Below are positions 1 through 64,000 of a DNA stretch of 64,000 bases, one piece after another. Under the pieces are notes generated by a model. That model saw nothing but the letters and a program-made list of their open reading frames with translations, was not told the origin of the DNA and ran no database searches. The stretch covers positions 4,160,637-4,224,636 of the forward strand of contig JAXGLX010000002.1 in NCBI GenBank assembly GCA_040768985.1, in the 5' to 3' direction. Every line of letters starts with the position of its first letter. The first letter of the stretch is position 1. The position numbers and the translations under genes were made by a program. The DNA is from Acidobacteriota bacterium. GTDB taxonomy: Bacteria; Acidobacteriota; JAAYUB01.

Positions 1-2172
1 GATCGGCAGGGGCGGCTGTGGGTGGGTACCCTGCGCGGGATCAGCGTCCGGGAAGGCGACACGTTTCGCAACCTGGTCCAGGATATCGCCACGTCGCGGC
101 GGACGGTGTACGGTTTCATGGAGGATGCCCACGGGATTGTCTGGGCGGGCACCTCCGCGGGGCTGCTCCGGATCGACGGAGACAAGACCCGCGTCTACAC
201 CGGCGCCGACGGCCTGCCGTGTCCGGAGGTGAACAAGATTGTCCGGGACGACCGCCGGGACTGTCTATGGATCGGCACCTGGGGCGGGGGCGTCATCCGG
301 TACGACGGCCGGACGTTCACCCCGTTCGGCACCCGCGAGGGCCTCGCGTGTCCGTTCGTGACCAGTCTGTGCCTGGACCGGGAGCACAACCTCTGGATCG
401 CCACTCGCGAGGGCGGATTGTCCCGGTTCATGGGCGAGCAGTTCGTGCTCTACGACCGCCGGGACGGCTTGTGCGACGGGTCCATCAACGAGATCCGGCC
501 GGATGGCCGGGGCGGGCTCTGGCTGACATCTCTTGACGGCGGCCTCAGCCATTGGGACGGCCGCGCGTTCGTCCGGTTGGACCCGGGGCCGGGCCTGCCC
601 ACCAACCGGTTGCACCTCGCCCTGGTGGACTCGCGCGGGCGGGCGTGGCTGGGCGCGGATCAGGACGTGCTCTGCGTTGATGGCCGGCGGGTCACCCGGC
701 TGAACCGAAGCGGCCGGCTGCCGGCGGGGCCCATGGCCAGCATGATGGAGGACCGGGACGGCCGGATCTGGGTGGCGATGGCGGGCGGACTGGCCGTGAT
801 CGAGGATCTCGCGGTCCGCCGCGTGTACGGCGCGAACGAAGGTTTGCCGGACACGGACATTCAGGCGCTCCTGCAGGACCGGCGCGGCACCGTCTGGTGC
901 GGCACCCGGAAGGGGCTGGCGGCCATCGGCCGGGACGGTGCCGTTCGGGTGTACACCGAGGCCGACGGACTTCTCCATAACCAGGTGCGGCAGATTTTCC
1001 AGGATTCCCAGAGCCAGTTGTGGTTCGGCTGCCGGGCCGGGCTGATGGTGTACCGGTACGACTACTTCCGGAACATCACCCGGTCGACGGGCCTGGTCAG
1101 CGACGCGATCCGATTCTTTCGCGAGGATTCGATGGGCCGGATCTGGATCGCCACCGACGAGGGGCTCAGCGTCTTCTGGCGGGGCCGGATCGTCAACTAC
1201 ACCGAAGCCAACGGCCTGGTGGGCAAAGCGGTGTTGAGCTGGTACGAGGACACGGAGAAGAACATCTGGATCGGCACCGATCTGGGGCTCAACTGTTTCA
1301 GCGGGGAAGCGCTCCGACGTTACGAGCCGCAGGACGGCCTGGCGGGCGAGGCCGTGTACGAGATTCTACAGGACCGCCAAGGCGGCATCTGGTTGCTCAC
1401 GAACCGCGGACTGGGCCGTTTCAACGGCCAGGCCGTCGAATCGTTCAACGGATTCGCCGGGTTCTTCGGGCAGATCGTCCTGCGGGGGGCGTGGACGCTG
1501 GATGCCGATGGGCAGTTGTGGTTCGGCACCAACCGCGGCGCCTGCCGGCACAATCCCGAAGGCGACATTCCCAACGTGTCACCGCCCATTGTGCATCTCA
1601 CCGCGCTGAAAGCGGACGGCCAGCCGGTCCGGATCGCGAACGGACGGTGCGTGCTGCCGGATTCGGTGCGCACGCTGGAGTTTGAATGGGTGGGACTCAG
1701 CTACCGGGATGAACAGGGAGTCCGATACCGCTACCTGGTGGATGGTCTTTATCCGGACTGGTCCGCGCCCACCCGCGAACATGGTCTCCGAATGACGTTC
1801 CCGCCGCCCGGGATATACACTCTGAAGATCCTGGCCCGCAACCATGCCGGAATCTGGAGTCCCAGGCCGCTGACGGTCAGCGTGGAAGTCCGGGCGCCGT
1901 TCTGGCGGACCGCGCTGTTCCTGTGGATCGCGGGCCTGGTGCTGGCCGTTTCCGCCGGTGTGGCGGTCGTCAGCGCTCGACGCCGCCGGTTCGCGCGGGA
2001 GTCGGCGTGGCGCGAGGAGCGGGAACGGATGGCTGACCAGATCCGGCGCCTGGAAATACAAGCCGCGTCGCCCGCCGCAGCCGGTGCGGCTGGCGCCGAA
2101 GCCGCTCCGGCGGGTGATGGCCAGCCGGTGAACGATCCGGCCGGCCTGAAGCCGTCCGCACCGGATCGCTGA
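1..2172 (+). CDS. 5'-truncated periplasmic sensor-module protein: two-component-regulator propeller (Reg_prop) repeats, then a Y_Y_Y-type beta-sandwich, one TM helix and a short Ala/Pro-rich cytoplasmic tail. No kinase or other output domain
   Basis: Frame 1 is open from nt 1. Repeated W(I/V)GT..GGL.R(Y/F)DG motifs typical of Reg_prop blades (LWIGTWGGGVIRYDG, IWVAMAGGLAVIED, LWFGCRAGLMVYRYD, etc.). A Y_Y_Y-like region (LEFEWVGLSYRDEQGVRYRYLVDGL) is followed by a hydrophobic helix (ALFLWIAGLVLAVSAGVAVV). Only about 75 aa of tail follow before the stop at 2172. Confidence 0.7.
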   Translation, partial: DRQGRLWVGTLRGISVREGDTFRNLVQDIATSRRTVYGFMEDAHGIVWAGTSAGLLRIDGDKTRVYTGADGLPCPEVNKIVRDDRRDCLWIGTWGGGVIRYDGRTFTPFGTREGLACPFVTSLCLDREHNLWIATREGGLSRFMGEQFVLYDRRDGLCDGSINEIRPDGRGGLWLTSLDGGLSHWDGRAFVRLDPGPGLPTNRLHLALVDSRGRAWLGADQDVLCVDGRRVTRLNRSGRLPAGPMASMMEDRDGRIWVAMAGGLAVIEDLAVRRVYGANEGLPDTDIQALLQDRRGTVWCGTRKGLAAIGRDGAVRVYTEADGLLHNQVRQIFQDSQSQLWFGCRAGLMVYRYDYFRNITRSTGLVSDAIRFFREDSMGRIWIATDEGLSVFWRGRIVNYTEANGLVGKAVLSWYEDTEKNIWIGTDLGLNCFSGEALRRYEPQDGLAGEAVYEILQDRQGGIWLLTNRGLGRFNGQAVESFNGFAGFFGQIVLRGAWTLDADGQLWFGTNRGACRHNPEGDIPNVSPPIVHLTALKADGQPVRIANGRCVLPDSVRTLEFEWVGLSYRDEQGVRYRYLVDGLYPDWSAPTREHGLRMTFPPPGIYTLKILARNHAGIWSPRPLTVSVEVRAPFWRTALFLWIAGLVLAVSAGVAVVSARRRRFARESAWREERERMADQIRRLEIQAASPAAAGAAGAEAAPAGDGQPVNDPAGLKPSAPDR

Positions 2173-2184
2173 GCCGGCGGTCAC

Positions 2185-2988
2185 TCACAGTTCAATTGTT
2201 TCCAGCACCTTCTCGTTGTAATTGCCGCCCAGGCAGACGGCGGCGATCCCCTCAATGTTGACACGGACCCCGGCATGCGAATGGCCGCAGAAGACATGGG
2301 TCACCCGCGGATGCCGGCGGATGGCCGCACCGAGGCGGGGGCTGCCCATGAAGGCGTTGCCGAACCGCCAGACGGGATCGGGTTTGCGGACCAGCAATTC
2401 GGGAAAAGGGATGTGGTGGGTGACGACGACCACCGCATTCACCGAGTCCGGCAGACCGGCCAGTTGGGCATCCAGGCGCCGGCAACAGCGGTCAGTGAAC
2501 TCCGGATCCGTCAGCGGCCAACGGATGTAATGCCGGTCCAGCCACTGGAACCGGCCGGGAATCCAACGCTGTCGATACCAGTCGTCGGGGCAGCCCAGTG
2601 ATTCATCCCGGTAAGAGTAATCGTACCAGCCCACGTTGCCGACGACGGCCACGGCACCATCGATGTACGGGGCGGCGTCCAGGTAGTGCACGCCGTGGCG
2701 GGCGCAGACAGCCGGGATGTATTCCTCGTACAGCTGCAGAGAATCGCCGTGGCGTGTCCACAAGTCGTGGTTGCCGGGTGTGTATAGGATCTGCCCGGCA
2801 CAGCCGGCGAGCGACCGGAAGGCGGCGTCCAGGTTTTGTTCGGCGAACGAAATCAGGTCGCCGGCCAGGACCAGCCGCTGGACGCCCTCCCGGGCCAGGC
2901 GGTCGAGGAAGTGAGCCAAGGGGTGGCGCCACAGGCGGATCAGGTCCAGGTGCAGGTCGTTGGTGAGGGTGAGTCGGCAGCGCGTCAT
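2185..2988 (-). CDS. Calcineurin-like metallophosphoesterase
   Basis: GNHD and GHSH motifs (LYTPGNHDLW, FCGHSHAGV), and DLHLD near the N-terminus. The ATG at 2988 (MTRCRLTLTNDLHL) is preferred over the track start at 3021 because a GGGAAGGG RBS lies about 8 nt upstream. Confidence 0.7.
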   Translation of the reverse strand: MTRCRLTLTNDLHLDLIRLWRHPLAHFLDRLAREGVQRLVLAGDLISFAEQNLDAAFRSLAGCAGQILYTPGNHDLWTRHGDSLQLYEEYIPAVCARHGVHYLDAAPYIDGAVAVVGNVGWYDYSYRDESLGCPDDWYRQRWIPGRFQWLDRHYIRWPLTDPEFTDRCCRRLDAQLAGLPDSVNAVVVVTHHIPFPELLVRKPDPVWRFGNAFMGSPRLGAAIRRHPRVTHVFCGHSHAGVRVNIEGIAAVCLGGNYNEKVLETIEL

Positions 2989-3137
2989 GGCCAAACCCTT
3001 CCCGGAGGAGGCCTGCGGCATCTATACCATGCGCGGGACCCGCGCCCAAGCAAAATCGATTGCGGGCGTTCGGGCCTGTGCTACAATGAGGTCAAATTGC
3101 CGGTAGACTTGTATTCAGGACTGTTCAAGGAGGCCAT

Positions 3138-4787
3138 ATGTCGCAGCGCGGGTGCGTTATCGCCCTTCTGTTGGTGCTGGCGCTATGCGTGCCGGTCGAC
3201 GCCGCCGACGAGCGGGCGCGTGAGAAGAATATCTTGACCGTCAAGCCGGGCGTGGTCATGGTGTACTCGCGGATCCAGGTCAAGGTGGGGATCCGGACGA
3301 ACGAGGGCCTGCGGGAGTTTGATCCTCTCGACATGAGCGGATCCGGCTCCGGGTTCATCGTCAACCCGGACGGTTACATCGTCACCAACGGCCACGTGGT
3401 CAAGGAATATCACAGCAAGGAAAACAACGCGCTCAAGTCCCAGGCGCTGGTGCAGATCCTCGAACAGCACGTCTTTCCGGCGTTGGAGCAGCAGAAACGC
3501 GCTCCGTTGACCCAGGAGGAGAAAGTGTCGGTGTTCCAGCAGCTCTCCTCCGCGGCGGTGTTTCAGGTGTCCAAGCAGTTGTTTGTCTTCCTGTCGAACT
3601 GGCAGTACCTGCCCGCCGAGATCAAGCAGTACAGTCCGCCCATCACGCCGGTGGCGGGCAAGACCGAGGGGATCTTCAGCTACGAGGAGGCGGAGTCGGG
3701 CAAGGACATCGCCGTACTCAAAATCGAGTCCGGCAACCTGCCCACGGTGCCGCTGGGCGACTCCGCGGCGGTGTCCCTCCAGGCGGCGGTGTTCCCCGCC
3801 GGCTACCCCGGCGTGGTCAGCCAGCACGATTACCTGAGCCAGTCCTCCATGCTGGAGGCCTCCATCACCTCGGGCCATGTGTCCAGCCTGAAGCTGGACG
3901 TCAAGGGCACGCCGGTGATCCAGTTTGACGCCCCGGTCACGTGGGGCAATTCGGGCGGCCCGGTATTCAACGAACGGGGCGAGGTCATCGGCATCGCCAC
4001 GTTCATCAGCCTGGCCCCCACGGGCGCCCAGAGCGCCATCCCCATCCAGGGCTTCAATTTCGCCGTTCCCATCAATACGGCCAAGGAATTCATCAGCGCC
4101 GCCGGCATCCAGTCGAAGCGCGGGCTGCTCGACGGTCTGTGGCAACAGGCGCTGGACTTCTACTTCGACGAGGACTACGAGGCGGCGGTCGTCAAGTGCG
4201 ACGAGATCCTCCGCCTGATGCCCAACCAGCCGGATGCCAAGCGGATCCAGGTGAAGAGCCAGGAGTGGCTCACCGCCCATCCGCCCACCTTCTTCAGCCG
4301 GTACGGCACGATCCTGGCGGTCGTGGGCGGCGCCCTGCTGCTGGTGGTCATCGTCGGCGCGGTGGTGATCCTGGCGGCGCGCGGCAAGAAAGGCGCCCCG
4401 GCGGCACCGCGGCCGGCCGCCGGCGTCCCGGAGATGAAGGCCACCGTGGTCGACATCCAGGCGCAGCGCCAGCAGGTGGGCAGCTTCGGCCGGGTGGTCT
4501 GCGAGAAAGGTCCCGGCGCCGGCAAGGTGACGGAGATCCCGTCCAAGGGGCTGGTGTTCGGCCGCGACGCGTCCCAGTGCACGGTGGTGGTCCCGGACGA
4601 CCACGTGTCCAAGGTGCACGCGCTGCTCACCCCCAGTCCCAAAGGCCTCCTGCTGGAGGACCGCGGGTCCACGAACGGGACGTTCATCAACGACGTCAAC
4701 AGCCCGCGGGTCCAGCAGAACTTCGTCAAGAGCGGCGACCGGATCATCCTGGGCAGCAAGCAGGCGGCCATCTTCCGGGTGGAGTGA
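3138..4787 (+). CDS. Secreted trypsin-like (S1/DegP-type) serine protease fused via one TM helix to a C-terminal cytoplasmic FHA domain
   Basis: AAGGAGG RBS 5 nt upstream of the ATG. Signal peptide (LLVLALCVPVDAADE). Catalytic His (VTNGHVV), Asp (DIAVLKIE) and Ser (GNSGGPVFN). An approximately 100-aa insertion between His and Asp, and no PDZ domain. TM helix ILAVVGGALLLVVIVGAVVILAA. Canonical FHA signature in the last approximately 95 aa (GRDASQC..SKVHALL...EDRGSTNGTFIND). Confidence 0.8.
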   Translation: MSQRGCVIALLLVLALCVPVDAADERAREKNILTVKPGVVMVYSRIQVKVGIRTNEGLREFDPLDMSGSGSGFIVNPDGYIVTNGHVVKEYHSKENNALKSQALVQILEQHVFPALEQQKRAPLTQEEKVSVFQQLSSAAVFQVSKQLFVFLSNWQYLPAEIKQYSPPITPVAGKTEGIFSYEEAESGKDIAVLKIESGNLPTVPLGDSAAVSLQAAVFPAGYPGVVSQHDYLSQSSMLEASITSGHVSSLKLDVKGTPVIQFDAPVTWGNSGGPVFNERGEVIGIATFISLAPTGAQSAIPIQGFNFAVPINTAKEFISAAGIQSKRGLLDGLWQQALDFYFDEDYEAAVVKCDEILRLMPNQPDAKRIQVKSQEWLTAHPPTFFSRYGTILAVVGGALLLVVIVGAVVILAARGKKGAPAAPRPAAGVPEMKATVVDIQAQRQQVGSFGRVVCEKGPGAGKVTEIPSKGLVFGRDASQCTVVVPDDHVSKVHALLTPSPKGLLLEDRGSTNGTFINDVNSPRVQQNFVKSGDRIILGSKQAAIFRVE

Positions 4788-4820
4788 CCCGGGGCGCGGA
4801 CGCGGCACCGGAGCGGAGCG

Positions 4821-5411
4821 ATGTTGAAATTCTGTGCGCACGGACATCCGATGGAAGAGTGGATGACCGAGTGTCCGTACTGCGCCCGCACCGAAGACGG
4901 CGTGCAGAAACCGCTCGGCAGCTCCACCCCGCCTCCCGTTCCGGCCGCGGGCCCGACCGAACTCGGCCCCGGTTCGCCGCTGCGGGCGACGGTGGTGGAT
5001 GGCTATACGGCGCATTACCGGACGCCGCCGGGCGCGACGGTGGCGGATGGCGTGTCCTTCGACGCGACGCCCACACGGCCGCTCACGCCGCCCCCCGGAC
5101 GCCCGTCCGGCGGTCTCCCCCTGCTGGGCTGGCTGGTGGTCATGAACGGCCCGGCCAAGTTTCAGGACGTGCGTCTCGACCGCGAGCAGGTGGTGATCGG
5201 CTCAGACCCCGGCGCCGGGTTGCGGCTCGATGCGGCGGGGGTGGCGCCGTGCCACGGGCGGGTGGTCAAAGAGCGGGACGGCCTGTACCTCGAGGGGGTG
5301 GACGGAGCCGTGTTCGTCAACAACGGCGCCCGGCCGTCGCCCCGCCATCTGCTGGCGGACGAGGATCTGATCCGCATCGGCAGCGTCTACGTGAAATTCC
5401 GAAAATTGTGA
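4821..5411 (+). CDS. Zinc-ribbon plus FHA-domain protein with a divergent FHA
   Basis: N-terminal C..H..(x10)..CPYC zinc-ribbon-like motif, then a Pro-rich linker. The C-terminal FHA-like fold (VVIGSDPGAGLRLDAAGVAPCHGRVVKERDGLYLEGVDGAVFVNNGAR) lacks the canonical S-T-N-G phospho-threonine-contacting residues. Confidence 0.65.
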   Translation: MLKFCAHGHPMEEWMTECPYCARTEDGVQKPLGSSTPPPVPAAGPTELGPGSPLRATVVDGYTAHYRTPPGATVADGVSFDATPTRPLTPPPGRPSGGLPLLGWLVVMNGPAKFQDVRLDREQVVIGSDPGAGLRLDAAGVAPCHGRVVKERDGLYLEGVDGAVFVNNGARPSPRHLLADEDLIRIGSVYVKFRKL

Positions 5412-5424
5412 TCGGGGGCGTCTC

Positions 5425-7542
5425 ATGATCGGCCAAGTCATCGACCACTATAAGATCCTTGAAAAAATCGGCCAGGGCGGCATGGGCACGGTCTTCAAGG
5501 CGGTGGACATCAACCTCGACCGTATCGTCGCCATCAAGGTCCTGTCGAAGGAGCTGTCCCAGGAGGCCAGCCTGATCCAGCGGTTCCTCGCGGAGGCCAA
5601 GACCCAGGCCCAGCTCAACCACCCCAACGTGTGCACCCTCTACAATTTTTTCCGCCATCAGGACCAGTTGTACATGGTGATGGAATACATCGAGGGGATG
5701 AACCTGGAGCAGATGATCCGCCAGCGGGGAGCGATCCCCTTCCACGAAGCCGTGCCGCTTTTCCAGCAGGCGCTGTTCGGCCTGAGCCAGGCCCATCGGA
5801 TGGGCATCCTGCACCGGGACATCAAGCCGTCGAACATGATCGTGAACCGGCAGGGCATCGTCAAGGTCATGGACTTCGGCATCGCCCGGGTGATGGGCCA
5901 GTCGCGGCTCACCCAGACCGGCCTGCAGGTGGGCACCCTGTACTACATGTCGCCGGAGCAGATCCAGGGGAAGGAGACCGACTTCCGGTGCGACATCTAC
6001 GCGCTGGGCATCACGCTCTTCGAACTGCTCACCGGGACGGTGCCGTTCCGGGGGAGCACCGATTTCGAGATCATGCAGGCCCACGTGCGGACGCCGCCGC
6101 CCGCGCCCTCCAAAGTGCTGCCGCAGTTGCCTAAGGTGTTCGACCGGGTGGTCCTGCACGCCCTGGAAAAGGACCCGCGCGCCCGCTACCAGACCGTCGA
6201 GGATTTCTCGCAGGCGCTGGGCGCGGCGCTGCAGGAGGCCCTCCGCACGGCGCCGCCACCCCGCGCCACCGCCGCCTATGCCGCCACGGGCGCGGCGCCG
6301 CTGCGTCCGGCGGGGACACCGCCCCCGCCGCCGGGCACCCAGGCGTACGCTTCCGGAACGCAAGCCTGTCCGCCGGGCACCCAGGCCTACCCCGCCGGGA
6401 CGCAGGCGTATGCCGGGGGCACCCAGGCGTACCCGTCCGGCACCCAGGGCGTCCAGATGCCCGGCGCCACCGTTTTTGACTCACGGCCGGGTACCGGATA
6501 CGCCGCCGCGCGGCCGGACGTCGCCAAAAAGAAAATGCTGATCATCGGCGGCATTGCCGCCGCCGGATTGATCCTCGTGACGCTGACGATCGTGGTGCTG
6601 GCGGTGTTGCTCAAGCCGTCGCCCAGGACGCCGACCGCCGCGACCCCGGTGGCCGGCGGCGGCTCCAGCGGCACCCAGGCCCCGCCGGTGGCGCCCCCCG
6701 CGTCCCTGCCGGCCGCCAGCCCGTCATCGAGCCAGCCGGCCGGCACGCTCACGCTCCCCGTGCTCCCCGGTGGCGCGACGCAGCCGGACAAGGGGCGGAA
6801 AGATTCCAAGCCGCAGCCGGCGCCGCCGACTCCGCCGCCGGCGGAGGAGCCGCCCGATTCCGGCAAATGGGCAACCAAGGGCGATCATTCCGGATCGGGC
6901 GGACAAGCGCCCGTGGAAGATCCGCTGCAGGCGTTGTCCACCCAGGCCTACCAGGCGTATTCCGAGGGACGATTCATCGAACCGCCCGGGAACAACGTGC
7001 TGCAACTCACCGGGGAGATCCTCCGGCGCGATCCCGGCCACGCGTATGCCCTGCAGCTGCAGCAGGACGCCGTCTCCGTGGTCCACGGCCAGTTGCAGTC
7101 GCAGATCGACTCGGGCGATCTGGCGTCCGCCAAGCGCCTCTGCCGGCTGCTGATGCAGTTTTTTCCCGGTAACGGCGATTACCGGCAACTGATGAGCAAC
7201 CTGGAGAACGCGGAGCAGCAGGCCGCCGCCATGAGCGAGGCGCAGACGTTCCTCGTGGGCCACGACCACAGCGGCGACTTCACGCTGTTCTGCGTCGGCT
7301 ACCTGTCCATCTTCCCCGACCGGGTGGTCTATCGAACGATCCGCTCCATCGACGGCCGCACGGATGACTTCGAGGTGCCGCGCTCGGCCATCAAGGAATT
7401 CAAGACCAACCGGTTGCCCATCGGCATGTACCGGGCGTTCCATATCAAGCTCACGAACGGAAACAATTTCAATTTTGCCCACATCGATCAGAACGGCAAC
7501 GACATCGGCCCCGAGGCGGTGGTGTCGGCGTACGGCTATTGA
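5425..7542 (+). CDS. Receptor-type Hanks Ser/Thr protein kinase: cytoplasmic kinase domain, six G-T-Q-A-Y tandem repeats, one TM helix, and an extracytoplasmic Pro-rich region plus a helical/TPR-like and unknown C-terminal domain
   Basis: Glycine loop GQGGMGTVFKA, VAIK lysine, HRDIKPSNMI catalytic loop, DFGIAR, SPEQ. Repeats PGTQAYASGTQACPPGTQAYPAGTQAYAGGTQAYPSGTQG at aa 303-342. TM helix LIIGGIAAAGLILVTLTIVVLAVLL. Confidence 0.85.
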   Translation: MIGQVIDHYKILEKIGQGGMGTVFKAVDINLDRIVAIKVLSKELSQEASLIQRFLAEAKTQAQLNHPNVCTLYNFFRHQDQLYMVMEYIEGMNLEQMIRQRGAIPFHEAVPLFQQALFGLSQAHRMGILHRDIKPSNMIVNRQGIVKVMDFGIARVMGQSRLTQTGLQVGTLYYMSPEQIQGKETDFRCDIYALGITLFELLTGTVPFRGSTDFEIMQAHVRTPPPAPSKVLPQLPKVFDRVVLHALEKDPRARYQTVEDFSQALGAALQEALRTAPPPRATAAYAATGAAPLRPAGTPPPPPGTQAYASGTQACPPGTQAYPAGTQAYAGGTQAYPSGTQGVQMPGATVFDSRPGTGYAAARPDVAKKKMLIIGGIAAAGLILVTLTIVVLAVLLKPSPRTPTAATPVAGGGSSGTQAPPVAPPASLPAASPSSSQPAGTLTLPVLPGGATQPDKGRKDSKPQPAPPTPPPAEEPPDSGKWATKGDHSGSGGQAPVEDPLQALSTQAYQAYSEGRFIEPPGNNVLQLTGEILRRDPGHAYALQLQQDAVSVVHGQLQSQIDSGDLASAKRLCRLLMQFFPGNGDYRQLMSNLENAEQQAAAMSEAQTFLVGHDHSGDFTLFCVGYLSIFPDRVVYRTIRSIDGRTDDFEVPRSAIKEFKTNRLPIGMYRAFHIKLTNGNNFNFAHIDQNGNDIGPEAVVSAYGY
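6331..6451 (+). repeat. In-frame tandem 15-nt coding repeats (ggcacccaggcgtac-like) encoding six G-T-Q-A-Y units in the kinase juxtamembrane linker
   Basis: Repetition visible at both the DNA and protein level, with no frame disruption. Confidence 0.75.
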
Positions 7543-7629
7543 CCCGGACGAGATCCCGCGGCGGGCGGTTCCGCGTGACGCGCCGCCGCCGCGCCGCCGC
7601 CGCCAGCCAATCCATCCTTAGGCGGAACC

Positions 7630-9138
7630 ATGAAGCGCAGAACCGTATGGACGACTGTCGGCTCGATCCTCCTGGCGGCGGCTCTGCTCGCGATCCAGAT
7701 CCCGGCCGCCGACTGCACCATGGTGGGCGCCACCGGGCGCGCCACCCGCGACGGCGTGACCATCCTGGGCAAGAACCGCGATTACCCCGTCAACTCCGGC
7801 CAGATCCTCCACTTTCAGCCGGACGGGGAACACCCCGCGGGCGCCACGACGGCGATGCAGTTCATCACCATCGCGGCCGCTCGCCAGACCTGGCAGCTGC
7901 TCGGTTTCAAATCCATGGACGAGCGGAACCGGGACGACCGGCTGTGGCGCTGGGGTGTGGGGATGGGCATGAACCGCCACCAGGTGAGCGTGGCCAACAA
8001 CGACGGCAACACCTGGGACACCTTCGACGGGCCGGCCCTCCACGACAACGACATCACCCGCCTGATCCTGGAGCGCTGCCGCACCGCCCGGGAGGCGGTG
8101 GACCTGGTGGACGAGCTCATCGCCCGCCATCACAGCCGGGTCCCCGAAATCTACACCGTCGCCGATCCCGCCGAGATCTGGATCATCGAGACCACCGGCA
8201 ACCGCTGGGCGGCCGTCCGCGTGACTGACGGCGTCTGCGTGCGGGCCAACCGGTTCGAGATCACCGACCCCGACCTGCCCGACGATTCGGACCGGTTCCG
8301 GCTGCGCCGCCGCGAGCTCATCGAGCACGCCCGCGCCCGGGGGCAGTACCGCGAGGAAAACGGGCGGTTCAGCTTCCGGCTCTCGTACAGCAGGGACTAT
8401 CACGGCCCGGACAACACCCATTACAACGAGATGCGCTACCGCCGGGGCATGGAGCGGATGCGGCTCATCGAGGGGCGGGTCACGGTGGAGGGGGTCGCCG
8501 CCGTGCTCCGGGATCACTTCGAGGACTGGACGTTCGACACCGCCGACGGACGCGCCATCCGGCCGCACACGCCGGGCGCCGACCCCCACTGCGCGATGAC
8601 CGGCTCCCTGCTGGACGGGGCCCCGGTGCGCACCATCTGTTACGGCGGCACCGTGGGTTCGATGATCGCCGTTTCCCAACCCGGCGCGGCCGCCGGCTTG
8701 GGCGGCACCCTGTGGGCTTGCCTGCACCTGCCTTGCCTCAACGCGTACGTCCCGTTCTTCCCGGCGCTGGCTAACCGGCTTCCGGCGGAACTGACCCGCG
8801 CGGGCGGCGCGTACGAGCAGGAGTCGCTGTGGTGGCGTCTGGCCGCCGTGTCGCGGAACCTGGAGGCGCGCTGGGCGGAATCGGGCCAGGCGATCAGCCG
8901 GATCCGCGCCCACTGGGCCAAGCTGGAACGAAAGGAGCTGAAGGAGTGGCGGGAAATCCGCCGGCGCGCCGACGCGCTGGCGCGGCAAGGCAAGGCGGAC
9001 AAGGCCCGGCGGCTGCTCGCCGACTTTAACGCCCGGTGCGTCCGGCGCCTGAGCCGGGGAGCGGACCAGGTGGCGCGCTGGGTGCCCGGCTTCGACGCCG
9101 CGGCTCCGCCACCGGCGTTTTTCGAGCGGCGGTACTAA
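7630..9138 (+). CDS. Secreted Ntn-hydrolase, peptidase C69-like (dipeptidase family)
   Basis: Signal peptide, then a mature N-terminus ...AADCTMVGATGRATRDGVTILGKNRDYP. This matches the C69 pattern CT..(V/L)G.....DGS....ARN.D with an N-terminal nucleophile Cys. Length is about 500 aa. Confidence 0.5.
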   Translation: MKRRTVWTTVGSILLAAALLAIQIPAADCTMVGATGRATRDGVTILGKNRDYPVNSGQILHFQPDGEHPAGATTAMQFITIAAARQTWQLLGFKSMDERNRDDRLWRWGVGMGMNRHQVSVANNDGNTWDTFDGPALHDNDITRLILERCRTAREAVDLVDELIARHHSRVPEIYTVADPAEIWIIETTGNRWAAVRVTDGVCVRANRFEITDPDLPDDSDRFRLRRRELIEHARARGQYREENGRFSFRLSYSRDYHGPDNTHYNEMRYRRGMERMRLIEGRVTVEGVAAVLRDHFEDWTFDTADGRAIRPHTPGADPHCAMTGSLLDGAPVRTICYGGTVGSMIAVSQPGAAAGLGGTLWACLHLPCLNAYVPFFPALANRLPAELTRAGGAYEQESLWWRLAAVSRNLEARWAESGQAISRIRAHWAKLERKELKEWREIRRRADALARQGKADKARRLLADFNARCVRRLSRGADQVARWVPGFDAAAPPPAFFERRY

Positions 9139-10871
9139 TCGGCCGGCCCGGTCCCGGCATCATCCCCACTGAACGGGAAGGCGAGCACCAGCATCCGGCC
9201 GTCGGTGACCAGGTCGTCGCCGGTGGCGTTCCTGGCGGCGCGCGGAAGGTCCGGCCGCTCCAGCCAGCAGACGCCCCGGGGCAGCTCCGTGAACATGAGA
9301 TCGGCGGCGATCTTGTCCCGTTCCCGGTCGATGTGGGGATCGATCTTGTGGTACCAGGACAGGCCGGCCTTCTCCGCCCCGATGCCCACGTCGTGGGTGG
9401 CCGCGGCCAGCCAGGCCGTTTCGCCGCTGACAGGTTCCGGCAGCTTCCAGATCCGGACATGGTGCCGCTTGGCGAAGGTGTTGAGCTGTTTCTGAAACAC
9501 CAGGTCGGGCGGCCGCCCGCCCATCAGGAACGTGGCCACCGGCGCCGTCGAGTAACCCTTCTGTCGCAGGACGGCGAAAAACGTCTTGGCGCCGGAGACC
9601 ATCCCCGTTTTTTCCGCCGGAGTCCAGCCCGCGGCTTCGAAGCTCTGCTGCAATTGTTCGGCGGTTCCGAACAGCGCGATGTTGACGCAGTCGCCGGGAC
9701 GGCCGTCGGCGGACTCGGTGCGGGCGGGGCCGTCGCGGAGCTGCGCGGCGGCCGCGTCGTCGAGCATCAGCTCCGGCCAGGGCGTGACCCCGGCGGGCGG
9801 CTTGAAACGGGCGGGGAGCTGGACCTGGACGGTGAGCTCGGTGCCGGCGGGGTAGTCGATTTCCCGATGATACGTGCGGCCGAAGGCGTACATGGCGCTG
9901 TCGAAGGCGTAGCCCACCGCCGGGTACAGCTTGCCGAGCATGTGGAATCCCATTGAGATGCGGCTGGCGGTGCTGTGCGGGTAGGCGATGCCGATGATCA
10001 GACCATCGCGGACCGTCTCGCGCGCGTTATCCACCGACAGCAGCCGGGTCGTCAGGCCCAGGTGCGAGCCGTCCGGCAGGATCAGGTCGCCCAGATCCAG
10101 CATGAGATTGGCCCGGTCGTAGGCGTCGCGGCACTTCTGGGTGCGCAGCACGGTCCCGCGGATGCGGGTGCCGGCGCTGACCACGGTCTGTCCGTTCACC
10201 GTCACCGGCGCGCAGATGACGCCTTCGACCAGGTCGCCGGCGCGCGACCGGGCGCTGCCGACGGCCGAGGTCAGCCGGATGTCCAGGTTGGTCCCGATGG
10301 GGATGCCGGCTTCCAACAGGGCGCGGAGCCGCGCCATGTCGCCGGCGGCGCTCGCGGCTTCGAGCTGCGCCACCTGCTCCGCCAGGCGCTGGGCGATGGT
10401 GTTGGTCTCGCGACCTTCCGCCCCGTTTTCCAACAGCAGGTCCTGGATGGTCTCGTACGGCGCGTACCCCTCGTAATCCAGCGGCGTGTTCCCGAACACG
10501 TCCCGGCAGTTGGGGTCCGCGCCATGGCGCAGCAGATGCTCCATGACCTCGATACCGCGCTCCTGCTCGGCCCGGCGACCGGCGGTGCTCGCGGTGATCA
10601 CCGCCCAGTGCAGGACGTTGCGGCCCAGGTCGTCCCGTTCATCGACCGTGGCGTCGCGGTCCAGGAGCGAGTCCGCGCGGTTCAGGCGGAGCTTGATTTC
10701 CGCCGGCTTGACCGCGCGGGCGGCGGCGGTCAGCTCCGCCAGCACCGAAGTGGGCGGGGGGAGAGTGTCCTTGCCGCCGGCAACTGTCAGCATCAGCGCC
10801 AGCCAGAGGCAGGCGAGAGCCGGCCCGCGCCGCGGCCGGGAAAGCGCCGACAAAATAATGACGTGTCGCAT
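9135..10871 (-). CDS. Secreted ankyrin-repeat protein with an LssY-like C-terminal domain
   Basis: GGAAGGTG RBS upstream of the ATG at 10871. Signal/TM LACLWLALMLTVAG. At least two ankyrin repeats (DLGRNVLHWAV...LLRHGADPNCRDVFGNTPLDY). The C-terminal 150 aa (CVNIALFGTAEQLQQSFEAAGW...TFAKRHHVRIWKLP...) resemble the LssY_C family. Confidence 0.45.
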   Translation of the reverse strand: MRHVIILSALSRPRRGPALACLWLALMLTVAGGKDTLPPPTSVLAELTAAARAVKPAEIKLRLNRADSLLDRDATVDERDDLGRNVLHWAVITASTAGRRAEQERGIEVMEHLLRHGADPNCRDVFGNTPLDYEGYAPYETIQDLLLENGAEGRETNTIAQRLAEQVAQLEAASAAGDMARLRALLEAGIPIGTNLDIRLTSAVGSARSRAGDLVEGVICAPVTVNGQTVVSAGTRIRGTVLRTQKCRDAYDRANLMLDLGDLILPDGSHLGLTTRLLSVDNARETVRDGLIIGIAYPHSTASRISMGFHMLGKLYPAVGYAFDSAMYAFGRTYHREIDYPAGTELTVQVQLPARFKPPAGVTPWPELMLDDAAAAQLRDGPARTESADGRPGDCVNIALFGTAEQLQQSFEAAGWTPAEKTGMVSGAKTFFAVLRQKGYSTAPVATFLMGGRPPDLVFQKQLNTFAKRHHVRIWKLPEPVSGETAWLAAATHDVGIGAEKAGLSWYHKIDPHIDRERDKIAADLMFTELPRGVCWLERPDLPRAARNATGDDLVTDGRMLVLAFPFSGDDAGTGPAD

Positions 10872-10950
10872 AATGCACCTTCCGGGCGGAGTACGTTTTG
10901 GGAAAGCTCCGACACCGCATTGTAGAAATTGGCGCCGGCGAAGGCAAGGG

Positions 10951-11379
10951 CTACCAGTGGCGGGTGGGATTGCCGCACGGCGGGCCGGAGGTCCGGCAGT
11001 CGGTCGTCGCCGGCCGGCGGCCGCGCCGTCGAGCCAGCCAGCGGTAAGCGGCGTCGCGCAGTGGCCGGGGGACGGCGGTCAGGACGACCAGCCAGGACCA
11101 GGGCGGGTGCAGCCGGCGGACGACCTGCCGGACGGCGTCGGCATGGAGCCGGATCCGGCCGTTGTCGAGACAGGCGACGGTGTCGGCGGGCAGTGCTCCG
11201 GCCGGCTGTTCCGCGATCAGCCGGCGGCCGGCCGCGGATTGACGGGTCACGATGCGCAACCGGCGACGCGGCGATCGCCGGAGTGCCCAGGCGGCCATGT
11301 TCCGGCACATCGAGCAGTCACCGTCGATGAGGATGATCATCGGGAGACGGGATGAACCGGGGCGGTCGGATGGTCGCAT
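10951..11379 (-). CDS. Thiol-disulfide oxidoreductase, DCC family (DUF393)
   Basis: Motif IILIDGDCSMCRNMAAWALRR. Start taken at the internal ATG (MRPSDRP...) rather than the ORF-track start. Confidence 0.55.
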   Translation of the reverse strand: MRPSDRPGSSRLPMIILIDGDCSMCRNMAAWALRRSPRRRLRIVTRQSAAGRRLIAEQPAGALPADTVACLDNGRIRLHADAVRQVVRRLHPPWSWLVVLTAVPRPLRDAAYRWLARRRGRRPATTDCRTSGPPCGNPTRHW

Positions 11380-11515
11380 GGCGCCGCTCCTCCTTCGGAA
11401 TGTTGGATTCATGCCGCCGCCGGACGATTCTGTCTCGCGCCGGGTGCGATGACCCTTGCCTGCACGGGGTCGGGATGTTATGCTGCGCGCATTCATTCCG
11501 GACAGCGAGGTGCAC

Positions 11516-12274
11516 ATGGGCGGACACCCGGCAGGCTGGATGGGGCCCGGGCCCCGTTGGCTGGGAGTCGTACTGATCGTCGCCGCCGTCGCGGTCGGCG
11601 CCGCGAGCGCCGCCGAGGTGACGGGCGAAGCCCGGGTGGGTTTTTATTCCCGCTATTTCTGGCGGGGCCAGCTGCTGAGCGAGGGCGTCGTGCTGCAGCC
11701 CGAGGCGTCGGTCGACGTGTCCGGGTGGTATGCCGGCGTCTGGGCGAACCTCGAGCCCGCGAGCGGCGATACCAACGAAATCGATTTCATGTTCGGCCGG
11801 GCGTGGGCGTGGCGGGGACTGCAACTGGAAGCCGGTTACATCATCTATTGGATCGCGAATTACTCGTCCACCCAGGAAGTGTTTGTCAGCGTAGGCCGGG
11901 ATGGGTGGGTGTCGCCCAAGGTGACGGTCTACTACGATTTCGACGAGGGGGACGGCGCCTTCGTGCAGGGCACGCTGGAACGCGTCTGGCCTCTGTCTCA
12001 TGGCGTTGAACTGGCGACGGGCGCCAACGTGGGCTTCAACATCCAGCACAAGGTCATGGGGCCCGGTGCGGACGCCGAGGCGTTTACCCAGTTCTACAAC
12101 CTGGAGCTCTACTCCGCCCTGTCGGTGCCCCTGAACGAGCGGTTCAGCTTGGGCGGCCAGATCGGGTATTCAATCCCGTTGACGGAAGTGAGCAAGGCGG
12201 CGTTGCGCGGCATCAACTGGGACGGCGAGGCGGATGTGCTGTGGGGCGGCGTGACGCTGACCTGCAGTTTTTAG
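11516..12274 (+). CDS. Outer-membrane beta-barrel protein
   Basis: Signal peptide (WLGVVLIVAAVAVGAASAAEV). Alternating amphipathic beta-strands rich in Y/W/G. C-terminal residue Phe (…GGVTLTCSF), typical of an OMP C-terminal signature. Start ambiguous (11516 or 11540). Confidence 0.55.
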   Translation: MGGHPAGWMGPGPRWLGVVLIVAAVAVGAASAAEVTGEARVGFYSRYFWRGQLLSEGVVLQPEASVDVSGWYAGVWANLEPASGDTNEIDFMFGRAWAWRGLQLEAGYIIYWIANYSSTQEVFVSVGRDGWVSPKVTVYYDFDEGDGAFVQGTLERVWPLSHGVELATGANVGFNIQHKVMGPGADAEAFTQFYNLELYSALSVPLNERFSLGGQIGYSIPLTEVSKAALRGINWDGEADVLWGGVTLTCSF

Positions 12275-12284
12275 CCCGCGGCGT

Positions 12285-14045
12285 GTGACGCAGCCGGAGC
12301 CGGTGGTAGAATGTAAGCCGGTCCGGATCGCCATCGGCCTGATCCAGACGGAGACATGCATCGTGCACATTGAGAATGTTCTGGGGCGCAAACCCGTCGC
12401 GCTGGCCTTGGCGGTGCTGCTGGCGGCCCTCTACCTGATCCACGCGGGCACTTCCAGCATCTGGGATTCCAACGAGGCGTTTTACGTCGAGACGCCCCGC
12501 GAGATGATGGAGCACGGCACCCACCTCGTACCCACCTTCAACTACCAGCCCCGCCTCAACAAGCCGCCGCTGGCCTACTGGCTGGTGATCATCGCGTACC
12601 GCCTGGGCGGCGTGAGCGTATGGTCGCAGCGGATGGTCATCGCCGCTTTCGCCCTGGCGACGCTGCTGGTGGTCTGGCAACTGGCGTTCCGACTGACCGC
12701 CAGCCGGACGGCCGCCTGGGCCGCCGCTGCCATCACGGCCCTGACTCCACGGATCTTTGTCATGGGCCGACGGAGCGTCATCGACATGGTGCTGTTGTTT
12801 TCCATCACGGCCACGATCTACTTTTTCCACCGCTACCTTGAGGAGCGCCGCACCCGCGATCTGGTCTGGGTGGGCATCTGTCTCGGCCTGGGTTTCATGG
12901 ACAAGGGGCCGGTGGCGGTGGCCCTGCCCCTGATCATCGCCGCCGTGTACCTGGTCTGGCGCCGCGAATGGCCGCGGGCGCCCTGGCGCGCCGTCGTCCT
13001 GGCCGCGGGCGCCTTCGCGCTGATCGCTCTGCCCTGGTACGTCGGCCTGGCCCGCACGCTGAGTTTCGATACAATCTACCGCCTGCTGGTGGTGGAGAAT
13101 TTCGGCCGCTTCACCGTCGAGGATTTCGGACCGTCGCGGGGGCCGTTCTATTACCTGCCCATCTTCCTGGCCGATTTCGCGCCGTGGAGCCTGCTGTTCG
13201 TGGCGGGACTGGCGTTGTGGCGTCGCCACTGGCCCCAGCTCAAGGAGCAGGACAGATCCCGGCTCATGCTGCTCCTGATCTGGATCGCCGCGCCGATCCT
13301 GTTTTTCAGCCTGTCCAAAAACAAGCAGGAGTACTACATCCTGCCGTCCTACCCGGCGGCGGCGATCGCGCTGGCGTGGTTGGGCCAGCGCCTGGCCGGG
13401 GCCGTCAAGCCGCAGGGATTGGCCAAATGGGCGCTCCGGGCGGCGTTTCTGTTCGGCGTGGGCATCATCGCGCTGTCGTACGTGGTGGGCCGGCAGATCC
13501 TCGACGACCACGTGCTGCTCACCATCGCCCTGCTGATCATGACCGGCATCATGGTGCTCGGTTGGATCTGGGCGGGCGGCCGCCGGTGGCGGGCGGCCCT
13601 GGCCTTGCCGATTGTCGGGGTGTACGTGTCCTGCCTGTTTCTGGCGTACGAGGTAATCCCGGCCCTGGAGAAATTCCGGCAGGTGCCCCAACTGGCCGCC
13701 ATGATCAACGAGCGCGCCCGGCCCGACGATTATGTGGCGTATTTTGCGACGGCCCTGCCCTCGCTCTGCTATTACACCCGCCGGCCCATTCTGGAACTGT
13801 TCTACGACGGCGAGATCTACAATTTCTTTCAGCGCCGCGAGACGATCTATTGCCTGATGCGGAAAGACAAACTGGCGGTGCTGGACCGGGCGGGGATTCC
13901 GTACCAGGTTCTGGCGGAACGGCCGTTCCTGTCGATCCGGGCCCGCCGGCTGGGCAACATGATCCCCGCCATGTACGCCAATCCGCTGTGCCTGGTGACC
14001 AACCAGCCCGCCGGAGCCGCGCCAGCCACCGCCGCCACTCCATGA
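12285..14045 (+). CDS. ArnT/PMT-family (GT39/GT83-like) membrane glycosyltransferase, undecaprenyl- or dolichyl-phosphate-sugar dependent
   Basis: N-terminal signature WDSNEAFYVETPREMMEHGTHLVPTFNYQPRLNKPPLAYW, then more than 10 predicted TM helices. The track start at 12285 is GTG; an alternative GTG lies at 12363. Confidence 0.75.
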   Translation: MTQPEPVVECKPVRIAIGLIQTETCIVHIENVLGRKPVALALAVLLAALYLIHAGTSSIWDSNEAFYVETPREMMEHGTHLVPTFNYQPRLNKPPLAYWLVIIAYRLGGVSVWSQRMVIAAFALATLLVVWQLAFRLTASRTAAWAAAAITALTPRIFVMGRRSVIDMVLLFSITATIYFFHRYLEERRTRDLVWVGICLGLGFMDKGPVAVALPLIIAAVYLVWRREWPRAPWRAVVLAAGAFALIALPWYVGLARTLSFDTIYRLLVVENFGRFTVEDFGPSRGPFYYLPIFLADFAPWSLLFVAGLALWRRHWPQLKEQDRSRLMLLLIWIAAPILFFSLSKNKQEYYILPSYPAAAIALAWLGQRLAGAVKPQGLAKWALRAAFLFGVGIIALSYVVGRQILDDHVLLTIALLIMTGIMVLGWIWAGGRRWRAALALPIVGVYVSCLFLAYEVIPALEKFRQVPQLAAMINERARPDDYVAYFATALPSLCYYTRRPILELFYDGEIYNFFQRRETIYCLMRKDKLAVLDRAGIPYQVLAERPFLSIRARRLGNMIPAMYANPLCLVTNQPAGAAPATAATP

Positions 14046-14090
14046 CAATTCGCGCGCAGACGCCGTCGCCGCGCCGGCCGCCGCGGACGG

Positions 14091-14702
14091 TCATTCACCG
14101 GCCGCGCCATCCGCGCGGAGGCGCAGGGCGCGGCGGTAATCGGCGGGCGTGTTGACGTTGAACAGCGCCCGGGTCCAGAACGGATCGGCGCCCACGTCGA
14201 TGATGCGGATCGGCACGGCGTCCCAAAAACTGATCATCCGGTGCCGCCCCTGTTCGATGGCCCGCTGGACGGCGGGCAGGCAGCCGCGCCGGTAGACGCC
14301 GAACAGCGGGTGGGCGCCGTCGGCGGCGCGCAGCACCGTCGCCTCCGCGCCGGCGGCCAGCCGCCAGAGCCGTCGGATGGCTTCCGGGCCGATGAAGGGC
14401 ATGTCCGCCGCGACCACCAGGCCGGCCGGCGCGGTCATCGCCTCCAGGCCCGTCCGCAATCCACCCAACGGACCGATGGGGCGCTCTTCGCGGATGAGTC
14501 GCACCCCGGGAAGCTCCGGTGGCGGGATGGCGTCGGGCAAACCCACGATCCAGGTTTCGGCCACGGTGCGGGTCAGGACAGCGGCGATGCGAGTCAGCAG
14601 GGTGCCCTCGTCCCACGGCAGACACAGCTTGCTGCGGCCCATGCGCCGGCTGACGCCTCCGGCCAGCACCAGTCCGGCGGCGGGCAACCGCTGGCCGTTC
14701 AT
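14091..14702 (-). CDS. mobA: Molybdenum cofactor guanylyltransferase MobA
   Basis: LVLAGGVSRRMG nucleotide-binding motif. The internal ATG (MNGQRLPAAG) gives a 4-nt ATGA overlap with fdhD. The upstream 94 codons of the track ORF are an Arg-rich artefact. Confidence 0.75.
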   Translation of the reverse strand: MNGQRLPAAGLVLAGGVSRRMGRSKLCLPWDEGTLLTRIAAVLTRTVAETWIVGLPDAIPPPELPGVRLIREERPIGPLGGLRTGLEAMTAPAGLVVAADMPFIGPEAIRRLWRLAAGAEATVLRAADGAHPLFGVYRRGCLPAVQRAIEQGRHRMISFWDAVPIRIIDVGADPFWTRALFNVNTPADYRRALRLRADGAAGE

Positions 14703-15511
14703 GACGGGCGGACCCGGTTCGGGTGGGTGTACACGTTGCACCGCTCCGCGCGGGCGAATCCCACCAGGGTGACGCCGTGGGCCTCGGCGATCTGGACGGC
14801 GCCGCTGGTGGGCGCCGACCGGGACACGAGCAGCGGGATTCCGGCGCGGATGGTCTTCATGACGATGTCGCTGCTCAGCCGGCCGGTGCTCACGAGCATG
14901 GCGTCGTCGCCGACGGGCCAGCGATTCCGGAGGGCGTGGCCGATGACCTTGTCTGCCGCGTTGTGCCGCCCGATGTCGTCGCAAATCCGCCGGAAATCCC
15001 CCGCCTGCCAGAGCCCGGCGGTGTGCACGCAGCCGGTGTCGCGGAACAGCGGCGAACTGCCGACCAGCCGCCCCACCGCGGCCAGGATCTCGGCGACCGG
15101 GTGGGTGGCCGCCGTGTGGAGCACCGGGAAGCAGGCGGACCAGAGGGGCGACACGCGCGACACGCTCCGTCCGCAGCCGGTGGTGAACGTGCGGACGGCG
15201 TCCGGGGTTTCCATCCGGGCCGGACCGGCCAGGGTGACGGAGACGGCGTGCAGGCGGGGGTTGACCGTGACTTCCCGGACGGTGGCCGGATCATCGAAGT
15301 AGCACTCGCAATATAAAAAGCCGAGCGCCAGCTCCTCGAGTTCCGCCGGCAGGGCCATCAGGCTGGCCGCCTCCGCGCCGTTGACCCAGATACTCACCCG
15401 CGCTTCCTCGACCAGCGGGTCACGCAGCACTTCAACGCCTTTGGCCTGATATCGGATAATCTCGCGCTCGTCCAATGGTGCGGACCTCCACGTGAATGGT
15501 AGCATCGCCAC
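14699..15511 (-). CDS. fdhD: Formate dehydrogenase accessory sulfurtransferase FdhD
   Basis: GRHNAADK motif and full-length FdhD-like sequence. The track start is GTG at 15511; an ATG lies 2 codons in. Confidence 0.8.
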   Translation of the reverse strand: MAMLPFTWRSAPLDEREIIRYQAKGVEVLRDPLVEEARVSIWVNGAEAASLMALPAELEELALGFLYCECYFDDPATVREVTVNPRLHAVSVTLAGPARMETPDAVRTFTTGCGRSVSRVSPLWSACFPVLHTAATHPVAEILAAVGRLVGSSPLFRDTGCVHTAGLWQAGDFRRICDDIGRHNAADKVIGHALRNRWPVGDDAMLVSTGRLSSDIVMKTIRAGIPLLVSRSAPTSGAVQIAEAHGVTLVGFARAERCNVYTHPNRVRPS

Positions 15512-15617
15512 CGGGCCGCCACCAGATGTCCTTTACATGAACAGTATAATATTACACGAATCCGCTTGTGTCCCGGGCGTGATTCTCATAAAATAACACG
15601 CTCCGAATACCGATGCG

Positions 15618-17012
15618 ATGATGGAATGCCAAAACAATCTCTGCTGTGAGGGAAATAGCTTGAATACAACCGCACCGACTCCCAACCGCTGGCTGGTGGC
15701 CATCATGGGCACGCTGCTGATGGTCCTGCTGGGCACCGTCTATGCCTGGAGCTTCTTCCAGAAACCGCTCGTCAACACCTATAGCTGGAGCAACTCCCAG
15801 GTGATGTGGGCGTTCAATCTCGCCATCTGCTTTCTGGGCCTGGCCGCCGCCTGGGGCGGCATCAACCTGGCCAGGTTTGGCCCCACCAAGCTGGCCGTCA
15901 CCGGCGGCGTCCTGTTCGGCCTGGGGTACCTGATCGGCGGTTTCGCACTCAGTCAGCATTCGCTGTGGCTGCTGCTGCTCGGTTACGGCGTCATCGGCGG
16001 ATGCGGCCTCGGGCTCGGCTATGTCACGCCGGTGGCCACCGCGGCCAAGTGGTTCCCCGACAAGAAGGGGCTGGTGACCGGCATGGTGGTCATGGGTTTC
16101 GGCTTCGGCGCCCTGATCATGTCCAAGGTGTTCGCGCCTTTCCTGATGGATTTCACCGGCGGCAACCTGGTCCACGTCTTCCTTTACCTGGGGGTGGCGT
16201 TCCTGGTGCTGTGCGTGATCTTTGCGGCGTTCCTGAAGAACCCGCCGGCCGGTTACGTGCCGGCGGGCTACAATCCCCCGGGCGGCGCGGCCAAGGCCGC
16301 CGCCGACGCCGCGGCGCCCACCGCGCCCCTGTCCCGCTATCTGCTCTCGGGCAAGTTCATCATGATGTGGATCGTGTTCTTCTGCAATATCTGCGCCGGC
16401 ATCGCCGTGATCTCGCTGCAGTCGCCGCTGATGCAGGACATCGCGGCGAAGGCGGACAGCGCTCTCAATATCAAGGCACTGGAGGCCTCCGGTGCCTCCC
16501 CCGAGACCATCGCCGCGGCGGTGGCCTCCCTGGCCGCCATCGGCGCGACCCTGATCGCCATCAGTTCGCTGTTCAACGGATTCGGCCGGTTCCTGTGGGG
16601 CGGCCTGTCCGACAAGCTGGGCCGGACCAACGTGTTCCGCCTGCTGCTCGGCACCCAGCTCATCGCCTTCATCATCATGGTGTTCACCGGCAGCCCCTGG
16701 ATTTTCGGCATCCTGGTCTGCTACGTGCTGCTGTGCTACGGCGGCGGCTTCGGCACCATGCCGAGCTTCGTCACGGACGTATATGGCGCCAAGCTGATGC
16801 CCAACGTGTACGGTGTGATCCTGACGGCGTGGGCCGCCGGCGGCGTCGTCGGCCCGCAGATTTTCGCGCTCATCAAGGACAAGTTCGCCGAGAACGCGGC
16901 GACCTATTCGTTCTACACCGGCGCCGCCTTCCTCGCGGTCGGCCTCGTGTTTTCGCTGTTGCTGAACGACAACAAGATGACGCTCAAAGCCGAAGTCCCG
17001 AAATCAGCCTGA
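15618..17012 (+). CDS. MFS transporter, oxalate/formate antiporter (OFA) family
   Basis: N-terminal NRW motif (TPNRWLVAIMGTLLMV) and 12 predicted TM helices. The family assignment rests on the conserved N-terminus and its position next to the FDH genes. Confidence 0.75.
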   Translation: MMECQNNLCCEGNSLNTTAPTPNRWLVAIMGTLLMVLLGTVYAWSFFQKPLVNTYSWSNSQVMWAFNLAICFLGLAAAWGGINLARFGPTKLAVTGGVLFGLGYLIGGFALSQHSLWLLLLGYGVIGGCGLGLGYVTPVATAAKWFPDKKGLVTGMVVMGFGFGALIMSKVFAPFLMDFTGGNLVHVFLYLGVAFLVLCVIFAAFLKNPPAGYVPAGYNPPGGAAKAAADAAAPTAPLSRYLLSGKFIMMWIVFFCNICAGIAVISLQSPLMQDIAAKADSALNIKALEASGASPETIAAAVASLAAIGATLIAISSLFNGFGRFLWGGLSDKLGRTNVFRLLLGTQLIAFIIMVFTGSPWIFGILVCYVLLCYGGGFGTMPSFVTDVYGAKLMPNVYGVILTAWAAGGVVGPQIFALIKDKFAENAATYSFYTGAAFLAVGLVFSLLLNDNKMTLKAEVPKSA

Positions 17013-17020
17013 TCATCGCC

Positions 17021-17057
17021 CGGCGCCGGGCCGACTGCCCGGCGCCGTCTTTTTTTA
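17021..17057 (+). terminator. Rho-independent terminator after the MFS gene
   Basis: cggcgccgggc-cgact-gcccggcgccg hairpin followed by TCTTTTTTT. Confidence 0.6.
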
Positions 17058-17073
17058 AGGAGCGTGTTGTGCC

Positions 17074-17460
17074 ATGGCGCAAGAAATTCTGATTGTCGAC
17101 GACGATCCGGATCTGGTCACGGTGGTCTCGATCGTCCTCAAGGCCGAAGGGTACGAAGTGAGTTCCGCCGGCAACCGGCAGGCGGCCAAGGAGCGGATCC
17201 TGCAGAAGCACCCCGACCTGATCCTGCTGGACGTGATGATGGACACTCAGACCGACGGATTCGACCTCGCCTACGAACTGCGGGACGATCCGGCCACGCG
17301 GGACATCCCCATCGTCATGCTGACGGCGATGTCCCAGTCGCCCGATTACGTGGAGACTTTCCAGCACATCACCGACCGGCCGTGGCCGGTGAACATCTTC
17401 CTGGAGAAGCCGATTCCGCCCAAGAAGCTCATCGAAACCGTCCGTCAAATCTTGAAATAG
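17074..17460 (+). CDS. Stand-alone response-regulator receiver (CheY-like) protein
   Basis: AAGGAG RBS. ILIVDDDPD...LILLDVMMD...IPIVMLTA with the conserved Asp pocket and phospho-acceptor Asp. No output domain. Confidence 0.8.
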   Translation: MAQEILIVDDDPDLVTVVSIVLKAEGYEVSSAGNRQAAKERILQKHPDLILLDVMMDTQTDGFDLAYELRDDPATRDIPIVMLTAMSQSPDYVETFQHITDRPWPVNIFLEKPIPPKKLIETVRQILK

Positions 17461-17471
17461 TGGATAGAACC

Positions 17472-20189
17472 ATGCCAACCATCAAAATCACGCTCAACGG
17501 CCGGGAGGTGGAGTGCCGGCGTGGGCAGACCATCCTCGATGTGGCCAAGGCGCAGGGGGTGCGCATCCCGACGCTCTGCTACCACCCCCAGGTCAGCCGC
17601 ACGGGCGCCTGCCGGATCTGCCTCGTCCGCGTCAACAACACGATGTTCAAGACCGCCTGCACCGAGCCCGTGGCCGACGGGATGAAAATCGTGACGGCGG
17701 ACCCGGAGATCACCGCCATGCGCCGGGGGATTCTCGAGTTCCTCCTGGCGGAAGGCGATCACAACTGCCTGTACTGCGAGGCCAACGGCGGCTGCGAACT
17801 CCAGGCGCTGTGCCACGAGCATGGGCTGGACACGCCGCCCCCGGCGGGGCTGCCCCGCAACGCCCGCACCCGCGACGTCTCCTCCAGCGAGGGGCTGCGG
17901 CGGGAGGAAAACCGCTGCGTGCTCTGCGGCCGCTGCGTCAAGGCCTGCGGCGAGATCCAGATGAACCGGGTGTGGGACTTCGCCGGCCGCGGCAGCCACG
18001 CCCACCTGACCACCGGCGTCACCGACGTGCTGGGCGAATCCGACTGCGTCCAGTGCGGCCAGTGCGTGCAACTCTGCCCCACCGGCGCGCTGTCGTTCCA
18101 GACGGTGCTCGGCCGCGGCCAGGCGTGGGAGCTGACCAGGCAGTCCAGCATCTGCATCTACTGCGGGGTCGGCTGCAAGATCGATTTCTTCACCAACCGG
18201 GACGGCCTGCTGGTCAAGGCCGAGGGCGCGTTGGACGGCCCCAACGAGGGGCACCTGTGCGTCAAGGGCCGCTTCGGGTTCGACTTCGTCCAGAGCCCCA
18301 AGCGCCTGACCCAGCCGCTGGTCCGCAAAGACGGCGAACTGGTCCCCGCCACGTGGGACGAGGCGCTGGACCGCGTCGCCGGCGCGTTCGGCCGGATCAA
18401 GGCCGACCACGGGCCCGACGCCGTCATGGCATTCACCTCGGCCAAGTGCACCAACGAGGAAAACTACATCCTGCAGAAATTCATGCGCGCGGTGATCGGC
18501 ACCAACAATGTCGATCACTGCGCCCGGCTTTGACACAGCTCCACGGTCGCCGGTCTGGCGGCCACACTGGGCTCCGGGGCCATGACCAATTCGATCCGGG
18601 AGATCCCGCTCTCGGAGGCGTTCCTGATCATTGGTTCCAACACCACGGAAAACCACCCCGTCATCGGGGCCATGATCAAGAAGGCGGTCATCCGCGACGG
18701 CAAGAGACTCGTCGTCGCCGACCCCCGCCGGATCGAGCTGGCCCGCTACGCCGACGTCTTCCTGCAGATTCGGCCGGGCACCAACATCGCCCTGCTCAAC
18801 GGCCTGATGCACGTCATCCTGCGCGAGGGGCTGCATGACGCCGAGTATGTGAACACCCGCTGCGAGGGGTTCGCCGAGCTCGAGCGCGTCCTGCAGAAGT
18901 ACACCCCCGAGCACGTCGCCGGCATCTGCGGCCTGACGGATCCGGAGCAGATCGTCACCGCCGCCCGCCTGCTGGCGGCGGCCAAACCGATGGCGGTCTA
19001 CTACTGCATGGGCATCACCCAGTTCAAGTCCGGCGTCAACGGAGTGAAATCCGTTTCCAACATCCAGATGCTGCTGGGCAACATCGGCGTGCCCGGGGGC
19101 GGCGTCAATCCGCTGCGCGGCCAGAGCAATGTCCAGGGGGCGTGCGACATGGGCGGCCTGCCCAACGTCTTCACCGCCTACCAGCCGGTGACCAACCCCG
19201 AGGCGCGGCAGAAGTTCGAGCAGGCCTGGGGCGTGAACGGACTGCCCGACAAGCCCGGCCTGACCATCGTCGAATCGATGAACGCGGCCATCACGGGGCA
19301 GGTGCGGGCGCTCTACGTGCTGGGCGAGAACCCCGTCCTGTCCGATCCCAACCAGCACCACGTCATCGAGGCGCTGGAGAAGCTCGACTGCCTCGTCGTC
19401 CAGGACATCACCCTGACGGAGACGGCGCAGTACGCCGATGTCGTCCTGCCGGGTTACGCCTTCCTCGAGAAGGAGGGCACCGTGTCCAACACCGAGCGGC
19501 GCGTGCAGCTGATGCACCGGGTGGTCCAGCCCGCCGGCGACGCCCGCGAGGACTGGTGGATCATCCAGGCGGTGGCCAACCGGCTGGGCGCGAACTGGAA
19601 CTACGCCGGCGCCGAGGCGATCTTCGAGGAGATCCGCCGGGTGACGCCGTCGTACGCCGGCTTGACCTACGCCCGGATCGATCAGGAACTGCTCCAGTGG
19701 CCCTGCCCCACGCCGGGCCACCCGGGCACCCAGTTCCTGCACAAGGACCGCTTCGCCCGCGGGCTGGGACAACTGGCGGCCATTGATTACACGCCGCCCG
19801 CCGAGGAGGTCGATCCCGAGTATCCGCTGGCGCTGACCACGGGCCGGCTGCTGGAGCATTTCCACACCGGCACGATGAGCCGCAATTCCAGAATCCTGAA
19901 TGAAATCGTGTCGGAAGCCTACGTGGAAATCCACCCGGTCGACGCCCAGAACCTGGAGATCGCCGACGGGGAGATTGTCTCCGTATCCACCCGCCGGGGC
20001 AGTATCCGGCTGAAGGCCAAAATCAAGCCGGAGATCAAACCCGGCGTGGTGTTCATCCCGTTCCATTTCGCCGAGGCGTGCGCCAACGTGCTGACCATCG
20101 ACGCGCTGGATCCCCTCTGCAAGATCCCGGAGTTCAAGGTGTGCGCCTGCAAGATGGAAAAGGTTTATCCGCTGGGGGGTGAGCGATGA
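17472..20189 (+). CDS. fdhA: Formate dehydrogenase alpha subunit (NuoG/FdsA-like: N-terminal 2Fe-2S, 4Fe-4S clusters and molybdopterin domains), a selenoprotein with an in-frame UGA at 18531-18533
   Basis: Track ORFs 17064-18533 and 18582-20189 are in the same frame, separated only by TGA. The flanking sequence NNVDHCARL-[TGA]-HSSTVAGLAATLGSGAMTNSI aligns with the E. coli FdhF selenocysteine site CARV-U-HGPSVAGL. 2Fe-2S Cys pattern (C..ACRIC); 4Fe-4S motifs (CVLCGRCVKAC, CVQCGQCVQLCP); molybdopterin oxidoreductase signature (ICIYCGVGC). ATGA overlap with the downstream gene. Confidence 0.85.
18531..18533 (+). other. In-frame UGA read as selenocysteine
   Basis: Positional match to the catalytic Sec/Cys of Mo/W formate dehydrogenases. 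The open frame continues for 550 codons downstream. Confidence 0.8.
18534..18575 (+). promoter_or_regulatory. SECIS-like mRNA hairpin (bacterial selenocysteine insertion sequence)
   Basis: GGUCGCC-GGUCU-GGCGGCC at 18545-18563, starting 11 nt after the UGA. 7-bp stem including one G-U pair; the apical loop contains GGUC as in the E. coli fdhF SECIS. Confidence 0.55.
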
Positions 20190-22021
20190 GCGCGACGACC
20201 GACATCCGCGAAGTGGTGGCGAAATACGGCCGCCGGCGGGAGCAACTGATGCTGATCCTGCGGGAGCTGGAGACCCGGTCCGGCTGCAACTGCCTCGATC
20301 CCGCCACGCTGCGCGAGGTGGCCGAGGAGATGAACCTGCCCGCCAGCGCCATCGCCGGTTTTGTGGATTTCTACACCATGTTCCGGACCACCCCGCGGGC
20401 CCGCTACATGATCCGGGTCTGCAAGTCGACGCCCTGCCACACCGCCGGCGCCATCGACGTGTTCGAGTCGCTGCGCAAGCTGCTGGGCATCGGCGAGGGC
20501 GAAGCCACCCCCGACGGCCTCTTTTACCTGGAGCGGTGCGAGTGCCTGGGGATCTGCTCGGTAGCCCCGGCCATGATGGTCAACTACGACCTGCACGGCA
20601 ACCTGACCCGGCGGCGGCTGGCCCGGATCATCACGTCGTACCGGGAATCGGCGGCGGCCGACGGCCGGGGATCCGGCCGCGAGACGGCGGCGGCAGCCAC
20701 GATCATTGATGACGCGCGGCAGACCCGCCGGCTGCTGGCCGATATCGGCCGCGTCAACCCCGCGCGGATCGCCAGCTACCTCAAGCACGGCGGCTACGCC
20801 GCCTTGCGCAAAGCGGTCGCCACGACGCCGGCGGATGTCATCGCCGTGGTGAAGGATTCGGGGCTGCGCGGCCGCGGCGGCGCCGGCTTTCCCGCCGGCC
20901 TGAAGTGGTCGTTCGTGGTGAAGGGCCCCATGCAGAAATACGTGATCTGCAACGCCGACGAGGGCGAGCCCGGCACCTTCAAGGACCGGGTACTGATGGA
21001 GGGCAATCCCCACCTGTTGCTGGAGGGGATGGCCATCTGCGGCTTCGCCACGGGAGCCACCATCGGCTACATCTACGTCCGCGGCGAGTACCGGCGCTCC
21101 ATCGACACGCTGCAGCACGCGATCGACGAAGCCCGGACCAGGGGCTGCCTTGGGGCCAACCTGTTCGGTTCGGAGTTCAGCTTCGACGTCTTCATCAAGG
21201 AGGGCGGCGGCGCTTACGTCTGCGGCGAGGAGACCTCGCTGATCAACTCAATGGAGGGGCTGCGTGGCTATCCGCGCTTCAAGCCGCCCTTCCCCGGCCA
21301 GGCCGGTTTCCAGAGCCTCCCCTCCACGGTCAACAACGTCGAGACGCTGATGTCGGTCCCCCTGATCGTCGAGCGGGGCGCCGACTGGTTCAAGGAAGTG
21401 GGACCGGTCTCGTGCCCCGGCACGAAGCTGTTCTGCCTCTCCGGCCGCCTGAACCGGACCGGCCTGGTGGAACTGCCCATGGGCGCCACCCTGCGCGAGA
21501 TCATCGACGTGTACGGGCAGGGGATCCGCGACGGCCACGCGTTCAAGTTCGCCCAGGTCGGCGGCAGCTCCGGCGGGATCCTGACCGCCGAGCTGCTGGA
21601 TATGCCCCTGGACATCGACACGCCGATGAAGCAGGGCGTCACCTTGGGATCGGGCGTGGTGCTGGTGTGCGACGAAACGACCTGTCCGGTGGATTTCCTG
21701 CTGCAGACCCTGGCCTTCTTCGAGCACGAGTCGTGCGGCCAGTGCGTCCCCTGCCGGGTGGGCACCGCCCAGCTCCACCACCACGCCCGCCGGCTGGCGG
21801 AGCGACGGGCGGCGCCGGCGGAACTGGACCAGATGCTGGAGAAGGCCCAACTGATGAAGAAGGCCTCGTTCTGCGCCCTGGGCCAGTCACCAATCATCCC
21901 GCTGACCACCCTGTTGAAGGCGTTCCGCGGCGAGTTTGAAGACCACTGCCGACCCGGGCACGCCTGCCCGGCCTGTGACCGGTCGCTGGCCCAGTACTAT
22001 CGGTCCGGTCGGACTCACTGA
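20186..22021 (+). CDS. Formate dehydrogenase beta/gamma fusion: NuoE-like 2Fe-2S thioredoxin-fold module fused to a NuoF-like FMN/NAD(H)-binding 4Fe-4S subunit (FdsG-FdsB type)
   Basis: N-terminal RVCKSTPCHTAG...CLGICSVAP (NuoE family). C-terminal GLRGRGGAGFPAGLKW, YVICNADEGEPGTFKDR and CGQCVPCR (NuoF family). Confidence 0.85.
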   Translation: MSATTDIREVVAKYGRRREQLMLILRELETRSGCNCLDPATLREVAEEMNLPASAIAGFVDFYTMFRTTPRARYMIRVCKSTPCHTAGAIDVFESLRKLLGIGEGEATPDGLFYLERCECLGICSVAPAMMVNYDLHGNLTRRRLARIITSYRESAAADGRGSGRETAAAATIIDDARQTRRLLADIGRVNPARIASYLKHGGYAALRKAVATTPADVIAVVKDSGLRGRGGAGFPAGLKWSFVVKGPMQKYVICNADEGEPGTFKDRVLMEGNPHLLLEGMAICGFATGATIGYIYVRGEYRRSIDTLQHAIDEARTRGCLGANLFGSEFSFDVFIKEGGGAYVCGEETSLINSMEGLRGYPRFKPPFPGQAGFQSLPSTVNNVETLMSVPLIVERGADWFKEVGPVSCPGTKLFCLSGRLNRTGLVELPMGATLREIIDVYGQGIRDGHAFKFAQVGGSSGGILTAELLDMPLDIDTPMKQGVTLGSGVVLVCDETTCPVDFLLQTLAFFEHESCGQCVPCRVGTAQLHHHARRLAERRAAPAELDQMLEKAQLMKKASFCALGQSPIIPLTTLLKAFRGEFEDHCRPGHACPACDRSLAQYYRSGRTH

Positions 22022-22041
22022 GCCGGCCGGCCGCGGGCGGA

Positions 22042-22509
22042 TCATCCGCCGGCGGTCTGGGGGAAGGCGGTGTTGCTGTACAGGTACTCCACCTTCTCCT
22101 TGTGCCGGAGCTCCTGCGCGGCGAATTCGGTGAGCAGCTGTTTGACTTCGCCCTCCGGCTGGAGGGCCGCCAGCCCCTGGTAGAACTTGTGCGCGTTCCA
22201 CTCGCGGTGGGCCGCCACCAGGTAGACCTCGGTGGTGCGCAGGTCTTTCTGGATGTCCGGCTTGTCGTTGTACTGGGCGACGCCGTAATCAATCACCTGG
22301 TCGGTGGCCAGGCCATCAGCCGCCATCCGGCCCTCGAGGTAGCTGACGAGAAACTCCTTGTGGCGCAGTTCCTCGGCGGCCAGGAACCGTAGGGTCTCGC
22401 GGGCGGTTTCGTCCTGGACGACGTCGTGCAGTTCGGTGTAGAAGGTGTAGGCGTCTTCCTCGTTCTTGATGGCGCGTTCGAGGACGGTCTTGAGTTGCTG
22501 GTCTGACAT
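22042..22509 (-). CDS. Rubrerythrin/ferritin-like diiron protein
   Basis: 155 aa starting at MSDQQLKTV with an AGGAGG RBS 8 nt upstream. Four-helix diiron E..H motifs (EEDAYTFY, AAEELRHKE, REWNAHKFY, AAQELRHKEK). Only this 3' part of the 743-aa track ORF is real. Confidence 0.75.
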   Translation of the reverse strand: MSDQQLKTVLERAIKNEEDAYTFYTELHDVVQDETARETLRFLAAEELRHKEFLVSYLEGRMAADGLATDQVIDYGVAQYNDKPDIQKDLRTTEVYLVAAHREWNAHKFYQGLAALQPEGEVKQLLTEFAAQELRHKEKVEYLYSNTAFPQTAGG

Positions 22510-22668
22510 GGCGTCTGGCCTCCTGGATAGTGAATGACGGACCCGCTGACGGTTTCTCGATGTCGCCTGACGATTGTAACCGATCGCAACGTTCCGCCGC
22601 CATGTTTTTTCGGGCGGACCGACGACTGGACATAAAGAGTATCGAATTACCGATAAGGAGTATCCACC

Positions 22669-24018
22669 ATGCGTAATCCCCTCATCATCGCCGGGCTGTG
22701 GTTGTGCGTCGCCGCCGGCTGCGTGTTGGGCCAGGGCGCCTCCGTGCAGGACGAGCTCCAGGCGCTCAAGAAGGAAAACATGGAGCTGCGGGAGAAAATC
22801 CGCCAGCTCGAGCTGGCTGTCGCCGAGGTGCGGCAGTTGGCACTCCGCGAGCCGGCGTCCGCCCCGGTTCCGGCCCCTGTCGCGGCTCCCGCTTCGACGC
22901 AGGCCGCCGTCGCTAAAGCTGACGAAGCGGCGGCCAAAAAGAAACCCACGGTGGAACTGTACGGCTTCGTCAAGCTGGACGCCGCCTACGACACCGCCCG
23001 GACCGACGTGGGCGACTTCGCCCGGTGGGTGCTGCCCGAGGGCCCCGGCGGCAAGGACGATGAGTTCAACATGACCGCCAACCAGACCCGGGTGGGCCTC
23101 AACATCAACGGGCCGGCCACCGGCTCGCTCAAGACCACCGGCAACGTCGAGATCGACTTCTACAGCCTGGAGGGCGGCGAGAACAAGCCCCAGCCCCAGC
23201 TGCGGCACGCGTTCGTGAAACTGGAGTGGCCGGAGCACGACTTCAGCCTGCTGGCCGGCCAGACCTCGGACGTGATCGCCCCGCTGCTGCCCGACACCAT
23301 CAACTACACCGTCATGTGGTGGACCGGCAATCCGGGCTACCGCCGGCCGCAGTTCCGGCTGACCAAGGGATTCGACCTGGGCGGCGACGCCAGGCTGCAG
23401 CTTCAGGGCGCGTTCGTCCGGACCATCGGGCACACCTCCGGTTACGATCCGGGCGACGGCGGCGAGGACGCCGGCTTCCCCACCGTCCAGAGCCGTCTGG
23501 CGTTGACGCTGCCCTTCGGCGAGAAGCGCAAGGCAACGGTGGGCGTGTACGGCCACTGGGGCCAGGAGGAGTACGACCTGGACGCCGCCGGCAACAGCGT
23601 GAACCTCGACACGTATTCGTGGGGTCTGGACGCTCAGCTGCCGCTGGCCAAGGGCGTGACGCTGCAGGGCGAGTTCTGGCGCGGCGCCAATGTCGACACG
23701 TACCTGGCGGCCGTGGGGCAGGGCTTCAACAAAGCCCGGCTCAACGAGATCCGCAGCATCGGCGGCTGGGCGGCGGTGGGTTTCGGTCCGTGGAAGGGCT
23801 GGAAGTTCAACCTGGGCGGCGCCGTGGACGACCCGGTCAACCGCGACCTGGCCTCCGGCAACCGCTCCCGCAACATGGCGCTGTTCGGCAATTTCTATTA
23901 CAGCATCACCAGCGCGGTCCAGGTGGGCATGGAAATCTCGCCGTGGTGGACCCGCTACATCGACCTGAACGAAGGCCGGAGCGTCCGCGCCCAGGGCACG
24001 TTCATCTACCGCTTCTGA
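22669..24018 (+). CDS. Outer-membrane porin with an N-terminal coiled coil (DcaP-like architecture)
   Basis: AAGGAG RBS. Signal peptide. Heptad coiled coil (QDELQALKKENMELREKIRQLELAVAEVRQLA), an Ala/Pro linker, then a beta-barrel region ending ...GTFIYRF (C-terminal aromatic). Confidence 0.55.
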   Translation: MRNPLIIAGLWLCVAAGCVLGQGASVQDELQALKKENMELREKIRQLELAVAEVRQLALREPASAPVPAPVAAPASTQAAVAKADEAAAKKKPTVELYGFVKLDAAYDTARTDVGDFARWVLPEGPGGKDDEFNMTANQTRVGLNINGPATGSLKTTGNVEIDFYSLEGGENKPQPQLRHAFVKLEWPEHDFSLLAGQTSDVIAPLLPDTINYTVMWWTGNPGYRRPQFRLTKGFDLGGDARLQLQGAFVRTIGHTSGYDPGDGGEDAGFPTVQSRLALTLPFGEKRKATVGVYGHWGQEEYDLDAAGNSVNLDTYSWGLDAQLPLAKGVTLQGEFWRGANVDTYLAAVGQGFNKARLNEIRSIGGWAAVGFGPWKGWKFNLGGAVDDPVNRDLASGNRSRNMALFGNFYYSITSAVQVGMEISPWWTRYIDLNEGRSVRAQGTFIYRF

Positions 24019-24039
24019 CGACCGGCCGCAACCGAACCC

Positions 24040-24092
24040 ATCACGCGGGGCCGGCGTGGCGCGCGATCGCCCGCCTCCCCGCGTTTTTTTCA
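24040..24092 (+). terminator. Probable terminator after the porin gene
   Basis: cgcgggg...ccccgcg stem with a large structured loop, followed by TTTTTTT. Confidence 0.45.
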
Positions 24093-24153
24093 GGATGAAT
24101 TGTTGTGCGTCTCGACGGCGCATGGCATAGAATGACTCTATGTTGCCGCCAGG

Positions 24154-27100
24154 ATGGTGCTCATGAGATGGACGCTGGGTGCGCTGATCATTCTGTTCCT
24201 TGTCCCGGCCTGGACGGCCGCTGAGGAACTCGTACTGGAATATCGCTTCGAGCGGCCGCGGCTGGAGCGTCACCCGGACGGCCAGGTGGACGTGCGGGTC
24301 GATGGCTGCCCCGTGTCCCTGGAGCCCGGACAGCCCATGCTACCGGTGTTCTCCGGCCGGGTGCTCCTCCCGGCGGGGCGTCGCCTGGCAGGTTTCGAAT
24401 GCAAGACCGCGCCGCCGGAATTGTTGGGCCGCCCGGTCCGGGTTTCCCATTGCCCCGGCCTGTTCCCCACGGCGGTGGCAGGTCGTGAGCCCGTGGCGCC
24501 GGATCCGCGGATCTACACCGCGCCCGGGCCGTTCCCAGAGGTCCGCGCCGCGGCGGCCGGCGTGCAGTGGCTGAAGGGATACCCGGTCGCCCTCTTCACG
24601 CTGCATCCGGTGGTGTACCATCCGGCCGCCGGCGAGCTGCGCTTCATTCCCCGGATGCGGCTCGTCCTGCAACTGGCGCCGGAGTCGCCGGCCAAGGCCG
24701 CGCCCATGCGGCGCCCGCTGGCGGATGACCGGGCGGAAGTGGCGGCGCTCGTGGACAATCCCGCGACGCTGGACGGCTATGCCGTGCCGTCCGCCAAAAC
24801 CCTGGACACGGCGTGGGAATACCTGATCGTGACGAACGCCGCGCTGGAGGCCAGCTTTCAGACGCTGGCGACCCACAAGGCCGCCCGGGGCTTGAACGTC
24901 CATCTCGCCCGGATCGAGGACGTCCTGGCCGCCACGCCGGGCACCGACAACGCTCACAAGCTCCGCACGTTCATCGCCGCCGGCTACCAGGACCACGGGA
25001 CCCGCTGGGTGATGCTCGGCGGCGACAGCGAAATCATCCCGTGGCGGGGCGCCTACGGCAAGGTCGGCGACACCGTGGACGCCGCCATTCCCACCGACCT
25101 CTATTTCGCCGCCCTCGACGGCGACTGGAACGCGAACGGCAACGGCCTGTTCGGCGAGCCCGCCGACGAGACCGACCTGTTCGCGGAGGTGGCGGTGGGC
25201 CGTATCGCCGCTTCCACCCCCGCGGAAGCGACCAACCAGATCCAGAAAATCATCGACTACGAAAACTCCGCGCCGCCCTTCCGCGCGCTGCTGCTGGGCG
25301 AGAAGCTCGACGACCAGACCTGGGGCGGCGACAGCAAGGACGTCGTCTACGCCGAGATGGCCGGGGTTCCCGCCGAGCGTCTCTATGACGCACCGGATTC
25401 GTCCTGGACCGCCGACACGCTGATCGACTCGTATTTCAACGCCGACGACACGCACATCGTCAACCACCTCGGGCACGCCAACAGCACCTACTGCCTGAAG
25501 ATGTACAACGCGGACGTCAGCCGGCTGACGAACACGAATCCGTTTTTCGTGTACAGCCAGGGCTGCTACCCGGGGAACTTCATCTACGACATGTGTTTCG
25601 CCGAGCGAATGACCGTGGGCACAGCCGCCGCGGCGTTTGCCGTGATCATGAACACGCGCTACGGCTGGTATGCCGCCAACGGCACCAACGGCACGTCCAA
25701 CGTGTTTGACTGGGAGTTCATGCGGTCCGTGTTCGAGCAGTTCCGCCGCCAACTCGGCCTCGCCCTGAACGAATCCCGCCAGCGCCTGGCCGGCCTGGCC
25801 GGCGACGGCAGTTACCGCTGGGTCTATTTCGAGACCACGCTCTTCGGGTGCCCCGAAACCGACTTGCGCTGGACCTGCACCCCGGCCGCCGTCCGGCTCG
25901 TCCCCGACCAGCCGGCCGGCGGATTCATCGTCATGGATGGCGATGACGTGGCGCTCCGGGCCACGGTGGGCACCGACTGCGCCGGGCCGGTGAATCAGCC
26001 GCAGGTCACCGCCCGGGTGGTGGATGCCGCGGGCACGCGGAACTTCGCCCTGCGCGACGATGGCAGCGGGGCGGACGCCGTCGCGGGTGACGGATTGTTT
26101 TCCGGACAGTGGGTGCCGGCGGGGCCAGATAACGCGCAGATCACCTATTCCGCCAGCGCGCCCGGCCTGGCCGCCGACCAGGACGTGGTTCAAGGTGAAG
26201 TCGTGGAGCGGATGGACTACCTGCTGCAGTCGCGGGCTCCGGACTGGATCGATCCGGCCGGCGGCACGGCCATCCTGGCCGGCCAGGACGACGCGGGCAT
26301 GGTCGCGGCCATCGGGTTCCCGTTCAAGTTCTACGGCAAGACCTACGAGCAGGTGCTGATCTCCACGAACGGGCTGCTCCGCTTCGCCGACGCCTATGAT
26401 TGGGATGCCGGCAACACGGCGATGCCAAGGCCGGAAAGTCCCAACGCGGTCATCGCGGCGCTGTGGACCGATCTGGACCTGACTGGCGTTGGCGCGGTCA
26501 TCCGTTACCGGATCACGGGACAGGCGCCGGAGCGGTTGTTTGTGGTGTCCTGGTTGAACGTGGCTCATTACAACCGGGTCGGGGCGGTCACATTCCAGAT
26601 AGCTCTGGAAGAATCCACCCACCGGATCTATTTCAATTACCGGGATACCGAATTCGACAATCCCGCCTATGACTTCGGCGCCGACGCCACCGTGGGGATC
26701 GAAGATTACAACGGGACGAAAGGTATTCAGTACGCGTTCCGCGAACCCGTGGTGGAGTCCGGGCTCAGTCTCTGCTTCATGCCGGTGATCGGGCCGATGG
26801 TGGTTCAGGCCGGCTGGCAGTTCTCGGGCGGCGACGGCGACGGGATCCCGGAGCCGGGCGAGACGGTGAGCTGGCAGTTGACCCTTCAGAACATCGGCAC
26901 GGAGCCGGCCGCGGACGTCACCGCCGGCCTGGCCACCGACATGCCGGAGATCCTTATCGACCCGCCGGTTCAGCCGTACGGTTCGCTGGCGGTGGGAGCC
27001 GTGGCGACCCGCGAGTTCAGCGTGACGGTGGACGACGCGTTGGCGTGCGGCACGCCGCTGGATTGGCTGCTGACCATCGGATGCCGGAACGCGGCAGACG

Positions 27101-27876
27101 ACATCCAGCAGTGGGAGCAGCCGATCGCCTTGAACGCCGGCGAGGCGGTGGAACGGATCACGTTCGCCGACGACGTGGAAGCGGGCGAAGGCGGGTGGAG
27201 CCATGTGCTCGACCAGGGCGCAACCGATTGGGCTCCGGTCGCCGGGTGGGGCCATTCCCCGGTGTCCAGTTGGTTCACCCCCGGCGAGGGAAGCGTCAAG
27301 GACAACTCGCTGCTGAGCCCCTGGTTCGAGGTGCCGGACGGCGGGCAACTGAGCTTCTGGCACGACTACGACCTGGAGCCGGAGGCCGACGGCGGCGTGC
27401 TGGAGATCCGGACCGCCGCGGAGCCGTGGACCGATCTCGGTCCGGCGATGGTTGCCGGCGGCTATACGCACGAGTTGGACTTTTTCCTGCTCAACCCGCT
27501 GGGCCGGCGAGCGGCCTGGTCCGGCGACAGCCAGGGATTCATCCAGACCCGGGTGGATCTTGCCGCCTACAGCGGCCGGCGGGTCCAGATCCGCTTCCGC
27601 CTGGGCTGCGATCTGCTGGTGGGCACCGGCGGCTGGTACGTGGACGACGTCCGGATCAGCGGCAACGAATACCGCTGCATCCTGGAACCCGACGGTGACC
27701 TGGACGGCGACGGCCGGTCCGATGCCCGGGATCTGGCCCTTTTGTTGCACCTGATCGTGGGCAACCTCGCGCCCGGTGTGCCGCCCTGCCTCCGGCCGGA
27801 CATGGGCGATCTCAATCGTTCCGGAACGCTTGATGCGCTGGATTGCCGTTTGTTGGCCGGCCGGTTGGCGGAGTAA
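24154..27876 (+). CDS. Secreted gingipain-like cysteine peptidase (C25 family) with propeptide, catalytic domain, C-terminal beta-sandwich/MAM-like domains and a terminal dockerin-type repeat pair
   Basis: Signal peptide. C25 catalytic-domain signatures (YLIVTNAALEASFQTLATHKAARG, WVMLGGDSEIIPWRG, His in NHLGHANSTYC, Cys in VYSQGCYPGNF). Last 60 aa DGDLDGDGRSDARDLALLLHLIVGN...DMGDLNRSGTLDALDCRLLAGRL are two Ca-binding dockerin-like segments. Confidence 0.75.
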   Translation: MVLMRWTLGALIILFLVPAWTAAEELVLEYRFERPRLERHPDGQVDVRVDGCPVSLEPGQPMLPVFSGRVLLPAGRRLAGFECKTAPPELLGRPVRVSHCPGLFPTAVAGREPVAPDPRIYTAPGPFPEVRAAAAGVQWLKGYPVALFTLHPVVYHPAAGELRFIPRMRLVLQLAPESPAKAAPMRRPLADDRAEVAALVDNPATLDGYAVPSAKTLDTAWEYLIVTNAALEASFQTLATHKAARGLNVHLARIEDVLAATPGTDNAHKLRTFIAAGYQDHGTRWVMLGGDSEIIPWRGAYGKVGDTVDAAIPTDLYFAALDGDWNANGNGLFGEPADETDLFAEVAVGRIAASTPAEATNQIQKIIDYENSAPPFRALLLGEKLDDQTWGGDSKDVVYAEMAGVPAERLYDAPDSSWTADTLIDSYFNADDTHIVNHLGHANSTYCLKMYNADVSRLTNTNPFFVYSQGCYPGNFIYDMCFAERMTVGTAAAAFAVIMNTRYGWYAANGTNGTSNVFDWEFMRSVFEQFRRQLGLALNESRQRLAGLAGDGSYRWVYFETTLFGCPETDLRWTCTPAAVRLVPDQPAGGFIVMDGDDVALRATVGTDCAGPVNQPQVTARVVDAAGTRNFALRDDGSGADAVAGDGLFSGQWVPAGPDNAQITYSASAPGLAADQDVVQGEVVERMDYLLQSRAPDWIDPAGGTAILAGQDDAGMVAAIGFPFKFYGKTYEQVLISTNGLLRFADAYDWDAGNTAMPRPESPNAVIAALWTDLDLTGVGAVIRYRITGQAPERLFVVSWLNVAHYNRVGAVTFQIALEESTHRIYFNYRDTEFDNPAYDFGADATVGIEDYNGTKGIQYAFREPVVESGLSLCFMPVIGPMVVQAGWQFSGGDGDGIPEPGETVSWQLTLQNIGTEPAADVTAGLATDMPEILIDPPVQPYGSLAVGAVATREFSVTVDDALACGTPLDWLLTIGCRNAADDIQQWEQPIALNAGEAVERITFADDVEAGEGGWSHVLDQGATDWAPVAGWGHSPVSSWFTPGEGSVKDNSLLSPWFEVPDGGQLSFWHDYDLEPEADGGVLEIRTAAEPWTDLGPAMVAGGYTHELDFFLLNPLGRRAAWSGDSQGFIQTRVDLAAYSGRRVQIRFRLGCDLLVGTGGWYVDDVRISGNEYRCILEPDGDLDGDGRSDARDLALLLHLIVGNLAPGVPPCLRPDMGDLNRSGTLDALDCRLLAGRLAE

Positions 27877-27915
27877 ATCCGATGCCGGACGCGATGGCGA
27901 GCCGGCGCCCGCGGC

Positions 27916-28335
27916 TCATTCTCCGATGATTTTGATCAGGACCCGCTTGCGGCGGCGCCCGTCGAACTCGCCGTAGAAAATCTGCTCCCAGGGGCCGAAA
28001 TCCAGCCTCCCCCCGCTGATGGCCACGACCACTTCCCGCCCCATGATCTGGCGCTTGAGATGCGCGTCGCCGTTGTCCTCGCCCGTCCGGTTGTGGCGGT
28101 AGCGCGCGACGGGGGCGTGGGGGGCGAGCTGTTCCAGCCAGTCCTGGTAATCCTGGTGCAGGCCCGGCTCGTCGTCGTTGATGAAGACGGAGGCGGTGAT
28201 GTGCATCGCGTTGATCAGGCAGAGGCCCTCCTGAACGCCGCTGGCGCGGACGGCCTCCTCCACCTGCGGGGTGATGTTCAGGAGGGCGACGCGGGCCGGG
28301 GTCTGAAAGGTCAGTTCCTGTCGATGGTGGCGCAT
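27916..28335 (-). CDS. YjbQ/UPF0047 family protein (secondary thiamine-phosphate synthase-like)
   Basis: Full-length match to the family pattern ([12 protein letters not shown]...[21 protein letters not shown]...[36 protein letters not shown]). Confidence 0.75.
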
Positions 28336-28351
28336 GGCGGTCTCCGGGAGG

Positions 28352-30385
28352 TCAGTTCTGCGGACGGGCGGCGGCCTTCAGCTCCTCGAACAGGGCGGCG
28401 GCGGAGGGATAGCGGAGCTGGCGGTCTTTCTCGAGGCATTTCAGGACGATTCGCTCCAGTTCGACGGGGAGCGACGGGTTGTAGGACCGGATCGGCACGG
28501 GCGGGGTGACCAGATGGTGGTGCAGGATGCCGTCCACGGGGTAGGGCAGCATGCCGGTGAGCATCTCGTGAAAGGTGATCCCGAACGAATAGATGTCGCA
28601 GCGCTCGTCTACGGGTGAGCCCTGCAACTGCTCCGGCGAGATGTACTTGGGGGTGCCCATGACCACGTCGGACGATTGGCCGGGCAGTTCGTGGAAGAGG
28701 CGGGCGATGCCGAAATCGGTGAGCTTGACGATCTTGTCGTCGCTGAGCATGATGTTGGCCGGCTTGATGTCCTGGTGGATGACGCCGTTGCGGTGAGCAT
28801 AGGACAAGGCCTGCAGCATGTGCCGGGCGACGTATAGGGACAGCTTCAGCGACAGGGCGCCTTTGACCTCGAGCAGCCGCTCGACGGTGGTGCCGCGGAT
28901 GAACTCCATCACGATGAAGTAGGCGTTATCGGCCTTGATGATGTCGTGGATGGCCACGATGTTGGGATGGTTAAGCTTGGCGATGGCCTTGGCCTCCGAA
29001 AAGAAGGCCTGCAGGCGGGCCGGATCCCGGGAGACCGTCACGGGCAGCTTTTTCAGGGCGACGGTGCGGTCGAGGATCTTGTCGCGCGCGCTGTAGACGA
29101 TGCCGGCGCCGCCGCGGCCGATTTCCTCCAGCTCGGTGTAGCGCTCCCCCAGCCGGATCAGAAAATCGTCCGACAGCCCGGCGTCCTTGGCGGCGGCATC
29201 CTGGTCCAGCATCGCTTTCATCGAATCGGGCTCGCTGGTCTTGTGGTCGATCGCGTCGATACGCTCGTCGACGTTCATGAAAAACGGCCGGAGACTCTGC
29301 ACCCGCGCGAACACGTCGCGGGCATGCTTGAGCCGGCCGAGTTTCTCGAGACAGAGGCCCATCTGAAAAAATTCTTCCAGGTTGGCGTCGGCGGGTTTCA
29401 CCCGCTTGAAGTACTCGACGTAGTGTTTCAGCGATTCCTGGTAGCGCTCGCTGTGGAAGTGAAGCCGGGCCATGATCACCAGGCTGTCGGTGTACTGCTT
29501 GTGATCGGCGGTGATCCTGGACAGGATTTTCAGCGCCGCCTCGGTCTCCCCCGCGGCCAGCAGCAATTCCGCCGCCCGGATGAAGTTGCCCCCCTGCGTG
29601 TAGTGCTGCACCGCTCCGGGAATGTCCCGGGCGGTTTCGCAGAAGGCGGCCGCCTTCAGCGGCAGACCCAACTGGTCGGCCAGCTGGACGATCTTCTGGC
29701 AGCGCTCCCGGAGCTGCTCCGGCGGATAGAGACTCTGGAGGTCGCGCAGGTGCGTTTCGTGGCACGCCAGCGCGCTCGCCTTGTCGTCGGCCTTCTGATA
29801 GTACTTGGCGGCCTTTTCCCATTCCTGCCGCTGGTAGAAGTACTGGCCCGCCGCGGCGTACGCCCGGCGCGCCTGTTCCGGCTGGCCCATCTCCTCGTAC
29901 AGCTCGCCGGCGCGGGCGAGGCTTTCGTCGCCCAGGCGCTCCAGCATGCGCGCCGCCATGTGGTACTGGCGGCGCTGGCGGTAGATTTCCGCCGCCCGGT
30001 CCCACCGGCCGATCTGCTTGTACACGCGCAGGGCCTGACGAAGTCTGCCTTCCCGCATCAGCGTGTCCGCTTGCAGCTCGAGCGGCAGGTGACGGAGGTG
30101 CTCGTCCCGACCCGACAGGAGGACGTATTCCAGATAGAAACAGATGGCGGTCAACACCAGCGATCCGATGAACAGCAGGCTCGGGTGAACCGATTCGCGC
30201 AATTGGATGAGCCAGAGGGCGGCCCCGGCCAGGGTCGACCGGCTGAGCACTCCGAGAAAGGAATCGAAAATGTCCCTTAACAGCGCGACGGAGAATGCCA
30301 GCGTGATGCTGTACAGCAACAGGAAGATCGACACCATGAACAGGATGGTGACGACGACTACCAATAGGTGATGCTTGAATCTCAT
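28352..30385 (-). CDS. Ser/Thr protein kinase with N-terminal membrane anchor (2 TM helices), central TPR repeats and a C-terminal Hanks kinase domain
   Basis: TM segments ([19 protein letters not shown]; [19 protein letters not shown]). TPR-like helical repeats. Kinase motifs [45 protein letters not shown]. Confidence 0.85.
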
Positions 30386-30413
30386 CGGTTCATCACGCCG
30401 GACTGTGCGGCGG

Positions 30414-31058
30414 TCAGTATTTCAGCCCGGTCAGCAGTCGGATGTAGCCGCGCATATAATACCATGCCCGAAAATCGGCGAACCGGTAATCGGCGAGAAT
30501 GGTGCGCCAGTCGCGGGCGATGAAATCCCGGGCCGGCTCGCATTCGAACCGTTGGAACAGCTGCCGCGCCAGGGGATTGAAGGTGGCCAGGTCGCGTTCG
30601 TTCCAGTCGAGGATGCACAGGCAGCTGTCCTCGGCCAAAAACTCGCCGGCGTTCTGGATGACCAGAATGCGCTGGTATTGTTCGAGTCCGTGCAGGACAA
30701 AGGAAATCAGGACCCGGTCGAAACGCCCGGCGAGGTCAAGCGGACCCTCGATGCGCCGGTCCAGCAGTTCCAGGTTGGGAAATTTCGCGGCCCGTCGCCG
30801 GAAACGGTCCTGCATCTCCGGGCCGATCTCGACGCCGACGATCCGGCCCGCGGGTCCGGTCCGCCGGGCCATCAGGGCGGCCAACCGGCCGGTTCCCGCG
30901 CCCAGGTCGAGGATCCGCTCGCCGGGCCGGATGGCCAGGTCGTCCATCACCCGCTGCAGGAAACGACGGTAGTAGCCGGCGCAGGCCAGGTCCAGCAACC
31001 GGTCGTAATGGCGGGCCGCGAAGCCGGTGAGTTCAATTTTGGGTTTTCGCGTCACCAT
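30414..31058 (-). CDS. Class I SAM-dependent methyltransferase
   Basis: Motif I ILDLGAGTGRLAALMA. The internal ATG at 31058 is used because the track start (TTG at 31112) overlaps tRNA-Ala. Confidence 0.65.
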   Translation of the reverse strand: MVTRKPKIELTGFAARHYDRLLDLACAGYYRRFLQRVMDDLAIRPGERILDLGAGTGRLAALMARRTGPAGRIVGVEIGPEMQDRFRRRAAKFPNLELLDRRIEGPLDLAGRFDRVLISFVLHGLEQYQRILVIQNAGEFLAEDSCLCILDWNERDLATFNPLARQLFQRFECEPARDFIARDWRTILADYRFADFRAWYYMRGYIRLLTGLKY

Positions 31059-31101
31059 GTCGGTCCAAATGAGAAACGACCCTTGCGGGCCGTTCGAAAA
31101 A

Positions 31102-31177
31102 TGGTGGAGCAAGGGGGTCTCGAACCCCCGACCTCGGCATTGCGAACGCCGCGCTCTTCCAACTGAGCTATTGCCCC
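31102..31177 (-). tRNA. tRNA-Ala (anticodon CGC)
   Basis: Reverse complement GGGGCAAUAGCUCAGUUGGAAGAGCGCGGCGUUCGCAAUGCCGAGGUCGGGGGUUCGAGACCCCCUUGCUCCACCA. Clover-leaf with the G3:U70 Ala identity pair, anticodon loop UUCGCAA, T-loop GGUUCGAGACC, CCA encoded. Confidence 0.85.
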
Positions 31178-31252
31178 ATAATTTAAGGCGGAATCATAGC
31201 CAAGAAACATGGCGAAAGCAAGTGTTTTGTCGATGACGGTTTGCCGCCGGAT

Positions 31253-31702
31253 TCAAGGGGCTGCGGGCGGCGCGCCGGCCGGGCCGGACGTTGAATCCCC
31301 GGCGCCGCCGGCCACGGCCAGGAACAGGCCGGAGGCCTCAGCCAGCCGCTCCCCCCGGCTGTTCACGATCCAGCCCCGCGTCAGGATCCGGCGGCCGGAG
31401 ACCTTGTCCACCTCGGCTTCCACCCGGAGGCGTTCGCCGACCGGCGCCGGCCGGCGGAAGGCCACCTCCATCCGGGCGGTGGCCGCGCGGCCGCCGCCGG
31501 CCCGCTGCGCGGCATGAGCCATCAACTCGTCGAGCAGGGTGGCCAGCAAGCCCCCGTGCACGGTGTGCCGGTAGCCCTGGTAATGTTCGGGCATCGCGCA
31601 CTCGGCGAACACCCGGCCGGTGGCCGTGTCGCGCTCGATCCGCAGGCGCAGGCCGTGCGGATTGTCCGTCCCGCAACAAAAACAGAAATTGTCCCGTTCC
31701 AT
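31253..31702 (-). CDS. PaaI/hotdog-fold acyl-CoA thioesterase
   Basis: CGTDNPHGL...HGGLLATLLDE...RILTRGWIVNSRGERLAEASGLF pattern. Start at the internal ATG (MERDNF). Confidence 0.6.
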   Translation of the reverse strand: MERDNFCFCCGTDNPHGLRLRIERDTATGRVFAECAMPEHYQGYRHTVHGGLLATLLDELMAHAAQRAGGGRAATARMEVAFRRPAPVGERLRVEAEVDKVSGRRILTRGWIVNSRGERLAEASGLFLAVAGGAGDSTSGPAGAPPAAP

Positions 31703-31868
31703 CGCGGACTCCTGAACCAAGAACATTAAATTATACACGCTCCGGCGCTCAATTGCTGGAAATCCTGCCTGTTCCGAAACCGGCGGTGAGATATGCTATC
31801 ATTTCATTATTATCAGGCGGCCGTGCGTCCGCGGACGTCATCACCGCCGTACTTTTAAGGAGGATGCT

Positions 31869-33272
31869 ATGCGCAAGGCAATGCTGAGCCTGTGGGTGCT
31901 GGCGGCTCTGACCGCCGCCGTCCCTGTCCAGGCGGGGGTTGCGGTGATCGAGGTAAGTGTCGACGGCTCGGATTACCTGCTGATCCGCGGCACCGAGATC
32001 CGCGTGGAGCACCGCAATTTCGAACCACTGGCCAATCTGAAGGTGCGTTTCGATCCGCCGACCGGTATGCCGGTGGCGGCGGTGGCCGTCACGTTGACCC
32101 GGCTGGAGGGGACGGGACCGGTGACCGTTGTGGAACAGCCGGCCGCGGGCAACGATTACACGCTGAAAATTCTCATCGACAACGACAACGAATCACTCTA
32201 CCCCCAGAAATACCGGGTCCGCCTCGAGTGGGAGGAGCCGACGGCCGGACTGTTCCCCACCATGGACCGGAGCGTCCACGACTACTTCCACTGGCGCGGC
32301 GAAGTGGATGGCACGGACCTGATCCGCATCCAGGGGTCCGGCGTGACCATCGACCACGTGCGCGCCCAGCCCATCAGGAACCAGCGCGTGGACTACACCG
32401 CCCCCCTGCCGGCGGCCAAGGTCGAAGTGGCGCTGTACACGGAGCGGGCGCGGGGGACCGTCGAGGTCATCCAGCAGCCCAGCTACGCCAACAACTACAC
32501 GGCCATCGTCCGGGTCGACGACGGGAAGTTCTCCGGATCGGATGTCTACGATGTGTACCTCTACTGGCCGAAAACAATCCCCGCCGAGGCGATCACGCCC
32601 GACGAGATGGATTTCTACTGGGAAGGCCGCGTGGACGGGGTCGACCGCGTGGTCATCCGCGGCAACAGCGCCACCCTGGAGCACCTGCAGTCCAGACCCG
32701 CCGAAGGTGTCCGGGGGCAGTTCCGCCGGGCGCTGCCCCGGCAGGAGCAGACGGTCGACCTGCATGTATTCGCGGGGCGCGGCTCGGTGAAAATCATGGA
32801 ACAGCCCGGCTGGGCCAATAATTACGCGGTGATCGTTCTGGTGGACGATTCAAACCGGGGCGGCGCCGCCGACTACCGTTTCGGCCTGCGCTGGGGGCAG
32901 GGCGGATCCGCCGGCAACGTCCCCATGACCGGCACCGCTCACGTCGGCACTCCCCCGGCCGGCACAGCCGCGGCCGGCAGCGGCGGGGTGATCCGATGGC
33001 GCGGCCGCGTCGACGGCAAGGACCGGCTGCTGTTCAAAGGCAACACCGTGAACGTGCAACACCTTGCGGCCCAGCCGATCCGCGACGCCAGCCACATGTT
33101 TTCCGATCCGCTGCCCGTCAAGGACGTGACGGTGACCCTGAACCTGATCGCCGGCCGGGGTTCGGTCCGGATCTTGGAGCAGCCGGGCCGCGGCAATAAC
33201 TACACGCTGATCGTCGAGATCGAGGACGCCGCCAACGGTGACGGCATCTACGAATTCGAACTGTTCTGGTGA
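31869..33272 (+). CDS. Secreted protein composed of four tandem approximately 110-aa repeats of an uncharacterised domain
   Basis: AAGGAGG RBS. Signal peptide MRKAMLSLWVLAALTAAVPVQA. Repeats begin near aa 29, 141, 250 and 376 with consensus W.G.VDG.D...I.G..V...H....P.........LP.....V.L....RGSV.I.EQP...NNYT.IV.VDD.......Y.F.L.W. Confidence 0.6.
   Translation: MRKAMLSLWVLAALTAAVPVQAGVAVIEVSVDGSDYLLIRGTEIRVEHRNFEPLANLKVRFDPPTGMPVAAVAVTLTRLEGTGPVTVVEQPAAGNDYTLKILIDNDNESLYPQKYRVRLEWEEPTAGLFPTMDRSVHDYFHWRGEVDGTDLIRIQGSGVTIDHVRAQPIRNQRVDYTAPLPAAKVEVALYTERARGTVEVIQQPSYANNYTAIVRVDDGKFSGSDVYDVYLYWPKTIPAEAITPDEMDFYWEGRVDGVDRVVIRGNSATLEHLQSRPAEGVRGQFRRALPRQEQTVDLHVFAGRGSVKIMEQPGWANNYAVIVLVDDSNRGGAADYRFGLRWGQGGSAGNVPMTGTAHVGTPPAGTAAAGSGGVIRWRGRVDGKDRLLFKGNTVNVQHLAAQPIRDASHMFSDPLPVKDVTVTLNLIAGRGSVRILEQPGRGNNYTLIVEIEDAANGDGIYEFELFW
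31953..33269 (+). repeat. Four in-frame tandem protein-domain repeats (about 330 nt each) within the CDS
   Basis: Repeat starts at about nt 31953, 32289, 32616 and 32994. Conserved blocks LIRIQG/VVIRGN/LLFKGN, RGSV(K/R)I(M/L)EQPG, NNY(T/A)(L/A)IV. Confidence 0.6.
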
Positions 33273-33279
33273 GCGGGCG

Positions 33280-34179
33280 ATGACGGTGCGCGTACCCGCC
33301 CGGGCGAAAGTCAATCTCCATCTGCAGGTGATGTTCCCCCGCCCGGACGGGTACCATGAACTCCGGACCATCTTCCAGACGGTGGACCTGGCCGACGAGA
33401 TTATCTTGGAGCCCGCCGCCGACGGGGAGCTGGCGCTCCGCTGCGACCAGCCGGATGTGCCCACAGGCGAAGAGAACCTGTGCCTGCGGGCCGCCCGGCT
33501 GCTCCAGACGGAAACCGGCACCCGCCGCGGCGCCCGGATCGACCTGCGCAAGCGGATCCCGATGCAGGCCGGGCTGGGCGGCGGGAGCGCCGATGCCGCG
33601 GCGACGCTGGTCGGATTGAACCGGCTGTGGGAACTCGGGTGCGCCCCGGAAGAGCTGCTGCTGTGGGGTGGGCGGCTGGGCTCGGACGTCCCGTTCTTTC
33701 TGGTGGGGGGCACCGCGCTCGGGCTGGGACGCGGCGAAGAACTGGTGCCCCTGTCGGACGCGCCGGCCCGCCACGTCCTGCTGGTGTGCCCGCCGCTGGC
33801 GGTCAGCACGGCGTGGGCCTACGAACGCCTGAATTTTCTATTGACAACAAAGGGTTTCGTGAATAAAATCCCCTCCCTGCACCGGGTGCTCGCGGACGGT
33901 CGAATGGAAGCATTCCGGGGCGTGAACGATTTTGAAGCGGCGGTTTTTCCAGAATATCCCCTGTTGCCACACATCAAATCACAAATCGCGGATTGCGGCG
34001 CCGACGGGACGATGATGAGTGGGAGCGGATCCTCGGTTTACGGGCTCTTTGACACTGCGGCTGCGTGCATGGAAGCAGAGCGTAACCTGTGCCGCCAGTC
34101 TGTGCCGGGCCGGATCATCCGCACCCGGTTCATCGGCCGAGACGAGTACCGTCGCCACCTGTTCTCCAACTGGGATTGA
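33280..34179 (+). CDS. ispE: 4-diphosphocytidyl-2-C-methyl-D-erythritol kinase
   Basis: KVNLHLQV, GYHELRTIF, PMQAGLGGGSADAAA (GHMP kinase motif). Start at the internal ATG 33280. Confidence 0.85.
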   Translation: MTVRVPARAKVNLHLQVMFPRPDGYHELRTIFQTVDLADEIILEPAADGELALRCDQPDVPTGEENLCLRAARLLQTETGTRRGARIDLRKRIPMQAGLGGGSADAAATLVGLNRLWELGCAPEELLLWGGRLGSDVPFFLVGGTALGLGRGEELVPLSDAPARHVLLVCPPLAVSTAWAYERLNFLLTTKGFVNKIPSLHRVLADGRMEAFRGVNDFEAAVFPEYPLLPHIKSQIADCGADGTMMSGSGSSVYGLFDTAAACMEAERNLCRQSVPGRIIRTRFIGRDEYRRHLFSNWD

Positions 34180-34184
34180 TCTGC

Positions 34185-34259
34185 TGGGGAGTCGTCAAGC
34201 GGTAAGACACAGGTCTTTGGAACCTGCATTCGGAGGTTCGAATCCTCCCTCCCCAGCCA
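34185..34259 (+). tRNA. tRNA-Gln (anticodon UUG)
   Basis: UGGGGAGUCGUCAAGCGGUAAGACACAGGUCUUUGGAACCUGCAUUCGGAGGUUCGAAUCCUCCCUCCCCAGCCA. Near-identical architecture to E. coli tRNA-Gln (U1-A72, 3-bp D-stem, G73). Anticodon loop CUUUGGA. Confidence 0.9.
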
Positions 34260-34320
34260 TATTTTTCCGGCGGATTCCGGCGCGCCCGCGGGCGCCGTCC
34301 GGTCGGTGAGGAGGCTTTCC

Positions 34321-35262
34321 TTGGTCAAGGGCGATCTGATCATCTTTTCCGGTTCTGCCAACGTGCCGTTGGCGGAGGAGATCTGTCGCTATCTGAAAGT
34401 CCCGAAGGGCGAGTGCCGGCTCAACCGGTTCGCCGATGGCGAACTCTATTTCCAGAGCCATGAAAACGTCCGCGGGCGCGACGTGTTCATCATCCAGCCC
34501 ACGTCGAATCCGGTCAACGACCATCTGATGGAACTCCTGATCATGATCGACGCCTGCAAGCGGGCGTCGGCCTCCCGGATCACGGCGGTCATGCCCTATT
34601 TCGGTTACGCCCGCCAGGACCGCAAGGACAAGCCGCGCGTGCCGATCTCGTCGAAGCTGGTGGCTGACCTGCTGACCGCCGCCGGCGCGAACCGGATCCT
34701 GACCATGGACTTGCACGCGTCCCAGATCCAGGGGTTCTTCAACATCCCGGTGGACCACCTGTTTGCGGCCCCGGTGATCCTGGACTACATCTCCTCGTGC
34801 AATTTCGAGGACCTGACCATCCTGTCGCCGGACACGGGCGGCGCCGAACGGGCCCGGGCCTACGCCAAACGGCTCAACGCCGGGCTGGCCATCGGCGACA
34901 AGCGACGGGTTGCGGACAACGTGGCCGAAGTCATGCACATCATCGGCGACGTCGAGGCGAAGACCGTGGTCATCTGCGACGACATGATCGACACGGCCGG
35001 CACGGTGGTGGAAATCGTGCACGCGCTGGGTCTGCTCGGGGTCAAGCGGATCGTGGTGGCGGCCACCCACCCGGTGTTCAGCGGTCCCGCCTTCGAGCGG
35101 CTGGGCCAGCTGGCGCTGGAGGAGATCGTAGTGACGAACTCCATTCTGATACCCGAGGGACGGCGGCTGCAGAACCTCCGGATCCTGTCGGTGGCCGCCC
35201 TGTTCGGCGAGGCCATCCGCTCGATCCACTACGAGACGTCGATCAGCACGCTCTTTGTCTGA
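34321..35262 (+). CDS. prs: Ribose-phosphate pyrophosphokinase (PRPP synthetase)
   Basis: IIFSGSANVPLAEEI..., DVFIIQPTSNPVNDHLMELLIMIDA, and the PRPP-binding loop. A TTG start at 34321 preceded by GAGGAGG (6-nt spacing) is preferred over the GTG at 34306. Confidence 0.85.
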   Translation: MVKGDLIIFSGSANVPLAEEICRYLKVPKGECRLNRFADGELYFQSHENVRGRDVFIIQPTSNPVNDHLMELLIMIDACKRASASRITAVMPYFGYARQDRKDKPRVPISSKLVADLLTAAGANRILTMDLHASQIQGFFNIPVDHLFAAPVILDYISSCNFEDLTILSPDTGGAERARAYAKRLNAGLAIGDKRRVADNVAEVMHIIGDVEAKTVVICDDMIDTAGTVVEIVHALGLLGVKRIVVAATHPVFSGPAFERLGQLALEEIVVTNSILIPEGRRLQNLRILSVAALFGEAIRSIHYETSISTLFV

Positions 35263-35303
35263 TGCGTTGACTGGCATATTTAACGTTAGCAGGAGATATT
35301 CCG

Positions 35304-35942
35304 ATGGAAAGAATGACAATCGAAGCGCGGCGGCGTTGGGATTTGGGCAAAAACGGCTCGCACCGCCTCCGCGAGACGGGCTGGGTCCCGGCCGTCGTCT
35401 ACGGCAAGGATACGGACCCCCTGCCGCTGGCCGTGGACCTGGCGCTCATGGACCGGCTGATGCACAATCCCGAAGCCCGCAACCAGATCTGCAACCTCAA
35501 GGTGGACGACATGAAGCAGCTGGCGGTGCTCGTCCGCGACTACCAGCTGGACCCGATCCGGGGCGAACTGATTCACGTGGACCTGATGGTCGTGAATGAA
35601 CAGCGCGCCATCAAGGTCAAGGTGCCCATCGAGACAGTCGGCGTGCCGGTCGGCGTCAAGACCGCCGGCGGCATGCTGGTGGTCCTGGTCCGCGAGGTGC
35701 CCGTCGAGTGCCTGCCGCAGCACATCCCGGCGGTGATCCGCCTGGATGTCAGCGGCCTGGAGCTCGACCAGAGCCTGCGGATCCGCGACCTCCAACTCGG
35801 CGACAAGGTCACGATTCTGATGGATCCGGAAGTCAACATCGCCCACGTGGAAGAGACGCGGGCCGCGGTGGCCGAGGAAGCCCCCGCCGCCGGAGCGGCT
35901 GAAGCCGCGGCCGAGTCCGGAGAGCAGGGAGAAGAATCCTGA
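35304..35942 (+). CDS. rplY: 50S ribosomal protein L25 / general stress protein Ctc (long form)
   Basis: AGGAG RBS. L25/Ctc N-terminal beta-barrel (LRETGWVPAVVYGK) plus a C-terminal extension with an acidic tail. Confidence 0.8.
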   Translation: MERMTIEARRRWDLGKNGSHRLRETGWVPAVVYGKDTDPLPLAVDLALMDRLMHNPEARNQICNLKVDDMKQLAVLVRDYQLDPIRGELIHVDLMVVNEQRAIKVKVPIETVGVPVGVKTAGGMLVVLVREVPVECLPQHIPAVIRLDVSGLELDQSLRIRDLQLGDKVTILMDPEVNIAHVEETRAAVAEEAPAAGAAEAAAESGEQGEES

Positions 35943-35950
35943 CGGAGGGC

Positions 35951-36604
35951 ATGCCGGACCCTGCGGACGTCCGCGCGATATTTGGACTGGGAAATCCGGG
36001 ATTGGCCTATCGGTTCAACAGGCACAATGCCGGATTTCTTTTTCTGGATCGCCTGCTGCGGGATGACCGCGTCACGCGGCTGGAGCGCCGCGACGAAGCG
36101 TCAAGCCGAGTCGATTGGGTGCTGTTGGGCGGCGCCCGCCTGCTGCTGGTCCGGCCGCAGACGTTCATGAATCTGAGCGGCGCGGCCTTCGGGGCCATCC
36201 TGGCGGCGCACGGATGGGAGCCCCGCCAGGCCCTGTTGATCTATGATGACCTGGATCTGCCGCTCGGGTCTTTTCGCCTGCGTTCGCGGGGAGCCCCGGC
36301 CGGGCACCGGGGTGTCCGGAGTATCCTGGAGAATGCCGGGACCACCGCCGTCCCGCGCCTGCGGATCGGGGTGGGGCCCCGGCCGCCGGAGGTCGAGGCC
36401 GCCGACTTCGTTCTGGCCGATTTCACGGCAGCCGAGCGGTCCCGGCTGGAGGCGGTGTTTGATGGGGCGGCGGATGCGCTGGTTTGCGTCCTGACCGAGG
36501 GATTGACGGTCGCAATGAGCCGTTACAATGTTCGCCGGACGCCGCCGGGCCCCGAATCCGGACCGGCGGCCGGGCTGGACGCAACGCAGGAAAAAAAGTT
36601 GTAA
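35951..36604 (+). CDS. pth: Peptidyl-tRNA hydrolase
   Basis: IFGLGNPGLAYRFNRHNAGFLFLDRL, catalytic His and Asp. Confidence 0.85.
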   Translation: MPDPADVRAIFGLGNPGLAYRFNRHNAGFLFLDRLLRDDRVTRLERRDEASSRVDWVLLGGARLLLVRPQTFMNLSGAAFGAILAAHGWEPRQALLIYDDLDLPLGSFRLRSRGAPAGHRGVRSILENAGTTAVPRLRIGVGPRPPEVEAADFVLADFTAAERSRLEAVFDGAADALVCVLTEGLTVAMSRYNVRRTPPGPESGPAAGLDATQEKKL

Positions 36605-36626
36605 TTTGGGGATTTTTTGATATAAT
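36594..36626 (+). promoter_or_regulatory. Candidate sigma70-type promoter for rpsF-rpsR-rplI
   Basis: Extended -10 TGATATAAT at 36618-36626, with TTGTAA 16 nt upstream. It sits in a local AT-rich island in otherwise 70% GC DNA. Confidence 0.4.
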
Positions 36627-36713
36627 CCGGACTTTCGCGAGCTGGGCCTTGCTTCGCCACCGGGGTCCACGGACAGTTGAACCTGTTGATAACACCTGCA
36701 AAGGAGTGATCCC

Positions 36714-37163
36714 TTGAGTAAGTATGAACTCGTTTATCTCGTCGCGCCCGATACGCCGGAAGAGCGGCAGGCGGACATCGCGGAGCGGCTGAAAGGCTTC
36801 ATCCAGCAACTGAACGGAACGCTGGACAGCCTGGATCTCTGGGAAAAGCGCAAGCTGGCGTACGAGATCAAGAAATTTCAGGAAGCGTTCTATTTTGTCG
36901 CCCGATTCGAGGGTGACGGCAAGCTGGTGGACGAGCTGGAGCGGCGCCTGCGCGTCGCCGATGAAGTGATCCGCTTCATCACCATCCGCAAGGACGACGA
37001 AATCAAGATCATGGAAAAGCGGCAACGATACTACAAGTCCCGCCGGGAAGGTCTGGAAAAGCGGAAGAAGAAGAACCCCCCGCCCACCGATCGCCCCGAA
37101 GCCGGCCATCACGGCGGACGGTCCCGCGCGAAAACGGAAAATGAGGTGAGCAGTCATGAGTGA
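36714..37163 (+). CDS. rpsF: 30S ribosomal protein S6
   Basis: TTG start with an AAGGAG RBS 7 nt upstream. [13 protein letters not shown]... S6 fold and a basic/Pro-rich C-terminal tail. Confidence 0.85.
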
Positions 37164-37410
37164 AGGCACCGACAGACCCCAGCGGCGCTACGTGTACCGC
37201 AAGAAAAAGGTCTGCAAGTTCTGCGAAGAGAAGATCCCGTTCATTGATTACAAAGACGTGAACCTGCTGCGGCTGTTCGTCCCCGAGCGCGGACGCGTGC
37301 TGCCCAAGCGGCTGTCCGGCGTGTGCTCGTCCCATCAGCGCCAGTTGCGGAACGCGATCAAGCGCGCCCGCGTGGTCGCCCTGGTGCCGTTCGCGGCCGA
37401 CTCGTTCTGA
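37156..37410 (+). CDS. rpsR: 30S ribosomal protein S18
   Basis: [16 protein letters not shown]...[24 protein letters not shown]...QR.L..AIKRAR, a near-canonical S18. Overlaps the rpsF end. Confidence 0.9.
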
Positions 37411-37454
37411 GCCGGCGGCGCGTTTTCCTGACAGCCCGACTGGAGATGACAGCG

Positions 37455-37925
37455 ATGAAGATCATTCTGATCCAAGAAGTGGATAACGTCGGCCGGCGCG
37501 GCCAGATCGTCAATGTCAGCGACGGCTATGCCCGCAATTATCTGATCCCCCGCAAGCTGGCCATGCCGGCCAGCGCGGCCAACCAGAAGTACGTCGAGAC
37601 ACAGAAGCTGAACTGGGCCAAACAGGAGGCCAAGCTCAAGGATGAGGCCGAAGTGCTCGCCAAGGCGTTGGGCGACGTGAGCATCGCCGTGGCCAAGAAA
37701 GTTGGCGAAGGCGACAGCCTGTACGGTTCCGTCACCACGATGGAGATCGCCGACGGCCTGTCGGCCCGGGGTTTCGCCATCGAGCGGCGCAAGATCCGGC
37801 TCGAGCACCCGATCAAGACCCTGGGCGAATACACGATTCCCATCAAGCTGCACGCCGAGGTGACCGCTCACATCAAGCTGCTGGTCCAGCGGGAAGGGGA
37901 GGCGGAAACCCCGGCAGAGGCATAG
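37455..37925 (+). CDS. rplI: 50S ribosomal protein L9
   Basis: MKIILIQEVDNVGRRGQIVNVSDGYARNYLIPRKLA. Internal ATG chosen, 9 nt after GGAG. Confidence 0.85.
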   Translation: MKIILIQEVDNVGRRGQIVNVSDGYARNYLIPRKLAMPASAANQKYVETQKLNWAKQEAKLKDEAEVLAKALGDVSIAVAKKVGEGDSLYGSVTTMEIADGLSARGFAIERRKIRLEHPIKTLGEYTIPIKLHAEVTAHIKLLVQREGEAETPAEA

Positions 37926-37968
37926 GCTCAGCCGCCGCTTCATCCGGCGGCGACACCCATCCGTTCTG

Positions 37969-38008
37969 AAGGGGCGCGCATTCCGGCTGCGCCCCTTCGC
38001 TTTTTGGG
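37969..38008 (+). terminator. Rho-independent terminator after rplI
   Basis: GGGGCGC...GCGCCCC stem followed by TTCGCTTTTT. Confidence 0.55.
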
Positions 38009-38044
38009 GCCGCGGGCCCGACCCGTCTGCTGCGAGGATTATCC

Positions 38045-39409
38045 ATGAAGGGGAACGTCTCATCGCCAACCGCACGCCAGTTGCCGCAGGATGTCGACAG
38101 CGAACGGGCGATCCTGGGGGCGGTGCTCGTCAACAACGAGCTGTTCCACACGATCAGTGACAAGCTGGTCCCCGAGGACTTCGCCCTGCCGCCTCACCAG
38201 GCCGTTTACGCGGCGATGGTGCAGCTGGCCCAGGGCCGGCAGCCGCTGGACGAGCTGACGCTCAAGAACGTGCTGGAAAGCATGCGGCTGGACGAGCCGG
38301 TCACCCTGGCCTACCTGACCTCGCTGTCGAACGGCTTCCCGCGGCTCGAGAACATCATCCACTACGTCGAGATCATCAAGCAGAAGGCCATCCTGCGCAA
38401 CCTGATCCGGGCGTCGGAATCGATCGCCGAGATCAGTTACGCCCAGGAGCGGAGCGCCATCGACGTCCTGCAGCAGGCCGAATCCTGGATCGGCCACATC
38501 TCGGAATCTTTCATCAAAAAGAACTACATGACGCTCTCCGACGCGCTGGAGCAGGCGTACCGTTACATTTCCCAACTGTACGAGGCCAAGACGTATCTGA
38601 CCGGGATTCCCACCGGCTTCCGGGACCTTGACCAGATGACCTGTGGCTTGCAGCGCGGCGAGCTGATCATCATCGCCGCCCGGCCGTCGATGGGCAAGAC
38701 CAGCTTCGCGCTGAATCTCGCCCTGCACGCGGCACTCAAGGAGAAACTGTCCGTGGCCGTGTTCTCGCTGGAAATGTCCGCCCGCCAGCTGGCGTTACGC
38801 CTCCTTTCCGCCAAGGCGCCCATCGACGGCCAGAAGCTGCGGAGCGGCTATTTCTCCAAGTCGGATTGGGAGGAGATCGGCCGGGCGGTCGCGGAACTGG
38901 ACCAGTCTAAAATCTACATCGACGAAACGGCCAACCTGACCCTGCTGGAGTTGATGACCAAGGCCCGGCGCCTCAAGAAGCAGTACAAGCTGGACATGGT
39001 GATCGTCGATTACCTGCAGTTGCTGGCGGGCAACCAGCGGTACGAGAACCGGGTGCAGGAGATCGCCGCCATCTCCCGGTCACTCAAGGCGATGGCCAAG
39101 GAACTGGATGCGCCGGTGGTGGCCCTGTCCCAGCTCAGCCGGGCACCGGAAACCCGCAAGGGTGACCACCGGCCGATGCTGGCCGACCTGCGGGAGTCCG
39201 GCTCGCTGGAGCAGGACGCCGACGTCGTGATGTTCATCTATCGCGGGGAAGTTTACGAGAAGGACGATCCGGACCTGGCCGGCAAGGCGGAACTCATCAT
39301 CGCCAAGCAGCGCAACGGCCCCGTGGCCAGCATCGACTTGGCGTTCCAGAAGGAGTTCAGCCGGTTTGTGCAGATGGACCCCCGGGGGGGGCGTCCTACC
39401 GAAACGTAA
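38045..39409 (+). CDS. dnaB: Replicative DNA helicase DnaB (no intein)
   Basis: N-terminal ERAILGAVLVNNELF. Walker A GELIIIAARPSMGKTSFALN, Walker B MVIVDYLQL, RecA-like motifs. 454 aa. Confidence 0.9.
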   Translation: MKGNVSSPTARQLPQDVDSERAILGAVLVNNELFHTISDKLVPEDFALPPHQAVYAAMVQLAQGRQPLDELTLKNVLESMRLDEPVTLAYLTSLSNGFPRLENIIHYVEIIKQKAILRNLIRASESIAEISYAQERSAIDVLQQAESWIGHISESFIKKNYMTLSDALEQAYRYISQLYEAKTYLTGIPTGFRDLDQMTCGLQRGELIIIAARPSMGKTSFALNLALHAALKEKLSVAVFSLEMSARQLALRLLSAKAPIDGQKLRSGYFSKSDWEEIGRAVAELDQSKIYIDETANLTLLELMTKARRLKKQYKLDMVIVDYLQLLAGNQRYENRVQEIAAISRSLKAMAKELDAPVVALSQLSRAPETRKGDHRPMLADLRESGSLEQDADVVMFIYRGEVYEKDDPDLAGKAELIIAKQRNGPVASIDLAFQKEFSRFVQMDPRGGRPTET

Positions 39410-40409
39410 AGAAAATCGTATCCCAGACCTTCACGCGGACGTTTCCCTTGCGGGCCGGCTTGTACTTGAAATTCCGGGCCGCATCTGTCGCGGCCTTGCC
39501 GAACCCGAACCCCTTGGGTGTCTCGTTGACCAGCTTGGCGTCGGCCACCGAACCGTTTTCGTCAACCAGCACACGAACGATCACCTGGCCGGATTTTTTC
39601 AACTGGCGGGCCAGCGCGGGCATCGATGGCGTCGAGCGCTTGGTGATTTCCGGCTTGATCACGTCGTCGGTCAGCGGGACCAGGTCGCCTTCCTTGACCT
39701 TGGGCTGGTCCGAGAGGGTGAACCCCCCTTCCATCGAGGAGGCCACGGCCGGAGTCGGTGTCGCCGCCGGGGTGCTGGCGGGCGGCGGCGTCGTGGCGGC
39801 CGCCGGCTGGGCCTGCGGCTGCGTCTGGGGCTGGGCCGGTGTCGCCGCCGGGGCCGGCTGGGTTGGCGCGGGGCGAACGGGGATCGTGGGCGCGGCTTCG
39901 GAGCCGCTGCTGATGGATGCCGACGATTCGATCCGGGCGGCCTGAACCACCGGGGCGGCGGCGCCGGAGCGCCCGGTGTCGCGGGCGGAGTCGTCGCGGC
40001 GATCGGCGCCGGGTTGCGGACTCGAGGCCACCGCGGCCGCGCTCGGCCGGTCGGCGGGCGCCTGGCCCGACGATCGGCCCTGGACGATCTGGGCGTCCAT
40101 GGAGTCGGTGCCGCCGGCGGCGATGTCGGCGGAACCGCCGGAGAAGATGCCGCTGCTCCCGCCCGAGAAGAACGCGAAATAGACGATTACGGCAATCACC
40201 GCCAGTCCGGCGATGATGCCGCCGACGATCAAGCCCACGTTCGACTTCTTCGTGTCTTCTTCATCGATCGCCAGGTCGGCCAGCCGGCTGGTCAGCGGCG
40301 CGGTGACAGCCGTCTCGGTTTCGATCCGTTCCGGCCTCTTTTTCAGCAACTTGGTGGTAGGAGCGGATTCGGGTTCCGGGATGTTCGGGTCGCGGTTCAT
40401 TGCGTCCAT
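39396..40409 (-). CDS. tonB: TonB-family energy transducer
   Basis: GGAGG RBS. N-terminal TM anchor (LIVGGIIAGLAVIAVIVYFAFF), Pro/Ala/Thr/Gln-rich spacer, C-terminal TonB domain (...VIVRVLVDENGSVADAKLV...NFKYKPARKGNVRVKVWDTIFFTF). Confidence 0.75.
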   Translation of the reverse strand: MDAMNRDPNIPEPESAPTTKLLKKRPERIETETAVTAPLTSRLADLAIDEEDTKKSNVGLIVGGIIAGLAVIAVIVYFAFFSGGSSGIFSGGSADIAAGGTDSMDAQIVQGRSSGQAPADRPSAAAVASSPQPGADRRDDSARDTGRSGAAAPVVQAARIESSASISSGSEAAPTIPVRPAPTQPAPAATPAQPQTQPQAQPAAATTPPPASTPAATPTPAVASSMEGGFTLSDQPKVKEGDLVPLTDDVIKPEITKRSTPSMPALARQLKKSGQVIVRVLVDENGSVADAKLVNETPKGFGFGKAATDAARNFKYKPARKGNVRVKVWDTIFFTFR

Positions 40410-40486
40410 AACCGACCTCCAAGACGATCTCTTCCCCAGTCATTTTAACATTTTATTCAGGGCCGGTTGAAAGAATGTGCTGTCGG

Positions 40487-41788
40487 TCACGTTTCAGCCG
40501 GCTGGGGGCGGTCGCCGAAGAAGGTCAGTTCCCGGACGGGCCGCCCCTGCACGAAGGTTTCCACGCAGTGGTTGACGCCGAACAGGTAGGGAATCTGGCG
40601 GTAGTTCGCGCAATCCATTATTGCCAGGTCGGCCCGTTTGCCCGGTTCCAGCGAGCCCCGATCATGCCCAAGCTCCAGCGCGTAGGCGCCGTTGATGGTG
40701 GCCGCCACCAGCGCCTCGGCGGGGGTCATCCGCATCTGGCTGCAGGCGACGGCGATCACCAGCTGCATGTTCGGGGTGAAACAGGTGCCCGGATTGAAAT
40801 CGGTTGCCAGCGCGACCGGCACGCCGGCATCGATGAGCGCCCGGGCCGGTGGGTAGGCGTCGAGACCGAGGTTGAAGGCGGTTCCGGGGAGCAGGCCCGC
40901 GATGACGCCCCGGGCGGCCATCGCCGCGATGCCGGCTGGACTGATGCGCTCCAAGTGGTCGGCGCTGACCGCGCCCACCTCGGCGGCCAATTCCGCCGCC
41001 CCGACGGCGGCCAGCTCGTCGGCGTGCAGCCGGGCTTTCAAGCCGAGCCGCTGGGCGGCCGTGATGATCTCGCGCGCCTCCGCCACCGAGAAGAAACCCT
41101 GGTCGCAGAACACGTCGACGTAGCGGGCCAGCCCCTCGCCGGCCACCGCGGGGAGCATCTGCCCGATGATCTGGTCCAGGTAGCCGCGGTGGTTCTGGCG
41201 GAACTCCAGCGGATAGGCGTGGGCGCCGAGAAAGGTCGGGACCAGATCCAGCGGGAGAAGTCGTCCGGCGGCGGCGATGGCGCGGAGGAGCTTGAGCTCG
41301 CTGGCGAGGCTGAGGCCATAACCGCTTTTCGCCTCGATGGTCGTCGTGCCGTGCGCCAGGAAGAGCCGGCCGAAACGGACCACGCTGGTCGTGATCTCCT
41401 CGAGGGTGGCTTGCTGGACGCGGCGGGCGCTGTTGAGAATCCCGCCGCCCTTGGCCGCGATCTCCTCGTAGGAAGCGCCCAAAATCCGCAGTTCGTATTC
41501 GTCCTCGCGCGTGCCCCAAAACGCGGGATGGGTGTGCGAATCCACGAAGCCGGGCAGCAGCACCACCGGCCGGTCGCGAAGATCAATGACCTGGGAATTC
41601 CGCGCGGCAATTTCCGGCATGATCGTGGCGGTGGGGCCGACGGCCAGGATCCGGCCGTCGCGGATCAGGATCGCGCCCGTCTCGACGAGACCGAGCTCCC
41701 GCAGCTCCGCCCCGCGGCGGGGGCGCGCCGGCCCGGCCATGGTCAGAATTTGACGGACGTTGATCAGAGCCAGCGAATCGGGTGTCAT
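40487..41788 (-). CDS. hutI: Imidazolonepropionase
   Basis: GFVDSHTHPAFWGTREDEYELRILGASYEEIAAKGGGILNSAR and HADEL metal-binding motifs. Start at the internal ATG (MTPDSLALI). The upstream part of the track ORF is artefactual. Confidence 0.8.
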   Translation of the reverse strand: MTPDSLALINVRQILTMAGPARPRRGAELRELGLVETGAILIRDGRILAVGPTATIMPEIAARNSQVIDLRDRPVVLLPGFVDSHTHPAFWGTREDEYELRILGASYEEIAAKGGGILNSARRVQQATLEEITTSVVRFGRLFLAHGTTTIEAKSGYGLSLASELKLLRAIAAAGRLLPLDLVPTFLGAHAYPLEFRQNHRGYLDQIIGQMLPAVAGEGLARYVDVFCDQGFFSVAEAREIITAAQRLGLKARLHADELAAVGAAELAAEVGAVSADHLERISPAGIAAMAARGVIAGLLPGTAFNLGLDAYPPARALIDAGVPVALATDFNPGTCFTPNMQLVIAVACSQMRMTPAEALVAATINGAYALELGHDRGSLEPGKRADLAIMDCANYRQIPYLFGVNHCVETFVQGRPVRELTFFGDRPQPAET

Positions 41789-42111
41789 TGCGTTCGGGCG
41801 TGCTCCATGTATTCCTGAATCCGCTCCAGTTCGCGGGGGCCGATGACCTCGTGCTTTTCCACGTAGGCGGCGGTGTCCAGCAGGAACTGGCGGTGGGCGT
41901 TTCGGGACAAGCGGCCGGCGTCCCGCCGGGCGCGCAACTCGACGAACCGGGCCTGAATCGCCGCCGCGTCTACTTCCGGAGCCAGCTTCTCCATGACGGT
42001 GTGTTCCACGACGAAATCGAGGAACTCCACATCGTGAGTCCGGAACAGGATGTACCCGCCGGCCAGCACCAGCAGGCCCACAACGGTGATAATCCAAAAT
42101 CGACGGCGCAA
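41785..42111 (-). CDS. Small hypothetical membrane-anchored protein
   Basis: 108 aa, N-terminal TM helix (FWIITVVGLLVLAGGYILF). 4-nt overlap with the hutI start. No recognisable domain. Confidence 0.35.
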   Translation of the reverse strand: MRRRFWIITVVGLLVLAGGYILFRTHDVEFLDFVVEHTVMEKLAPEVDAAAIQARFVELRARRDAGRLSRNAHRQFLLDTAAYVEKHEVIGPRELERIQEYMEHARTQ

Positions 42112-42190
42112 AGTGTTTGACCCTCGGCCTTTCTTTCTGCTACCATTTTAAAGGATTTGGTGCGAGTTTCAACGCGGTCGTGAATGCCGG

Positions 42191-43255
42191 ATGAAGAAAA
42201 ACGACGATCAGCGGTTGCTCCAGTTTCCCTCCGTCTTCAATCTGGAACCCGGCGGCAAGGCCGAGGTCAAGCCCGTTGAAGATGAGAACGCCCCCGAATG
42301 GCGCCGGGAAGTCAGCCGCAAGGTTGAAGAACATCGCAAGATGAAGGAGCTCCAGGACAACCTGGACATCCTCCGGCGGATCGACCCGCCCGGTGACGAC
42401 GCCGCAATTGCGGATCATGAGAAGACCCGGCTCGACGAGCGGTTCACCGCCACCCCGTCCGCGGCGCCGGCTGTGGGGGCCGCCATCCGGGACGAGCGCC
42501 TTCGGCAGGCGCTGCAGACGCCCAAGCCGCGGGACGGCGCGGCCCGCACCCACGTGGACAGCGACCTGAAGGAGAAGCTGGCGGATCAGCACCGCCAGTT
42601 GTTCAAGGATGCCGTTGTCGAGACGGACGAGGACACCACCGACTCCATCACCCAGCCCATCGCCTTCGACGAGTTGGACCTGGCCAAGAACCCCGCGCTC
42701 ATCTTCGAGGAAGAACCGGCGGCGGCGGAAGCGGAGGTCGCGGAGGAGCCCGTGTCCAGGTCCGAGTACGACCTGCCGCTGGGCGAACTGCTCAGCCGGT
42801 ACGAGCAGCGCGGCTCCCGGCCCCGGAAGGCGGCCGCGCCAACAGCCGATCGCACCTTGCTGGTCAGCCGGTTTCTGGCCGGCCTCATTGATTTCGTGCT
42901 GGTGACGGGGCTGGCAGTGGCGCTGCTGGCCATCGTTGCCTGGCTCACCGGCGGAGGGCTGTTCTCCCCGCGGATGGGCGCGCTGCTGGGCGGACTGTTC
43001 GTGCTGCTGCATTTCATCTACAGCTTCTACTTCCTTTTTCTGGGCGGCCAGACACCCGGCATGGCCATGGTGGGCCTCCAGGTGGTCCGAGCCGGTGACC
43101 GCGAGCTGCCGCCGCGGGCGATCCTGGTGCGCACCACCATCTACCTCCTGGCCGTCGCCTGCGCGGGCATCGGCCTGATCTGGGGCGTCTTCGACCGGGA
43201 AGCCAAGTGCTGGCAGGACATCTTGTCCGATTCCCACGTCACCCGGGTCGCCTGA
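42191..43255 (+). CDS. RDD-family membrane protein with a long acidic N-terminal region
   Basis: C-terminal RDD signature (R..AGLIDFVLV...LLHFIYSFYFLFLGGQTPGM...VVRAGD) and 3 TM helices. N-terminal 220 aa acidic and low-complexity. Confidence 0.6.
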   Translation: MKKNDDQRLLQFPSVFNLEPGGKAEVKPVEDENAPEWRREVSRKVEEHRKMKELQDNLDILRRIDPPGDDAAIADHEKTRLDERFTATPSAAPAVGAAIRDERLRQALQTPKPRDGAARTHVDSDLKEKLADQHRQLFKDAVVETDEDTTDSITQPIAFDELDLAKNPALIFEEEPAAAEAEVAEEPVSRSEYDLPLGELLSRYEQRGSRPRKAAAPTADRTLLVSRFLAGLIDFVLVTGLAVALLAIVAWLTGGGLFSPRMGALLGGLFVLLHFIYSFYFLFLGGQTPGMAMVGLQVVRAGDRELPPRAILVRTTIYLLAVACAGIGLIWGVFDREAKCWQDILSDSHVTRVA

Positions 43256-44967
43256 TCTTGCTCGAAGATTTTCACCTCCACCACCTCTGCCTGGGGCTGC
43301 GGCAGCGGCTCGTCGGTCTCCGGGTTGCGGACGTGCAGACCGCCGGCGCTACGCGCCTGCTGATCCGGTGGGAGGGCGCCGCGGCGCGCTGCCTGGTGCA
43401 GCTCGATCCGGACCGGCCCGCCATCCGGATCGTGGCCGCGGGAGGCCGGGGGGAATCCAGCGCGTGGGTGAATTGTCCGGTGGTGGCGGACGGGCTGGTG
43501 GGCCGCCGGCTTGCGGATCTGGCGAAGGCGCCCGACGACCGCCGCGTGGTGCTCGCTTTCGGCGATGCCGGCCGGTCGCCCCGGCTGATCGCCGAGGTGC
43601 GGCCCATCGCACCGTCCCTCCATCTGTGCGACGCCCGGGGCGTCGTCCGGTACGCGATGGGGCCGCTGCGCGCCCAGTTTCAGTCGGAAGGGGAGCCATA
43701 CCGCGAACCGGATCGCGCCGGTCGGGTGCCTCCCGAAGCCGGCCCGATCCGGGCACTGCTCGCCGGCACCGGGGCCGCCGTTCGGCGGACGCTGCTCGGT
43801 CGGGTGCAGCAGCTCAGCCCGCTCCTTCTGGACGAGGCGCTGGCCCGCGCGGGCGCCGATGATCCCGACGCTCTGGCCGCGGCGGTGGCGGCGGTGGTGG
43901 CGGAAGCGTACGCGCCGTCCGCGGGCGCCGTCCTGTACGTGCGGCAGCCGTGGCTGCCCGATGAATACCGCCTGGATCCCCGGCAGGACCTCCGCCTCAG
44001 TGCCTGCCCGCTGCACGTGTGCCGCGACTGGGCCGCGCGCCGGTTCGAGCGGTTCGAGGACGCGGCGGACTGCTGGCTCGACTACGCGGAGGCGCACCGG
44101 CGGTTCGCCGGACGGCGGGATGCCGCCATCCGCGCGCTGGGGGCGAAGCTGAAGAAGTGCGAGGTCCGCATCGCGGCGCTGGAGCGGGAGCTGGCGCGAG
44201 CCGCGGAGGCCGAAACAGGCCGGAAGTACGGCGAGTTGATCCTGGCCCATCTGCACCACCTGGGCGCGGCGCACCGGGGCGAGGCGGTGGAGGTGCCCGA
44301 CGTGTACCATCCCGGCGGCCCCGCCGTCCGCGTGCCCCTGGATCCGGAAAAGACCCTTCGTGAAAACGCCGACCTCTATTTCCGCCGCTGGCGCAAGGCG
44401 CGCCAGGCGCGCGAAATCCTGCCGGAGCGATTGCGGGCGGAACGCGACCGCCGGGCGGCGTTGGCGGGACATGCGGCGTCCGTCCGGACGGCCGTCCGTG
44501 AAAGCGATCTGGCTGCGGTGCCGGCAGCGGCCGGGCCGCAGTCGCCGGCGGTGCGCCAGCGGCCGGCCAAAGGAAGCGACGGAACGGGCCAGCGGTTTCG
44601 CCGGTTCCGGACCCGGGGCGGCCTGGCGGTGCGGGTGGGCCGGAGCGCCGCCGAGAACGACCGGCTGACGTTCGGGAGCAGCCGTCCGGATGACGTGTGG
44701 CTGCACGCCTCCGATTACGCCGGGTCCCACGTGGTCCTGACCTGGGGGCAGAAAGCGGAGCCGCCGCTGGCCGACCTGCGCGAGGCGGCGGCGGTGGCCG
44801 CCTGGTACTCGGGCGCCCGCCGCGAGCCGGCGGCGGACGTGCGCTGGACCCGCTGCAAGTACGTGCAAAAAGTGAAGGGGACCGCCGGACTGGTCCGGCT
44901 GATGAAAGTCAGGACGCTGCGGGTGGCGCCCGCCCTGCCCAAGGACGAACCCGAAGGGGAACCCTGA
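43207..44967 (+). CDS. NFACT-family protein (RqcH/Rqc2/FbpA-like ribosome-quality-control homologue)
   Basis: NFACT-N-like N-terminus (GRLILLEDFHLHHL...RLLIRWEG...PAIRIV). Central coiled coil (KLKKCEVRIAALERELARAAE). C-terminal NFACT-R/DUF814 motif DDVWLHASDYAGSHVVL. GTG start with a GGAAG RBS. Overlaps the RDD gene end by 49 nt. Confidence 0.55.
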   Translation: MLAGHLVRFPRHPGRLILLEDFHLHHLCLGLRQRLVGLRVADVQTAGATRLLIRWEGAAARCLVQLDPDRPAIRIVAAGGRGESSAWVNCPVVADGLVGRRLADLAKAPDDRRVVLAFGDAGRSPRLIAEVRPIAPSLHLCDARGVVRYAMGPLRAQFQSEGEPYREPDRAGRVPPEAGPIRALLAGTGAAVRRTLLGRVQQLSPLLLDEALARAGADDPDALAAAVAAVVAEAYAPSAGAVLYVRQPWLPDEYRLDPRQDLRLSACPLHVCRDWAARRFERFEDAADCWLDYAEAHRRFAGRRDAAIRALGAKLKKCEVRIAALERELARAAEAETGRKYGELILAHLHHLGAAHRGEAVEVPDVYHPGGPAVRVPLDPEKTLRENADLYFRRWRKARQAREILPERLRAERDRRAALAGHAASVRTAVRESDLAAVPAAAGPQSPAVRQRPAKGSDGTGQRFRRFRTRGGLAVRVGRSAAENDRLTFGSSRPDDVWLHASDYAGSHVVLTWGQKAEPPLADLREAAAVAAWYSGARREPAADVRWTRCKYVQKVKGTAGLVRLMKVRTLRVAPALPKDEPEGEP

Positions 44968-45066
44968 CCCGCCGGTCCTGCCAGCCGACGACCCGTGAAA
45001 ATGAAACGACCGGGCGCGGGGCCCGGTCGGGTGGTCGTTGGGCTCAGGAGACGAGCGGGAGGAGGA

Positions 45067-46659
45067 TCAGTCGATCAACGCCCGCAGCCGGCGATACTGC
45101 ATGTCCACGAACGGGAATTTGAGCAGGTTGTGGAAGAGTGAGGAGAAGCCGGTGTAGAAGTACCCGACGATGAACAGCAGCAGGAAAGGAAGCACGCCGA
45201 AATTCCCGATGGCCACGCAGTAGCCGAACACCCAGGTGAAGAAGGAGCCGAAGGCGATCTCCACCAGTGGCCAGATGCCGATCTTGCCGCGGTACTTCTT
45301 GCGCAGCCAGCTGTCCTTCCGTCCGGTGACGTGATACTTCGGCGTGCGGATGAAGGCCGACTTGATGCCGAGCAGCGCCTCGAGAACGGCCTTGCCGTTG
45401 GTCACCGTCAGGCCGATGCCCAGCGCCATGAGGAACGGCAGCAGCCGGACCCGCTCTTTCCAGTCGGCGTACAGCGCCTTCTGCGAGTGGATGTAGAACA
45501 GCGCCACGCTCAGCGTGGAGGCGACGAAAATGGGCAGATCCAGAACCAGCATTTCCCAGATACCCTGGTGGAAGCGCACGATGATCGCCGGCAGCAGGAC
45601 GAGCGACAGCACCACCATCAGCGGATAGGCGAAGTTGGCGGTCAAGTGGAACACCGCCTCGGTCTTGATGGGGCGGGGGAGCGGCGCCCGCAGAATGGGG
45701 CCCAGCATCTTGAGACAGACCTGGGTGGAACCCTTGGCCCAGCGGTTCTGCTGATTCTTGAAGGCGTTCATTTCCACCGGCAGCTCGGCGGGGCATTCGA
45801 TTTCGGGCAGGTAAACGAACTTCCAGCCCTTCATCTGGGCGCGCAGGCTCAGGTCGAGATCCTCGGTGATTGTGTCGTGGCTCCAGCCGCCGGCGTCGGC
45901 GATGGCCTGCTTGCGCCACAGCCCGGCGGTACCGTTGAAGTTGACGAACAGTCCGGCGCGGGCGCGGGGCAGACTTTCCATCATGAAGTGGCCGTCGAGG
46001 AAGAGGGTCTGGGCGCGGGTCAGCAGGGAATAGTCGCCGTTGAGGTGGGCCCAGCGGGTCTGGACGATCGCCACGCGGGGATCGGTGAAGTGATGAACCG
46101 TGCGCTGCAGGAAGTCCGAGTGCGGCACGAAGTCGGCGTCGAAGATCGCGACGATGTCGCCCCTGGCGGTGCGCAGTCCGTTCTCCAGCGCGCCGGCCTT
46201 GAATCCGCCGCGGTTGGTCCGGTGGATGTACTCCACGTCGAAGCCGCGATCGGTCCAGTACGCCACCGCCTGCTGCATGATCCCCACCGTCTCGTCGGTG
46301 GAATCGTCCAGAACCTGGATGTGGAGCTTGTCCTTGGGGTAGTCCAGCTGGCAGGCGGAGTTGAGGATCCGGGGGCCGACGTACATCTCATTGTACATGG
46401 GGAGCTGCACCGTGACCATGGGCAGTTCCTCGAAGTGGCCCGCCGGCGCCACGCGTTCGTGGCGGTGTTTGCGGAAGAGGTGGAGATAGTAGAAACGCCG
46501 CAGGCCGTAAGCGCTCAGCACGATGAGGACGCCGAAGTAGATGAGCAGGATGATCAGGTCGAACAGCTCGGGGCGGTACAGGAACGAGAGGTTGCCGCTG
46601 GCCAGGAATTTTTCGTAACTTCCCGGAGGCAGGCGATGGTTGAACGGGTTTCCAAACAT
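45067..46659 (-). CDS. Processive family-2 glycosyltransferase, membrane-embedded (cellulose/chitin/mannan-synthase-like)
   Basis: GAGGAG RBS. DDSTD, DAD (DxD), TED and QQNRW (Q..RW) motifs. Two TM helices precede and about four follow the catalytic domain. Confidence 0.8.
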   Translation of the reverse strand: MFGNPFNHRLPPGSYEKFLASGNLSFLYRPELFDLIILLIYFGVLIVLSAYGLRRFYYLHLFRKHRHERVAPAGHFEELPMVTVQLPMYNEMYVGPRILNSACQLDYPKDKLHIQVLDDSTDETVGIMQQAVAYWTDRGFDVEYIHRTNRGGFKAGALENGLRTARGDIVAIFDADFVPHSDFLQRTVHHFTDPRVAIVQTRWAHLNGDYSLLTRAQTLFLDGHFMMESLPRARAGLFVNFNGTAGLWRKQAIADAGGWSHDTITEDLDLSLRAQMKGWKFVYLPEIECPAELPVEMNAFKNQQNRWAKGSTQVCLKMLGPILRAPLPRPIKTEAVFHLTANFAYPLMVVLSLVLLPAIIVRFHQGIWEMLVLDLPIFVASTLSVALFYIHSQKALYADWKERVRLLPFLMALGIGLTVTNGKAVLEALLGIKSAFIRTPKYHVTGRKDSWLRKKYRGKIGIWPLVEIAFGSFFTWVFGYCVAIGNFGVLPFLLLFIVGYFYTGFSSLFHNLLKFPFVDMQYRRLRALID

Positions 46660-46793
46660 AGGCTCCTCATCCGGCTGGATTGACGGGGTGTCCGGTCAAG
46701 ACGATCGATCATACGAGGGCCTATGCTAGTCGGAGCGGCGGGCCGAGGGAAGACGAATCTTGTATGGAATTGTCAGCGGTTGTAATCGGGCCG

Positions 46794-48242
46794 TCAGCGG
46801 TAGATGCGGGGGCCGTCGGCGGCGTTTTCGGCGAGGGCGCCGCCGATGGCGCGGGCCAGGGCGGCGCGGTCGGGAAAGTCGTGATACTTGAAAAAGGTGA
46901 TGGCCTGGCTGTTCTTGCGCAGCCAGCGCAGCGCCAGCGGGAACGACGCGTCCCGGTACGCCTGCAGGGCCGGGTGCGGCTGGTCGGCGGCGGCGGCGGC
47001 CAGGACGGCGTCCAGCGACTCCGCCGGGGCGCCGGTCCGCGGCAGGGCCAGGGAGCGGATCCGACCGCCGGGGTGCAGCGTCCAGAGGCAGGCCTTCCCG
47101 GGATCATGATGGGGCAGGAGGGCGAGGAGCACGTCGTCGATCCCCTTCTCCCGGGGCACCGGCTGGACGTCCAACTGGACATTGACGGCGGGCTGGTGGC
47201 GGGCGATGAGCTCGGCCTCCTCCAGTAGCGCCTCAAGGTCGGAGCCAAGCGCGATGTGGCGCAGCCGGCGGGTGTCGCGCTGGATCCGCTCCAGCTTCGG
47301 ATCGTCGTCGGCCCGCCAGCGGAAGTAGCTCTGGACCCGCCGACGCAGGTTGACGCTCTTGCCCACGTAAATGACGGTGTCGTGGTCGTCCAGGAACAGG
47401 TACACCCCCGGGGCTTCGGGCAGCGCGGCCAGGTCGGCCGGCGTGAAGGCGTAGCGTCCGAAATCAGCCGGGGTGTGGAGGGCGGCCAGCGCGTCGTCCA
47501 GCTCGTCCAGCCGCTCCACGCCCTGAATCGCCAGCTCGGCGGCCAGCCGCGGCAGCAGCGCCGGCAGTGCGGCCAGTTCGTCCACGAACGGATCGTCCCG
47601 GCGCGTCGCCACGGCGGCGAAGTCCAGCAGGGCCTCGAGGCCGGGCCGCGGCCCGCCGGGCAGGACCAGCCAGCCCACGTCGGCGAGCGATCGAAACGGC
47701 TCCGGCAGGACGGACCCGGTGTCCTCGGCGGCCTGAAGCCAGGGGCCGAGCGCCCGGGCGTTCATCCCCCGCAGGCACAGGCCGGTGCCGGCGAACACCT
47801 CGTCCAGGACGCGCAACACCTTGAGCTCGGTGAGAAGCAGCGGCGGCGGCGCCAATCCTTCCAGCGCGGCGGCGGCGTCCCGAAGGGCCTCCGCCGGGCC
47901 CACGGCGGCGATCTGGCACTCGAGGGGCGAATCGGCGTCCGGCTGGAAACGGGTCACGGCCACGAGCCGCAACGGCCCATGTCCGGACGGTCGGGTGGAC
48001 GCCGTGAGCACCGTCCAGCGAACCGCCGCCAGCCGGTCGCCGGCCGTGTCGGCGACGGTTTCCCACCCCTCCGGCAGGCGGCGGAAGCGCGGGTCACGCT
48101 GGAGCGCCGCCTCGAGGATCCGGACGGCGGTCGCCTGGCCTGATGTCGCGGCGCCCAGGTGGCGGGCGCACAGCTCGGCGGACGGCACCGGGGCCGGCGC
48201 GCCGCGCAGGGCGTCGTAAATGCGGTCTTCAAGGCGCTTCAT
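46794..48242 (-). CDS. GIY-YIG nuclease-domain protein with large uncharacterised N- and C-terminal regions
   Basis: GVYLFLDDHDTVIYVGKSVNLRRRVQSYF...LERIQRDTRRLRHIALGSDLEALLEEAELIARHQPAVN is a GIY-YIG core with the catalytic Arg/Glu pattern. The ATG at 48242 overlaps the upstream gene's stop (ATGA). Confidence 0.55.
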   Translation of the reverse strand: MKRLEDRIYDALRGAPAPVPSAELCARHLGAATSGQATAVRILEAALQRDPRFRRLPEGWETVADTAGDRLAAVRWTVLTASTRPSGHGPLRLVAVTRFQPDADSPLECQIAAVGPAEALRDAAAALEGLAPPPLLLTELKVLRVLDEVFAGTGLCLRGMNARALGPWLQAAEDTGSVLPEPFRSLADVGWLVLPGGPRPGLEALLDFAAVATRRDDPFVDELAALPALLPRLAAELAIQGVERLDELDDALAALHTPADFGRYAFTPADLAALPEAPGVYLFLDDHDTVIYVGKSVNLRRRVQSYFRWRADDDPKLERIQRDTRRLRHIALGSDLEALLEEAELIARHQPAVNVQLDVQPVPREKGIDDVLLALLPHHDPGKACLWTLHPGGRIRSLALPRTGAPAESLDAVLAAAAADQPHPALQAYRDASFPLALRWLRKNSQAITFFKYHDFPDRAALARAIGGALAENAADGPRIYR

Positions 48243-49471
48243 GGCGGGCCGTCGCCGATCCGGAGGAGTACCGTGTCGGTCGCGGTCCGCGCCGCGACAA
48301 GGCGCGGGGCGTCGGCGGACCAGGCGCCGAGGGCGGCCTGGAACCGGTCGGCGTCGGCGGCCGTGTCCCAGGCGATCAGCCAGAGAACCAGCGGGGGGCG
48401 GCCGTCGCCGCGCGCCACCAGCACCAGGGTGTCGCCGCCCCAGCCGCGGGCGGCTGCCACGGCGTCGGTCTCAGGCAAACCGCGCTTCAGGAATTCGGCC
48501 AGCTGGAACTGGCCCCACCGGCGGGGCTGCCCGGCGGGTCGGCCCAGCTCGCGCCAGTGGGATTCGTCCAGAGCGGCCGGCCGGCCGTTTTCCGGCGGCG
48601 ATGACAGATACTTCTCCGGCCGCAGGATCTGCTCAGTGGTGTCGGGCGGATGCTCCACCAGCCGGAGGATCTGGGCGAAGGTGCGCGTCGCCATCAGCCG
48701 GCAGACGAAGTCGGTGCCCTCGAGATAAGGGAAGAGCATGGCGGCCTGCAGGAAGACCGGCGCCCGGGCGAACACGGCCGTCTGCTCCTGGGACTGCCGG
48801 GCGGCGGCGCGCAGCGTCGCGGCGATGCCGGGGATGGCGGCGACCCGCTCCACCGGAGTGTCCGTCATGTAGGCCAGCATCGCGACGGTGGCCCCGCCCT
48901 CGAGCAGCGCCATCAGGGCCAGCGCGGCATCGTCGTCGTGGCGGACCCGATCCTGGAGGGCGCCGCCGATTCCGCCATACTGGTCCTGCAGGGCGTGGAC
49001 CAGTTCGTGGGCCATGACCGCCTCCTGGAGGGCCGGGTCAATCCAGTCGGCCATCACGTAGGCGCCGCTCCCGGGGTCGTAAAAGCCGCCCAGTTGTTCG
49101 GTGTACAACTCCGCCACCAGGCGTTTCAAATCCGTCCCGGCCGGCACCAGTCCCAGGGTTTCCAGAATGATCGTCTCTTCGCGGATTTCGGCTTCGGTGT
49201 AATCCTCGCCGAGCTTGTGCAGCACCAGGGCCTCGATCTCGGCCTTGTTCATGATGCGCGCGGCGACGGGCCGCTTGCGCGGGACGCCGGTGAGCCGCTC
49301 GAGTTTGGCCAGCACCCGCTCCACGGCCGCGGTATCGGGCGCTGCGGCGGCGGGCGCCGTCGCCTGCTCGCCGGCCGCGGGCGGTGACGCCGCGGGGGCA
49401 GCGGCCGGAGTGATCCCCGGGCCGGCAAGCCAGCCGATGACGAACAGCATCGGGGTGAGCAGTCGAACCAT
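48239..49471 (-). CDS. Secreted putative zinc metalloprotease (HExxH zincin-like)
   Basis: Signal peptide (LLTPMLFVIGWLAGPGITPAAA). HELVHALQDQ motif, with a downstream Glu in EGGATVAM as a candidate third ligand. No PDZ or other known module. Confidence 0.45.
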   Translation of the reverse strand: MVRLLTPMLFVIGWLAGPGITPAAAPAASPPAAGEQATAPAAAAPDTAAVERVLAKLERLTGVPRKRPVAARIMNKAEIEALVLHKLGEDYTEAEIREETIILETLGLVPAGTDLKRLVAELYTEQLGGFYDPGSGAYVMADWIDPALQEAVMAHELVHALQDQYGGIGGALQDRVRHDDDAALALMALLEGGATVAMLAYMTDTPVERVAAIPGIAATLRAAARQSQEQTAVFARAPVFLQAAMLFPYLEGTDFVCRLMATRTFAQILRLVEHPPDTTEQILRPEKYLSSPPENGRPAALDESHWRELGRPAGQPRRWGQFQLAEFLKRGLPETDAVAAARGWGGDTLVLVARGDGRPPLVLWLIAWDTAADADRFQAALGAWSADAPRLVAARTATDTVLLRIGDGPP

Positions 49472-49651
49472 GGACGCGGACTCCCGTGGCGACAGGCGGC
49501 CATTGTAGCAGATCCGTCGCTGGATTGCACCGCCTCGGCCGTGGCCGTTCGGCCGGGCGCACCCGCCGCCCCGGGCAAAAATATCTCTTTACAGACCGGG
49601 AAAGCTGTGATAAAAAGTCTGTCTTTTGATTGAAGCCCGAGGAGGACACTC

Positions 49652-49921
49652 TTGTCTCTGACGAACGAATCGAAGCAGCAAATCATGAAACAGTACCAGC
49701 GCCACGCCAAGGACGTCGGTTCCACGGAAGTCCAGGTGGCCCTGCTGACCCAGCGCATCAACGACCTCAACGAGCATTTCCGGTCCCACGTCAAGGATCA
49801 TCACTCCCGGCGCGGTCTCCTGCAGCTCGTGGGACAGCGGAAACGGCTGCTGGAATACCTGAAGCAGACCGATATCGAGCGCTATCGCAAGCTCATCGGC
49901 GAGCTGGGACTGAGGAAGTAA
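49652..49921 (+). CDS. rpsO: 30S ribosomal protein S15
   Basis: TTG start. [70 protein letters not shown], a canonical S15. Confidence 0.9.
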
Positions 49922-50099
49922 CCGCTAATTTGACCGCACCCGACATTGATACCGACCAAGACGCCGCGAGGAAGGGGTGCTCCCTCCCGCCGGCGTCTTG
50001 TTCATTATTCCTTCCCGTCATCCTGAGACTATCGGCCGATGCCGCACCGGCATCCCGGATCATGACACCGGGGAGACACACGCATCTGGAGGATTCGAT
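49922..50099 (+). promoter_or_regulatory. rpsO-pnp intergenic leader with an extended stem-loop
   Basis: aagacgccg...cggcgtctt outer stem (about 49958-50001) enclosing a G/C-rich inner hairpin, followed by a T-rich tract. Its position matches the E. coli rpsO terminator / pnp autoregulatory leader. Confidence 0.4.
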
Positions 50100-52295
<2,196 letters not shown>

Positions 52296-52325
52296 ACCGG
52301 TTCGGACAATTCCCCAAAACAAACA

Positions 52326-52362
52326 GGCGGGCTGCCCATGGCAGCCCGCCTCTGTTTTTTTG
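52326..52362. terminator. Bidirectional rho-independent terminator between convergent pnp and RNase E/G
   Basis: Perfect 10-bp stem ggcgggctgc/gcagcccgcc (52326-52350) with a 5-nt loop. Flanked by TCTGTTTTTTTT on the plus strand and TGTTTGTTTTGGGG on the minus strand. Confidence 0.7.
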
Positions 52363-52384
52363 GCTGCGCCGCGCGGCGGCGCCG

Positions 52385-54418
52385 TCAGATACCGACGATG
52401 TCGTACGCGGTCAATTCCAGCGTCGAATCCGGAATCAGGACCACCGGACGGTGGAAATCCTTCTCGATGGCGGCAATCACTTCCCGTTCGATGCTCTTGA
52501 GCGCCCGGATGACGTTTGGATGGGCCCGAATCTCGACCTGGGAACCCTCCAGCGACTTGTGCATCCGGGCCACGTGGGCGTAGATCTCGTAGCAGATGGT
52601 GGACACGGACTTGGTGAAGCCCGATCCGCCGCACAGGGGGCAGGGCTCGGACAGGTTCTTTTCCAGGGCGCTGGCCGACCGCTTCCGGGTCATGATCACC
52701 ATGCCGAAGTCGTTGAATGGAATGACCTTGGTGGGAACCTTGTCCTTGCGCTGTTCCAGCGTCAGGGCATCCAGCACCTGCCGTTTGCTCTTTTTCTCCT
52801 GCATGTCGATGAAATCGATCACGATGATCCCGCCGAGATTCCGCAGGCGGATCTGGCGCATGATCTCCTTGGCCGCGTCCACGTTGATCTTGGTGATGGT
52901 TTCCTCGAAATTGTTCCCCTTGCCCACGTACTTGCCGGTGTTGACGTCGATGGCCACCAGGGCCTCGGTGTGATTGATGACGATGAAGCCGCCGGAAGGC
53001 AGCCAGACCTTCTGTCGGGTGGCCCGCTGGATCTCGGGCGTCAGGTTGAAATGATCGAAGATCGATGCGTCACGCGAGTACAGCTTCACCCGCGGCAGCA
53101 TGACGGGCATGAAGCGCTCGATGAAACTCACGATCGCCGCGTACTCGGCCTCGTCGTCCACCCAGATGTTCTGGAAGCTGTCATCCAGCTTGTCCCGGAG
53201 GAGCTTCTCCACCAGGTCCAGCTCCTGGTAAAGGAGGCAGGGGGCGGCTTCGGCGGTGCCGCGGGTCTGGATGTCCTCCCAGGTTTTCATCAGGTATTCC
53301 ATGTCCTGGGTCAGTTCGGCTTCGCTGAGCCCCTCGCTGGCCGTGCGGATGATGAAGCCGCCCGGGCGGTCCTTCCGGTTCTGGGTGATGATGGTCCGCA
53401 GCCGCTTCCGCTCCTGATCGCTGTGGATCTTGCGGGACACGCCCACGTGATTGACGGTGGGGAGGAACACGAGCTGGCGTCCGGGCAGCGAGATGTGGGA
53501 GGTGATCCGGGCGCTCTTGAGGGACATGGGTTCCTTCATGACCTGGACAACGATCTCCTGGCCCTGCTTCAGCATGGTGGCGATGTTGCCGGGTTCCGCC
53601 TCGCCGGCCAGGTTGAAGCCCTTCCGCTTCCGGCGGCTGCCGCGCGGCCGGCTGGCGCAGAACGTGAGGTCGGAATCGGGAAAGCGGATGGTGGCCGAAC
53701 CGTCGGCGGAATCGTTGCGGTCGCGCTCCGGTTCCGGCGAGTCGGCGGCCGGCGAGGCCCATGGGGAGGTCCAGGCCGGGCCGTCGGGAGAGGCGGCTTC
53801 GACCGGTTGGGTCGTCGCCGGAACGGGAGTGTCGGTCGGCGGTCCATCGGCGGTTTCAGCCGCCGGTTCAGGCGGCGTCGGCGCGGCCTCGGCATGTTCG
53901 GAATCAGCGGCCGCGCCTTCGGTGGCGGTTCGTGACTTGGCCCGGGACCGGGACGACCGGCGGGAGCGGCGGCGCTTTTTGGGCGCCTCGGCGGCAGCCT
54001 CTTCGCCCGCTTCGGATTCGGCGTCCGCCGCCGGGGCGGTCGCCGTCTCCGCGGGTTCTCCCTCGGACGGCGCCGGCGCGGCGGTTTCCTCTTCGGCCGG
54101 CTCCTCCGGCGGCTTCGCTGGGGATTTGGCGGCGCGGCCCTTGGGCAGATCCACGTCGAGGGTTTCCTTCAGATCGGCGAATTCCTCGAAGAAATCGGTG
54201 ACGTAGAGAAAGGCGTTCTTCTCGATGCCGATATCCACAAACGCAGACTGCATGCCCGGCAACACCTTGCCCACCCGGCCCTTGTAGATGTTACCGACGA
54301 TGCTGCGATCCTTCCGGCGCTCCACGTGGTATTCGGCCAGGGCACCGTCTTCCAGAATGGCGGCATGCACCTCGAACGGGCTGACATGCACCATCATTTC
54401 ACGGCTCATGGTGTACAC
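52385..54418 (-). CDS. rne: Ribonuclease E/G family endoribonuclease carrying an approximately 190-aa low-complexity insertion
   Basis: N-terminal S1-like region (VGNIYKGRVGKVLPGMQSAFVDIG), DNase-I-like catalytic core (IVIDFIDM..., EITRKIN-like block). The acidic/Ala-Pro-rich plus RRRSRRSSRSRAKSR segment is inserted at aa 80-270. Confidence 0.8.
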   Translation of the reverse strand: MYTMSREMMVHVSPFEVHAAILEDGALAEYHVERRKDRSIVGNIYKGRVGKVLPGMQSAFVDIGIEKNAFLYVTDFFEEFADLKETLDVDLPKGRAAKSPAKPPEEPAEEETAAPAPSEGEPAETATAPAADAESEAGEEAAAEAPKKRRRSRRSSRSRAKSRTATEGAAADSEHAEAAPTPPEPAAETADGPPTDTPVPATTQPVEAASPDGPAWTSPWASPAADSPEPERDRNDSADGSATIRFPDSDLTFCASRPRGSRRKRKGFNLAGEAEPGNIATMLKQGQEIVVQVMKEPMSLKSARITSHISLPGRQLVFLPTVNHVGVSRKIHSDQERKRLRTIITQNRKDRPGGFIIRTASEGLSEAELTQDMEYLMKTWEDIQTRGTAEAAPCLLYQELDLVEKLLRDKLDDSFQNIWVDDEAEYAAIVSFIERFMPVMLPRVKLYSRDASIFDHFNLTPEIQRATRQKVWLPSGGFIVINHTEALVAIDVNTGKYVGKGNNFEETITKINVDAAKEIMRQIRLRNLGGIIVIDFIDMQEKKSKRQVLDALTLEQRKDKVPTKVIPFNDFGMVIMTRKRSASALEKNLSEPCPLCGGSGFTKSVSTICYEIYAHVARMHKSLEGSQVEIRAHPNVIRALKSIEREVIAAIEKDFHRPVVLIPDSTLELTAYDIVGI

Positions 54419-54566
54419 CTCGAGCTTGAGGGTTGTTAGCGGGAATCCGGCTTGAGTTGTCAGGGAAAATATCTTTACGCCGCCGGACGGTCCAGGATTC
54501 CCATTGTCCGGTCGTCAACATTCCATGTCGCGGAAAATCTTAGCACAGCGACGGTCAAAAGCCAAA

Positions 54567-55556
54567 TCATTCATCGGCTTTCCCGCCGTCCGCCGGCTGG
54601 TCGTCCGCCGTCGAGCGGCGATAAATGAACCGCTGCAGATTGGTGTTGTACGGCGTCCAGCTGTCGTTTTCGCCGGCCTGCTGAATCGCCTCAAGATAGG
54701 TCCCCAGTTTGGCGTCGAGGTCGTCCAGGTAGGACAACGCCAGCGCTTCCAATGTTTTGGGACGCTTGGGCGAACCGAATTCCAGCTCGCGGTGGTGGCT
54801 GAGCACCAGGTGGAGCAGCTCCATCCGAATGCCGGAGGGGAAATCGGGAATTTCCGCCATCTTGCGATCGAGCAGGATGGCCTCCATGGTGATGTGCCCC
54901 ACGAGCCGGCCTTCGTCGGTATAGTCGATGCTCTTGCCCCAGACCAGTTCGTCCAGCTTGCCGATGTCGTGAAGCGCGGCGCCCGCCAGCAGCATGCTCT
55001 TGTTCAGGAAGGGGTAATGCTGGCCGATGCGGACGCACAACTGCATCACCGAAAGGGTGTGATCCAGCAATCCGCCGATGTAGGCGTGATGGAGCGCCTT
55101 GGCTGCGGGGCACTGCTTGAATTTCTTCTGCAGCTCGGCTTCGCCGAAGATGTTGAGGAGCAGCCGGCGCAGGAACGGGTCGGCCACCTCCTGGTGGATG
55201 CAGTCGAGCAGGGCGACGTAGCTCTGATCGGTGTCGCGGTTGGACTTGCGGATGAAGTCGTCCAGCTCCACCTGGTCGGATTCCACCCGGCGGATCTTGT
55301 GGATGGTGATCTGGGTGGTGTTGTTGAATTCCTTGGTCATCCCGATCACGTGGACGAACTGGTCCACGTCGAATTTGGTGCGGAAGACGTCCACGTTGTC
55401 CCAGAGGAAGGCGGTGATGGCGCCGGTCCGGTCGGCCAGAACGGTGAAAATGAAATCTCCACCCTGCTTTTTCGGCCGGATCTCCTTGCGGACCACCAGA
55501 AAGATGTCATCCACGTTCTGGTTCGGGAGATAGTCGGTGACGTATTTGGCTTTCAA
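54567..55556 (-). CDS. YhaM-like 3'-5' exoribonuclease (OB-fold plus HD domain)
   Basis: N-terminal OB-fold (FLVVRKEIRPKKQGGDFIFTVLADRTG), HD motif (HHAYIGGLLDHTLSV...AALHDIGK). TTG start at 55556 with a GAAAGGA RBS. TTGA overlap with the upstream S4 gene. Confidence 0.6.
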   Translation of the reverse strand: MKAKYVTDYLPNQNVDDIFLVVRKEIRPKKQGGDFIFTVLADRTGAITAFLWDNVDVFRTKFDVDQFVHVIGMTKEFNNTTQITIHKIRRVESDQVELDDFIRKSNRDTDQSYVALLDCIHQEVADPFLRRLLLNIFGEAELQKKFKQCPAAKALHHAYIGGLLDHTLSVMQLCVRIGQHYPFLNKSMLLAGAALHDIGKLDELVWGKSIDYTDEGRLVGHITMEAILLDRKMAEIPDFPSGIRMELLHLVLSHHRELEFGSPKRPKTLEALALSYLDDLDAKLGTYLEAIQQAGENDSWTPYNTNLQRFIYRRSTADDQPADGGKADE

Positions 55557-55825
55557 TCCAGTATGTCCTTTCGTTCGGTTTCGAGCAGCGTGGCCAGCTC
55601 GCGGGCGGCGGCCCGGGCGACGTTGCTTCCATCGGGCAGCCGCTCCACGCGGTAGCGGCGCCGCGTGCCGGGCGTGTCCACCTCGATGATGTCGCCGGCG
55701 CGTATCTCCTGGGCCGCCTTGGCCGGTCGCCCGTTGACCTGGACGGCCCCGCCGTCGCACATTTTTTTACCCAGCGGACGGCGGGCGATGATCCGGCTCA
55801 CGCGCAAAAACATGTCGAGGCGCAT
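55553..55825 (-). CDS. S4-domain RNA-binding protein (Hsp15/RqcP-like)
   Basis: MRLDMFLRVSRIIARRPLGKKMCDGGAVQVNGRPAKAAQEIRAGDIIEV, a classic S4 alpha-L motif. 90 aa. Confidence 0.7.
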   Translation of the reverse strand: MRLDMFLRVSRIIARRPLGKKMCDGGAVQVNGRPAKAAQEIRAGDIIEVDTPGTRRRYRVERLPDGSNVARAAARELATLLETERKDILD

Positions 55826-55848
55826 TCCGGCGCAACCCCCGCGGGTCC

Positions 55849-56853
55849 CTACCGGGCCTCGGCGTCGGGATCGTAATCCCCGCGGAATTCGGGAAACACA
55901 TACACGTAGCTCTGCTTGCGCAGCTCCGCCATGAATTCCTTCATGACCGGATCCAGCCGGGTTCGGAATAGTTTTTCCTCGACATCGTGGCGGACCTCCT
56001 CAAGGGGACGCTGCACGGCGGCGGTCCGCTTGACGAGTTGGAGAATCTCGAAGCCGAACTCCATTTCCAGCACGCGGCTGTACTGGCCGGGTTGCAGCGT
56101 CTGGACCACGTCCCGGATGGTCGGGGTCAGGTTGGTCAGGGGAAAGCTGCCGATGTTGCCGCCGTCCTTGGCCGACGGCCCGTCGGAAAACGCCTTGGCC
56201 AGATCCGCGAACGCCTGGCCGGCCTGCAATTCCTGATGGACCTGGTCGATTCTGGTGCGCACCTCGTCGGCGTTCTTGTCCTTTGTGAAGAGAACGATTT
56301 CGGCCAGCTCCACCTGTTCGGGGGTGGTGAACTCCTGGATGTTTTCCTGATAGTATTTTTCAACCTCGCCGGTCATGACCTTGATCCGCTGGCGGACGAT
56401 GGCGCCCCGGATCCGGCTGACGAGGATCTGGCGCTTCAGGTTCTCGTAGTAGTCGGCAAAGACGATCCCCGCCCGGGCCATTTCCTGCTTGAGCGCATCC
56501 ATGGTGGGGATGCTGTTCTGCTTCATCAGATCTTCCAGGTAGGCGTTGGCTTCCAGGTCCAGGTCCTCGCTCATGCCGTATTCGTTGGCCTTCTGGACGA
56601 GCAGCAACTCGTTGATCAGGGAGGGCAGGATCTGCTTCACCGTCTGGTTGTAGCGGGCGGTCAGCTCCTCGCCCTGATAGCGGCCGCTCATCTGCTTGAG
56701 CACGGTATCCTTTTCCCGGTTGTACTGGCTCAGGGTGATGATGTCGTTGTTGACCTGGGCGACGATTTGTTCGATCACTTCGCCCCGGATCCAGCCGGGG
56801 ATCAGTCCGGCGAGCAGCAGGCCCGCCAGGGCCGCGAGCGCTCTATTTCGCAT
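55849..56853 (-). CDS. SurA-like periplasmic chaperone / parvulin-type peptidyl-prolyl isomerase
   Basis: Signal peptide, SurA N-terminal helical domain, C-terminal PpiC domain (GGNIGSFPLTNLTPTIRDVVQTLQPGQYSRVLEMEFGFEILQL). Confidence 0.75.
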   Translation of the reverse strand: MRNRALAALAGLLLAGLIPGWIRGEVIEQIVAQVNNDIITLSQYNREKDTVLKQMSGRYQGEELTARYNQTVKQILPSLINELLLVQKANEYGMSEDLDLEANAYLEDLMKQNSIPTMDALKQEMARAGIVFADYYENLKRQILVSRIRGAIVRQRIKVMTGEVEKYYQENIQEFTTPEQVELAEIVLFTKDKNADEVRTRIDQVHQELQAGQAFADLAKAFSDGPSAKDGGNIGSFPLTNLTPTIRDVVQTLQPGQYSRVLEMEFGFEILQLVKRTAAVQRPLEEVRHDVEEKLFRTRLDPVMKEFMAELRKQSYVYVFPEFRGDYDPDAEAR

Positions 56854-57877
56854 GGTTGGCCTCCACGATGGTTCGGGTCAGGATCGACGGGTCGGGGACG
56901 AAATCCAGGGCCGACTGATGGAGCGCCGGCCGGTACTCGGCGACCAGCTCGTCAAGAAGAGCGGCGTGGGCGGCCCGCTCCTTGTCCATGCGCAGTTGCT
57001 GGATGATCGCTTCCCGGACCTCATAGTATTTTTGGGGATGGGACTGTATAACCTCTTCCAGGTAGAAGATGTGGAACCCGTACTGGGTCCGCATCACCTC
57101 GGAATAGCCGCCCGGCTTGAGCCCCATGATGATCTTTTCGAAATCGGGCGGCAGCTGCCCCTGCTGGAACAATCCGAGGTCGCCGCCGTTGGCGGCGGAC
57201 GAGGCGCGGGAGAACTGGCGGGCGAAGGCGCTGAAGCGGGGCTTGCCGCTCTCGCGGAGCTCGGCGTGGATCTGGCGGGCCAGCCGCTCGTCATCCACGA
57301 GGATTTCCCGCACGTGGTAGCGTTTCGGCATCATGTATTCTCCGCTGTGCCGGGCGTAGTGGGCCTCAGCCTCCGCTTCGGTCACCTGGAGCTGGCCGCC
57401 GATTCGCCGGGTCAGATATTCCTGGATGACCAGCTCGTCGCCGGAGAGCGTCAGTCCGGCGGTTTGGCCCGGCTGCGCCGGAGCTTTTGCGGCGCCTTCG
57501 AGATCCGGCGCGCGGTGGATCCCGGCGTTGCGGGCGGCGGCCAGCAGCAGGCTCCGCTCGATGAATTCGTTGAGGAGGGTGGTGTTTTCGGCGCTGCCCA
57601 GCGGGGTGGAGTCACCCATGGCGGAGAGGAATCCCTGCCGGTATTGGTTGAAATCGCGGAACGTGAAAGACTCGCTCCCCACCGTGAGCACCACGGCCTG
57701 ATCCGGCTTAAACCAGGCCGAGCCGGGCGCTGCCGAGGCGTCGGCGCCGGCTTTGTCGCTCCGGCAAGCCGCCAGGGCCAGGGCCAGGGTCAGGACACAG
57801 GGCACCGCCACCGGCAGGCCCGGCGGCTGCCAGAGGATTCGGTGGAGTTGTCGATAGGGACCGTACGCGCGCATCAT
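56843..57877 (-). CDS. Parvulin-type PPIase lipoprotein (PrsA/SurA-like)
   Basis: Lipobox LALAACRSD. PpiC domain GGDLGLFQQGQLPPDFEKIIMGLKPGGYSEVMRTQYGFHIFYLEEV. Confidence 0.7.
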   Translation of the reverse strand: MMRAYGPYRQLHRILWQPPGLPVAVPCVLTLALALAACRSDKAGADASAAPGSAWFKPDQAVVLTVGSESFTFRDFNQYRQGFLSAMGDSTPLGSAENTTLLNEFIERSLLLAAARNAGIHRAPDLEGAAKAPAQPGQTAGLTLSGDELVIQEYLTRRIGGQLQVTEAEAEAHYARHSGEYMMPKRYHVREILVDDERLARQIHAELRESGKPRFSAFARQFSRASSAANGGDLGLFQQGQLPPDFEKIIMGLKPGGYSEVMRTQYGFHIFYLEEVIQSHPQKYYEVREAIIQQLRMDKERAAHAALLDELVAEYRPALHQSALDFVPDPSILTRTIVEANHAK

Positions 57878-57888
57878 GCCCTTTCAAA

Positions 57889-60800
57889 TCAGGAAATGTT
57901 AACACAGGCGCCCAGATCCAGCAACGTGCTTTTCAGAAGCTGGAACATCTCGGGGATGGAGGAGAACGCCTGACGAAGAATGAGAAAACCGCCCGGGGCG
58001 AAAGCGAGCGGCTCGCCGGCCTCGATCCTGCGGATCAGCCGCTCGGTGTCCACGGGGGAGTCCTCGGAAAACCGGATCCGGAACTCGTCCTGCCGGCGTT
58101 CGATGGAGAGCACGGCCAGGCGGGTGGCCAGCAGCTTGAGTCGCATGTACTCGAACAGGTAGTCGAGCACCTCGGGGAAGGCGCCATAGCGGTCCCGGAC
58201 CTCCGCGCGCAATTCGTGGAGGGCGGTGTCGTCGGCCGCCGAGGCGATGCGCTTGTAGAGCCGCAGCCGCTCCTCCTCCTGGGGAATGTACTCGGAGGGG
58301 ATGCGGAGCTTGACGTGGAGGTTGAGCTTGAGGCGTTCGGGGGGCAGGTAGCGTTCGCCCTTCAGCTCCCGGACGGCCTCCTCGAGCAGGCGGCAGTACA
58401 TCTCGAAGCCCACCGCCTCGATGTGCCCGTGCTGCGCCGCGCCCAGCAGGTTGCCGGCGCCGCGGATCTCCAGATCCAGCGCTGCCAGGCGGAATCCGGC
58501 GCCGAGCTCGGTGAAGTCGCGGATGGCCGCCAGGCGCTTGCGGGCCGGGTCGGTGAGCTGCTCGAACGACGGCACGAGCAGCCAGGCGTAGGCCCGCCGG
58601 CTGGAGCGGCCCACCCGGCCGCGGAGCTGGTAGAGCTGGGCGAGACCGAAGCGGTGGGCGTGGTCGATGATGATGGTGTTGACCAGGGGAATGTCGATGC
58701 CGTTTTCGATGATGGTTGTGGACAGGAGCACGTCGTACTCCTGGGCGATGAAGGCGAGCAGGATGCGCTCCAGCTCGCTCTCGCGCATCTGGCCGTGGGC
58801 GATCACCACCCGCGCCTCGGGCACCAGTTCGCGGATCCGGGCGCCGATCTCGTGGATGGTTTCGATCCGGTTGTGGATGAAGTAGACCTGACCGCGCCGG
58901 GCCAGTTCCTGCCGCACCGCCTCCTGGATGACGTCCTCGGCGTACCGGACCACCTGGGTCTGGATCGACAGCCGGTCCTTCGGCGGCGTCTCGATGACCG
59001 AGATGTCGCGAATGCCCACGATGCTCATGTGCAGCGTGCGGGGGATCGGCGTGGCGGTGAGGGTCAGGACGTCCACGTCGGCGCGCAACTGCTTGATCCG
59101 CTCCTTGTGGCGCACGCCGAACCGCTGCTCCTCGTCCACGATGAGCAGACCGAGGCGGGGACAGGCGACATCCTGCGACAGGAGGCGGTGGGTGCCCACG
59201 ATGACGTCCACCTTCCCTTCGGCGAGGTCGGCCAGCACCGTCTTCTGCTCGCGGGCGTTACGGAACCGGCTGAGCAGTTCGATCCGCACGGGGTAGGAGG
59301 CGAAACGGTTGCGGAACGTGTTCAGGTGCTGGAAGGCCAGCACCGTCGTGGGCGCGAGCACGGCCACCTGCCGGCCGGCGCCGACCGCCTTGAACGCGGC
59401 GCGCATGGCCACCTCGGTCTTGCCGTAGCCCACGTCGCCGCACAGCAGGCGGTCCATGGGGCGGGGCGACTCCATGTCCCGCTTGATGTCGTGGATGGCC
59501 GTCCACTGGTCGGGCGTTTCCTCGTACTCAAACATGTTCTCGAATTCCCGCTGCCAGTGGTCGTCGGCCGGGAAGGCGAAACCGGGGGCCGACGAGCGGC
59601 GGGCATACAACCGGATCAGCTCGTTGGCCATGTCATGGAGGGACTTTTTCACCCGCGCGCGCGTCTTCTGCCAGGTGGCGCCGCCCAGGCGGTCCATGGG
59701 TGGCGCGGCACTTTCGCTGCCGGCGTATTTCTGGACGAGGTCAAGACGCTCGGCCGGAACGTAGAGCTGGGCGCGGTCGGCGTACTCGAGATGGGCGAAC
59801 TCCTGCTCCGCGCCGGCAACGGCGATCCGCTCCAGGCCGCGGAAGACGCCTACCCCGTGGTCCACGTGCACGACGTAGTCACCAGGCTTCAGGTCGCGGA
59901 AATCGGAGAAAAAGGCCGAGATGGAGGCGAACCGCCGGGCCGGCAGCTCCGCCCGGCGCCGGCGTCCGCGGGGATAGATGTCGTCGCTGGCGAACACCGC
60001 CAGCGCCAGGTCGGGCAGGCGGAAGCCCCGTTCCAGCGGCCCCTGGGTGATGACCACCTGCCGGCCGGCGGACAGGTCGAGGTCCGCCCAGCGGAGCTCC
60101 TCCTGCCAGCGATGGGCGATGCCGTACTCCTCGCACAGGTCGTGAATGCGTTCGCAGCGGCCCGGCGAGGAGAGCACCAGCAGGATGTGCTCCCGCGTGG
60201 CGGCGATGTGCTGGGCCAGCCCGGTGAAATTGCCCAGGAACGAGGTGGTCGGCGTGGCGCGGAGGGTGATGGCCGCGGCGCCATCCGCCGGGAAGGATTC
60301 CACGAGCACGCTCGCCGGCTGGTCGATCAGCGTACCCACCGTGTCGGCCGGGTGGAAATGATCGGTCGGTGGCAGCGCGGGCCGTCCGGCGGCGACAGTC
60401 TCCTGGTAGCGTTCGGCCTGGGTGTCCCAGAAGCCGGCCAGCCGGGCGGCGATGTCGTCGACGAACAGGACCGCCGGGCGGCCGGGGCCGAGGTAATCCC
60501 ACAAGCCGGCCGCGGCCCGTCCCAGGAGGGGTGCCAGGTGCTCGTGGCCGGGCGCGGGGGCGGCGCCGGACAGCGGTTCCAGGACTTCGGCCAGCGCCCC
60601 GGGGTCCGCAGCGTCGCCGAAGCGGCGGGCGACCGCCTCCGCAAGCGCGGACAGGTAATCGGGGCCGGCGGGGCCAGGCGTCATGGGGATGATGGTGACC
60701 GCGTCCAGCATCCGGACGGAGCGCTGGCTGTCGGGATCGAACGCGCGAAGCGACTCGACGGCGTCGCCGAAGAACTCCACCCGGACCGGGTGCGCCAGTT

Positions 60801-61389
60801 GCGGCGAGAAGACGTCCAGAACGCCGCCGCGGATGGCGAATTCGCCGGGTTCGGTGACGGGATCCTCAGCGGTATAGCCCGCGGCCAGCAGGAGCCGGCG
60901 GATCTCGGGGAGCGGGATCTCGCCGTGCAGCCGCAGCTCCAGAAGCCGCGCGATGTACGTCTCCGGCAGGGGATACCGGTCCAACAGGCACTCGGGTGTC
61001 GTGACCACGGCAACCGGCGGATGGTCCAGCAGTTGCCAAAGGGCCTGGCTGCGCTGGGCCAGAATGCGCGGGTGGGGCGACAGCCCCCGGTACGGATCCG
61101 CCTCGAAGGCCGGCAGCAGCACCACGTCGTCGGCGGACCGGCCGTCCCGGCCCAGCCACCAGCCGAGCTCCTCGGCCAGCCGCTCGGCGCGGTCGTTGTC
61201 GCGTGCCACCAGCAGCACCGGCGGTCCGGCCGCCGCCACCACGGCGGCGGCCACGAGGGGATGGGCCGCGTCCGGGCAGCCGCAGATCCGGCGCGGGCGG
61301 CCGGGCGGACCGGCGATCGCCTGCTGGATGTAGCTCAGGAGATCCATCTCCGGCTCCGCCGCCGGATCAGGACGCCGCCGGATCGCCAC
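57889..61389 (-). CDS. mfd: Transcription-repair coupling factor
   Basis: 1166 aa. UvrB-homology N-terminus, RNAP-interaction domain, DEAD-box translocase motifs ([19 protein letters not shown]), and TRG/CarD-like regions. Confidence 0.9.
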
Positions 61390-61870
61390 CGGTGATCCGG
61401 CGGATCAGGGCAGAGGTGGAATAGCCCGGGGCGAAAGGCAGGGAGCGGACCGTGCCGCCGCCGGCCTCCACGTCCTCGCGCCCGACGATGCGGTCGGGGG
61501 TCCAGTCGCCGCCCTTGACCAGCACGTCCGGCTTCAGCGTGCGGATGACGGCCAGCGGGGTGTCGTCGTCGAAAATCGTGACAAAGCTCACCATCTCGAG
61601 GGCGGCGAGGATCTCGGCCCGATCCGCCTCGGTCTGGATGGGCCGGGCCGCGCCCTTGAGCCGGTGGACGGAGGCGTCGCTGTTGACGGCGACCACCAGT
61701 GTGTCGCCCAGGGCGGCCGCCTCGCGGAGGTAGCGGATGTGACCGGGGTGCAGGAGGTCGAAGCAGCCGTTGGTGAGCACCACCCGCCGGCCGCCGGCCT
61801 GGAGTTCGGCCAGGATCGCCCGCAGGGCCTCAACGCTGTGGATCTTGCTCCGGGGCACGGGTGTCTCCAA
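61367..61870 (-). CDS. Cytidylyltransferase-like nucleotidyltransferase, RfaE domain II / HldE C-terminal type (D-glycero-beta-D-manno-heptose-1-phosphate adenylyltransferase)
   Basis: [19 protein letters not shown] and ...VVAVNSD..V..LKG..RP signature of the family. 167 aa. Confidence 0.7.
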
Positions 61871-62723
61871 ATTGAAGGGTGAACCGGATCTCCGTGGGGA
61901 CCACCTCGCCGTTGTAGGTGGCGGGCAGGAATTTCCACGAATTGCGGATGGTCTCGCGGACCCGCTCCCCCATCCCGTGGGGCGGATCGGGCGAGAGCCG
62001 GATCTCGGACACGTTGCCCGACGGATCCATCCGGGCGATCGCCTCGACGATCCCCGCGAAGCCGGCGGCGGCGGCGGCTGGAGTCGGTCGAGGCTGCGGC
62101 CGAAAGATGATCCGGGGCGGGTTGATGCCGTCGGCGGTGAGGCAGTCGTCGTGGAGATCCCGGATGGCGTCGCCTTCCTCGTAAGGGATATAGACGCCCA
62201 AGTCGGGAATCTGGCGCTGCTGAAACATCTTCGGGACGTTGGCCGCGGTCAGGTCCAGTTCGGCGAGCCGGGCCATGAGCGACTCGAACCGCTCCGGCGT
62301 CAGCGCGGCCAGCTCCAGGTAACGGCCGCTCCAGCTCAGGTAGACCTTGACCAGGTCTTGCTCGAACCGGAACGCGCCGAGGATGTCGGAACCCATGGCG
62401 GTGCGCGGCGGGATCATGCGGAACGCCGAGTACACCGTGACGTTGCCCGGCTTGATTTCCGTGAACACCTGGCCCACGACTGTCAGGCCGTTGCGCTTGA
62501 TGCCCACCAGGTGGTGGGGCTCCAGGGCGAACGCGGCGTCGGTAAAGTTGATCACGTTGATGATGGCCAGGGTGTCGCTCTTGAACTCCAGCGTGACCAC
62601 CCGGGAGGGGTCGGTGTAGGCGAACGCCGACTGGGCGCGGACGGCGCCCGCCAGACCGAACACGCACAGGACGGCTGTCAGCCCGACGCTAACGGCCGGG
62701 ATCTTTCGCGGGTGCGTCCGCAT
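61830..62723 (-). CDS. Secreted protein with a C-terminal TonB-like domain
   Basis: Signal peptide ([19 protein letters not shown]). C-terminal [21 protein letters not shown]...[15 protein letters not shown] resembles a TonB_C fold. No N-terminal TM or Pro-rich spacer. Confidence 0.5.
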
Positions 62724-64000
62724 CGGTCTTGTCCTCCTCGGGTTGTTTCGGCTCGGGTGACGCGGCGTCCGGCTGCCCCGGCAGGTAGGTTTTCGCGCGG
62801 GTGAACGGCTGGCTGAGGTACTTGGTGGCTTCGGTGACGGCGCCGCGGGAGTCGTCGTTGGTGTTGACGGCCTTGTTGTACTCGGCGACGGCCCGCTGGC
62901 GCTGCCCGAGCACGTCGAACACCTTGCCCATGTACATGTAGCAAAGGGCCACCACCCATGGTGGCTGCTGGTCGCCGTTGAGCGCCTCGCGGAAGGTGTT
63001 CTGGGCGGTGTTGTAGTTGAACTGTTCGTAGAAGATCAGGGCCAGCTTGAACAGCGCGAGAGAGTTGCGGGGCTGCCGCTCGAGGACGCGCTTGTACTCG
63101 TCGGTGGCCGACGGAAAGTCGCCAAGCTCGAAGTGCTCGTCGCCCCGGACAATGTGGACCTGGATTTCCAGTTCCTCCGATTTGCGCAGGATCCGGAAGT
63201 TCGGGTCGACGACGAGCTGGGTGGGCCGGGTTTCGGTTTCGATGTTGAGCCGGGTGCTCTCTCCCTTGACCTCGATCACCTTCAGCTCGTCCTGGCCCTT
63301 GGTGACGAACATGAGTTCCAGGGGGATCTGGAACGCGGTCAGCGTCTGGTTCACCTTGCCCACCGTCTGGAAGCCGCCCTTGGCGAGGCGGTACACGATG
63401 TACTCCACCGTGAATTCCGGCAGGTCGATGGTGTTGATCCACTGGTTGAAGAACCAGGTGTAATCGGCGCCGGTCACCTGCCGGGTGATCTCTGCGACGA
63501 GCCGGGTGCTGAGCGGCTCGAGCGACCCCCGCTGCCAGACAGTCGCGAGCAACGTCTCGAATTTCTCCCGGCCGACGAGCGTCCGCAGCATATGGAACAC
63601 CCACGCCGACTTGGCCACCACCACCGAGTCGTACTTTTCCGAACCGACGCCCAGGTGCACGCCCCGGGCGATGGGTTCCGCGTCCTGGTACTTGAGGGCG
63701 TCCACCGCCAGCAGGCGCATGGTGGCGTCGAACGCCTCCGCGCCCTTGACGTCCTCGAAGAACAGGGCGGCGGCGTACTGGGACAATCCCTCCAGGATCC
63801 AGATGTCCTCGGGTGCGGCGACCCGCAGGGGCAGCAGCCACTTCTGGTAGGCGAACTTGCGGATGATCTGCCGGTTTTCGGGATTCTTGCTGGTGAACTC
63901 CCGAGTAGTGAGAAACACGGAGTCCAGCATGCCGAACTGCGCCTGGAAGTTGTCAGACACCTCGACGATGCGCAGCGGCTCCTGAGCCGGCTTCCAGTTC
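62689..64000 (-). CDS. M1-peptidase-like / TPR-repeat protein, 5' end probably beyond the window
   Basis: The frame is open to the window edge. The region WILEGLSQYAAALFFED... resembles the helical domain after an M1 zinc site. C-terminal TPRs (ALFKLALIFYEQFNYNTAQNTFREALNGDQQPPWVVALCYMYMGKVF). Weak call. Confidence 0.4.
   Translation of the reverse strand, partial: NWKPAQEPLRIVEVSDNFQAQFGMLDSVFLTTREFTSKNPENRQIIRKFAYQKWLLPLRVAAPEDIWILEGLSQYAAALFFEDVKGAEAFDATMRLLAVDALKYQDAEPIARGVHLGVGSEKYDSVVVAKSAWVFHMLRTLVGREKFETLLATVWQRGSLEPLSTRLVAEITRQVTGADYTWFFNQWINTIDLPEFTVEYIVYRLAKGGFQTVGKVNQTLTAFQIPLELMFVTKGQDELKVIEVKGESTRLNIETETRPTQLVVDPNFRILRKSEELEIQVHIVRGDEHFELGDFPSATDEYKRVLERQPRNSLALFKLALIFYEQFNYNTAQNTFREALNGDQQPPWVVALCYMYMGKVFDVLGQRQRAVAEYNKAVNTNDDSRGAVTEATKYLSQPFTRAKTYLPGQPDAASPEPKQPEEDKTDADAPAKDPGR

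Follow-up and report, generated by a model that had tools for sequence, protein, structure and literature searches.

A periplasmic HtrA-like protease fused to a cytoplasmic FHA domain in a recurrent kinase, PP2C and FHA gene cassette

Gene layout of the locus

The genome of an uncultured Acidobacteriota bacterium carries side by side the genes for an S1 protease fused to an FHA domain, a zinc-ribbon protein and a receptor kinase, which raises the question of whether the three form a signalling module across the membrane and, if so, in which direction it would run. We analysed them in the window, i.e., the whole stretch of 64,000 nucleotides. Gene 1 (3138..4787; 549 aa; ORF, Pfam, AF2, and Foldseek) encodes a signal peptide, an HtrA-like S1 protease, a helical bundle, a transmembrane (TM) helix, a disordered linker and an FHA domain; gene 2 (4821..5411; 196 aa, without TM; ORF, Pfam, and hydropathy) a zinc ribbon, a Thr-motif linker and a degenerate FHA-like domain; and gene 3 (5425..7542; 705 aa; ORF, profile matches, and motifs) a PknB-like Hanks Ser/Thr receptor kinase. 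All three genes, and the features described within them, lie on the + strand, and the ORF coordinates confirmed the co-directional arrangement and the spacing (33 and 13 nt) reported in the original prediction. A Shine-Dalgarno sequence (AGGAGG) precedes the ATG of gene 1. Pfam domain searches found no PASTA domain and, across the 64-kb window, no PP2C phosphatase, as had been claimed for the module. A metallophosphoesterase gene (2185..3021, − strand) is divergent to gene 1 and is co-located with the module in four further loci (L005, L006, L009, and L010); its profile match (TIGR03729/GpdQ-like) ruled out a PPP-type protein phosphatase, and its membership in the module is doubtful.

A protease outside and an FHA domain inside

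Pfam assigned Trypsin_2 (aa 70-286, E = 6e-25) and FHA (aa 473-539, E = 6e-14) to the gene 1 protein. The periplasmic protease domain (aa 39-322; 3252..4103; Pfam, alignment, AF2, and Foldseek) contains the triad H86/D190/S272, with S272 in GNSGGP; D190 and S272 do not vary among 96 homologues, in which H86 is at least 90% conserved. The AF2 model (pLDDT 90) showed an HtrA-like fold, a TM helix (385-415) and an FHA sandwich (452-548), and its top Foldseek matches were the protease domains of HtrA1, DegS, and Deg1 (E ~1e-16, TM-score to target 0.75-0.82). A helical insertion specific to the family (aa 93-137) immediately follows the catalytic His. Consistent with the claim of an active-looking S1 protease lacking PDZ, the Pfam search detected no PDZ domain, in place of which we found a periplasmic three-helix TPR-like bundle (aa 330-380; 4125..4277; AF2 and conserved columns) with helices at 330-343, 347-360, and 365-380, in which W335, P365, and D366 are conserved in homologue alignments.

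The N-terminus forms a signal peptide or signal anchor by hydropathy (aa 1-23, MSQRGCVIALLLVLALCVPVDA; 3138..3206), and a basic and hydrophobic segment occurs there in 20/20 aligned homologues; the putative cleavage site lies before AD. The only TM helix after this segment (aa ~393-415; 4314..4382; hydropathy and AF2) is followed by RGKKG. Since the flanking charge is +4 on the C-terminal side versus +1 on the N-terminal side, the protease lies outside and the FHA domain inside, in the orientation that had been proposed. The linker between TM helix and FHA domain (aa 417-447) is predicted to be disordered (AF2, pLDDT < 50) and varies in length in the family, which makes tethering or clustering through these 30 residues likelier than transmission of a conformational change.

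The cytoplasmic FHA domain (aa 452-549; 4491..4784; Pfam and alignments) contains the phosphothreonine (pThr)-binding residues G475-R476, S491-x-x-H494, and T512-N513-G-T515; of these, R476, S491, H494, and N513 show either no variation or at least 90% conservation among the 96 homologues. The closest solved structure to this domain is the FHA domain of Rv1747 (6cah, E = 3e-7). Judged by the triad and these binding residues, the protease looks active and its FHA domain is canonical throughout, as the original prediction held.

The zinc-ribbon protein and the receptor kinase

The N-terminus of gene 2 is, as described, zinc-ribbon-like (Cx(1-4)H...CxxC), with a ligand pattern present in 65/68 family members; its FHA domain is non-canonical. 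Pfam gave it only a weak FHA match that barely exceeds the cut-off (E = 4e-4). Throughout the family, another residue usually stands in for the Arg of the GR motif, and in the clade of the window the Ser and the TNG loop are lost as well. No match was obtained to the OdhI/GarA model or to a solved structure.

Gene 3 contains a cytoplasmic Pkinase domain (aa 9-257, E = 4.5e-59; 353 bits against the PknB model) with complete catalytic motifs (G-loop, VAIK, HRDIKPSN, and DFG) and a TQT activation loop like that of actinobacterial PknB. One TM helix (aa ~379-398; 6559..6618; hydropathy), with KKK on the cytoplasmic side, leads to an ectodomain of 306 aa (6619..7539) comprising a Pro/Ala/Ser-rich stalk of ~100 aa, a helical TPR-like part (aa ~501-603) and, at the C-terminus, a PH/PTB-like beta-sandwich (aa 607-705), so that the view of a receptor kinase with a large ectodomain was upheld. 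Its juxtamembrane linker contains a 21-nt tandem repeat (6328..6448; TRF, period 21, 5.8 copies) encoding (P/A/S)GTQA(Y/C) units.

Distribution and gene neighborhood of the family

The protease-TM-FHA fusion is not rare: the family comprises ~367 clusters at 50% identity, is already auto-annotated, and is widespread. It occurs in 397 of 185,579 species genomes, spread over Acidobacteriota, Desulfobacterota (Geobacter among them), Aquificota, Thermodesulfobacteriota, and Gemmatimonadota. We then examined 80 loci, 77 of them informative for the kinase, and found a Hanks kinase within 6 kb of the fusion gene in 72 of the 77. A second FHA protein was present in nearly every locus with room for it (the tally of 61/77 is an undercount owing to overlapping ORFs), and PP2C was a regular fourth member in most lineages. 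Beyond these, the 80-locus sample revealed no other conserved neighbors. The Geobacter and Aquificota cassettes also include a small lipoprotein. Fusion and kinase remain paired across at least five phyla even though the gene order is shuffled, and the original prediction, which depended on the presence of this pairing in other genomes, therefore stands on this point. That the linkage of kinase, second FHA protein, and PP2C is kept despite the shuffling is strong evidence that the four genes form a functional cassette. The lack of PP2C thus describes the window correctly but not the module in general; it is a clade-specific loss, and the clade of the window carries a reduced cassette variant.

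Threonine motifs in the cytoplasmic linkers

A motif scan identified four ATVxD occurrences in the trio, each in a predicted cytoplasmic linker and at least one in every protein: KATVVD in gene 1 (T436; 4437..4454), a candidate phospho-acceptor or FHA ligand, RATVVD (T57) and GATVAD (T73) in gene 2 (4983..5048), and GATVFD in the kinase juxtamembrane linker (T349; 6463..6480). The other ORFs of the window contain none in 52,845 aa, and none of 20,000 shuffles reached four, for a motif defined post hoc. In homologues of 61-72% identity the T436 motif, which lies ~16 residues N-terminal to the FHA domain, is kept as KATV[VM][DE] or KATTVD within an otherwise variable linker. Zinc-ribbon proteins typically carry 2-3 Thr motifs, with a mean of 2.05 T-[VRKEQS]-[VIL] motifs per linker versus 0.30 in shuffles (60/64 members, all phyla), and these resemble the ETTSVF phospho-motif of GarA/OdhI (PMC8546545). 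The kinase linker (25/79) and the protease linker (22/96) carry a Thr motif in a clade-specific manner, and in the Geobacter and Aquificota cassettes the kinase linker is short and contains 0-2 Thr; hence the docking site is not identical everywhere. The GTQAY repeat, which had been proposed for modelling in phosphorylated form with the FHA domain, is restricted to the nearest relatives of the window (L005 and L006), and the conserved candidates are instead Thr motifs of the type T-[V/R/K/E/Q]-[V/I/L], chiefly those of the zinc-ribbon protein.

Comparison with known systems

The M. tuberculosis cluster fhaA-fhaB(fipA)-pstP-...-pknA-pknB (Rv0014c-Rv0020c) likewise combines two FHA proteins, a PP2C, and PknB-type receptor kinase(s). 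FhaB/FipA is anchored in the membrane and ends in a cytoplasmic FHA domain, as does gene 1, whose TM-linker-FHA part matched the FhaB/FipA model NF049868 below its cut-off (E = 7e-15, 55 versus 125 bits); the key functional paper on FipA (PMC2797604) has been retracted. Unlike FhaB/FipA, gene 1 adds a 390-aa periplasmic HtrA-like protease, while in the second FHA protein a zinc ribbon replaces the FhaA N-domain and the cassette lacks rodA/pbpA neighbors and PASTA, as well as PP2C in the window clade. Gene 1 shares its protease fold and triad with HtrA/DegP/DegS (MEROPS S1C; structural matches HtrA1, DegS, Deg1, DegQ, and MucD) and, like DegS, is periplasmic and membrane-anchored. It differs from this family in the three-helix bundle replacing PDZ, the insertion after the catalytic His, its C-terminal rather than N-terminal TM anchor and its cytoplasmic FHA tail; it scored far below the cut-off of all NCBIfam HtrA models (99 versus 416 bits).

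Gene 2 and its relatives resemble GarA/OdhI in being small and soluble, with N-terminal Thr motifs (xTx[VIL][F/L/D]) and a C-terminal FHA domain, but are distinguished by the zinc ribbon, the 2-3 Thr motifs, and an FHA domain usually without the phosphate-binding Arg and further degenerate in the window. A TM Hanks kinase also acts together with a PP2C and an FHA protein in the PpkA-PppA-Fha1/TagH pathway of the T6SS, which controls an envelope-spanning machine via pThr docking (PMC3953482, PMC6213207); its TagQRST lipoproteins parallel the small lipoprotein of the Geobacter and Aquificota cassettes. In contrast, the cassette has no T6SS genes and joins its FHA domain to a protease, and the TagH model gave only a weak match (E = 2.5e-4). 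The sole published fusion of FHA with a trypsin fold found in the searchable literature is NP_811686.1 of Bacteroides thetaiotaomicron, a single occurrence in a 2008 survey (PMC2605481) presented without function, TM/topology analysis, or kinase linkage; its domain order is reversed relative to gene 1 (FHA-FHA-Trypsin).

Proposed mechanism and alternatives

The reading to which we give about half of our confidence is that the trio is a reduced form of a conserved four-gene transmembrane phospho-signalling cassette, in which pThr docking of the FHA tail recruits or clusters the protease at the active kinase. The cassette would consist of the HtrA-like protease, whose FHA tail is cytoplasmic, a zinc-ribbon FHA protein as adaptor, a PP2C (lost in the window clade), and a PknB-like receptor kinase. 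For the order of phosphorylation, the docking of the FHA domain, and the consequences for proteolysis and its substrates, we infer the following course. Activated via its flexibly tethered ectodomain, the kinase would autophosphorylate and also phosphorylate linker Thr motifs, always those of the zinc-ribbon protein and, in the window clade, those of its own juxtamembrane linker (GTQAY repeats and GATVFD) and of the protease linker (KATVVD). The canonical FHA tail of the membrane-anchored protease would bind these phosphothreonines, and docking would recruit or cluster the protease at the active kinase complex to cleave nearby periplasmic targets, an obvious candidate being the 100-aa stalk and ectodomain of the kinase; in other lineages PP2C would remove the marks. 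The conserved gene linkage, the intact catalytic and pThr-binding residues, the shared Thr motifs and the likeness of the TM-linker-FHA part to FhaB/FipA speak for this reading, and recruitment of FHA proteins by autophosphorylated disordered kinase segments is known from PknG-GarA/OdhI (PMC8546545). Counting against it are the post hoc definition of ATVxD, the clade-specific Thr motifs of the kinase and protease linkers, the lack of PP2C in the cluster and window, which bears on reversibility, and the degeneration of the second FHA domain in this clade, which bears on its role. The inside-out direction of the original prediction is plausible, and the predicted disorder of both linkers favors recruitment or clustering over conformational transmission.

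The signal may also run outside-in, with the HtrA-like domain as a DegS-like sensor of unfolded or specific periplasmic proteins and the tethered FHA domain scaffolding or gating the kinase, for instance through activation-loop pThr or by keeping hold of the adaptor, so that the protease-FHA protein would be a co-receptor regulating kinase output. The stress sensor DegS is among the structurally nearest proteins, FHA docking on a kinase activation loop has a precedent in PknB-GarA (as cited in PMC6213207), the Geobacter and Aquificota kinases, with only 77-117 aa outside the membrane, would need another sensing component, and the conserved gene linkage fits equally. We nevertheless consider this rather unlikely: gene 1 lacks PDZ, the peptide-sensing element of DegS, its disordered and variable linker would be unable to pass a conformational signal, the kinase of the window has a large folded ectodomain of its own, and the strictly conserved triad suggests that proteolysis is the output.

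Phosphorylation of T436 by the kinase could instead let the adjacent FHA domain bind KATVVD, either intramolecularly (a GarA-like closed state) or between protomers (head-to-tail oligomerization), and so change the oligomeric state of the protease, with kinase and adaptor acting upstream only. Conservation of KATV[VM][DE] close to the FHA domain agrees with this, as does the intramolecular pThr-FHA interaction in GarA/OdhI (Nott et al. 2009, as cited in PMC8546545), but the motif occurs in too few family members (22/96) for a general mechanism. We hold such a switch to be quite unlikely, and it is a sub-variant of docking, not an exclusive alternative. Highly improbable is that the genes are mere neighbors or the kinase part of a PD-T4-6-like anti-phage system, functionally uncoupled from the protease, given that the PADLOC matches (strong for the kinase to PD-T4-6 and mad6, weak for the protease to RT-Protease and LmuA) are limited to generic catalytic domains, the same kinase region matches PknB equally well, linkage persists in at least five phyla despite shuffled order, every part is a membrane or periplasmic protein of a signalling type, and the neighborhood showed neither defense-island context nor mobile elements.

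For the cassette as a whole, the searchable literature yielded no description of the protease-TM-FHA/kinase gene set, in line with the earlier statement that no such protease-FHA system is known to have been characterized, and a gene set that recurs in several phyla appears never to have been studied. Together, the window trio is a real, previously undescribed variant of the kinase/PP2C/FHA signalling cassette.

Conserved linkage of a protease-FHA family to Hanks kinases

The first gene of the set (3138-4787, forward strand) encodes a protease-TM-FHA protein (protease-FHA) that is genetically locked to a PknB-like kinase, to a small zinc-ribbon FHA-like protein rich in Thr motifs (zf-FHA) and, usually, to a PP2C phosphatase. 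Its best 120 database matches all combined Trypsin_2 and FHA domains and were nearly all ~510-610 aa long, with a few truncated fragments; they came from Acidobacteriota, Geobacteraceae, Eisenbacteria, Gemmatimonadota, Bryobacteraceae, Hydrogenobacter and others, and carried no annotation beyond 'trypsin-like peptidase' or 'serine protease Do'. When 1.84 billion cluster representatives were searched exhaustively with HMMER, 367 clusters of the family emerged at E-values up to 1e-30. Relatives were present in 397 of 185,579 genomes (one genome per species). A claim of uniqueness for this architecture is not supported.

We further compared the neighbourhoods of 80 fetched loci encoding protease-FHA, querying their six-frame ORFs with the window's proteins, and found 77 of them informative. 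In 72 of these 77 loci, the same strand carried a Hanks kinase no more than 6 kb away, a small second FHA protein was found in nearly all loci having room for one, and kinase and FHA genes co-occurred across phyla in shuffled order; the pairing on whose recurrence in other genomes the original prediction had staked itself is thus widespread. The gene filling the remaining gap in most loci (55/77 informative loci) encoded a PP2C phosphatase (PF13672/PF00481), with counts of 37/44 in the main Terriglobia/Bryobacterales group, 6/6 in Geobacter and 4/4 in Gemmatimonadota. No PP2C gene was detected in the 64-kb window, as originally noted, or in the loci of its nearest relatives (L005-L010). The order protease-FHA, zf-FHA, PP2C, kinase (sometimes followed by a second kinase) prevailed in Terriglobia/Bryobacterales, while Geobacter, Aquificota and other deltaproteobacteria carried protease-FHA, kinase, a ~175-aa lipoprotein, zf-FHA and PP2C; Thermodesulfobacteriota had protease-FHA, kinase, zf-FHA and PP2C, and Gemmatimonadota had kinase, PP2C, FHA and protease-FHA. 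Since the linkage outlives gene-order rearrangement across phyla, comparison of these loci provides strong evidence that the cassette is a functional module. All-against-all clustering of the neighbourhood ORFs returned nothing conserved beyond the cassette and the clade-specific lipoprotein, and neither cell-wall genes, as in mycobacteria, nor the SPFH/flotillin genes of two loci emerged as further conserved neighbours.

Several loci showed variations of their own. One acidobacterial locus (L024) carried a gene for an SPFH/Band_7 protein whose C-terminus bears a zinc ribbon (3189-4196 of that locus) between protease-FHA and zf-FHA, with an extra double-zinc-ribbon FHA protein inserted at the same place, and the locus from the window's genome (L001) carried a flotillin-like Band_7 gene (2617-4149) ~6 kb upstream of the cassette. 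The lipoprotein was encoded between kinase and zf-FHA in loci from Geobacter, Aquificota and related lineages (L011-L019, L027 and L030; e.g., 12849-13409 in L012); it is ~165-200 aa long, with a lipobox, two conserved Cys and no Pfam match, and may represent a separate sensor or a substrate of the protease. The kinases of these lipoprotein-bearing cassettes have merely 77-117 aa outside the membrane. Two tandem receptor kinases were encoded downstream of PP2C in eight Bryobacterales loci (L032, L033, L038, L040, L043, L045, L063 and L067), and in L032 PP2C and the first kinase share one uninterrupted frame (12021-14996), which is due either to gene fusion or to sequencing or ORF calling. A bacterial-type cassette of protease-FHA, kinase and lipoprotein was also carried by a contig from a bin labelled Candidatus Heimdallarchaeota (L028, JAMOVR010000319.1), probably a mis-binned bacterial contig. 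Upstream of the window's cassette lies a divergent metallophosphoesterase gene (2185-3021, reverse strand), also found in the PP2C-less relatives L005, L006, L009 and L010; its candidacy as a PP2C substitute is unsupported, the protein being TIGR03729/GpdQ-like, not PPP-type, and without the GDxHG/GDxVDRG/GNHE signature.

Anatomy of the three-gene set

The window (GC ~67%) carries the three ORFs at 3138-4787, 4821-5411 and 5425-7542, co-directional with intergenic gaps of 33 and 13 nt, and both this arrangement and the originally noted protease, FHA and kinase domains were borne out by ORF calling and Pfam. An exact-sequence look-up found the set in identical form on several independent contigs from uncultured Acidobacteriota MAGs. 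Promoter and terminator scans gave no informative outcome on operon boundaries. The flanking genes encode a beta-propeller protein of Reg_prop/Y_Y_Y type that has a TM segment and no kinase output domain (22-2172, forward strand, cut off by the window start), a signal-peptide-bearing dipeptidase of the C69 family (7630-9138, forward strand) and an ankyrin plus LssY_C protein (9135-10871, reverse strand). They are probably outside the module, because their synteny extends no further than L005, L006 and L008, the closest relatives. A second Hanks-type kinase ORF (28355-30421, reverse strand, 689 aa) has its catalytic domain at the C-terminus (aa ~423-688) with weak TPR-like matches upstream, and no FHA gene beside it was detectable with the window's queries.

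The 549-aa product of gene 1 comprises a signal-like hydrophobic segment (aa 1-23, from hydropathy), a Trypsin_2 domain (aa 70-286, Pfam E = 6e-25, 89 bits, cut-off 27.6), a TM segment (aa ~393-415) followed by RGKKG, with a net charge of +4 on its C-terminal and +1 on its N-terminal flank, and an FHA domain (aa 473-539, E = 6e-14, 52.7 bits, cut-off 20.7). The originally described topology, with the protease outside and the FHA domain inside, was upheld by signal-peptide and TM assignments that are based on hydropathy, the positive-inside rule and the AlphaFold2 helix. The AlphaFold2 model (pLDDT 90.1; MSA of 96 homologues) showed a protease fold, a three-helix bundle (330-380) and a single long helix (385-415); residues 417-447 were disordered (pLDDT < 50), and the FHA domain formed a sandwich at 452-548. 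The protease domain was structurally nearest to HtrA1, DegS, Deg1, DegQ and MucD (Foldseek E ~1e-16, TM-score to target 0.75-0.82), and its chymotrypsin fold carries a His-Asp-Ser triad (H86, D190 and S272) in which, across alignments of 20 and 96 members, D190 and S272 never vary and H86 reaches at least 90% conservation; we therefore predict a periplasmic and catalytically competent domain. Gene 1 has an HtrA-like fold but lacks the PDZ domain and fails every HtrA family cut-off: no Pfam PDZ match was obtained, the three-helix bundle occupies the expected PDZ place in the model, and the HtrA/DegP/DegS NCBIfam models gave at most 99 bits against cut-offs of at least 400. Both this bundle and a helical insertion directly behind the catalytic His (aa 93-137) are family-wide. 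The fused FHA domain aligns cleanly to that of Rv1747, and conservation of its key residues G475, R476, S491, H494, N513 and T515 is complete or no lower than 90%.

Gene 2 encodes a 196-aa protein with no TM segment and an N-terminal C-x-H...C-x-x-C sequence; the four-ligand zinc-ribbon pattern occurs at this position in 65 of 68 family members. Its FHA match is weak (21.1 bits against the Pfam cut-off of 20.7), and the set of FHA phosphate-binding residues is incomplete in the window's copy. In the window, L005 and L006 the key positions read G-S and A-x-x-H and the TNG loop has been lost, while L008 has G-T and A-x-x-H with GGG replacing TNG, so that Ala stands in for the phosphate-binding Ser in all four; across most of the family, the Arg of the Gly-Arg motif is replaced by Ser, Thr, Ala or Gln. 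No solved FHA structure in the PDB matched gene 2 even at E-values up to 1. Judged from these residues, gene 2 has more the look of an adaptor or a substrate, and it is the fused FHA domain of gene 1, whose phosphate-binding set is canonical whereas that of gene 2 is not, that represents a credible pThr reader.

The 705-aa product of gene 3 is the receptor kinase originally described, with a cytoplasmic catalytic domain and a large ectodomain. Its Pkinase domain (PF00069, 200 bits against a cut-off of 31.7) contains the G-loop, VAIK Lys, HRD, DFG and activation-loop motifs at aa 16, 35, 130, 150 and 163, including HRDIKPSN and a PknB-like L-T-Q-T-G activation loop, and is followed by a 115-aa linker, a single TM segment preceded by KKK, and 306 aa outside the membrane. 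The PASTA-kinase model (PknB/Stk1, NF033483) matched the kinase domain only (profile positions 7-301, 353 against 450 bits), in agreement with the predicted absence of PASTA domains. The ectodomain consists of a ~100-aa Pro/Ala/Ser-rich stalk, a helical TPR-like region and a C-terminal 100-aa domain (7243-7539, forward strand, aa 607-705) with the signature HDHxG...C.G...DGRxDxF...FH...NF; a single ectodomain query gave few matches, and a profile built from the locus sequences was used instead. The C-terminal domain has no Pfam match and was predicted with high confidence to adopt a PH/PTB-like fold, a seven-stranded beta-sandwich with a capping C-terminal helix. Because it also ends Bryobacterales kinases behind different upstream ectodomains, this domain appears to be a bacterial sensor domain of the extracytoplasmic kind that has not been described before.

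Threonine motifs in the cytoplasmic linkers

In every phylum, the linkers of gene-2 homologues repeated two to three times a [K/R/A/E]-T-[V/R/K/E/Q]-[V/I/L]-x motif (e.g., KTRLE with RKTVLL, GATVIS, GATRIF with GKTVVF, and EKTSVF with EKTQIF), which is reminiscent of the GarA/OdhI phospho-motif ETTSVF (PMC8546545). Such motifs averaged 2.05 per gene-2 linker against 0.30 in shuffles and were present in 60 of 64 members. The window's version, ATVxD, occurs in all three proteins and always in a cytoplasmic linker: KATVVD in the protease (T436), RATVVD (T57) and GATVAD (T73) in gene 2, and GATVFD in the kinase (T349). These 4 copies compare with 0.03 expected, and at least 4 were obtained in 0 of 20,000 shuffles, for a motif defined post hoc; the window's other ORFs (52,845 aa) contained none. 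The protease copy is kept in homologues of 61-72% identity, in which the linker around it is not conserved. Across the family, a Thr motif was found in 25 of 79 kinase linkers and 22 of 96 protease linkers, other clades often having none, and the linkers are very short in the kinases of Geobacter and Aquificota.

The GTQAY units of the kinase linker are encoded by a tandem repeat of 21 nt (6328-6448, forward strand) and share their T-Q context with the kinase activation loop. Originally proposed as the FHA docking site, these units occurred only in the window's nearest relatives, with variable copy number, L008 having GATVAY instead and other loci having none; this restriction rules them out as a general docking site. 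Near-identical strains differ in TQ copies (6 in the window and L005, 7 in L006), which suggests expansion and contraction of the repeat within a signalling linker.

Proposed mechanism and alternative readings

Comparative genomics gives good support to the idea that an FHA domain couples a periplasmic protease to a Hanks kinase. The kinase would phosphorylate Thr motifs in the cytoplasmic linkers, PP2C would take these phosphates off again, and the FHA tail of the protease would dock on the phosphorylated motifs. Because the protease TM-FHA linker and the kinase linkers are long and disordered, coupling would depend on recruiting or clustering the proteins within the plane of the membrane and not on a conformational relay. 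Its output would be proteolysis close by, with the exposed stalk or ectodomain of the kinase itself as a possible target. Disordered autophosphorylated kinase segments are known to recruit FHA proteins, as for PknG with GarA/OdhI (PMC8546545), and pThr-FHA control of envelope machines is established for the T6SS (PMC3953482, PMC6213207). We put the chances of phospho-dependent recruitment of the protease to the kinase at about even. True inside-out signalling across the inner membrane, in which the cytoplasmic pThr state sets where and when the periplasmic protease acts, is a more tentative reading. Here kinase and PP2C would set the level of Thr phosphorylation, and pThr-FHA recruitment or clustering would steer the HtrA-like protease; as a possible feedback, the active kinase would have its own ectodomain shed.

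The reverse, outside-in direction, with the protease as a DegS-like sensor gating the kinase, appears unlikely. A GarA-like switch, acting in cis or in trans on the protease's own T436, fits the window's clade but not the family as a whole, and we consider it rather improbable. That the genes are unrelated neighbours or a defence system is very hard to credit, as the PADLOC matches were confined to generic catalytic domains, and an anti-phage system was rejected.

Relation to known systems and significance

The closest known system is the actinobacterial FhaA-FhaB/FipA-PstP-PknA/B cluster. Like FhaB/FipA, gene 1 has a TM-linker-FHA tail that matches the FhaB/FipA model NF049868 (aa 401-521 against profile positions 15-136 of 158, E = 6.9e-15), yet it falls below the equivalog cut-off (55.4 against 125 bits) and has a large extra ectodomain; unlike the window's set, the actinobacterial cluster has no protease. 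A key functional paper on the actinobacterial system has been retracted. A literature search, with most subscription journals outside its scope, returned one entry on an FHA plus trypsin/HtrA fusion, a Bacteroides FHA-FHA-Trypsin protein of different domain order listed in a 2008 survey with no functional analysis (PMC2605481). The module is real, conserved and apparently uncharacterised: it is a kinase/PP2C/FHA cassette with an unprecedented effector, of which the window carries a reduced form.

Bacteria monitor their envelope in two major ways that have been studied apart from each other, through regulated proteolysis in the periplasm (DegS/HtrA) and through Hanks-kinase/FHA signalling, and the cassette physically joins both, placing a protease outside the membrane and a phosphothreonine reader inside. 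Given that the cassette is compact (3-4 genes), that candidate phospho-motifs can be identified and that at least one match, Hydrogenobacter sp. RSW1 (L014), lies in a genome without a MAG label, the coupling hypothesis is directly testable. If the coupling is real, it would constitute a conserved route from cytoplasmic phosphorylation to extracytoplasmic proteolysis, or from a protease-sensor to the kinase. The phyla that carry the cassette (Acidobacteriota, Gemmatimonadota, Desulfobacterota and Aquificota) are environmentally important and poorly studied. Should the inside-out reading be true, regulated proteolysis would be commanded from the cytoplasm in several phyla.

Follow-up and report, generated by a model that had tools for sequence, protein, structure and literature searches.

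A tandem heptad array in the juxtamembrane linker of an Acidobacteriota Hanks-type kinase, a candidate docking site for a co-encoded FHA protein

In Mycobacterium tuberculosis, the phospho-linker of the kinase PknB is bound through a juxtamembrane phosphothreonine (pThr) by the FHA domain of FhaA (Rv0020c), and the membrane-anchored FhaB/FipA is encoded in the same operon. In the PknG-GarA/OdhI systems, several autophosphorylated Thr residues in a disordered extension of the kinase recruit the FHA substrate, whose ETTS motif is then phosphorylated. Seven pThr have been described in the linker of StkP (Streptococcus pneumoniae) and three in that of PrkC (Bacillus subtilis), and the role of long disordered juxtamembrane segments in bacterial Hanks kinases remains under debate in work on StkP and PrkC from 2025. 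The FHA-linker-FHA part of Rv1747 is a regulatory module characterized by multivalent pThr-FHA binding, clustering and phase separation. Furthermore, the FHA domain of RNF8 prefers pTxxY/F and reads the TQXF cluster of human MDC1, one motif of which is TQAF; the cluster is also read by the FHA domains of Pellino1/2. All vertebrate orthologues of MDC1 contain several TQXF motifs.

The locus described here belongs to an uncultured Acidobacteriota bacterium. In the window, that is, the whole stretch of 64,000 nucleotides analysed, a protease-TM-FHA protein (gene 1), a zinc-ribbon FHA-type protein (gene 2, ZnR-FHA) and a kinase (gene 3, last) are encoded on the same strand as a three-gene cassette, separated by 33 and 13 nt (Table 1). 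The cassette is conserved among relatives with differing flanks, and in the cassettes compared the kinase is always encoded together with FHA proteins. Distant versions additionally contain a PP2C phosphatase and further kinases, while a search of the window and of close loci gave no PP2C gene. The divergent Metallophos gene at 2185-3021 provided no evidence of a protein phosphatase; its match was to a "putative phosphoesterase" subfamily and lay below the cutoff. The region contained no Rfam family, and scans for an internal promoter or terminator gave nothing convincing. Overlapping ORFs, such as 6131-6484 (-) and 6278-6541 (+), were dismissed as typical high-GC artefacts, the synonymous/non-synonymous pattern following the kinase frame.

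Table 1. Coordinates of the cassette genes and of the features discussed in the text (positions in the window; aa, residues of the encoded protein).
Feature	Position	Strand	Description
Gene 1, protease-TM-FHA protein	3138-4787	+	549 aa; signal peptide, periplasmic trypsin/HtrA-like protease, TM helix, cytoplasmic canonical FHA
K-A-T-V-V-D motif of gene 1	4437-4454	+	candidate phospho-acceptor and ligand of the FHA domain (pT-x-x-D), 13 aa before FHA strand 1
Canonical FHA domain of gene 1	4554-4754	+	aa 473-539; G-R, S-K-V-H, S-T-N-G
Gene 2, ZnR-FHA protein	4821-5411	+	196 aa; zinc ribbon (CxxGH...CPYC), disordered linker, degenerate FHA-like beta-sandwich
Two A-T-V-x-D motifs in the disordered linker of gene 2	4983-5048	+	RATVVD 4983-5000, GATVAD 5031-5048
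Gene 3, Hanks-type Ser/Thr kinase	5425-7542	+	705 aa; Pkinase 4.5e-59
Activation-loop L-T-Q-T-G	5908-5922	+	aligns with T-Q-T of M. tuberculosis PknB and S. aureus PknB (PDB alignments)
Cytoplasmic juxtamembrane linker, predicted disordered	6256-6522	+	aa 278-366; AF2 pLDDT <50
R-A-T-A-A-Y, kinase-proximal Thr282 motif	6262-6279	+	position kept in orthologues
Heptad array	6328-6453	+	aa 302-343; six tandem 21-nt (7-aa) units x-x-G-T-Q-A-Y
G-A-T-V-F-D linker motif	6463-6480	+	nearest linker match to K-A-T-V-V-D of the FHA proteins (pT-x-x-D)
TM helix of gene 3	6526-6609	+	aa 368-395; AF2 helix, preceded by AKKK, with KKK on the cytoplasmic side
Folded extracytoplasmic domain of gene 3	6922-7539	+	helical repeat and beta domain; AF2 pLDDT ~90

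In the AF2 model, the gene 3 product is ordered as kinase domain, disordered linker, TM helix, disordered stalk and folded ectodomain. The Pkinase match (PF00069, 200.4 bits against a cutoff of 31.7) covers aa 9-257. All catalytic residues were found (VAIK at aa 35-38, HRDIKPSN at 130-137, DFG at 150-152, LTQTG at 162-166), and judged by these residues the protein is a catalytically intact Hanks kinase. The activation loop reads TQT in the clade of the window and T[RK]T in other orthologues. Assignment to the PASTA kinases (PknB/Stk1/PrkC/StkP, NF033483) was rejected: the match of 353 bits (cutoff 450) spans aa 7-301 only, and no PASTA domain is present in the ectodomain. The ectodomain gave no Pfam family at E<=0.1 and is conserved in orthologues. 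The defence kinases PD-T4-6, MADS (mad6) and BREX PglW were also rejected, since the PADLOC and NCBIfam matches cover essentially the catalytic domain and no defence partners were observed. A few of these matches run past the catalytic domain into the low-complexity linker.

The juxtamembrane linker is predicted to be disordered and, as in linkers of the PknB-FhaA type, is rich in Thr (12 residues) and poor in Ser (3-4); its main composition is A25 P17 G14 T12 Q9 Y6 S4. Near the kinase domain, Thr282 lies in R-A-T-A-A-Y, which has T-x-A-Y in common with the heptads; its counterparts in orthologues are KKTVAF, KPTVIF, ARTVAY, RPTQAY and APTAAY. This position corresponds to the conserved kinase-proximal phosphosite in the intrinsically disordered region (IDR) described as PrkC Thr290. 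The equivalence of Thr282 with PrkC Thr290 and PknB Thr294 is by position only, because the pairwise alignment to the PknB structures stopped before the linker. Downstream of the array, the G-A-T-V-F-D motif is invariant in 17 of 17 close variants.

The array itself consists, in order, of PPGTQAY, ASGTQAC, PPGTQAY, PAGTQAY, AGGTQAY and PSGTQGV. [quoted passage not shown] It had further described near-identical 15-nt repeats and a Thr with Tyr at +3 six times in a row, and these details had to be revised. Tandem Repeats Finder (TRF) detected a period of 21 nt (5.8 copies) together with a period of 42 nt, the units share between 52 and 95% DNA identity in pairs, and Tyr occupies +3 in four of the six units, unit 2 having Cys and unit 6 reading GTQGV. 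The linker contains GTQ six times, a pattern far beyond chance: 20,000 shufflings of the linker gave 0.12 on average and never more than 3.

SQ/TQ cluster domains (SCDs) are defined by at least 3 S/T-Q motifs within 100 residues. The array holds six T-Q within 42 residues, four of them exact T-Q-A-Y, and thus reaches this count. No homology of the protein to eukaryotic SQ/TQ proteins was found, and the adjacent kinase is of the Hanks type and not a PIKK (ATM/ATR). The resemblance to eukaryotic SQ/TQ or TQXF clusters is an analogy only.

When the units were compared with each other, pN/pS was 0.045 in the GTQAY core and 0.66 in the two spacer residues, with synonymous sites nearly saturated (pS 0.79). 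Among eleven alleles with six copies, variable columns amounted to 1/30 in the core (3%), 5/12 in the spacer and 11/73 in the linker flanks (15%). The G-T-Q-A-Y core is therefore under strong constraint at the peptide level, while the spacer residues and linker flanks drift. This conservation covers all five core residues and not T and Y alone, and Ser never substitutes for an array Thr.

Comparison of copy number among relatives, as the preliminary description had proposed, revealed 4, 6 or 7 heptads in sequences of at least 90% identity from several independent assemblies; no allele has fewer than four units. The 7-copy allele contains two adjacent units that are identical in DNA, and the 4-copy allele is explained by a 42-nt loss between units 1 and 3, which are themselves DNA-identical. 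In lineages of ~90% identity, the array units are orthologous one by one. A phase-variable contingency locus was rejected, since the alleles gain or lose whole 21-nt units and all stay in frame. In a scan of 241 million metagenome records with a degenerate DNA pattern, the exact tandem GTQAY-xx-GTQAY was detected in this kinase lineage only. The sole other match of the scan, L015, was junk of low complexity.

Orthologues of ~55% identity carry two to five related G-A-T-V-A-Y/F motifs at the same linker location, and the repeated linker motifs of proteins with 47-63% identity read PGATVAYQ, PGATAAYQ, PGATVFAP or LGQTVA. Related Thr motifs recur in orthologues without DNA-level repeats. Thr is kept in the orthologous linkers, but Gln and Tyr are not. 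The ratio of Thr to Ser is 92:20 in these linkers versus 86:154 in extracellular linkers (odds ratio 8.2). Enrichment of T..[YF] was significant in the clade of the window and in P0003, P0004 and P0006, and absent in the more distant orthologues P0005, P0007, P0008, P0009, P0010 and P0011; pT-x-x-Y is therefore not a family-wide rule. A basic residue at -2 is found in the first linker motif and in KATVVD, whereas the heptads have none.

The preliminary description had proposed two adjacent FHA proteins as readers of the array. Two FHA-type genes do lie directly upstream of the kinase, but only gene 1 has canonical pThr-binding residues. Its product gave Pfam matches to Trypsin_2 (6e-25) and FHA (6e-14; 52.7 bits against a cutoff of 20.7) and DegP/HtrA-like matches in NCBIfam, while the TM-FHA part resembles FhaB/FipA (7e-15, below cutoff). 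The TM helix spans aa 389-414, and the RGKKG that follows agrees with the positive-inside rule. Every phosphate-binding residue of its FHA domain is present (FGRD, SKVH, STNG) in alignments to the PDB FHA domains of Rv1747 (6cah), CEP170 and Rv0020c.

In gene 2, the Pfam FHA match is marginal (21.1 bits against 20.7), next to a match to Yop-YscD_cpl (2.5e-6). No PDB sequence match was found. Its FHA fold was related to that of gene 1 with an hhalign probability of 97.6%. AF2 predicted a sandwich at aa 100-196 (pLDDT ~97) and disorder at aa 28-90. The phosphate-binding positions are replaced or missing (IGS for GR, APCH for SxxH, STNG absent), and a canonical pThr-binding FHA (PF00498) was accordingly rejected. 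Two FHA readers are thus unlikely, because the Arg, Ser and Asn with which an FHA domain binds phosphate are missing from the ZnR-FHA protein.

Both FHA proteins carry Thr motifs of their own. That of gene 1 is invariant as [KR]ATVVD (two cases ATTVD or ATVVE) in orthologues of 62-92% identity, and its flanks vary. In gene 2, a conserved DGYT[AE]x[YF] stands between RATVVD and GATVAD, and the pattern L[KR][AP]TV[VIM]DG[YFQH]T...TV/I/M-x-D is conserved in the close ZnR-FHA orthologues P0140-P0154 but not in the most divergent, P0155. All four occurrences of ATV.D in the six-frame ORFs of the window fall within the three cassette proteins.

Compared with PknB-FhaA, the locus shares a Hanks kinase of the receptor type whose activation loop reads T-Q-T, FHA proteins in the operon and a TM-FHA part of gene 1 like FhaB/FipA. 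It differs in the absence of a PASTA ectodomain, in sites arranged as tandem heptads of variable copy number, in the fusion of FHA to a periplasmic protease, and in having no adjacent PP2C, RodA or PbpA genes. With PknG-GarA it has in common multiple Thr residues (pThr anchors in PknG, candidates here) in a poorly conserved disordered kinase segment, as well as FHA proteins with a conserved Thr motif upstream of FHA (K-A-T-V-V-D here, ETTSVF in GarA). PknG, however, is soluble and has its sites in an N-terminal extension without tandem repeats, and the candidate partners in the present locus are a membrane protease fused to FHA and a Zn-ribbon protein whose FHA fold is degenerate. StkP and PrkC likewise have a disordered Thr-bearing linker, a conserved kinase-proximal Thr and Lys beside the TM helix, but FHA proteins are absent from streptococci, the site in PrkC serves trans-autoactivation, and neither linker is repeat-built or known to vary in copy number.

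The gene 1 FHA domain is nearest in sequence to an FHA domain of Rv1747 (6cah, 3.4e-7), a membrane protein that also has multivalent Thr sites (pThr there, candidates here) in a disordered linker. In Rv1747, the pThr sites and FHA domains share one polypeptide, and the two mapped sites are not tandem repeats. MDC1 shows a similar cluster of T-Q-x-aromatic motifs in a disordered region, whose pThr is read by an FHA domain preferring Tyr/Phe at +3, a candidate parallel to the present case. No homology connects the two; MDC1 is a eukaryotic nuclear protein phosphorylated by ATM (PIKK), and its motifs are spaced by 13-33 residues versus the strict heptads here. The array is most likely a repeat-built version of known kinase-linker/FHA signalling, with its Thr residues as candidate phosphosites.

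We propose that the array, expanded by slippage and specific to this lineage, is a set of candidate phospho-acceptor motifs that recruits the co-encoded FHA protein, a reading to which we assign a probability of about 0.45. The observed basis of this proposal comprises the architecture, the predicted disorder, the constraint on GTQAY, the copy-number polymorphism, the Thr motifs of orthologues and the conserved cassette. The activated kinase would trans-autophosphorylate its activation loop (T-Q-T) and the linker Thr residues, namely Thr282, one Thr in each of the six heptads and that in GATVFD. Indirect support for phosphorylation of the linker comes from the T-Q that this clade also has in its activation loop. 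Up to eight pThr, 25-95 residues from the membrane, could then recruit the canonical FHA of the protease-TM-FHA protein, which would be tethered on the same face of the membrane, ~45 residues away from it, and several weak sites in a row may raise local avidity. The docked kinase would in turn phosphorylate the invariant K-A-T-V-V-D motifs of both FHA proteins, in a scheme of recruitment, substrate phosphorylation and FHA rebinding as in PknG/PknB-GarA. The ZnR-FHA protein would more likely serve as substrate or adaptor than read pThr, and the number of heptads (4, 6 or 7) may tune valency.

Docking is favoured by a Thr-rich, Ser-poor linker in which Thr is never exchanged for Ser, by the canonical residues of the gene 1 FHA, and by its co-encoding in a conserved cassette. 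Several observations point the other way: T..[YF] enrichment is confined to part of the family, the heptads have no basic residue at -2, the gene 2 FHA is degenerate, PP2C is missing nearby, and linker phosphorylation in PrkC works in kinase activation rather than docking. Furthermore, the gene 1 FHA is almost invariant in orthologues while the kinase-linker motif changes (TQAY, TVAY, TVFA, TVAT), which fits K-A-T-V-V-D better; this motif therefore looks like the primary FHA ligand and, on sequence grounds, a stronger candidate (pT-x-x-D) than the heptads.

The PrkC precedent also underlies the explanation that survives best beside docking, in which the heptad Thr are autophosphorylated but act on the kinase itself, as extra IDR phosphosites that provide trans-autoactivation gain or positive feedback like PrkC Thr290, or scaffold non-FHA partners as in StkP. 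The juxtamembrane IDR phosphosite of PrkC is required for trans-autoactivation, and the StkP phospho-linker functions without any FHA protein. The T-x-A-Y of the positionally conserved Thr282 motif and the occurrence of the T-Q-T loop in exactly the clade with the T-Q linker motif are consistent with such a role. We nevertheless consider it unlikely, as the kinase is always accompanied by FHA proteins and the array and FHA domain both lie close to the membrane on one and the same side; self-activation and docking are, moreover, not mutually exclusive.

A bolder form of the docking proposal would make the array a bacterial "CTD-like" phospho-scaffold of tunable valency, in which slippage alleles with 4, 6 or 7 pThr-Q-A-Y set an avidity threshold, or clustering/condensation, for capture of the protease-FHA protein. 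In-frame slippage between DNA-identical units would yield such alleles in natural populations. This form appears quite improbable to us.

It is also very doubtful that the heptads, rich in Tyr, Gln and Pro, form a phosphorylation-independent array of short linear motifs or "stickers" that clusters the kinase or binds some partner. The conservation of core residues beyond T and Y would suit such a role, as would a disordered linker rich in A, P, G, Q and Y, and FHA-containing modules such as Rv1747 can phase-separate unphosphorylated. However, no exchange of Thr for Ser occurs, all orthologous linkers are selectively Thr-rich and retain Thr rather than Gln or Tyr, and the genomic context is one of pThr signalling. 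A neutral low-complexity spacer, a GC-rich slipping repeat of which only length or flexibility matters, has a comparably slim chance: tolerated in-frame copy changes, restriction of the exact tandem to one lineage and the report that exact StkP linker length is not critical for activation speak for it, but the core is constrained despite near-saturated synonymous divergence and varies less than the flanking linker, units are individually orthologous between lineages, related Thr motifs recur without DNA repeats, and alleles stop at four units.

Docking of the co-encoded FHA protein thus remains our preferred reading. The locus would offer a natural case in which putative phosphosites form a regular array of varying number beside a candidate co-encoded FHA reader, and a clean system for studying valency in FHA recruitment, with natural 4-, 6- and 7-site alleles, short peptides and a small canonical FHA. 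If the CTD-like form were true, signalling gain would be a heritable, rapidly evolvable trait written in repeat number. The K-A-T-V-V-D motif common to the FHA proteins is a likely core phospho-motif of the system, and the cassette represents a conserved but unstudied signalling unit of Acidobacteriota that may link a periplasmic protease to cytoplasmic pThr signalling.

The 705-aa kinase carries six tandem heptads (x-x-G-T-Q-A-Y) in its linker. GTQ occurs six times there, whereas 20,000 shuffles of the linker averaged 0.12 and never exceeded 3; a chance origin is excluded. Tandem Repeats Finder resolved the array DNA at period 21 (5.8 copies) and, at a higher order, at period 42, and the unit is therefore a heptad rather than the 15-nt repeat of the preliminary description. 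That description had also overstated the regularity of the array, since pairwise DNA identity between units is only 52–95% instead of near-complete, and Tyr at +3 of the Thr, claimed for six units, is present in four. A fifth T-Q-A-Y (LSTQAYQAY), at the beginning of the folded extracytoplasmic domain, is probably coincidental because orthologues read AAHQAY or SAQQAF there.

Features of the kinase cassette, its surroundings and related loci (window positions unless a related locus, L, is named)
Feature	Position	Strand	Description
Reg_prop/Y_Y_Y beta-propeller protein	22–2172		Flanking; C-terminal TM helix, Ala/Gly-rich tail, no output domain
Metallophos phosphoesterase	2185–3021	−	TIGR03729-like, below cutoff; divergent from cassette
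Gene 1, protease-TM-FHA	3138–4787	+	Signal peptide, trypsin/HtrA-like protease, TM helix (aa 389–414) then RGKKG, FHA domain
K-A-T-V-V-D, gene 1	4437–4454		13 aa upstream of FHA domain
Gene 2, ZnR-FHA	4821–5411	+	Zinc-ribbon, disordered linker, FHA-like sandwich (confident in AF2 model)
A-T-V-x-D, gene 2	4983–5000; 5031–5048		Two copies, disordered linker
Kinase ORF	5425–7542	+	705 aa
Activation loop	5908–5922
Heptad array	6328–6453	+	aa 302–343; PPGTQAY ASGTQAC PPGTQAY PAGTQAY AGGTQAY PSGTQGV
G-A-T-V-F-D, kinase linker	6463–6480		Immediately after array
Extracytoplasmic domain	6922–7539
Fifth T-Q-A-Y	6997–7008		Kinase aa 525–528
C69 dipeptidase	7630–9138		Flanking
Ankyrin + LssY_C protein	9135–10871	−	Flanking
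Second Hanks kinase	28355–30421	−	Layout reversed: hydrophobic segments at the N terminus, TPR repeats, kinase domain at the C terminus
L011 cassette	5360–9197
L018 distant cassette	1487–8211		PP2C, extra kinases
L019 distant cassette	1312–10001		PP2C, extra kinases
L019 kinase-TM-FHA fusion	2900–4465
L004 linker			PGATVAYQ x2 + PGATVAA
P0004 linker			PGATAAYQ x2
L011 linker			GATVQA, GATVAA, PGATVFAP x2
L009 linker			ARTVAY, PGTTGAY, GPTAMY
L007 linker			RPTQAY
L005 linker			LGQTVA x2

The kinase domain (Pfam Pkinase, aa 9–257, 4.5e-59) has intact VAIK, HRDIKPSN and DFG motifs, and its activation loop L-T-Q-T-G aligned with T-Q-T in the PknB structures from M. tuberculosis and S. aureus. In an AlphaFold2 model based on 17 homologues, the kinase domain is confident, pLDDT stays below 50 across aa 278–366, a helix spans 368–395, and a second disordered stretch (396–497) is followed by a confident folded domain (500–705). 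The AKKK N-terminal to the helix places the kinase and linker inside and the C-terminal domain outside. The array thus lies between kinase domain and TM helix, as originally described, in a predicted disordered cytoplasmic juxtamembrane linker, 25–67 residues from the membrane. The extracytoplasmic domain, modelled as helical repeats and a beta domain (pLDDT about 90), carries invariant residues within FLVxHDHxG...FCxG and NFNFAHID. It matched no Pfam family and the NF033483 score fell under the cutoff, ruling out a PASTA kinase.

The identical protein and its 90%-identity cluster are present in Acidobacteriota MAGs and metagenomes. Array copy number, which the preliminary description had proposed comparing among relatives, does vary: close relatives have kinases of 692, 705/706 or 713 aa, and the entire difference falls within the array, as 4, 6 or 7 heptads. 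A degenerate DNA scan for GTQAY-xx-GTQAY in 241 million metagenome records returned five more instances, all in the same kinase (7, 6, 6, 6 and 4 copies); a sixth match was discarded as junk low-complexity sequence. Two adjacent units of the 7-copy allele are identical in DNA, the mark of a fresh 21-nt duplication, and the DNA identity of units 1 and 3 accounts for the 42-nt loss giving the 4-copy allele. Individual units are orthologous between lineages, synonymous differences included. Since every allele recurs across multiple independent assemblies and on multiple sequence backgrounds, an assembly artefact appears unlikely.

Between window units, the G-T-Q-A-Y core showed a pS of 0.79 and a pN of 0.035 (pN/pS 0.045), and the two spacer codons a pN/pS of 0.66. 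Among eleven 6-copy alleles, the varying columns were 1/30 in the core, 5/12 in the spacer and 11/73 in the flanking linker. Ser never takes the place of Thr. On this evidence the array is old and has been kept at the peptide level, with its copy number still fluctuating.

GTQAY is absent from full-length orthologues 47–63% identical, in which the same linker holds 2–5 related motifs. The first motif keeps its position right behind the kinase domain (RATAAY in the window, Thr282; KKTVAF, KPTVIF, ARTVAY, RPTQAY or APTAAY in orthologues), and this position matches that of PrkC Thr290, a recently described conserved kinase-proximal IDR phosphosite. Over ten orthologues, Thr:Ser is 92:20 in the cytoplasmic linkers and reverses to 86:154 in the extracellular ones of these proteins (odds ratio 8.2). 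At +3, aromatic residues are over-represented in the window clade and in three orthologues; the more distant ones show no such enrichment. The activation loop reads T-Q-T in the clade with the T-Q-A-Y linker, and T-R-T or T-K-T in orthologues with mostly T-V-x-x linkers. Because this is one evolutionary event, it no more than hints at a joint change of linker motif and kinase +1 preference.

Two same-strand genes precede the kinase; the gaps measure 33 and 13 nt, and neither a promoter nor a terminator could be convincingly placed between the three. The gene-1 FHA domain retains G-R, S-K-V-H and S-T-N-G, and aligns with the FHA structures of Rv1747, CEP170 and Rv0020c. In the gene-2 FHA-like fold, I-G-S replaces G-R, A-P-C-H replaces S-x-x-H, and S-T-N-G is absent. 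The Arg is missing throughout the ZnR-FHA family except in the related protein P0155, and the window sub-clade also lacks the Ser of SxxH and the Asn/STNG loop. Thus, while both neighbours proposed as readers do have FHA folds, only gene 1 is a plausible pThr reader, gene 2 lacking the Arg, Ser and Asn that bind phosphate. In more distant members of the ZnR-FHA family, R-K-T-V-V-L lies some 12 aa before the fold.

Across orthologues, [KR]-A-T-V-V-D is invariant in both FHA proteins. When ORFs of 60 aa or longer are taken from all six frames of the window (94,554 aa), ATV.D occurs four times, always in a disordered cytoplasmic linker of one of the three cassette proteins (RATVVD and GATVAD in gene 2); the system probably has its core phospho-motif here. 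Because the gene-1 FHA domain is near-invariant while the kinase-linker motif drifts, pT-V-V-D is the better candidate for the ligand that it binds with high affinity; the motifs of the kinase linker look like more variable sites, which may be weaker and act in concert.

The three genes stay together while flanking genes differ, the C69 dipeptidase and ankyrin + LssY_C genes adjoining only in the closest relatives; L011 has no ZnR-FHA gene between the other two (67-nt gap). A Metallophos gene is also the cassette's neighbour in L001 and is more distant in L009. Operons of 36–37% identical relatives add a PP2C phosphatase as well as further Hanks kinases (one or two), one of them fused to an FHA domain, and this gene content sets the system firmly within pThr signalling. 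The first linker motif of these distant cassettes (L018, L019) is R-x-T-V-[LV]-E. No PP2C was found in the 64-kb window or close loci, and the second Hanks kinase of the window has no Thr array.

We propose, with a probability of roughly 0.45 for the whole chain, that the kinase would trans-autophosphorylate its linker threonines, that the membrane-proximal pThr row would recruit the protease protein through its canonical, membrane-tethered FHA domain, and that the kinase would then phosphorylate K-A-T-V-V-D in the two FHA proteins. Each step has precedents: PknB, whose phospho-linker binds FhaA; PknG, whose disordered pThr sites recruit GarA ahead of phosphorylation at its ETTS motif; StkP, with 7 pThr in a disordered linker; and the RNF8 and Pellino FHA domains, which read clustered pT-Q-x-F/Y in MDC1 (one motif being T-Q-A-F). 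Phosphorylation of the array might instead be autoregulatory and involve no docking, a less probable reading. A non-phospho sticker array and a neutral spacer are both improbable.

That FHA domains dock on phosphorylated, disordered segments of kinases is already known; our literature search found no description of such a heptad array. What is new here is the layout of putative sites as a strict tandem heptad array, its naturally polymorphic copy number, a core whose substitution pattern indicates clear purifying selection, and its place in an unstudied Acidobacteriota cassette, through which a periplasmic protease is coupled to pThr signalling in the cytoplasm.

Follow-up and report, generated by a model that had tools for sequence, protein, structure and literature searches.

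A formate dehydrogenase gene with a predicted selenocysteine codon and a conserved SECIS-type hairpin in an uncultured Acidobacteriota bacterium

Among bacterial selenoproteins, FdhA is the most widespread (PMC1794560; PMC13188914), and selenoproteins have been recorded in Acidobacteria (PMC1794560). In bacterial SECIS elements, distances of 16-37 nt between the UGA and the apical loop have been reported (PMC10778597). The closest described systems for the locus analyzed here are the fdhF gene of Escherichia coli, the SECIS_3 family of Rfam (RF01989), the FdsABG/FoDH1-type formate dehydrogenases of Rhodobacter capsulatus (PDB 6tg9) and Methylorubrum (7e5z/7vw6), and the selenocysteine (Sec)-containing F420-dependent formate dehydrogenase of PDB 9t1s (chain L). 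The locus lies in a 64-kb window (the whole stretch of DNA that was analyzed) from an uncultured Acidobacteriota bacterium, which has been repeatedly recovered from metagenomes. The features of the gene and its predicted recoding element are:

17472..20189, plus strand: fdhA, formate dehydrogenase catalytic (alpha) subunit, 905 codons with one in-frame UGA
18531..18533, plus strand: UGA codon 354, predicted to be read as selenocysteine (Mo/W ligand) from the alignment to U140 of E. coli FdhH, 9t1s_L and 7e5z/7vw6
18528..18587, plus strand: 60-nt SECIS context recognized by covariance models (Rfam RF01989 and our own model R1)
18545..18563, plus strand: SECIS upper stem-loop, a 7-bp stem (GGUCGCC/GGCGGCC) closing a GGUCU loop
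18552..18556, plus strand: apical loop GGUCU, the presumed SelB contact, nt 22-26 counted from the U of the UGA

The likeness to E. coli fdhF extends from the protein to the RNA. UGA140 of fdhF falls on the same catalytic column as UGA 354, and the peptide around it, CAR[VL]-U-H..[ST]VAGL, is nearly shared (CARL-U-HSSTVAGL in the window and CARV-U-HGPSVAGL in E. coli K-12, with the UGA at the aligned codon). FdhH and FdhA were 41% identical over 670 aligned residues, and the full set of catalytic and 4Fe-4S residues of FdhH was matched in FdhA: U354, H355, R549 and K265 aligned with U140, H141, R333 and K44, and the cluster cysteines C228, C231, C235 and C263 with C8, C11, C15 and C42. Counting from the U of the UGA, nt 15 is the first hairpin nucleotide in both genes, and the loop nucleotides G22, G23, U24 and C25 occupy identical positions. 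In the E. coli element U17 is bulged and an A-U pair closes a 4-nt GGUC loop, whereas in the window U17 pairs with G31 and a 5-nt GGUCU loop is closed by C-G; the E. coli site scored only 35.9 bits on the subfamily-trained model R1 (see below). E. coli FdhF also lacks the N-terminal NuoG-like Fe-S extension, and its partner is hydrogenase 3, not a NuoEF diaphorase.

The FdsABG/FoDH1-type enzymes share the alpha-subunit architecture, aligned over residues 3-895, and a partner with NuoE- and NuoF-like modules, but they carry Cys as the metal ligand (HCTRLCH in 7e5z) where the window fdhA has UGA, and in the window a single 611-aa fusion protein comprises NuoE and NuoF. The best PDB match to the FdhA catalytic domain was 9t1s_L (E = 9e-225), whose residue X aligned with the UGA (HCARLXHSATV); this chain has 674 residues without the N-terminal NuoG-like extension, and its enzyme is F420-linked and has no NuoEF module. 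The match to RF01989 was full-length and took in the UGA, stem and (A/G)GUCU loop, although the Rfam consensus, as read here, encodes the FdnG-type peptide U-H-G-P-T-V-A-S-L and its outer stem was unsupported by RNAalifold in the window FdhA subfamily. The window fdhA is almost certainly an ordinary selenocysteine formate dehydrogenase gene with a canonical bacterial SECIS, in an arrangement that is well known.

Read-through translation from ATG 17472 to the TGA stop at 20187-20189 gave 905 uninterrupted codons, and the two ORFs on either side of the internal TGA (17064..18533 and 18582..20189) are in the same frame, as an earlier sequence-only reading of this DNA had stated. The part of fdhA 3' of the TGA showed full coding signal (GC3 of 0.91), with neither additional stops nor frameshifts. 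The product combines an N-terminal NuoG-like 2Fe-2S/4Fe-4S region with a molybdopterin (bis-MGD) domain (Pfam Fer2_4, NADH-G_4Fe-4S_3, Molybdop_Fe4S4, Molybdopterin and Molydop_binding), and aligned full-length with solved formate dehydrogenases. It matched NCBIfam TIGR01591 at 839.2 bits (cutoff 666.25) over profile positions 2-671 of 672, a whole-protein score that places the predicted FdhA within this family. The stretch 17472-20189 is thus best described as a single intact gene, judging from its sequence.

At the column of UGA 354, the alignment of solved structures showed Sec (X) in 9t1s_L and Cys in 7e5z/7vw6. Among distinct homologous sites the same column was TGA in 47 and TGC or TGT in 40, as obtained from the alignment with Sec- and Cys-containing homologues that the sequence-only reading had proposed as a check; its placement of the TGA exactly on the catalytic Cys/Sec position was borne out by U140 of FdhH and by the Sec and Cys found at this column in 9t1s_L and 7e5z, respectively. 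An in-frame UGA where homologues have an active-site Cys or Sec is what a gene with a bacterial SECIS would be expected to show. The peptide spanning the predicted Sec reads CARL-U-HSSTVAGLAATLGSGAMTNSIR.

The hairpin that had been described 11 nt downstream of the TGA, with 7 bp and a GGUCU apical loop, was found at 18545-18563. Its 5' arm (GGUCGCC, 18545-18551) and 3' arm (GGCGGCC, 18557-18563) form seven pairs, one of them a U-G wobble; it starts exactly 11 nt past the UGA, within the ORF, and the gap from the UGA to the loop is 18 nt, inside the reported 16-37 nt range. The loop G/U nucleotides (GGUC at nt 22-25) stand where they do in E. coli fdhF, as would be expected of a bacterial SECIS. 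Folded in isolation, the hairpin gave -13.7 kcal/mol (z = -2.3); the MFE of the whole segment compared with shuffled sequences gave z = -0.44 for 18531-18590 and z = +0.40 for 18531-18580, and the 60-nt MFE structure (18531-18590) does not contain the hairpin. When the same peptide was recoded synonymously with the organism's codon usage, a stem of at least 6 bp arose in about 26% of the recodings, and such a stem together with a GGUCU loop in 2.5%; the VAGLAA peptide alone predisposes to the hairpin. The loop uses the rare Gly codon GGT, which makes up 10% of the Gly codons here. The window alone is weak evidence, since about 26% of the recodings form the stem and the segment folding energies are unremarkable, and on this basis the hairpin goes only moderately beyond chance. 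Because single-sequence folding energy is uninformative at 67% G+C, comparative tests were adopted.

The comparison set comprised 87 distinct homologous sites from many phyla, 47 of TGA type and 40 of Cys type, and the VAGL peptide is common to both types. A GGUCU loop was present in 46 of the 47 TGA-type sites and in four of the 40 Cys-type sites, and stems of 5 bp or more in register were found in 46/47 and 3/40, respectively; both associations with TGA were highly significant (Fisher p ~1e-19 to 1e-21, 87 distinct sites). Codon choice followed the same division: the Gly codon was GGT in 46/47 TGA-type vs 10/40 Cys-type sites, and the Leu codon CTG in 47/47 vs 9/40. Paired cells reached 90.6% in the TGA-type alignment, whereas the Cys-type control gave 60.4%. 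The pair nt18/nt30, which links two codon third positions and is mostly synonymous, covaries (CG 24, GC 19, UA 2, AU 1, GU 1; unpaired 0 in TGA-type sites). Double changes were seen in 38 cells of the TGA-type alignment; none of 500 shuffles reached the observed covariation score, and slid pairing registers collapsed. RNAalifold on the TGA-type sites kept only the six upper pairs, that is, six inner pairs conserved across phyla, while the seventh pair (nt15/nt33) was unpaired in 28 of the 47 sequences. An extended lower stem, either like that of Rfam SECIS_3 or as in the 42-nt RNAfold structure, was rejected as unsupported, given that RNAalifold retained the upper pairs only. A stem kept by compensatory changes and specific to UGA sites is what would be expected of a bacterial SECIS, and the comparative evidence for a hairpin beyond chance is decisive. 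The paired 47/40 Sec/Cys data set makes the RNA-level constraint cleanly separable from the protein-level constraint.

Covariance models pointed to the same site. Rfam RF01989 matched 18528-18586 over model positions 1-59 of 59 (53.5 bits, E = 7e-12, 301-nt search); this is below the gathering score of 63, and the site was therefore not filed under RF01989, which had no match at its gathering threshold across the whole 64-kb window. The fdhA site probably represents a related SECIS of another FdhA subfamily, outside RF01989. Our own covariance model R1, trained on 42 non-acidobacterial Sec sites with the acidobacterial clade left out, scored the site at 75.1 bits (E = 1e-17), and the next best position in the 64 kb at 15 bits.

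The surroundings of fdhA contain the following genes:

14091..14702, minus strand: mobA-like molybdenum cofactor guanylyltransferase, with below-cutoff matches to MobA models
14699..15511, minus strand: fdhD, formate dehydrogenase accessory sulfurtransferase, TIGR00129 at 184.7 bits (cutoff 140.9)
15618..17012, plus strand: MFS transporter of the oxalate/formate antiporter / lactate transporter group, NF049980 at 340 bits and TIGR00890 at 187 bits
17074..17460, plus strand: stand-alone response-regulator receiver domain gene directly upstream of fdhA, from receiver-domain matches
20186..22021, plus strand: NuoE-NuoF fusion, 611 aa, NCBIfam nuoF_fam at 489 bits and nuoE_fam at 117 bits

The NuoE-NuoF fusion joins a 2Fe-2S thioredoxin-like domain to an FMN/NAD(H)-binding 51-kDa module. 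The fdhA stop and the start of the fusion gene share 4 nt, and the fusion gene was found 3' of fdhA in the relatives wherever the contig reaches beyond fdhA; its product is predicted to be the diaphorase partner of FdhA. For the mobA-like gene the best match was the bifunctional MobA/MobB model NF011056 (E = 7e-31), with TIGR02665 MobA at E = 1.3e-25 and 90.6 bits (cutoff 151.85), and PF12804 was detected in the syntenic loci of relatives. The MFS transporter, whose synteny is kept in relatives, could possibly be a formate carrier. PF00072 was found at the place corresponding to the receiver gene in all the acidobacterial relatives. Candidate accessory and partner genes (FdhD, MobA and an electron-transfer subunit) thus lie near fdhA, as would be expected for a formate dehydrogenase.

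We propose that FdhA is the catalytic subunit of a cytoplasmic, NAD(H)-linked, Mo- or W-dependent formate dehydrogenase, the metal and the NAD acceptor being presumptive, and that it would act together with the NuoE-NuoF fusion encoded directly downstream. As the ribosome nears UGA 354, the mRNA hairpin at 18545-18563 would form; it would serve as a bacterial SECIS with a 6-7 bp stem and with the loop nucleotides G23 and U24 spaced from the UGA as in E. coli fdhF. SelB carrying Sec-tRNA(Sec) would presumably bind this hairpin and, competing with release factor 2, deliver what is probably selenocysteine to the UGA, and the selenol would then ligate the Mo or W of the bis-MGD cofactor beside His355 and Arg549. 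That fdhA is intact, with UGA 354 recoded as selenocysteine through the SECIS hairpin, in a formate dehydrogenase partnered with NuoE-NuoF, is in our judgment very probable.

Genes of the selenocysteine machinery were sought around the locus. No tRNA-Sec was found by ARAGORN and Rfam in the 64-kb window, or by ARAGORN in 46 related loci. NCBIfam scans of 20 window ORFs (fdh neighborhood and gene-call gaps) plus fdhA yielded no SelA, SelB or SelD, nor did inspection of the translations of the other window ORFs or a motif scan (weak regular expressions) of all the loci, including the flanks of the 46 related loci. The purifying selection on fdhA suggests that selA, selB, selC and selD are present elsewhere in the genome.

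Were the TGA a true stop, fdhA would be a pseudogene produced by a nonsense mutation, or the TGA would be a TGC or TGT altered by a mistake in assembly or sequencing. Gene callers and the public annotation do give two CDSs (353 and 535 aa), and in the public assemblies examined with both parts on the contig fdhA was always called as these two proteins. Against this, the same TGA was present in independent assemblies of the source organism, in all the relatives and in dozens of other lineages (47 distinct sites), and all the close acidobacterial relatives keep the TGA and an invariant SECIS, with flanking synonymous sites that vary. An identical N-terminal half of the protein is encoded in MAG GCA_036769055.1. 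The downstream half, with its GC3 of 0.91 and an unbroken frame, matches the upstream half in dN/dS, which is ~0.1-0.2 for each; dS is depressed across the 16 codons following the UGA, and in seven relatives dN over this stretch, which runs up to the next ATG, is 0 to 0.03. Both halves are under equal purifying selection, in agreement with the sequence-only reading, which had held that the split does not mark a pseudogene. A true stop, pseudogene or error is effectively refuted by the 47-site TGA conservation together with the intact downstream coding signal, and we give it a minimal probability. That ATG, 16 codons past the TGA and chosen by ORF callers, could instead be the restart (18582) of a split enzyme, whose 353-aa and 535-aa parts would assemble without a residue at the Sec/Cys position. 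It specifies, though, a conserved Met belonging to the GSGAMTN motif, and unsplit Cys-type homologues have this Met too; the U/C-His pair and the HSSTVAGLAATLGSGA segment would go untranslated, yet they are amino-acid conserved with synonymous changes, and the association of the hairpin with TGA would be left unexplained, all of which makes a split enzyme scarcely credible.

Genome-wide reassignment of UGA to a sense codon (e.g. Trp or Gly; genetic codes 4 and 25) has a practically null probability and was refuted by the stop-codon usage of the window: TGA ends 25 of the 35 window genes, fdhA itself included, and of the in-frame stops in the 64 kb the TGA at 18531 alone has coding signal on both flanks, the window scan having returned no additional selenoprotein-gene candidates of this kind (in-frame stop with coding signal on both sides). 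UGA is otherwise an ordinary stop codon in the source organism. It is very improbable that the UGA-SECIS is something other than a plain Sec site, decoded by an allo-tRNA or a tRNA(Sec)-like tRNA(Cys) or used as a selenium-sensing switch; such a switch would yield the full 99-kDa enzyme in one state and a 353-residue Fe-S protein in the other. Non-canonical decoding by such tRNAs has been proposed for some anaerobes and Acidobacteria (PMC5389517). More specifically, a selC* tRNA(Cys) or an acidobacterial UCA-anticodon allo-tRNA would insert Cys or another residue at the hairpin-associated UGA, in place of or besides Sec, the outcome being a Cys-type enzyme from a Sec-type gene. Opal suppression by a selC* tRNA(Cys) is reported to be possible, and allo-tRNAs, which are frequent in Acidobacteria, may act as nonsense suppressors (PMC5389517); the residue inserted at 354 is itself deduced, and the sel genes were not found in the window or the fetched flanks. 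Yet the groups reported to carry selC* are Firmicutes, Thermodesulfobacteria, Nitrospirae and Proteobacteria, with Acidobacteria not among them (PMC5389517), no unusual tRNA was detected within the 64-kb window, the SelB-type loop of the hairpin and its register are exactly those of E. coli fdhF, and the same element is conserved across many phyla. We consider insertion by these tRNAs very improbable, and selenocysteine at UGA 354 remains the preferred reading.

The public annotation of fdhA as two genes is a wrong split; two cluster members carry the source names '2Fe-2S iron-sulfur cluster-binding protein' and 'molybdopterin-dependent oxidoreductase'. The practical value of the finding lies in annotation, and nothing conceptually new is added beyond that: because of the mis-split annotation, a predicted Sec-dependent formate dehydrogenase, intact and probably highly active, is hidden in metabolic reconstructions. 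The selenocysteine reading predicts that the source organism would require selenium and would possess selA, selB, selC and selD.

Translation of 17064-20189 yielded a single protein sequence interrupted only once, by the TGA at 18531-18533, and the open reading frame ending at 18533 shares its frame with that at 18582-20189, as the sequence-only reading had stated for the two halves. The start of fdhA is likely ATG 17472, from which the gene comprises 905 codons, with the internal TGA as codon 354 and a terminal stop (20187-20189) that is also TGA. The window has a G+C content of 66.6% and fdhA a GC3 of 0.92; the GC3 of 0.91 found 3' of the TGA indicates that the coding signal continues uninterrupted across it. 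When all six frames of the 64 kb were scanned for stops flanked on each side by 60 stop-free codons of coding composition, the fdhA TGA was the only one detected.

The Pfam domains of FdhA are, in order, Fer2_4, NADH-G_4Fe-4S_3, 4Fe-4S domains, Molybdop_Fe4S4, Molybdopterin and Molydop_binding, and the protein matched NCBIfam TIGR01591 (formate dehydrogenase subunit alpha) with 839 bits (cutoff 666). Among PDB sequences, the catalytic domain matched 9t1s_L, an F420-dependent formate dehydrogenase (E = 9e-225), in which a non-standard residue X (HCARLXHSATV) aligns with the TGA codon, whereas the NAD-linked tungsten formate dehydrogenase of Methylorubrum (7e5z, 7vw6), matched over the full length (residues 3-895), has Cys there (HCTRLCH). 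UGA140 of E. coli K-12 fdhF aligns with codon 354; H141, R333 and K44 of E. coli FdhH are identical to H355, R549 and K265, and its four 4Fe-4S cysteines have identical partners in C228, C231, C235 and C263. The earlier placement of the TGA at the catalytic Sec/Cys position was thus correct by the alignments with 9t1s_L, 7e5z and E. coli fdhF.

The gene order around fdhA, which is common to the acidobacterial relatives, is as follows:

14091-14702, minus strand, mobA-like gene
14699-15511, minus strand, fdhD
15618-17012, plus strand, MFS transporter of the oxalate/formate family, divergent from fdhD
17074-17460, plus strand, stand-alone response-regulator receiver (128 aa, without output domain)
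20186-22021, plus strand, NuoE-NuoF fusion, its start overlapping the fdhA stop
22042-22509, minus strand, rubrerythrin-like gene, after the fdh genes

The predicted architecture is that of a soluble NAD(H)-linked formate dehydrogenase of the FdsABG type, and we infer the identity of its metal and electron acceptor. The receiver gene lies between the transporter and fdhA in all acidobacterial relatives. The rubrerythrin-like gene is followed by one for a 449-aa protein (22669-24018, plus strand) that has a signal-peptide-like N-terminus and no family match and may be a porin; both genes are also found in the closest relatives (L001, L010, L098). Elsewhere in the window, antiparallel open reading frames of 623 and 642 codons (43099-44967, plus strand; 43141-45066, minus strand), with high GC3 on both strands, may be a mirror artefact of the high G+C content, and two large Ser/Thr protein kinase genes were observed, one (5395-7542, plus strand) with a linker of low-complexity Pro/Thr/Ala-rich repeats (GTQAY motifs), the other (28352-30421, minus strand) with TPR repeats.

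A 7-bp hairpin with a GGUCU apical loop had been proposed 3' of the TGA, and it was located at 18545-18563 (nt numbers count from the first base of the UGA):

18545-18551, plus strand, 5' arm GGUCGCC (nt 15-21)
18552-18556, plus strand, loop GGUCU (nt 22-26)
18557-18563, plus strand, 3' arm GGCGGCC (nt 27-33)

In E. coli fdhF the stem likewise begins at nt 15 and the GGUC loop likewise occupies nt 22-25, but U17, which forms a U-G pair in the window, is bulged, and the loop has 4 nt instead of 5. A search of 301 nt with the Rfam model SECIS_3 gave a match over the full model length (18528-18586, 53.5 bits, E = 7e-12); at the gathering score of 63 the whole-window Rfam search gave no SECIS_3 match, the site lying below the cutoff. 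We take the SECIS_3 consensus to encode an FdnG-type peptide, from another FdhA subfamily. In bacteria the SECIS directly follows the UGA, and its loop is 16-37 nt away (PMC10778597); the putative element of the window conforms to this, and its loop bases are placed as in E. coli fdhF.

The codons for Val-Ala-Gly-Leu-Ala-Ala (GUN GCN GGN CUN GCN GCN) are almost self-complementary. Among random synonymous recodings with the codon usage of the organism, a stem of 6 bp or more arose in 26%, a GGUCU loop in 10% and both in 2.5%, and the segment-wide folding energy around the TGA was not exceptional. The evidence for RNA structure from the window sequence alone is weak, and homologues were therefore gathered from metagenome contigs of the closest relatives, three contigs encoding the nearest Cys-type proteins, and 80 loci (one genome per species), giving 47 distinct TGA-type and 40 distinct TGC/TGT-type (Cys-type) sites, most of them encoding the VAGL peptide. 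The GGUCU loop was present in 46/47 TGA-type but only 4/40 Cys-type sites, an in-register stem of 5 bp or more in 46/47 versus 3/40, and both together in 45/47 versus 1/40 (Fisher p = 4e-21); the Gly codon was GGT in 46/47 versus 10/40, and the Leu codon CTG in 47/47 versus 9/40. In the TGA-type alignment 90.6% of the cells were paired (21-60% in slid registers), none of 500 shuffles reached the observed covariation, and RNAalifold independently recovered the six inner pairs. The pair nt18/nt30, which links two codon third positions, that of Val and that of the codon two after Leu, was CG in 24 TGA-type sites, GC in 19, UA in two, AU in one, GU in one and unpaired in none, whereas it was unpaired in 21/40 Cys-type sites, where total pairing was 60%. 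Covariation in the TGA-type alignment supports the stem.

With a covariance model trained on 42 Sec-type sites, the acidobacterial clade being left out, the window site scored 75.1 bits (E about 1e-17) and the runner-up in the window 15 bits. Cys-type sites scored 30-60 bits, with the exception of L014:11054-11113 (Syntrophorhabdus sp. PtaU1.Bin058, GCA_002067975.1; 72 bits), a Cys-type FdhA with codon TGT in which the GGUCU loop and a stem of 6 bp persist. They are apparently a fossil SECIS from a recent Sec-to-Cys conversion, consistent with the report that such conversions occur chiefly in FdhA and SelD (PMC13188914). The E. coli fdhF SECIS (L097:2394-2453, minus strand) reached only 35.9 bits with the model of this NuoG-fused FdhA subfamily, below many Cys-type sites, indicating that coding-sequence context dominates such models and that they transfer poorly between FdhA subfamilies. 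Of the 47 TGA-type sites only L074:20868-20927 has the loop GGGCU, without the conserved U24; its 7-bp stem is intact, and the site may represent a SECIS variant or a copy in decay. Paired fdhA paralogues, no more than about 10 kb apart, were observed at four loci, both Sec-type in L074 (9454, 20871), L083 (3668, 11087) and L094 (4099, 14090), and Sec-type beside Cys-type in L040 (3944, 7251), possibly a selenium-dependent isoenzyme pair.

Close relatives (protein 85-93% identical; nearest named genome 'Acidobacteria bacterium Go_SlDig_bin_198') all retain the TGA, and the 33 nt after it are nearly invariant, unlike the synonymous sites flanking them, which vary. Pairwise dN/dS was about 0.1-0.2 in the N-terminal and C-terminal parts alike (seven comparisons), which together with this conservation rejects a pseudogene. 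The same evidence rejects a split gene with a second start at ATG 18582, as does the dN of 0 to 0.03 over the 16 codons from the TGA to that ATG, whose Met belongs to a conserved GSGAMTN motif found in Cys-type proteins too. Over these codons dS was 1/4 to 1/2 of that for the whole gene, a reduction to be expected from additional constraint by an RNA structure. Reassignment of UGA to sense is likewise rejected, since TGA terminates 25 of the 35 window genes.

Neither the 64-kb window nor the flanks of 46 related loci contained tRNA-Sec, selA, selB or selD; the machinery for Sec decoding probably exists in this organism, because the UGA, the SECIS and an intact downstream half have been maintained long-term. 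That maintenance would also be compatible with decoding of the signal by a tRNA(Cys) resembling tRNA(Sec), known in some anaerobes, or by an allo-tRNA, known in Acidobacteria (PMC5389517), which we consider very improbable. The very probable insertion of selenocysteine has gone unrecognized in annotation: in the organism and its relatives L001-L013 and L098-L106, wherever a contig holds both parts, the public assemblies examined wrongly split the gene into two coding sequences (17472-18533 and 18582-20189; 353 aa and 535/540 aa), named in two members of the cluster '2Fe-2S iron-sulfur cluster-binding protein' (HOT00561.1) and 'molybdopterin-dependent oxidoreductase' (HOT01662.1) by NCBI and in one 'YjgC' by JGI, and a selenoprotein annotation was seen in none of those examined. 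Among bacterial selenoproteins, FdhA is the most widespread (67/75 Sec-using genomes, PMC1794560; restated in PMC13188914), and selenoproteins have been listed for Acidobacteria (PMC1794560); the fdhA described here adds to the already known Sec-type FdhA with a bacterial SECIS.

Follow-up and report, generated by a model that had tools for sequence, protein, structure and literature searches.

The protein considered here is built of four repeats and is encoded in a 64,000-nt stretch of DNA from an Acidobacteriota bacterium (GCA_040768985.1, JAXGLX010000002.1, positions 4,160,637-4,224,636 of the forward strand), the whole of which was analysed and is referred to below as the window. Its closest described counterparts are carbohydrate-binding modules (CBMs) and tandem-repeat lectins. 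Like these, it consists of a small, discrete, all-β module of about 100 aa, it is predicted to be exported, and it carries the module in tandem copies, an arrangement that would give avidity; elsewhere in its family the module follows a glycosidase-like catalytic region or genuine lectin domains. It differs in that it has no match to a Pfam CBM or lectin and no Foldseek match to a solved CBM. A second precedent is EclA, a 'superlectin' of Enterobacter cloacae in which a LecA-family domain is joined to a novel C-terminal domain of about 150 aa, which forms a strand-swapped dimer and bears a fucose site (PMC11875179). Members P0024, P0028, P0030, P0032 and P0033 of the present family likewise combine an N-terminal LecA/PA-IL domain with an uncharacterised C-terminal β domain. 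The module is, however, shorter than EclA's C-terminal domain (about 100 against about 150 aa) and is present twice in these members, and the window protein has no LecA domain. Profile searches of the PDB and Foldseek tied the module to no deposited chain and gave no link to EclA's C-terminal domain.

Two further comparisons concern position. The C-terminal domains of T9SS substrates and the SLH and LysM modules resemble the module in being almost always C-terminal, of similar size, β-rich and found in tandem, with surface enzymes or lectins as passengers. In the window protein, however, four copies make up the whole of the mature chain, whereas single C-terminal copies are found elsewhere in the family. 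The Por_Secre_tail, SLH and LysM models gave no match, and for Por_Secre_tail-type models there was none at E ≤ 10 or among 77 domain instances. An assignment as a T9SS C-terminal sorting domain was rejected, both for want of a model match and because four copies are found instead of a single C-terminal one on a passenger. The second comparison is with LolB: in E. coli, as in the window, the gene for an exported protein lies directly 5' of ispE-prs and is probably co-transcribed with these genes. This likeness is positional only, as the window protein has neither a lipobox nor a cysteine and is of another size and architecture. The analogy was rejected because the signal ends in VQA/G, with no lipobox, and because a BLASTP comparison with E. 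coli LolB gave a best E of 2.1. The features of the locus are as follows.

31253-31738, minus strand: divergent gene for a 4HBT-fold thioesterase (Pfam 4HBT), a neighbour kept in loci L006-L008, L028 and L029
31786-31813, plus strand: sigma-70-like promoter candidate GTGAGA-16-TATTAT (9/12 consensus matches, a pattern match only)
31857-31863, plus strand: Shine-Dalgarno sequence AAGGAGG, 5 nt 5' of the ATG (direct sequence reading)
31869-33272, plus strand: coding sequence of the 467-aa four-repeat protein, predicted to be exported, TGA included (ORF list and translation)
31869-31934, plus strand: predicted Sec signal peptide, aa 1-22, MRKAMLSLWVLAALTAAVPVQA followed by G, with no lipobox cysteine (sequence features and AF2 helix)
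31935-32240, plus strand: repeat 1, aa 23-124, divergent subtype (HMM envelope 20-124, score 102)
32271-32576, plus strand: repeat 2, aa 135-236, canonical (HMM score 126; conserved residues kept)
32598-32903, plus strand: repeat 3, aa 244-345, canonical (HMM score 123; key-residue table)
32904-32975, plus strand: linker rich in Gly, Ala, Thr and Pro, aa 346-369, predicted to be disordered (pLDDT <50 at residues 347-371 of the full-length model)
32976-33269, plus strand: repeat 4, aa 370-467, canonical (HMM score 121; AF2 pLDDT 96.7, pTM 0.88)
33280-34179, plus strand: ispE (CDP-ME kinase; Pfam GHMP_kinases_N/C), with no terminator-like site at the junction
34185-34259, plus strand: tRNA-Gln(UUG), between ispE and prs (ARAGORN and Rfam)
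34306-36604, plus strand: prs, rplY (L25/Ctc) and pth, the downstream context (Pfam)

The divergent intergenic region that holds the promoter candidate is 130 nt long. Many long spurious ORFs arise in high-GC DNA, and several overlap the locus in other frames; on these grounds the repeats could owe their likeness to chance or composition, or the reading frame might be no real gene. This explanation, to which we leave virtually no probability, is refuted by the z-scores of the repeats against shuffled sequences (23-39), the 2,228 homologous clusters, an AF2 model with a pLDDT of 96.7, the strong ribosome-binding site noted when the sequence was first read (AAGGAGG, 5 nt before the ATG) and a dN/dS of 0.16. 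The last value was obtained against the orthologs in L006 and L007 (about 85% amino-acid identity), and the same comparison gave 0.16-0.18 for ispE. Purifying selection thus acts on the four-repeat gene as strongly as on ispE. The window protein differs by one residue from cluster P0001, which is listed as 100% identical. Its N-terminus, with MRK, a hydrophobic core and VQA/G, looks like a Sec signal peptide, and residues 2-15 form a helix in the AF2 model; the protein had been described as secreted, and the prediction agrees. The mature protein would consist of 445 aa, with a pI of 5.4 and zero cysteines.

To assess the repeats, the protein was cut into four segments, which were aligned pairwise and compared with shuffled controls. 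Local alignment scores of 117-215 were obtained, where shuffled sequences averaged about 25 (sd about 4.6); this corresponds to z = 23-39, and the pairwise amino-acid identities were 33-45%. An HMM built from the repeats placed four envelopes, at aa 20-124, 135-236, 244-345 and 370-467. Self-BLASTP of the whole protein returned the identity match alone and did not recover the repeats. Both the four tandem copies and the conserved motif blocks of the sequence-only reading therefore stand, the latter agreeing with the family consensus W.GRVDG.D ... H ... LP ... GRG.V.I.EQPS..N.YT ... DD...G...YEF.L.W; the example repeat that it had singled out, aa 141-249, is slightly out of register with the domain limits, 135-236. 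According to the key-residue table, repeat 1 lacks the consensus residues W8, G10, R61, D84 and G88, and the motif NDNE..YPQ.Y, kept among orthologs, is peculiar to it. The C-terminal end of the protein is the end of repeat 4 (...YEFELFW). A second copy of the domain was looked for in the 64-kb window and was not found.

The repeats are old. Their DNA identity is 45-58%, and at third codon positions 38-54%, which is near saturation. Among 13 four-repeat proteins, a given repeat is 47-50% identical to the repeat at the same position in other proteins and 31-40% identical to the other repeats. Since each repeat is closest to its positional counterpart, the quadruplication is older than the divergence of these lineages. 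The earlier view of an old duplication maintained by selection is thus upheld by the DNA identities, by the position-wise orthology of the repeats and by the dN/dS of 0.16.

No named domain had been recognised in the sequence, and the searches gave the same answer. With the whole protein, Pfam-A returned nothing significant (best Transthyretin, E = 0.15, 13 bits against a cut-off of 25.3; MCR_D, E = 0.29), and neither did NCBIfam (best HslO, 21.5 bits against a cut-off of 244). When 77 domain instances were scanned singly, no family was matched by more than 2 of them. PDB sequences, searched with single sequences and with profiles, yielded no significant match for the domain. A structural match of the repeat to a well-characterised family, which would have spoken against a new domain, was not found either: in the PDB, Foldseek gave none at E ≤ 0.001 for the single domain or the full-length model (best E for the single domain, 0.4). 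The top Foldseek matches (the C-domain of Clostridium perfringens enterotoxin, the ColG collagen-binding domain, Cry toxins, TbpB and myoferlin) were disregarded, with TM values of 0.1-0.37. In BFVD there was one significant match, an unnamed viral protein of 1,150 aa (E = 7e-5, TMq 0.75); the remaining matches there were resemblances to phage tail fibres with TM 0.4-0.48 and were not significant. The name 'DUF971 family protein' carried by P0020 at JGI is backed by no Pfam match and was set aside. A literature search turned up no account of the domain.

The domain is nevertheless widespread. A first homology search gave 43 clusters, and the few of these with an organism name were Acidobacteria MAGs. 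A profile search of 1.84 billion cluster representatives then recovered 2,228 clusters at E ≤ 0.001 and 1,026 at E ≤ 1e-10, counted at 50% identity; a profile search had been proposed in the first reading as a check on distribution. A scan of genome loci with a 12-sequence alignment found the domain at 17 MAG loci, of which 10 are from Acidobacteriota, 3 from Hydrogenedentota and one each from Deferribacteres, KSB1, Planctomycetales and an unclassified bacterium. Pirellulales, Omnitrophica, Bacteroidetes, Armatimonadota and Gemmatimonadaceae appear as further source names. When an annotated collection was searched with the domain profile, all 18 proteins among the matches listed were named 'hypothetical'. 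In a set of 189 proteins the domain occurs in 1-5 copies, two being commonest, although this sample is skewed to multi-copy proteins because the list was ranked by score. The last copy ends no more than 12 aa from the C-terminus in 185/189. Where 15 aa or more precede the first domain, as they do in 167 proteins, a hydrophobic N-terminal segment is found in 153 and a lipobox-like motif in only 7; 410 of 456 domain copies are cysteine-free. These features suggest that nearly all members of the family are exported.

Structure prediction on one repeat had been proposed as a check, with β-sandwich or lectin-like folds in mind. For repeat 4, AF2, run with an alignment of 77 non-redundant domain instances, returned an all-β model (pLDDT 96.7, pTM 0.88) in which two strands are very long and four are short. 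Independently of this, co-evolution analysed by mean-field DCA over 574 distinct domain instances (Meff about 499) gave antiparallel ladders between b1 and b8, b2 and b3, b2 and b7, b5 and b8, and b6 and b7. These ladders imply two four-stranded sheets of order 4-1-8-5 and 3-2-7-6, an order derived from co-evolution and not from coordinates. The classical jelly roll has the strand order 1-8-3-6 / 2-7-4-5, and in this the module, by its co-evolution-inferred sheets, differs from CBMs of that fold. The strongest DCA couplings join D13, R61, D84, G88 and Y92, and the invariant loop residues would therefore meet at one end of the domain. The conserved cluster may be a ligand site or a structural salt-bridge network.

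The full-length AF2 model (pLDDT 82, pTM 0.43) is of low confidence at residues 124-130 and 347-371, and we read it as four independent domains on flexible linkers, like beads on a string. Such an arrangement, together with a copy number of 1-5, would also suit a domain for protein-protein oligomerisation, for example in fibres or lattices, with no ligand of its own, the four-repeat protein then being a structural matrix component or a periplasmic scaffold. The weak resemblance to phage tail fibres (TM 0.4-0.48) and to the unnamed viral protein (E = 7e-5) points in the same direction. However, the resemblances to tail fibres lack significance, no packing between domains is predicted in the full-length model (pTM 0.43), and the invariant polar residues D13, R61, Q69, N74 and D84 look more like a ligand site than like an interface. 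We regard a pure scaffold as quite unlikely.

The partners to which the domain is fused elsewhere in the family are more telling as to its function. In P0041-P0043, ricin-B β-trefoil lectin repeats are followed by a single C-terminal copy of the domain; RicinB_lectin_2 is matched in P0042 with a Pfam E of 1e-45, and precomputed Pfam matches are present in P0041-P0043. In the subgroup with an EclA-like layout, the N-terminal modules score individually just under the Pfam PA-IL cut-off, and a seven-sequence profile of this module matched PllA (E = 2.6e-10) and PA-IL/LecA (E = 1.5e-8) in the PDB. The LecA/PA-IL and ricin-B domains are present only in these other members; Pfam found neither in the window protein.

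The third partner is a GH67-like family of at least 198 clusters, in which exactly one C-terminal copy of the domain is found in 114/114 full-length members. The domain ends the protein in 117 of 120 listed members, and the other three are shorter, probably truncated sequences. A 35-sequence profile of the N-terminal part of this family matched a GH67 α-glucuronidase in two collinear segments (E = 3e-8), the N-domain of the GH84 protein NagJ (E = 1.5e-5) and a second GH67 enzyme (E = 1.5e-4). The proteins of this family are about 800 aa long and come from Hydrogenedentota, KSB1, Planctomycetes and other phyla. A seven-sequence profile of them had no significant match in the PDB; single sequences and the seven-sequence profile gave sub-threshold hints of DUF4838, GH67 and NagJ. 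One criterion for a CBM is that it be a discrete module within carbohydrate-active enzymes, and in the GH67-like family, whose glycosidase function is predicted, the domain is found as such a module. A setting of three unrelated carbohydrate-active partners is classic for modules that bind carbohydrate or anchor proteins to the surface. We describe the domain as an accessory β module of carbohydrate-active proteins that lies outside every catalogued family.

The same fusions bear on a second possibility, in which the module, akin to SLH, LysM and T9SS C-terminal domains, fixes a passenger (a lectin or glycosidase) to the outer membrane, the wall or a surface layer, and proteins made of the module alone are structural components of the surface or matrix. 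Its terminal position in 185/189 members, and in 117 of the 120 listed GH67-like members, would be expected of an anchor, extracytoplasmic enzymes and lectins would gain from surface display, and tandem copies are typical of wall-binding repeats. A precomputed Pfam S_layer_C match in a few members of the GH67-like family fits as well. Yet no known anchoring or sorting model was matched in Pfam or NCBIfam, a protein of four anchors would have no passenger, and the family covers phyla with very different envelopes. Moreover, the target of such an anchor would probably itself be a glycan, in which case this explanation merges with sugar binding. We consider anchoring rather unlikely, although it is the likeliest alternative to sugar binding.

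Sugars are the most likely ligands of the domain, given that its fusion partners are lectins and a glycosidase-like enzyme. The reading that we put first, at a probability of roughly 45%, is that the window protein is an exported, multivalent CBM-like or lectin-like protein. The module would be an uncatalogued, all-β, carbohydrate-binding domain (CBM-like or lectin-like) of about 100 residues, which in other bacteria forms the C-terminal end of proteins recognising or cleaving glycans. The window protein would represent a multivalent form that stands alone, in which three copies are canonical and the N-terminal one is specialised. Its ligand would be a polysaccharide from the cell envelope, the extracellular matrix or the surroundings, which it would also cross-link or coat by avidity. 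The candidate ligand site is the polar and aromatic cluster formed by W8, D13, R61, Q69, N74, Y76, D84 and Y92.

Sugar binding is suggested by the three independent carbohydrate-related partners predicted from sequence (ricin-B, LecA/PA-IL and GH67-like) and, by analogy, by the precedent of EclA, in which a LecA domain is followed by a novel C-terminal domain with a sugar site. In addition, two divergent members lie behind GT-C genes (three PMT_2 genes in one case, GT87 in the other). Several observations speak against it. Neither in sequence nor by Foldseek does the module resemble a known CBM or lectin. Fusion to lectins and glycosidases would be just as natural for an anchoring or oligomerisation module, and the strict C-terminal placement (185/189) is more typical of anchoring and sorting modules than of CBMs generally. 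The conserved residues might serve the structure alone, R61 and D84 for instance by forming a salt bridge. Finally, repeat 1 is without most of the cluster, and a carbohydrate theme is absent from most of the gene neighbourhoods examined.

The gene lies immediately upstream of ispE. The stop codon, TGA at 33270-33272, had been placed 8 nt before ispE; 7 nt lie between position 33272 and the ispE ATG at 33280, so that the statement was essentially right. Downstream, ispE, tRNA-Gln, prs, rplY, pth and rpsF follow in this order; an Rfam scan of the window found two tRNAs and no other element. The order of the divergent thioesterase gene, the repeat gene, ispE, prs, rplY and pth is shared by the window, L006 and L007 (about 85% identity), L008 (55%), L028 and L029, and in L028 the stop of the repeat gene overlaps the ispE start by 4 nt. 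In L001/L009 (50% identity), the repeat gene, ispE, prs, rplY and pth are kept and a different upstream gene replaces that of the thioesterase. The tight junction is thus kept in seven loci of related organisms, down to 50% identity. These loci belong to one acidobacterial lineage, in which co-transcription of the repeat gene with ispE is likely, as had been suggested from the adjacency, and no terminator-like site is present at the junction.

The linkage is lost in more distant homologs. P0019 (39% identity, four repeats) is encoded between dnaK and a DUF2582 gene, and P0023 (37% identity, four repeats) directly after three PMT_2 glycosyltransferase genes, both without ispE, and the linkage is absent from every member with 1-3 copies that was examined. 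One MAG carries both the ispE-linked gene (L008) and an unlinked paralog (L010), with about 320 aa aligned to the window protein. Of the link to ispE proposed from the sequence, then, the adjacency stands and is lineage-specific. Because the linkage is lost with distance, it argues only weakly for a functional connection with isoprenoid synthesis, and the place before ispE is probably an inherited operon slot in one acidobacterial lineage, with no functional coupling.

A functional coupling to ispE, or to isoprenoid-dependent envelope biogenesis, would make the protein a periplasmic factor for polyprenyl-phosphate-linked glycans or lipoproteins, in the slot of lolB. GT-C glycosyltransferases use polyprenyl-phosphate sugar donors, and the genes of two distant members, P0023 and another divergent member immediately downstream of a GT87 (GT-C) glycosyltransferase gene, directly follow genes for such enzymes. 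The junction conserved in seven loci down to 50% identity, with one 4-nt overlap, and the order lolB-ispE-prs in E. coli would also accord with coupling. We nonetheless judge it highly improbable: the linkage is lost in the four-repeat homologs of 39% and 37% identity and in all examined members with 1-3 copies, the protein lacks a lipobox and does not resemble LolB, and the remainder of the cluster (tRNA-Gln, prs, rplY and pth) is housekeeping in nature, with no common pathway. The two members behind GT-C glycosyltransferases provide a lead to envelope-glycan biology that is not yet a pattern. A bolder form of the sugar-binding proposal, and a very doubtful one, is that a new carbohydrate-binding family, its β-sandwich topology absent from solved structures, is founded by the module and that, in this acidobacterial lineage, the four-repeat protein takes part in envelope-glycan assembly as a factor of the periplasm or the surface; the ispE operon and the placement behind GT-C genes would then reflect a link to polyprenyl-phosphate-dependent glycan biogenesis.

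The family is found chiefly in uncultured Acidobacteriota, Hydrogenedentota, KSB1 and Planctomycetes, groups in which very few surface or glycan-handling proteins have been characterised. Should the module turn out not to bind sugars, it still deserves to be catalogued as a large, well-defined domain of unknown function. If it does bind them, it would constitute a new CBM or lectin family of about 2,200 clusters at 50% identity and a new CAZy and Pfam entry with a high-confidence structural model, and the C-terminus of a widespread family of GH67-like enzymes would be annotated. The stand-alone forms with 2-5 copies, such as the window protein, would then be candidate cross-linkers of matrix or EPS in soil and sludge bacteria.

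The uncatalogued domain of about 100 residues that makes up the repeat protein is also carried by a family of proteins of about 800 residues, which comprises at least 198 clusters (for example, loci L016-L022 and clusters P0208-P0327, in other phyla). The N-terminal region of these proteins is remotely GH67/DUF4838-like, and the domain is followed by a conserved C-terminal tail, P..LGL..PW; a precomputed Pfam match is absent in most members. Two further types of N-terminal module were found joined to the domain. P0034, P0093, P0099, P0105 and P0114 have a Cys-containing module of about 100-185 residues, marked by recurring 'Y..GY.DG' motifs, ahead of two domain copies. This module gave no significant Pfam match; the sole match for these proteins, to ChitinaseA_N, was sub-threshold (E = 0.019) and fell outside the module. 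In P0035-P0040, a single copy of the domain follows another uncatalogued module, of about 165-180 residues, which looks helical from its sequence. A Pfam scan of P0039 was empty and the precomputed annotation of the others gave no match; P0038 showed, in addition, a weak Gly-zipper match.

The sole significant structural match to the AlphaFold2 model of a single domain was the BFVD entry A0A7D3QNP9, an unnamed viral protein of 1,150 residues (E = 7e-5, TMq 0.75, 15% identity).

Two of the family members, P0023 and P0029, are each encoded directly 3' of GT-C-type glycosyltransferase gene(s) on the same strand, and a Glyco_transf_22 gene also lies near P0029 in L026:

Glycosyltransferase genes immediately upstream of family members
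L005 1-5985, same strand as P0023: three tandem PMT_2 genes
L026 3782-4957, same strand as P0029: GT87 gene

The Acidobacteriota MAG CAYPNP01 has two family genes, the four-repeat gene linked to ispE (L008) and a paralog at an unrelated locus (L010), the product of which is 44% identical to the window protein over about 320 residues.

Upstream of the repeat gene, on the opposite strand, window 28352-31177 (-) holds genes for a TPR-containing Ser/Thr protein kinase and a class I SAM methyltransferase, together with tRNA-Ala(CGC). Comparison of the kinase and methyltransferase genes showed that their order is conserved in the relatives L006-L008. Among relatives that keep the repeat gene-ispE junction, the gene cluster varies 3' of pth:

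Genes found downstream of pth in two relatives
L001 10755-12836: H+-pyrophosphatase gene, inserted ahead of rpsF
L028 8646-10390: GH2-family glycosidase gene

A consensus scan of the region returned its top sigma-70-like match within ispE:

Window 33841-33869 (+): TTGACA-17-TAAAAT, 11/12

The site is placed some 315 nt ahead of tRNA-Gln, which suggests a possible independent promoter. As judged from sequence, tRNA-Gln-prs-rplY-pth may thus be expressed from a promoter of their own, internal to ispE and separate from that of the repeat gene and ispE.
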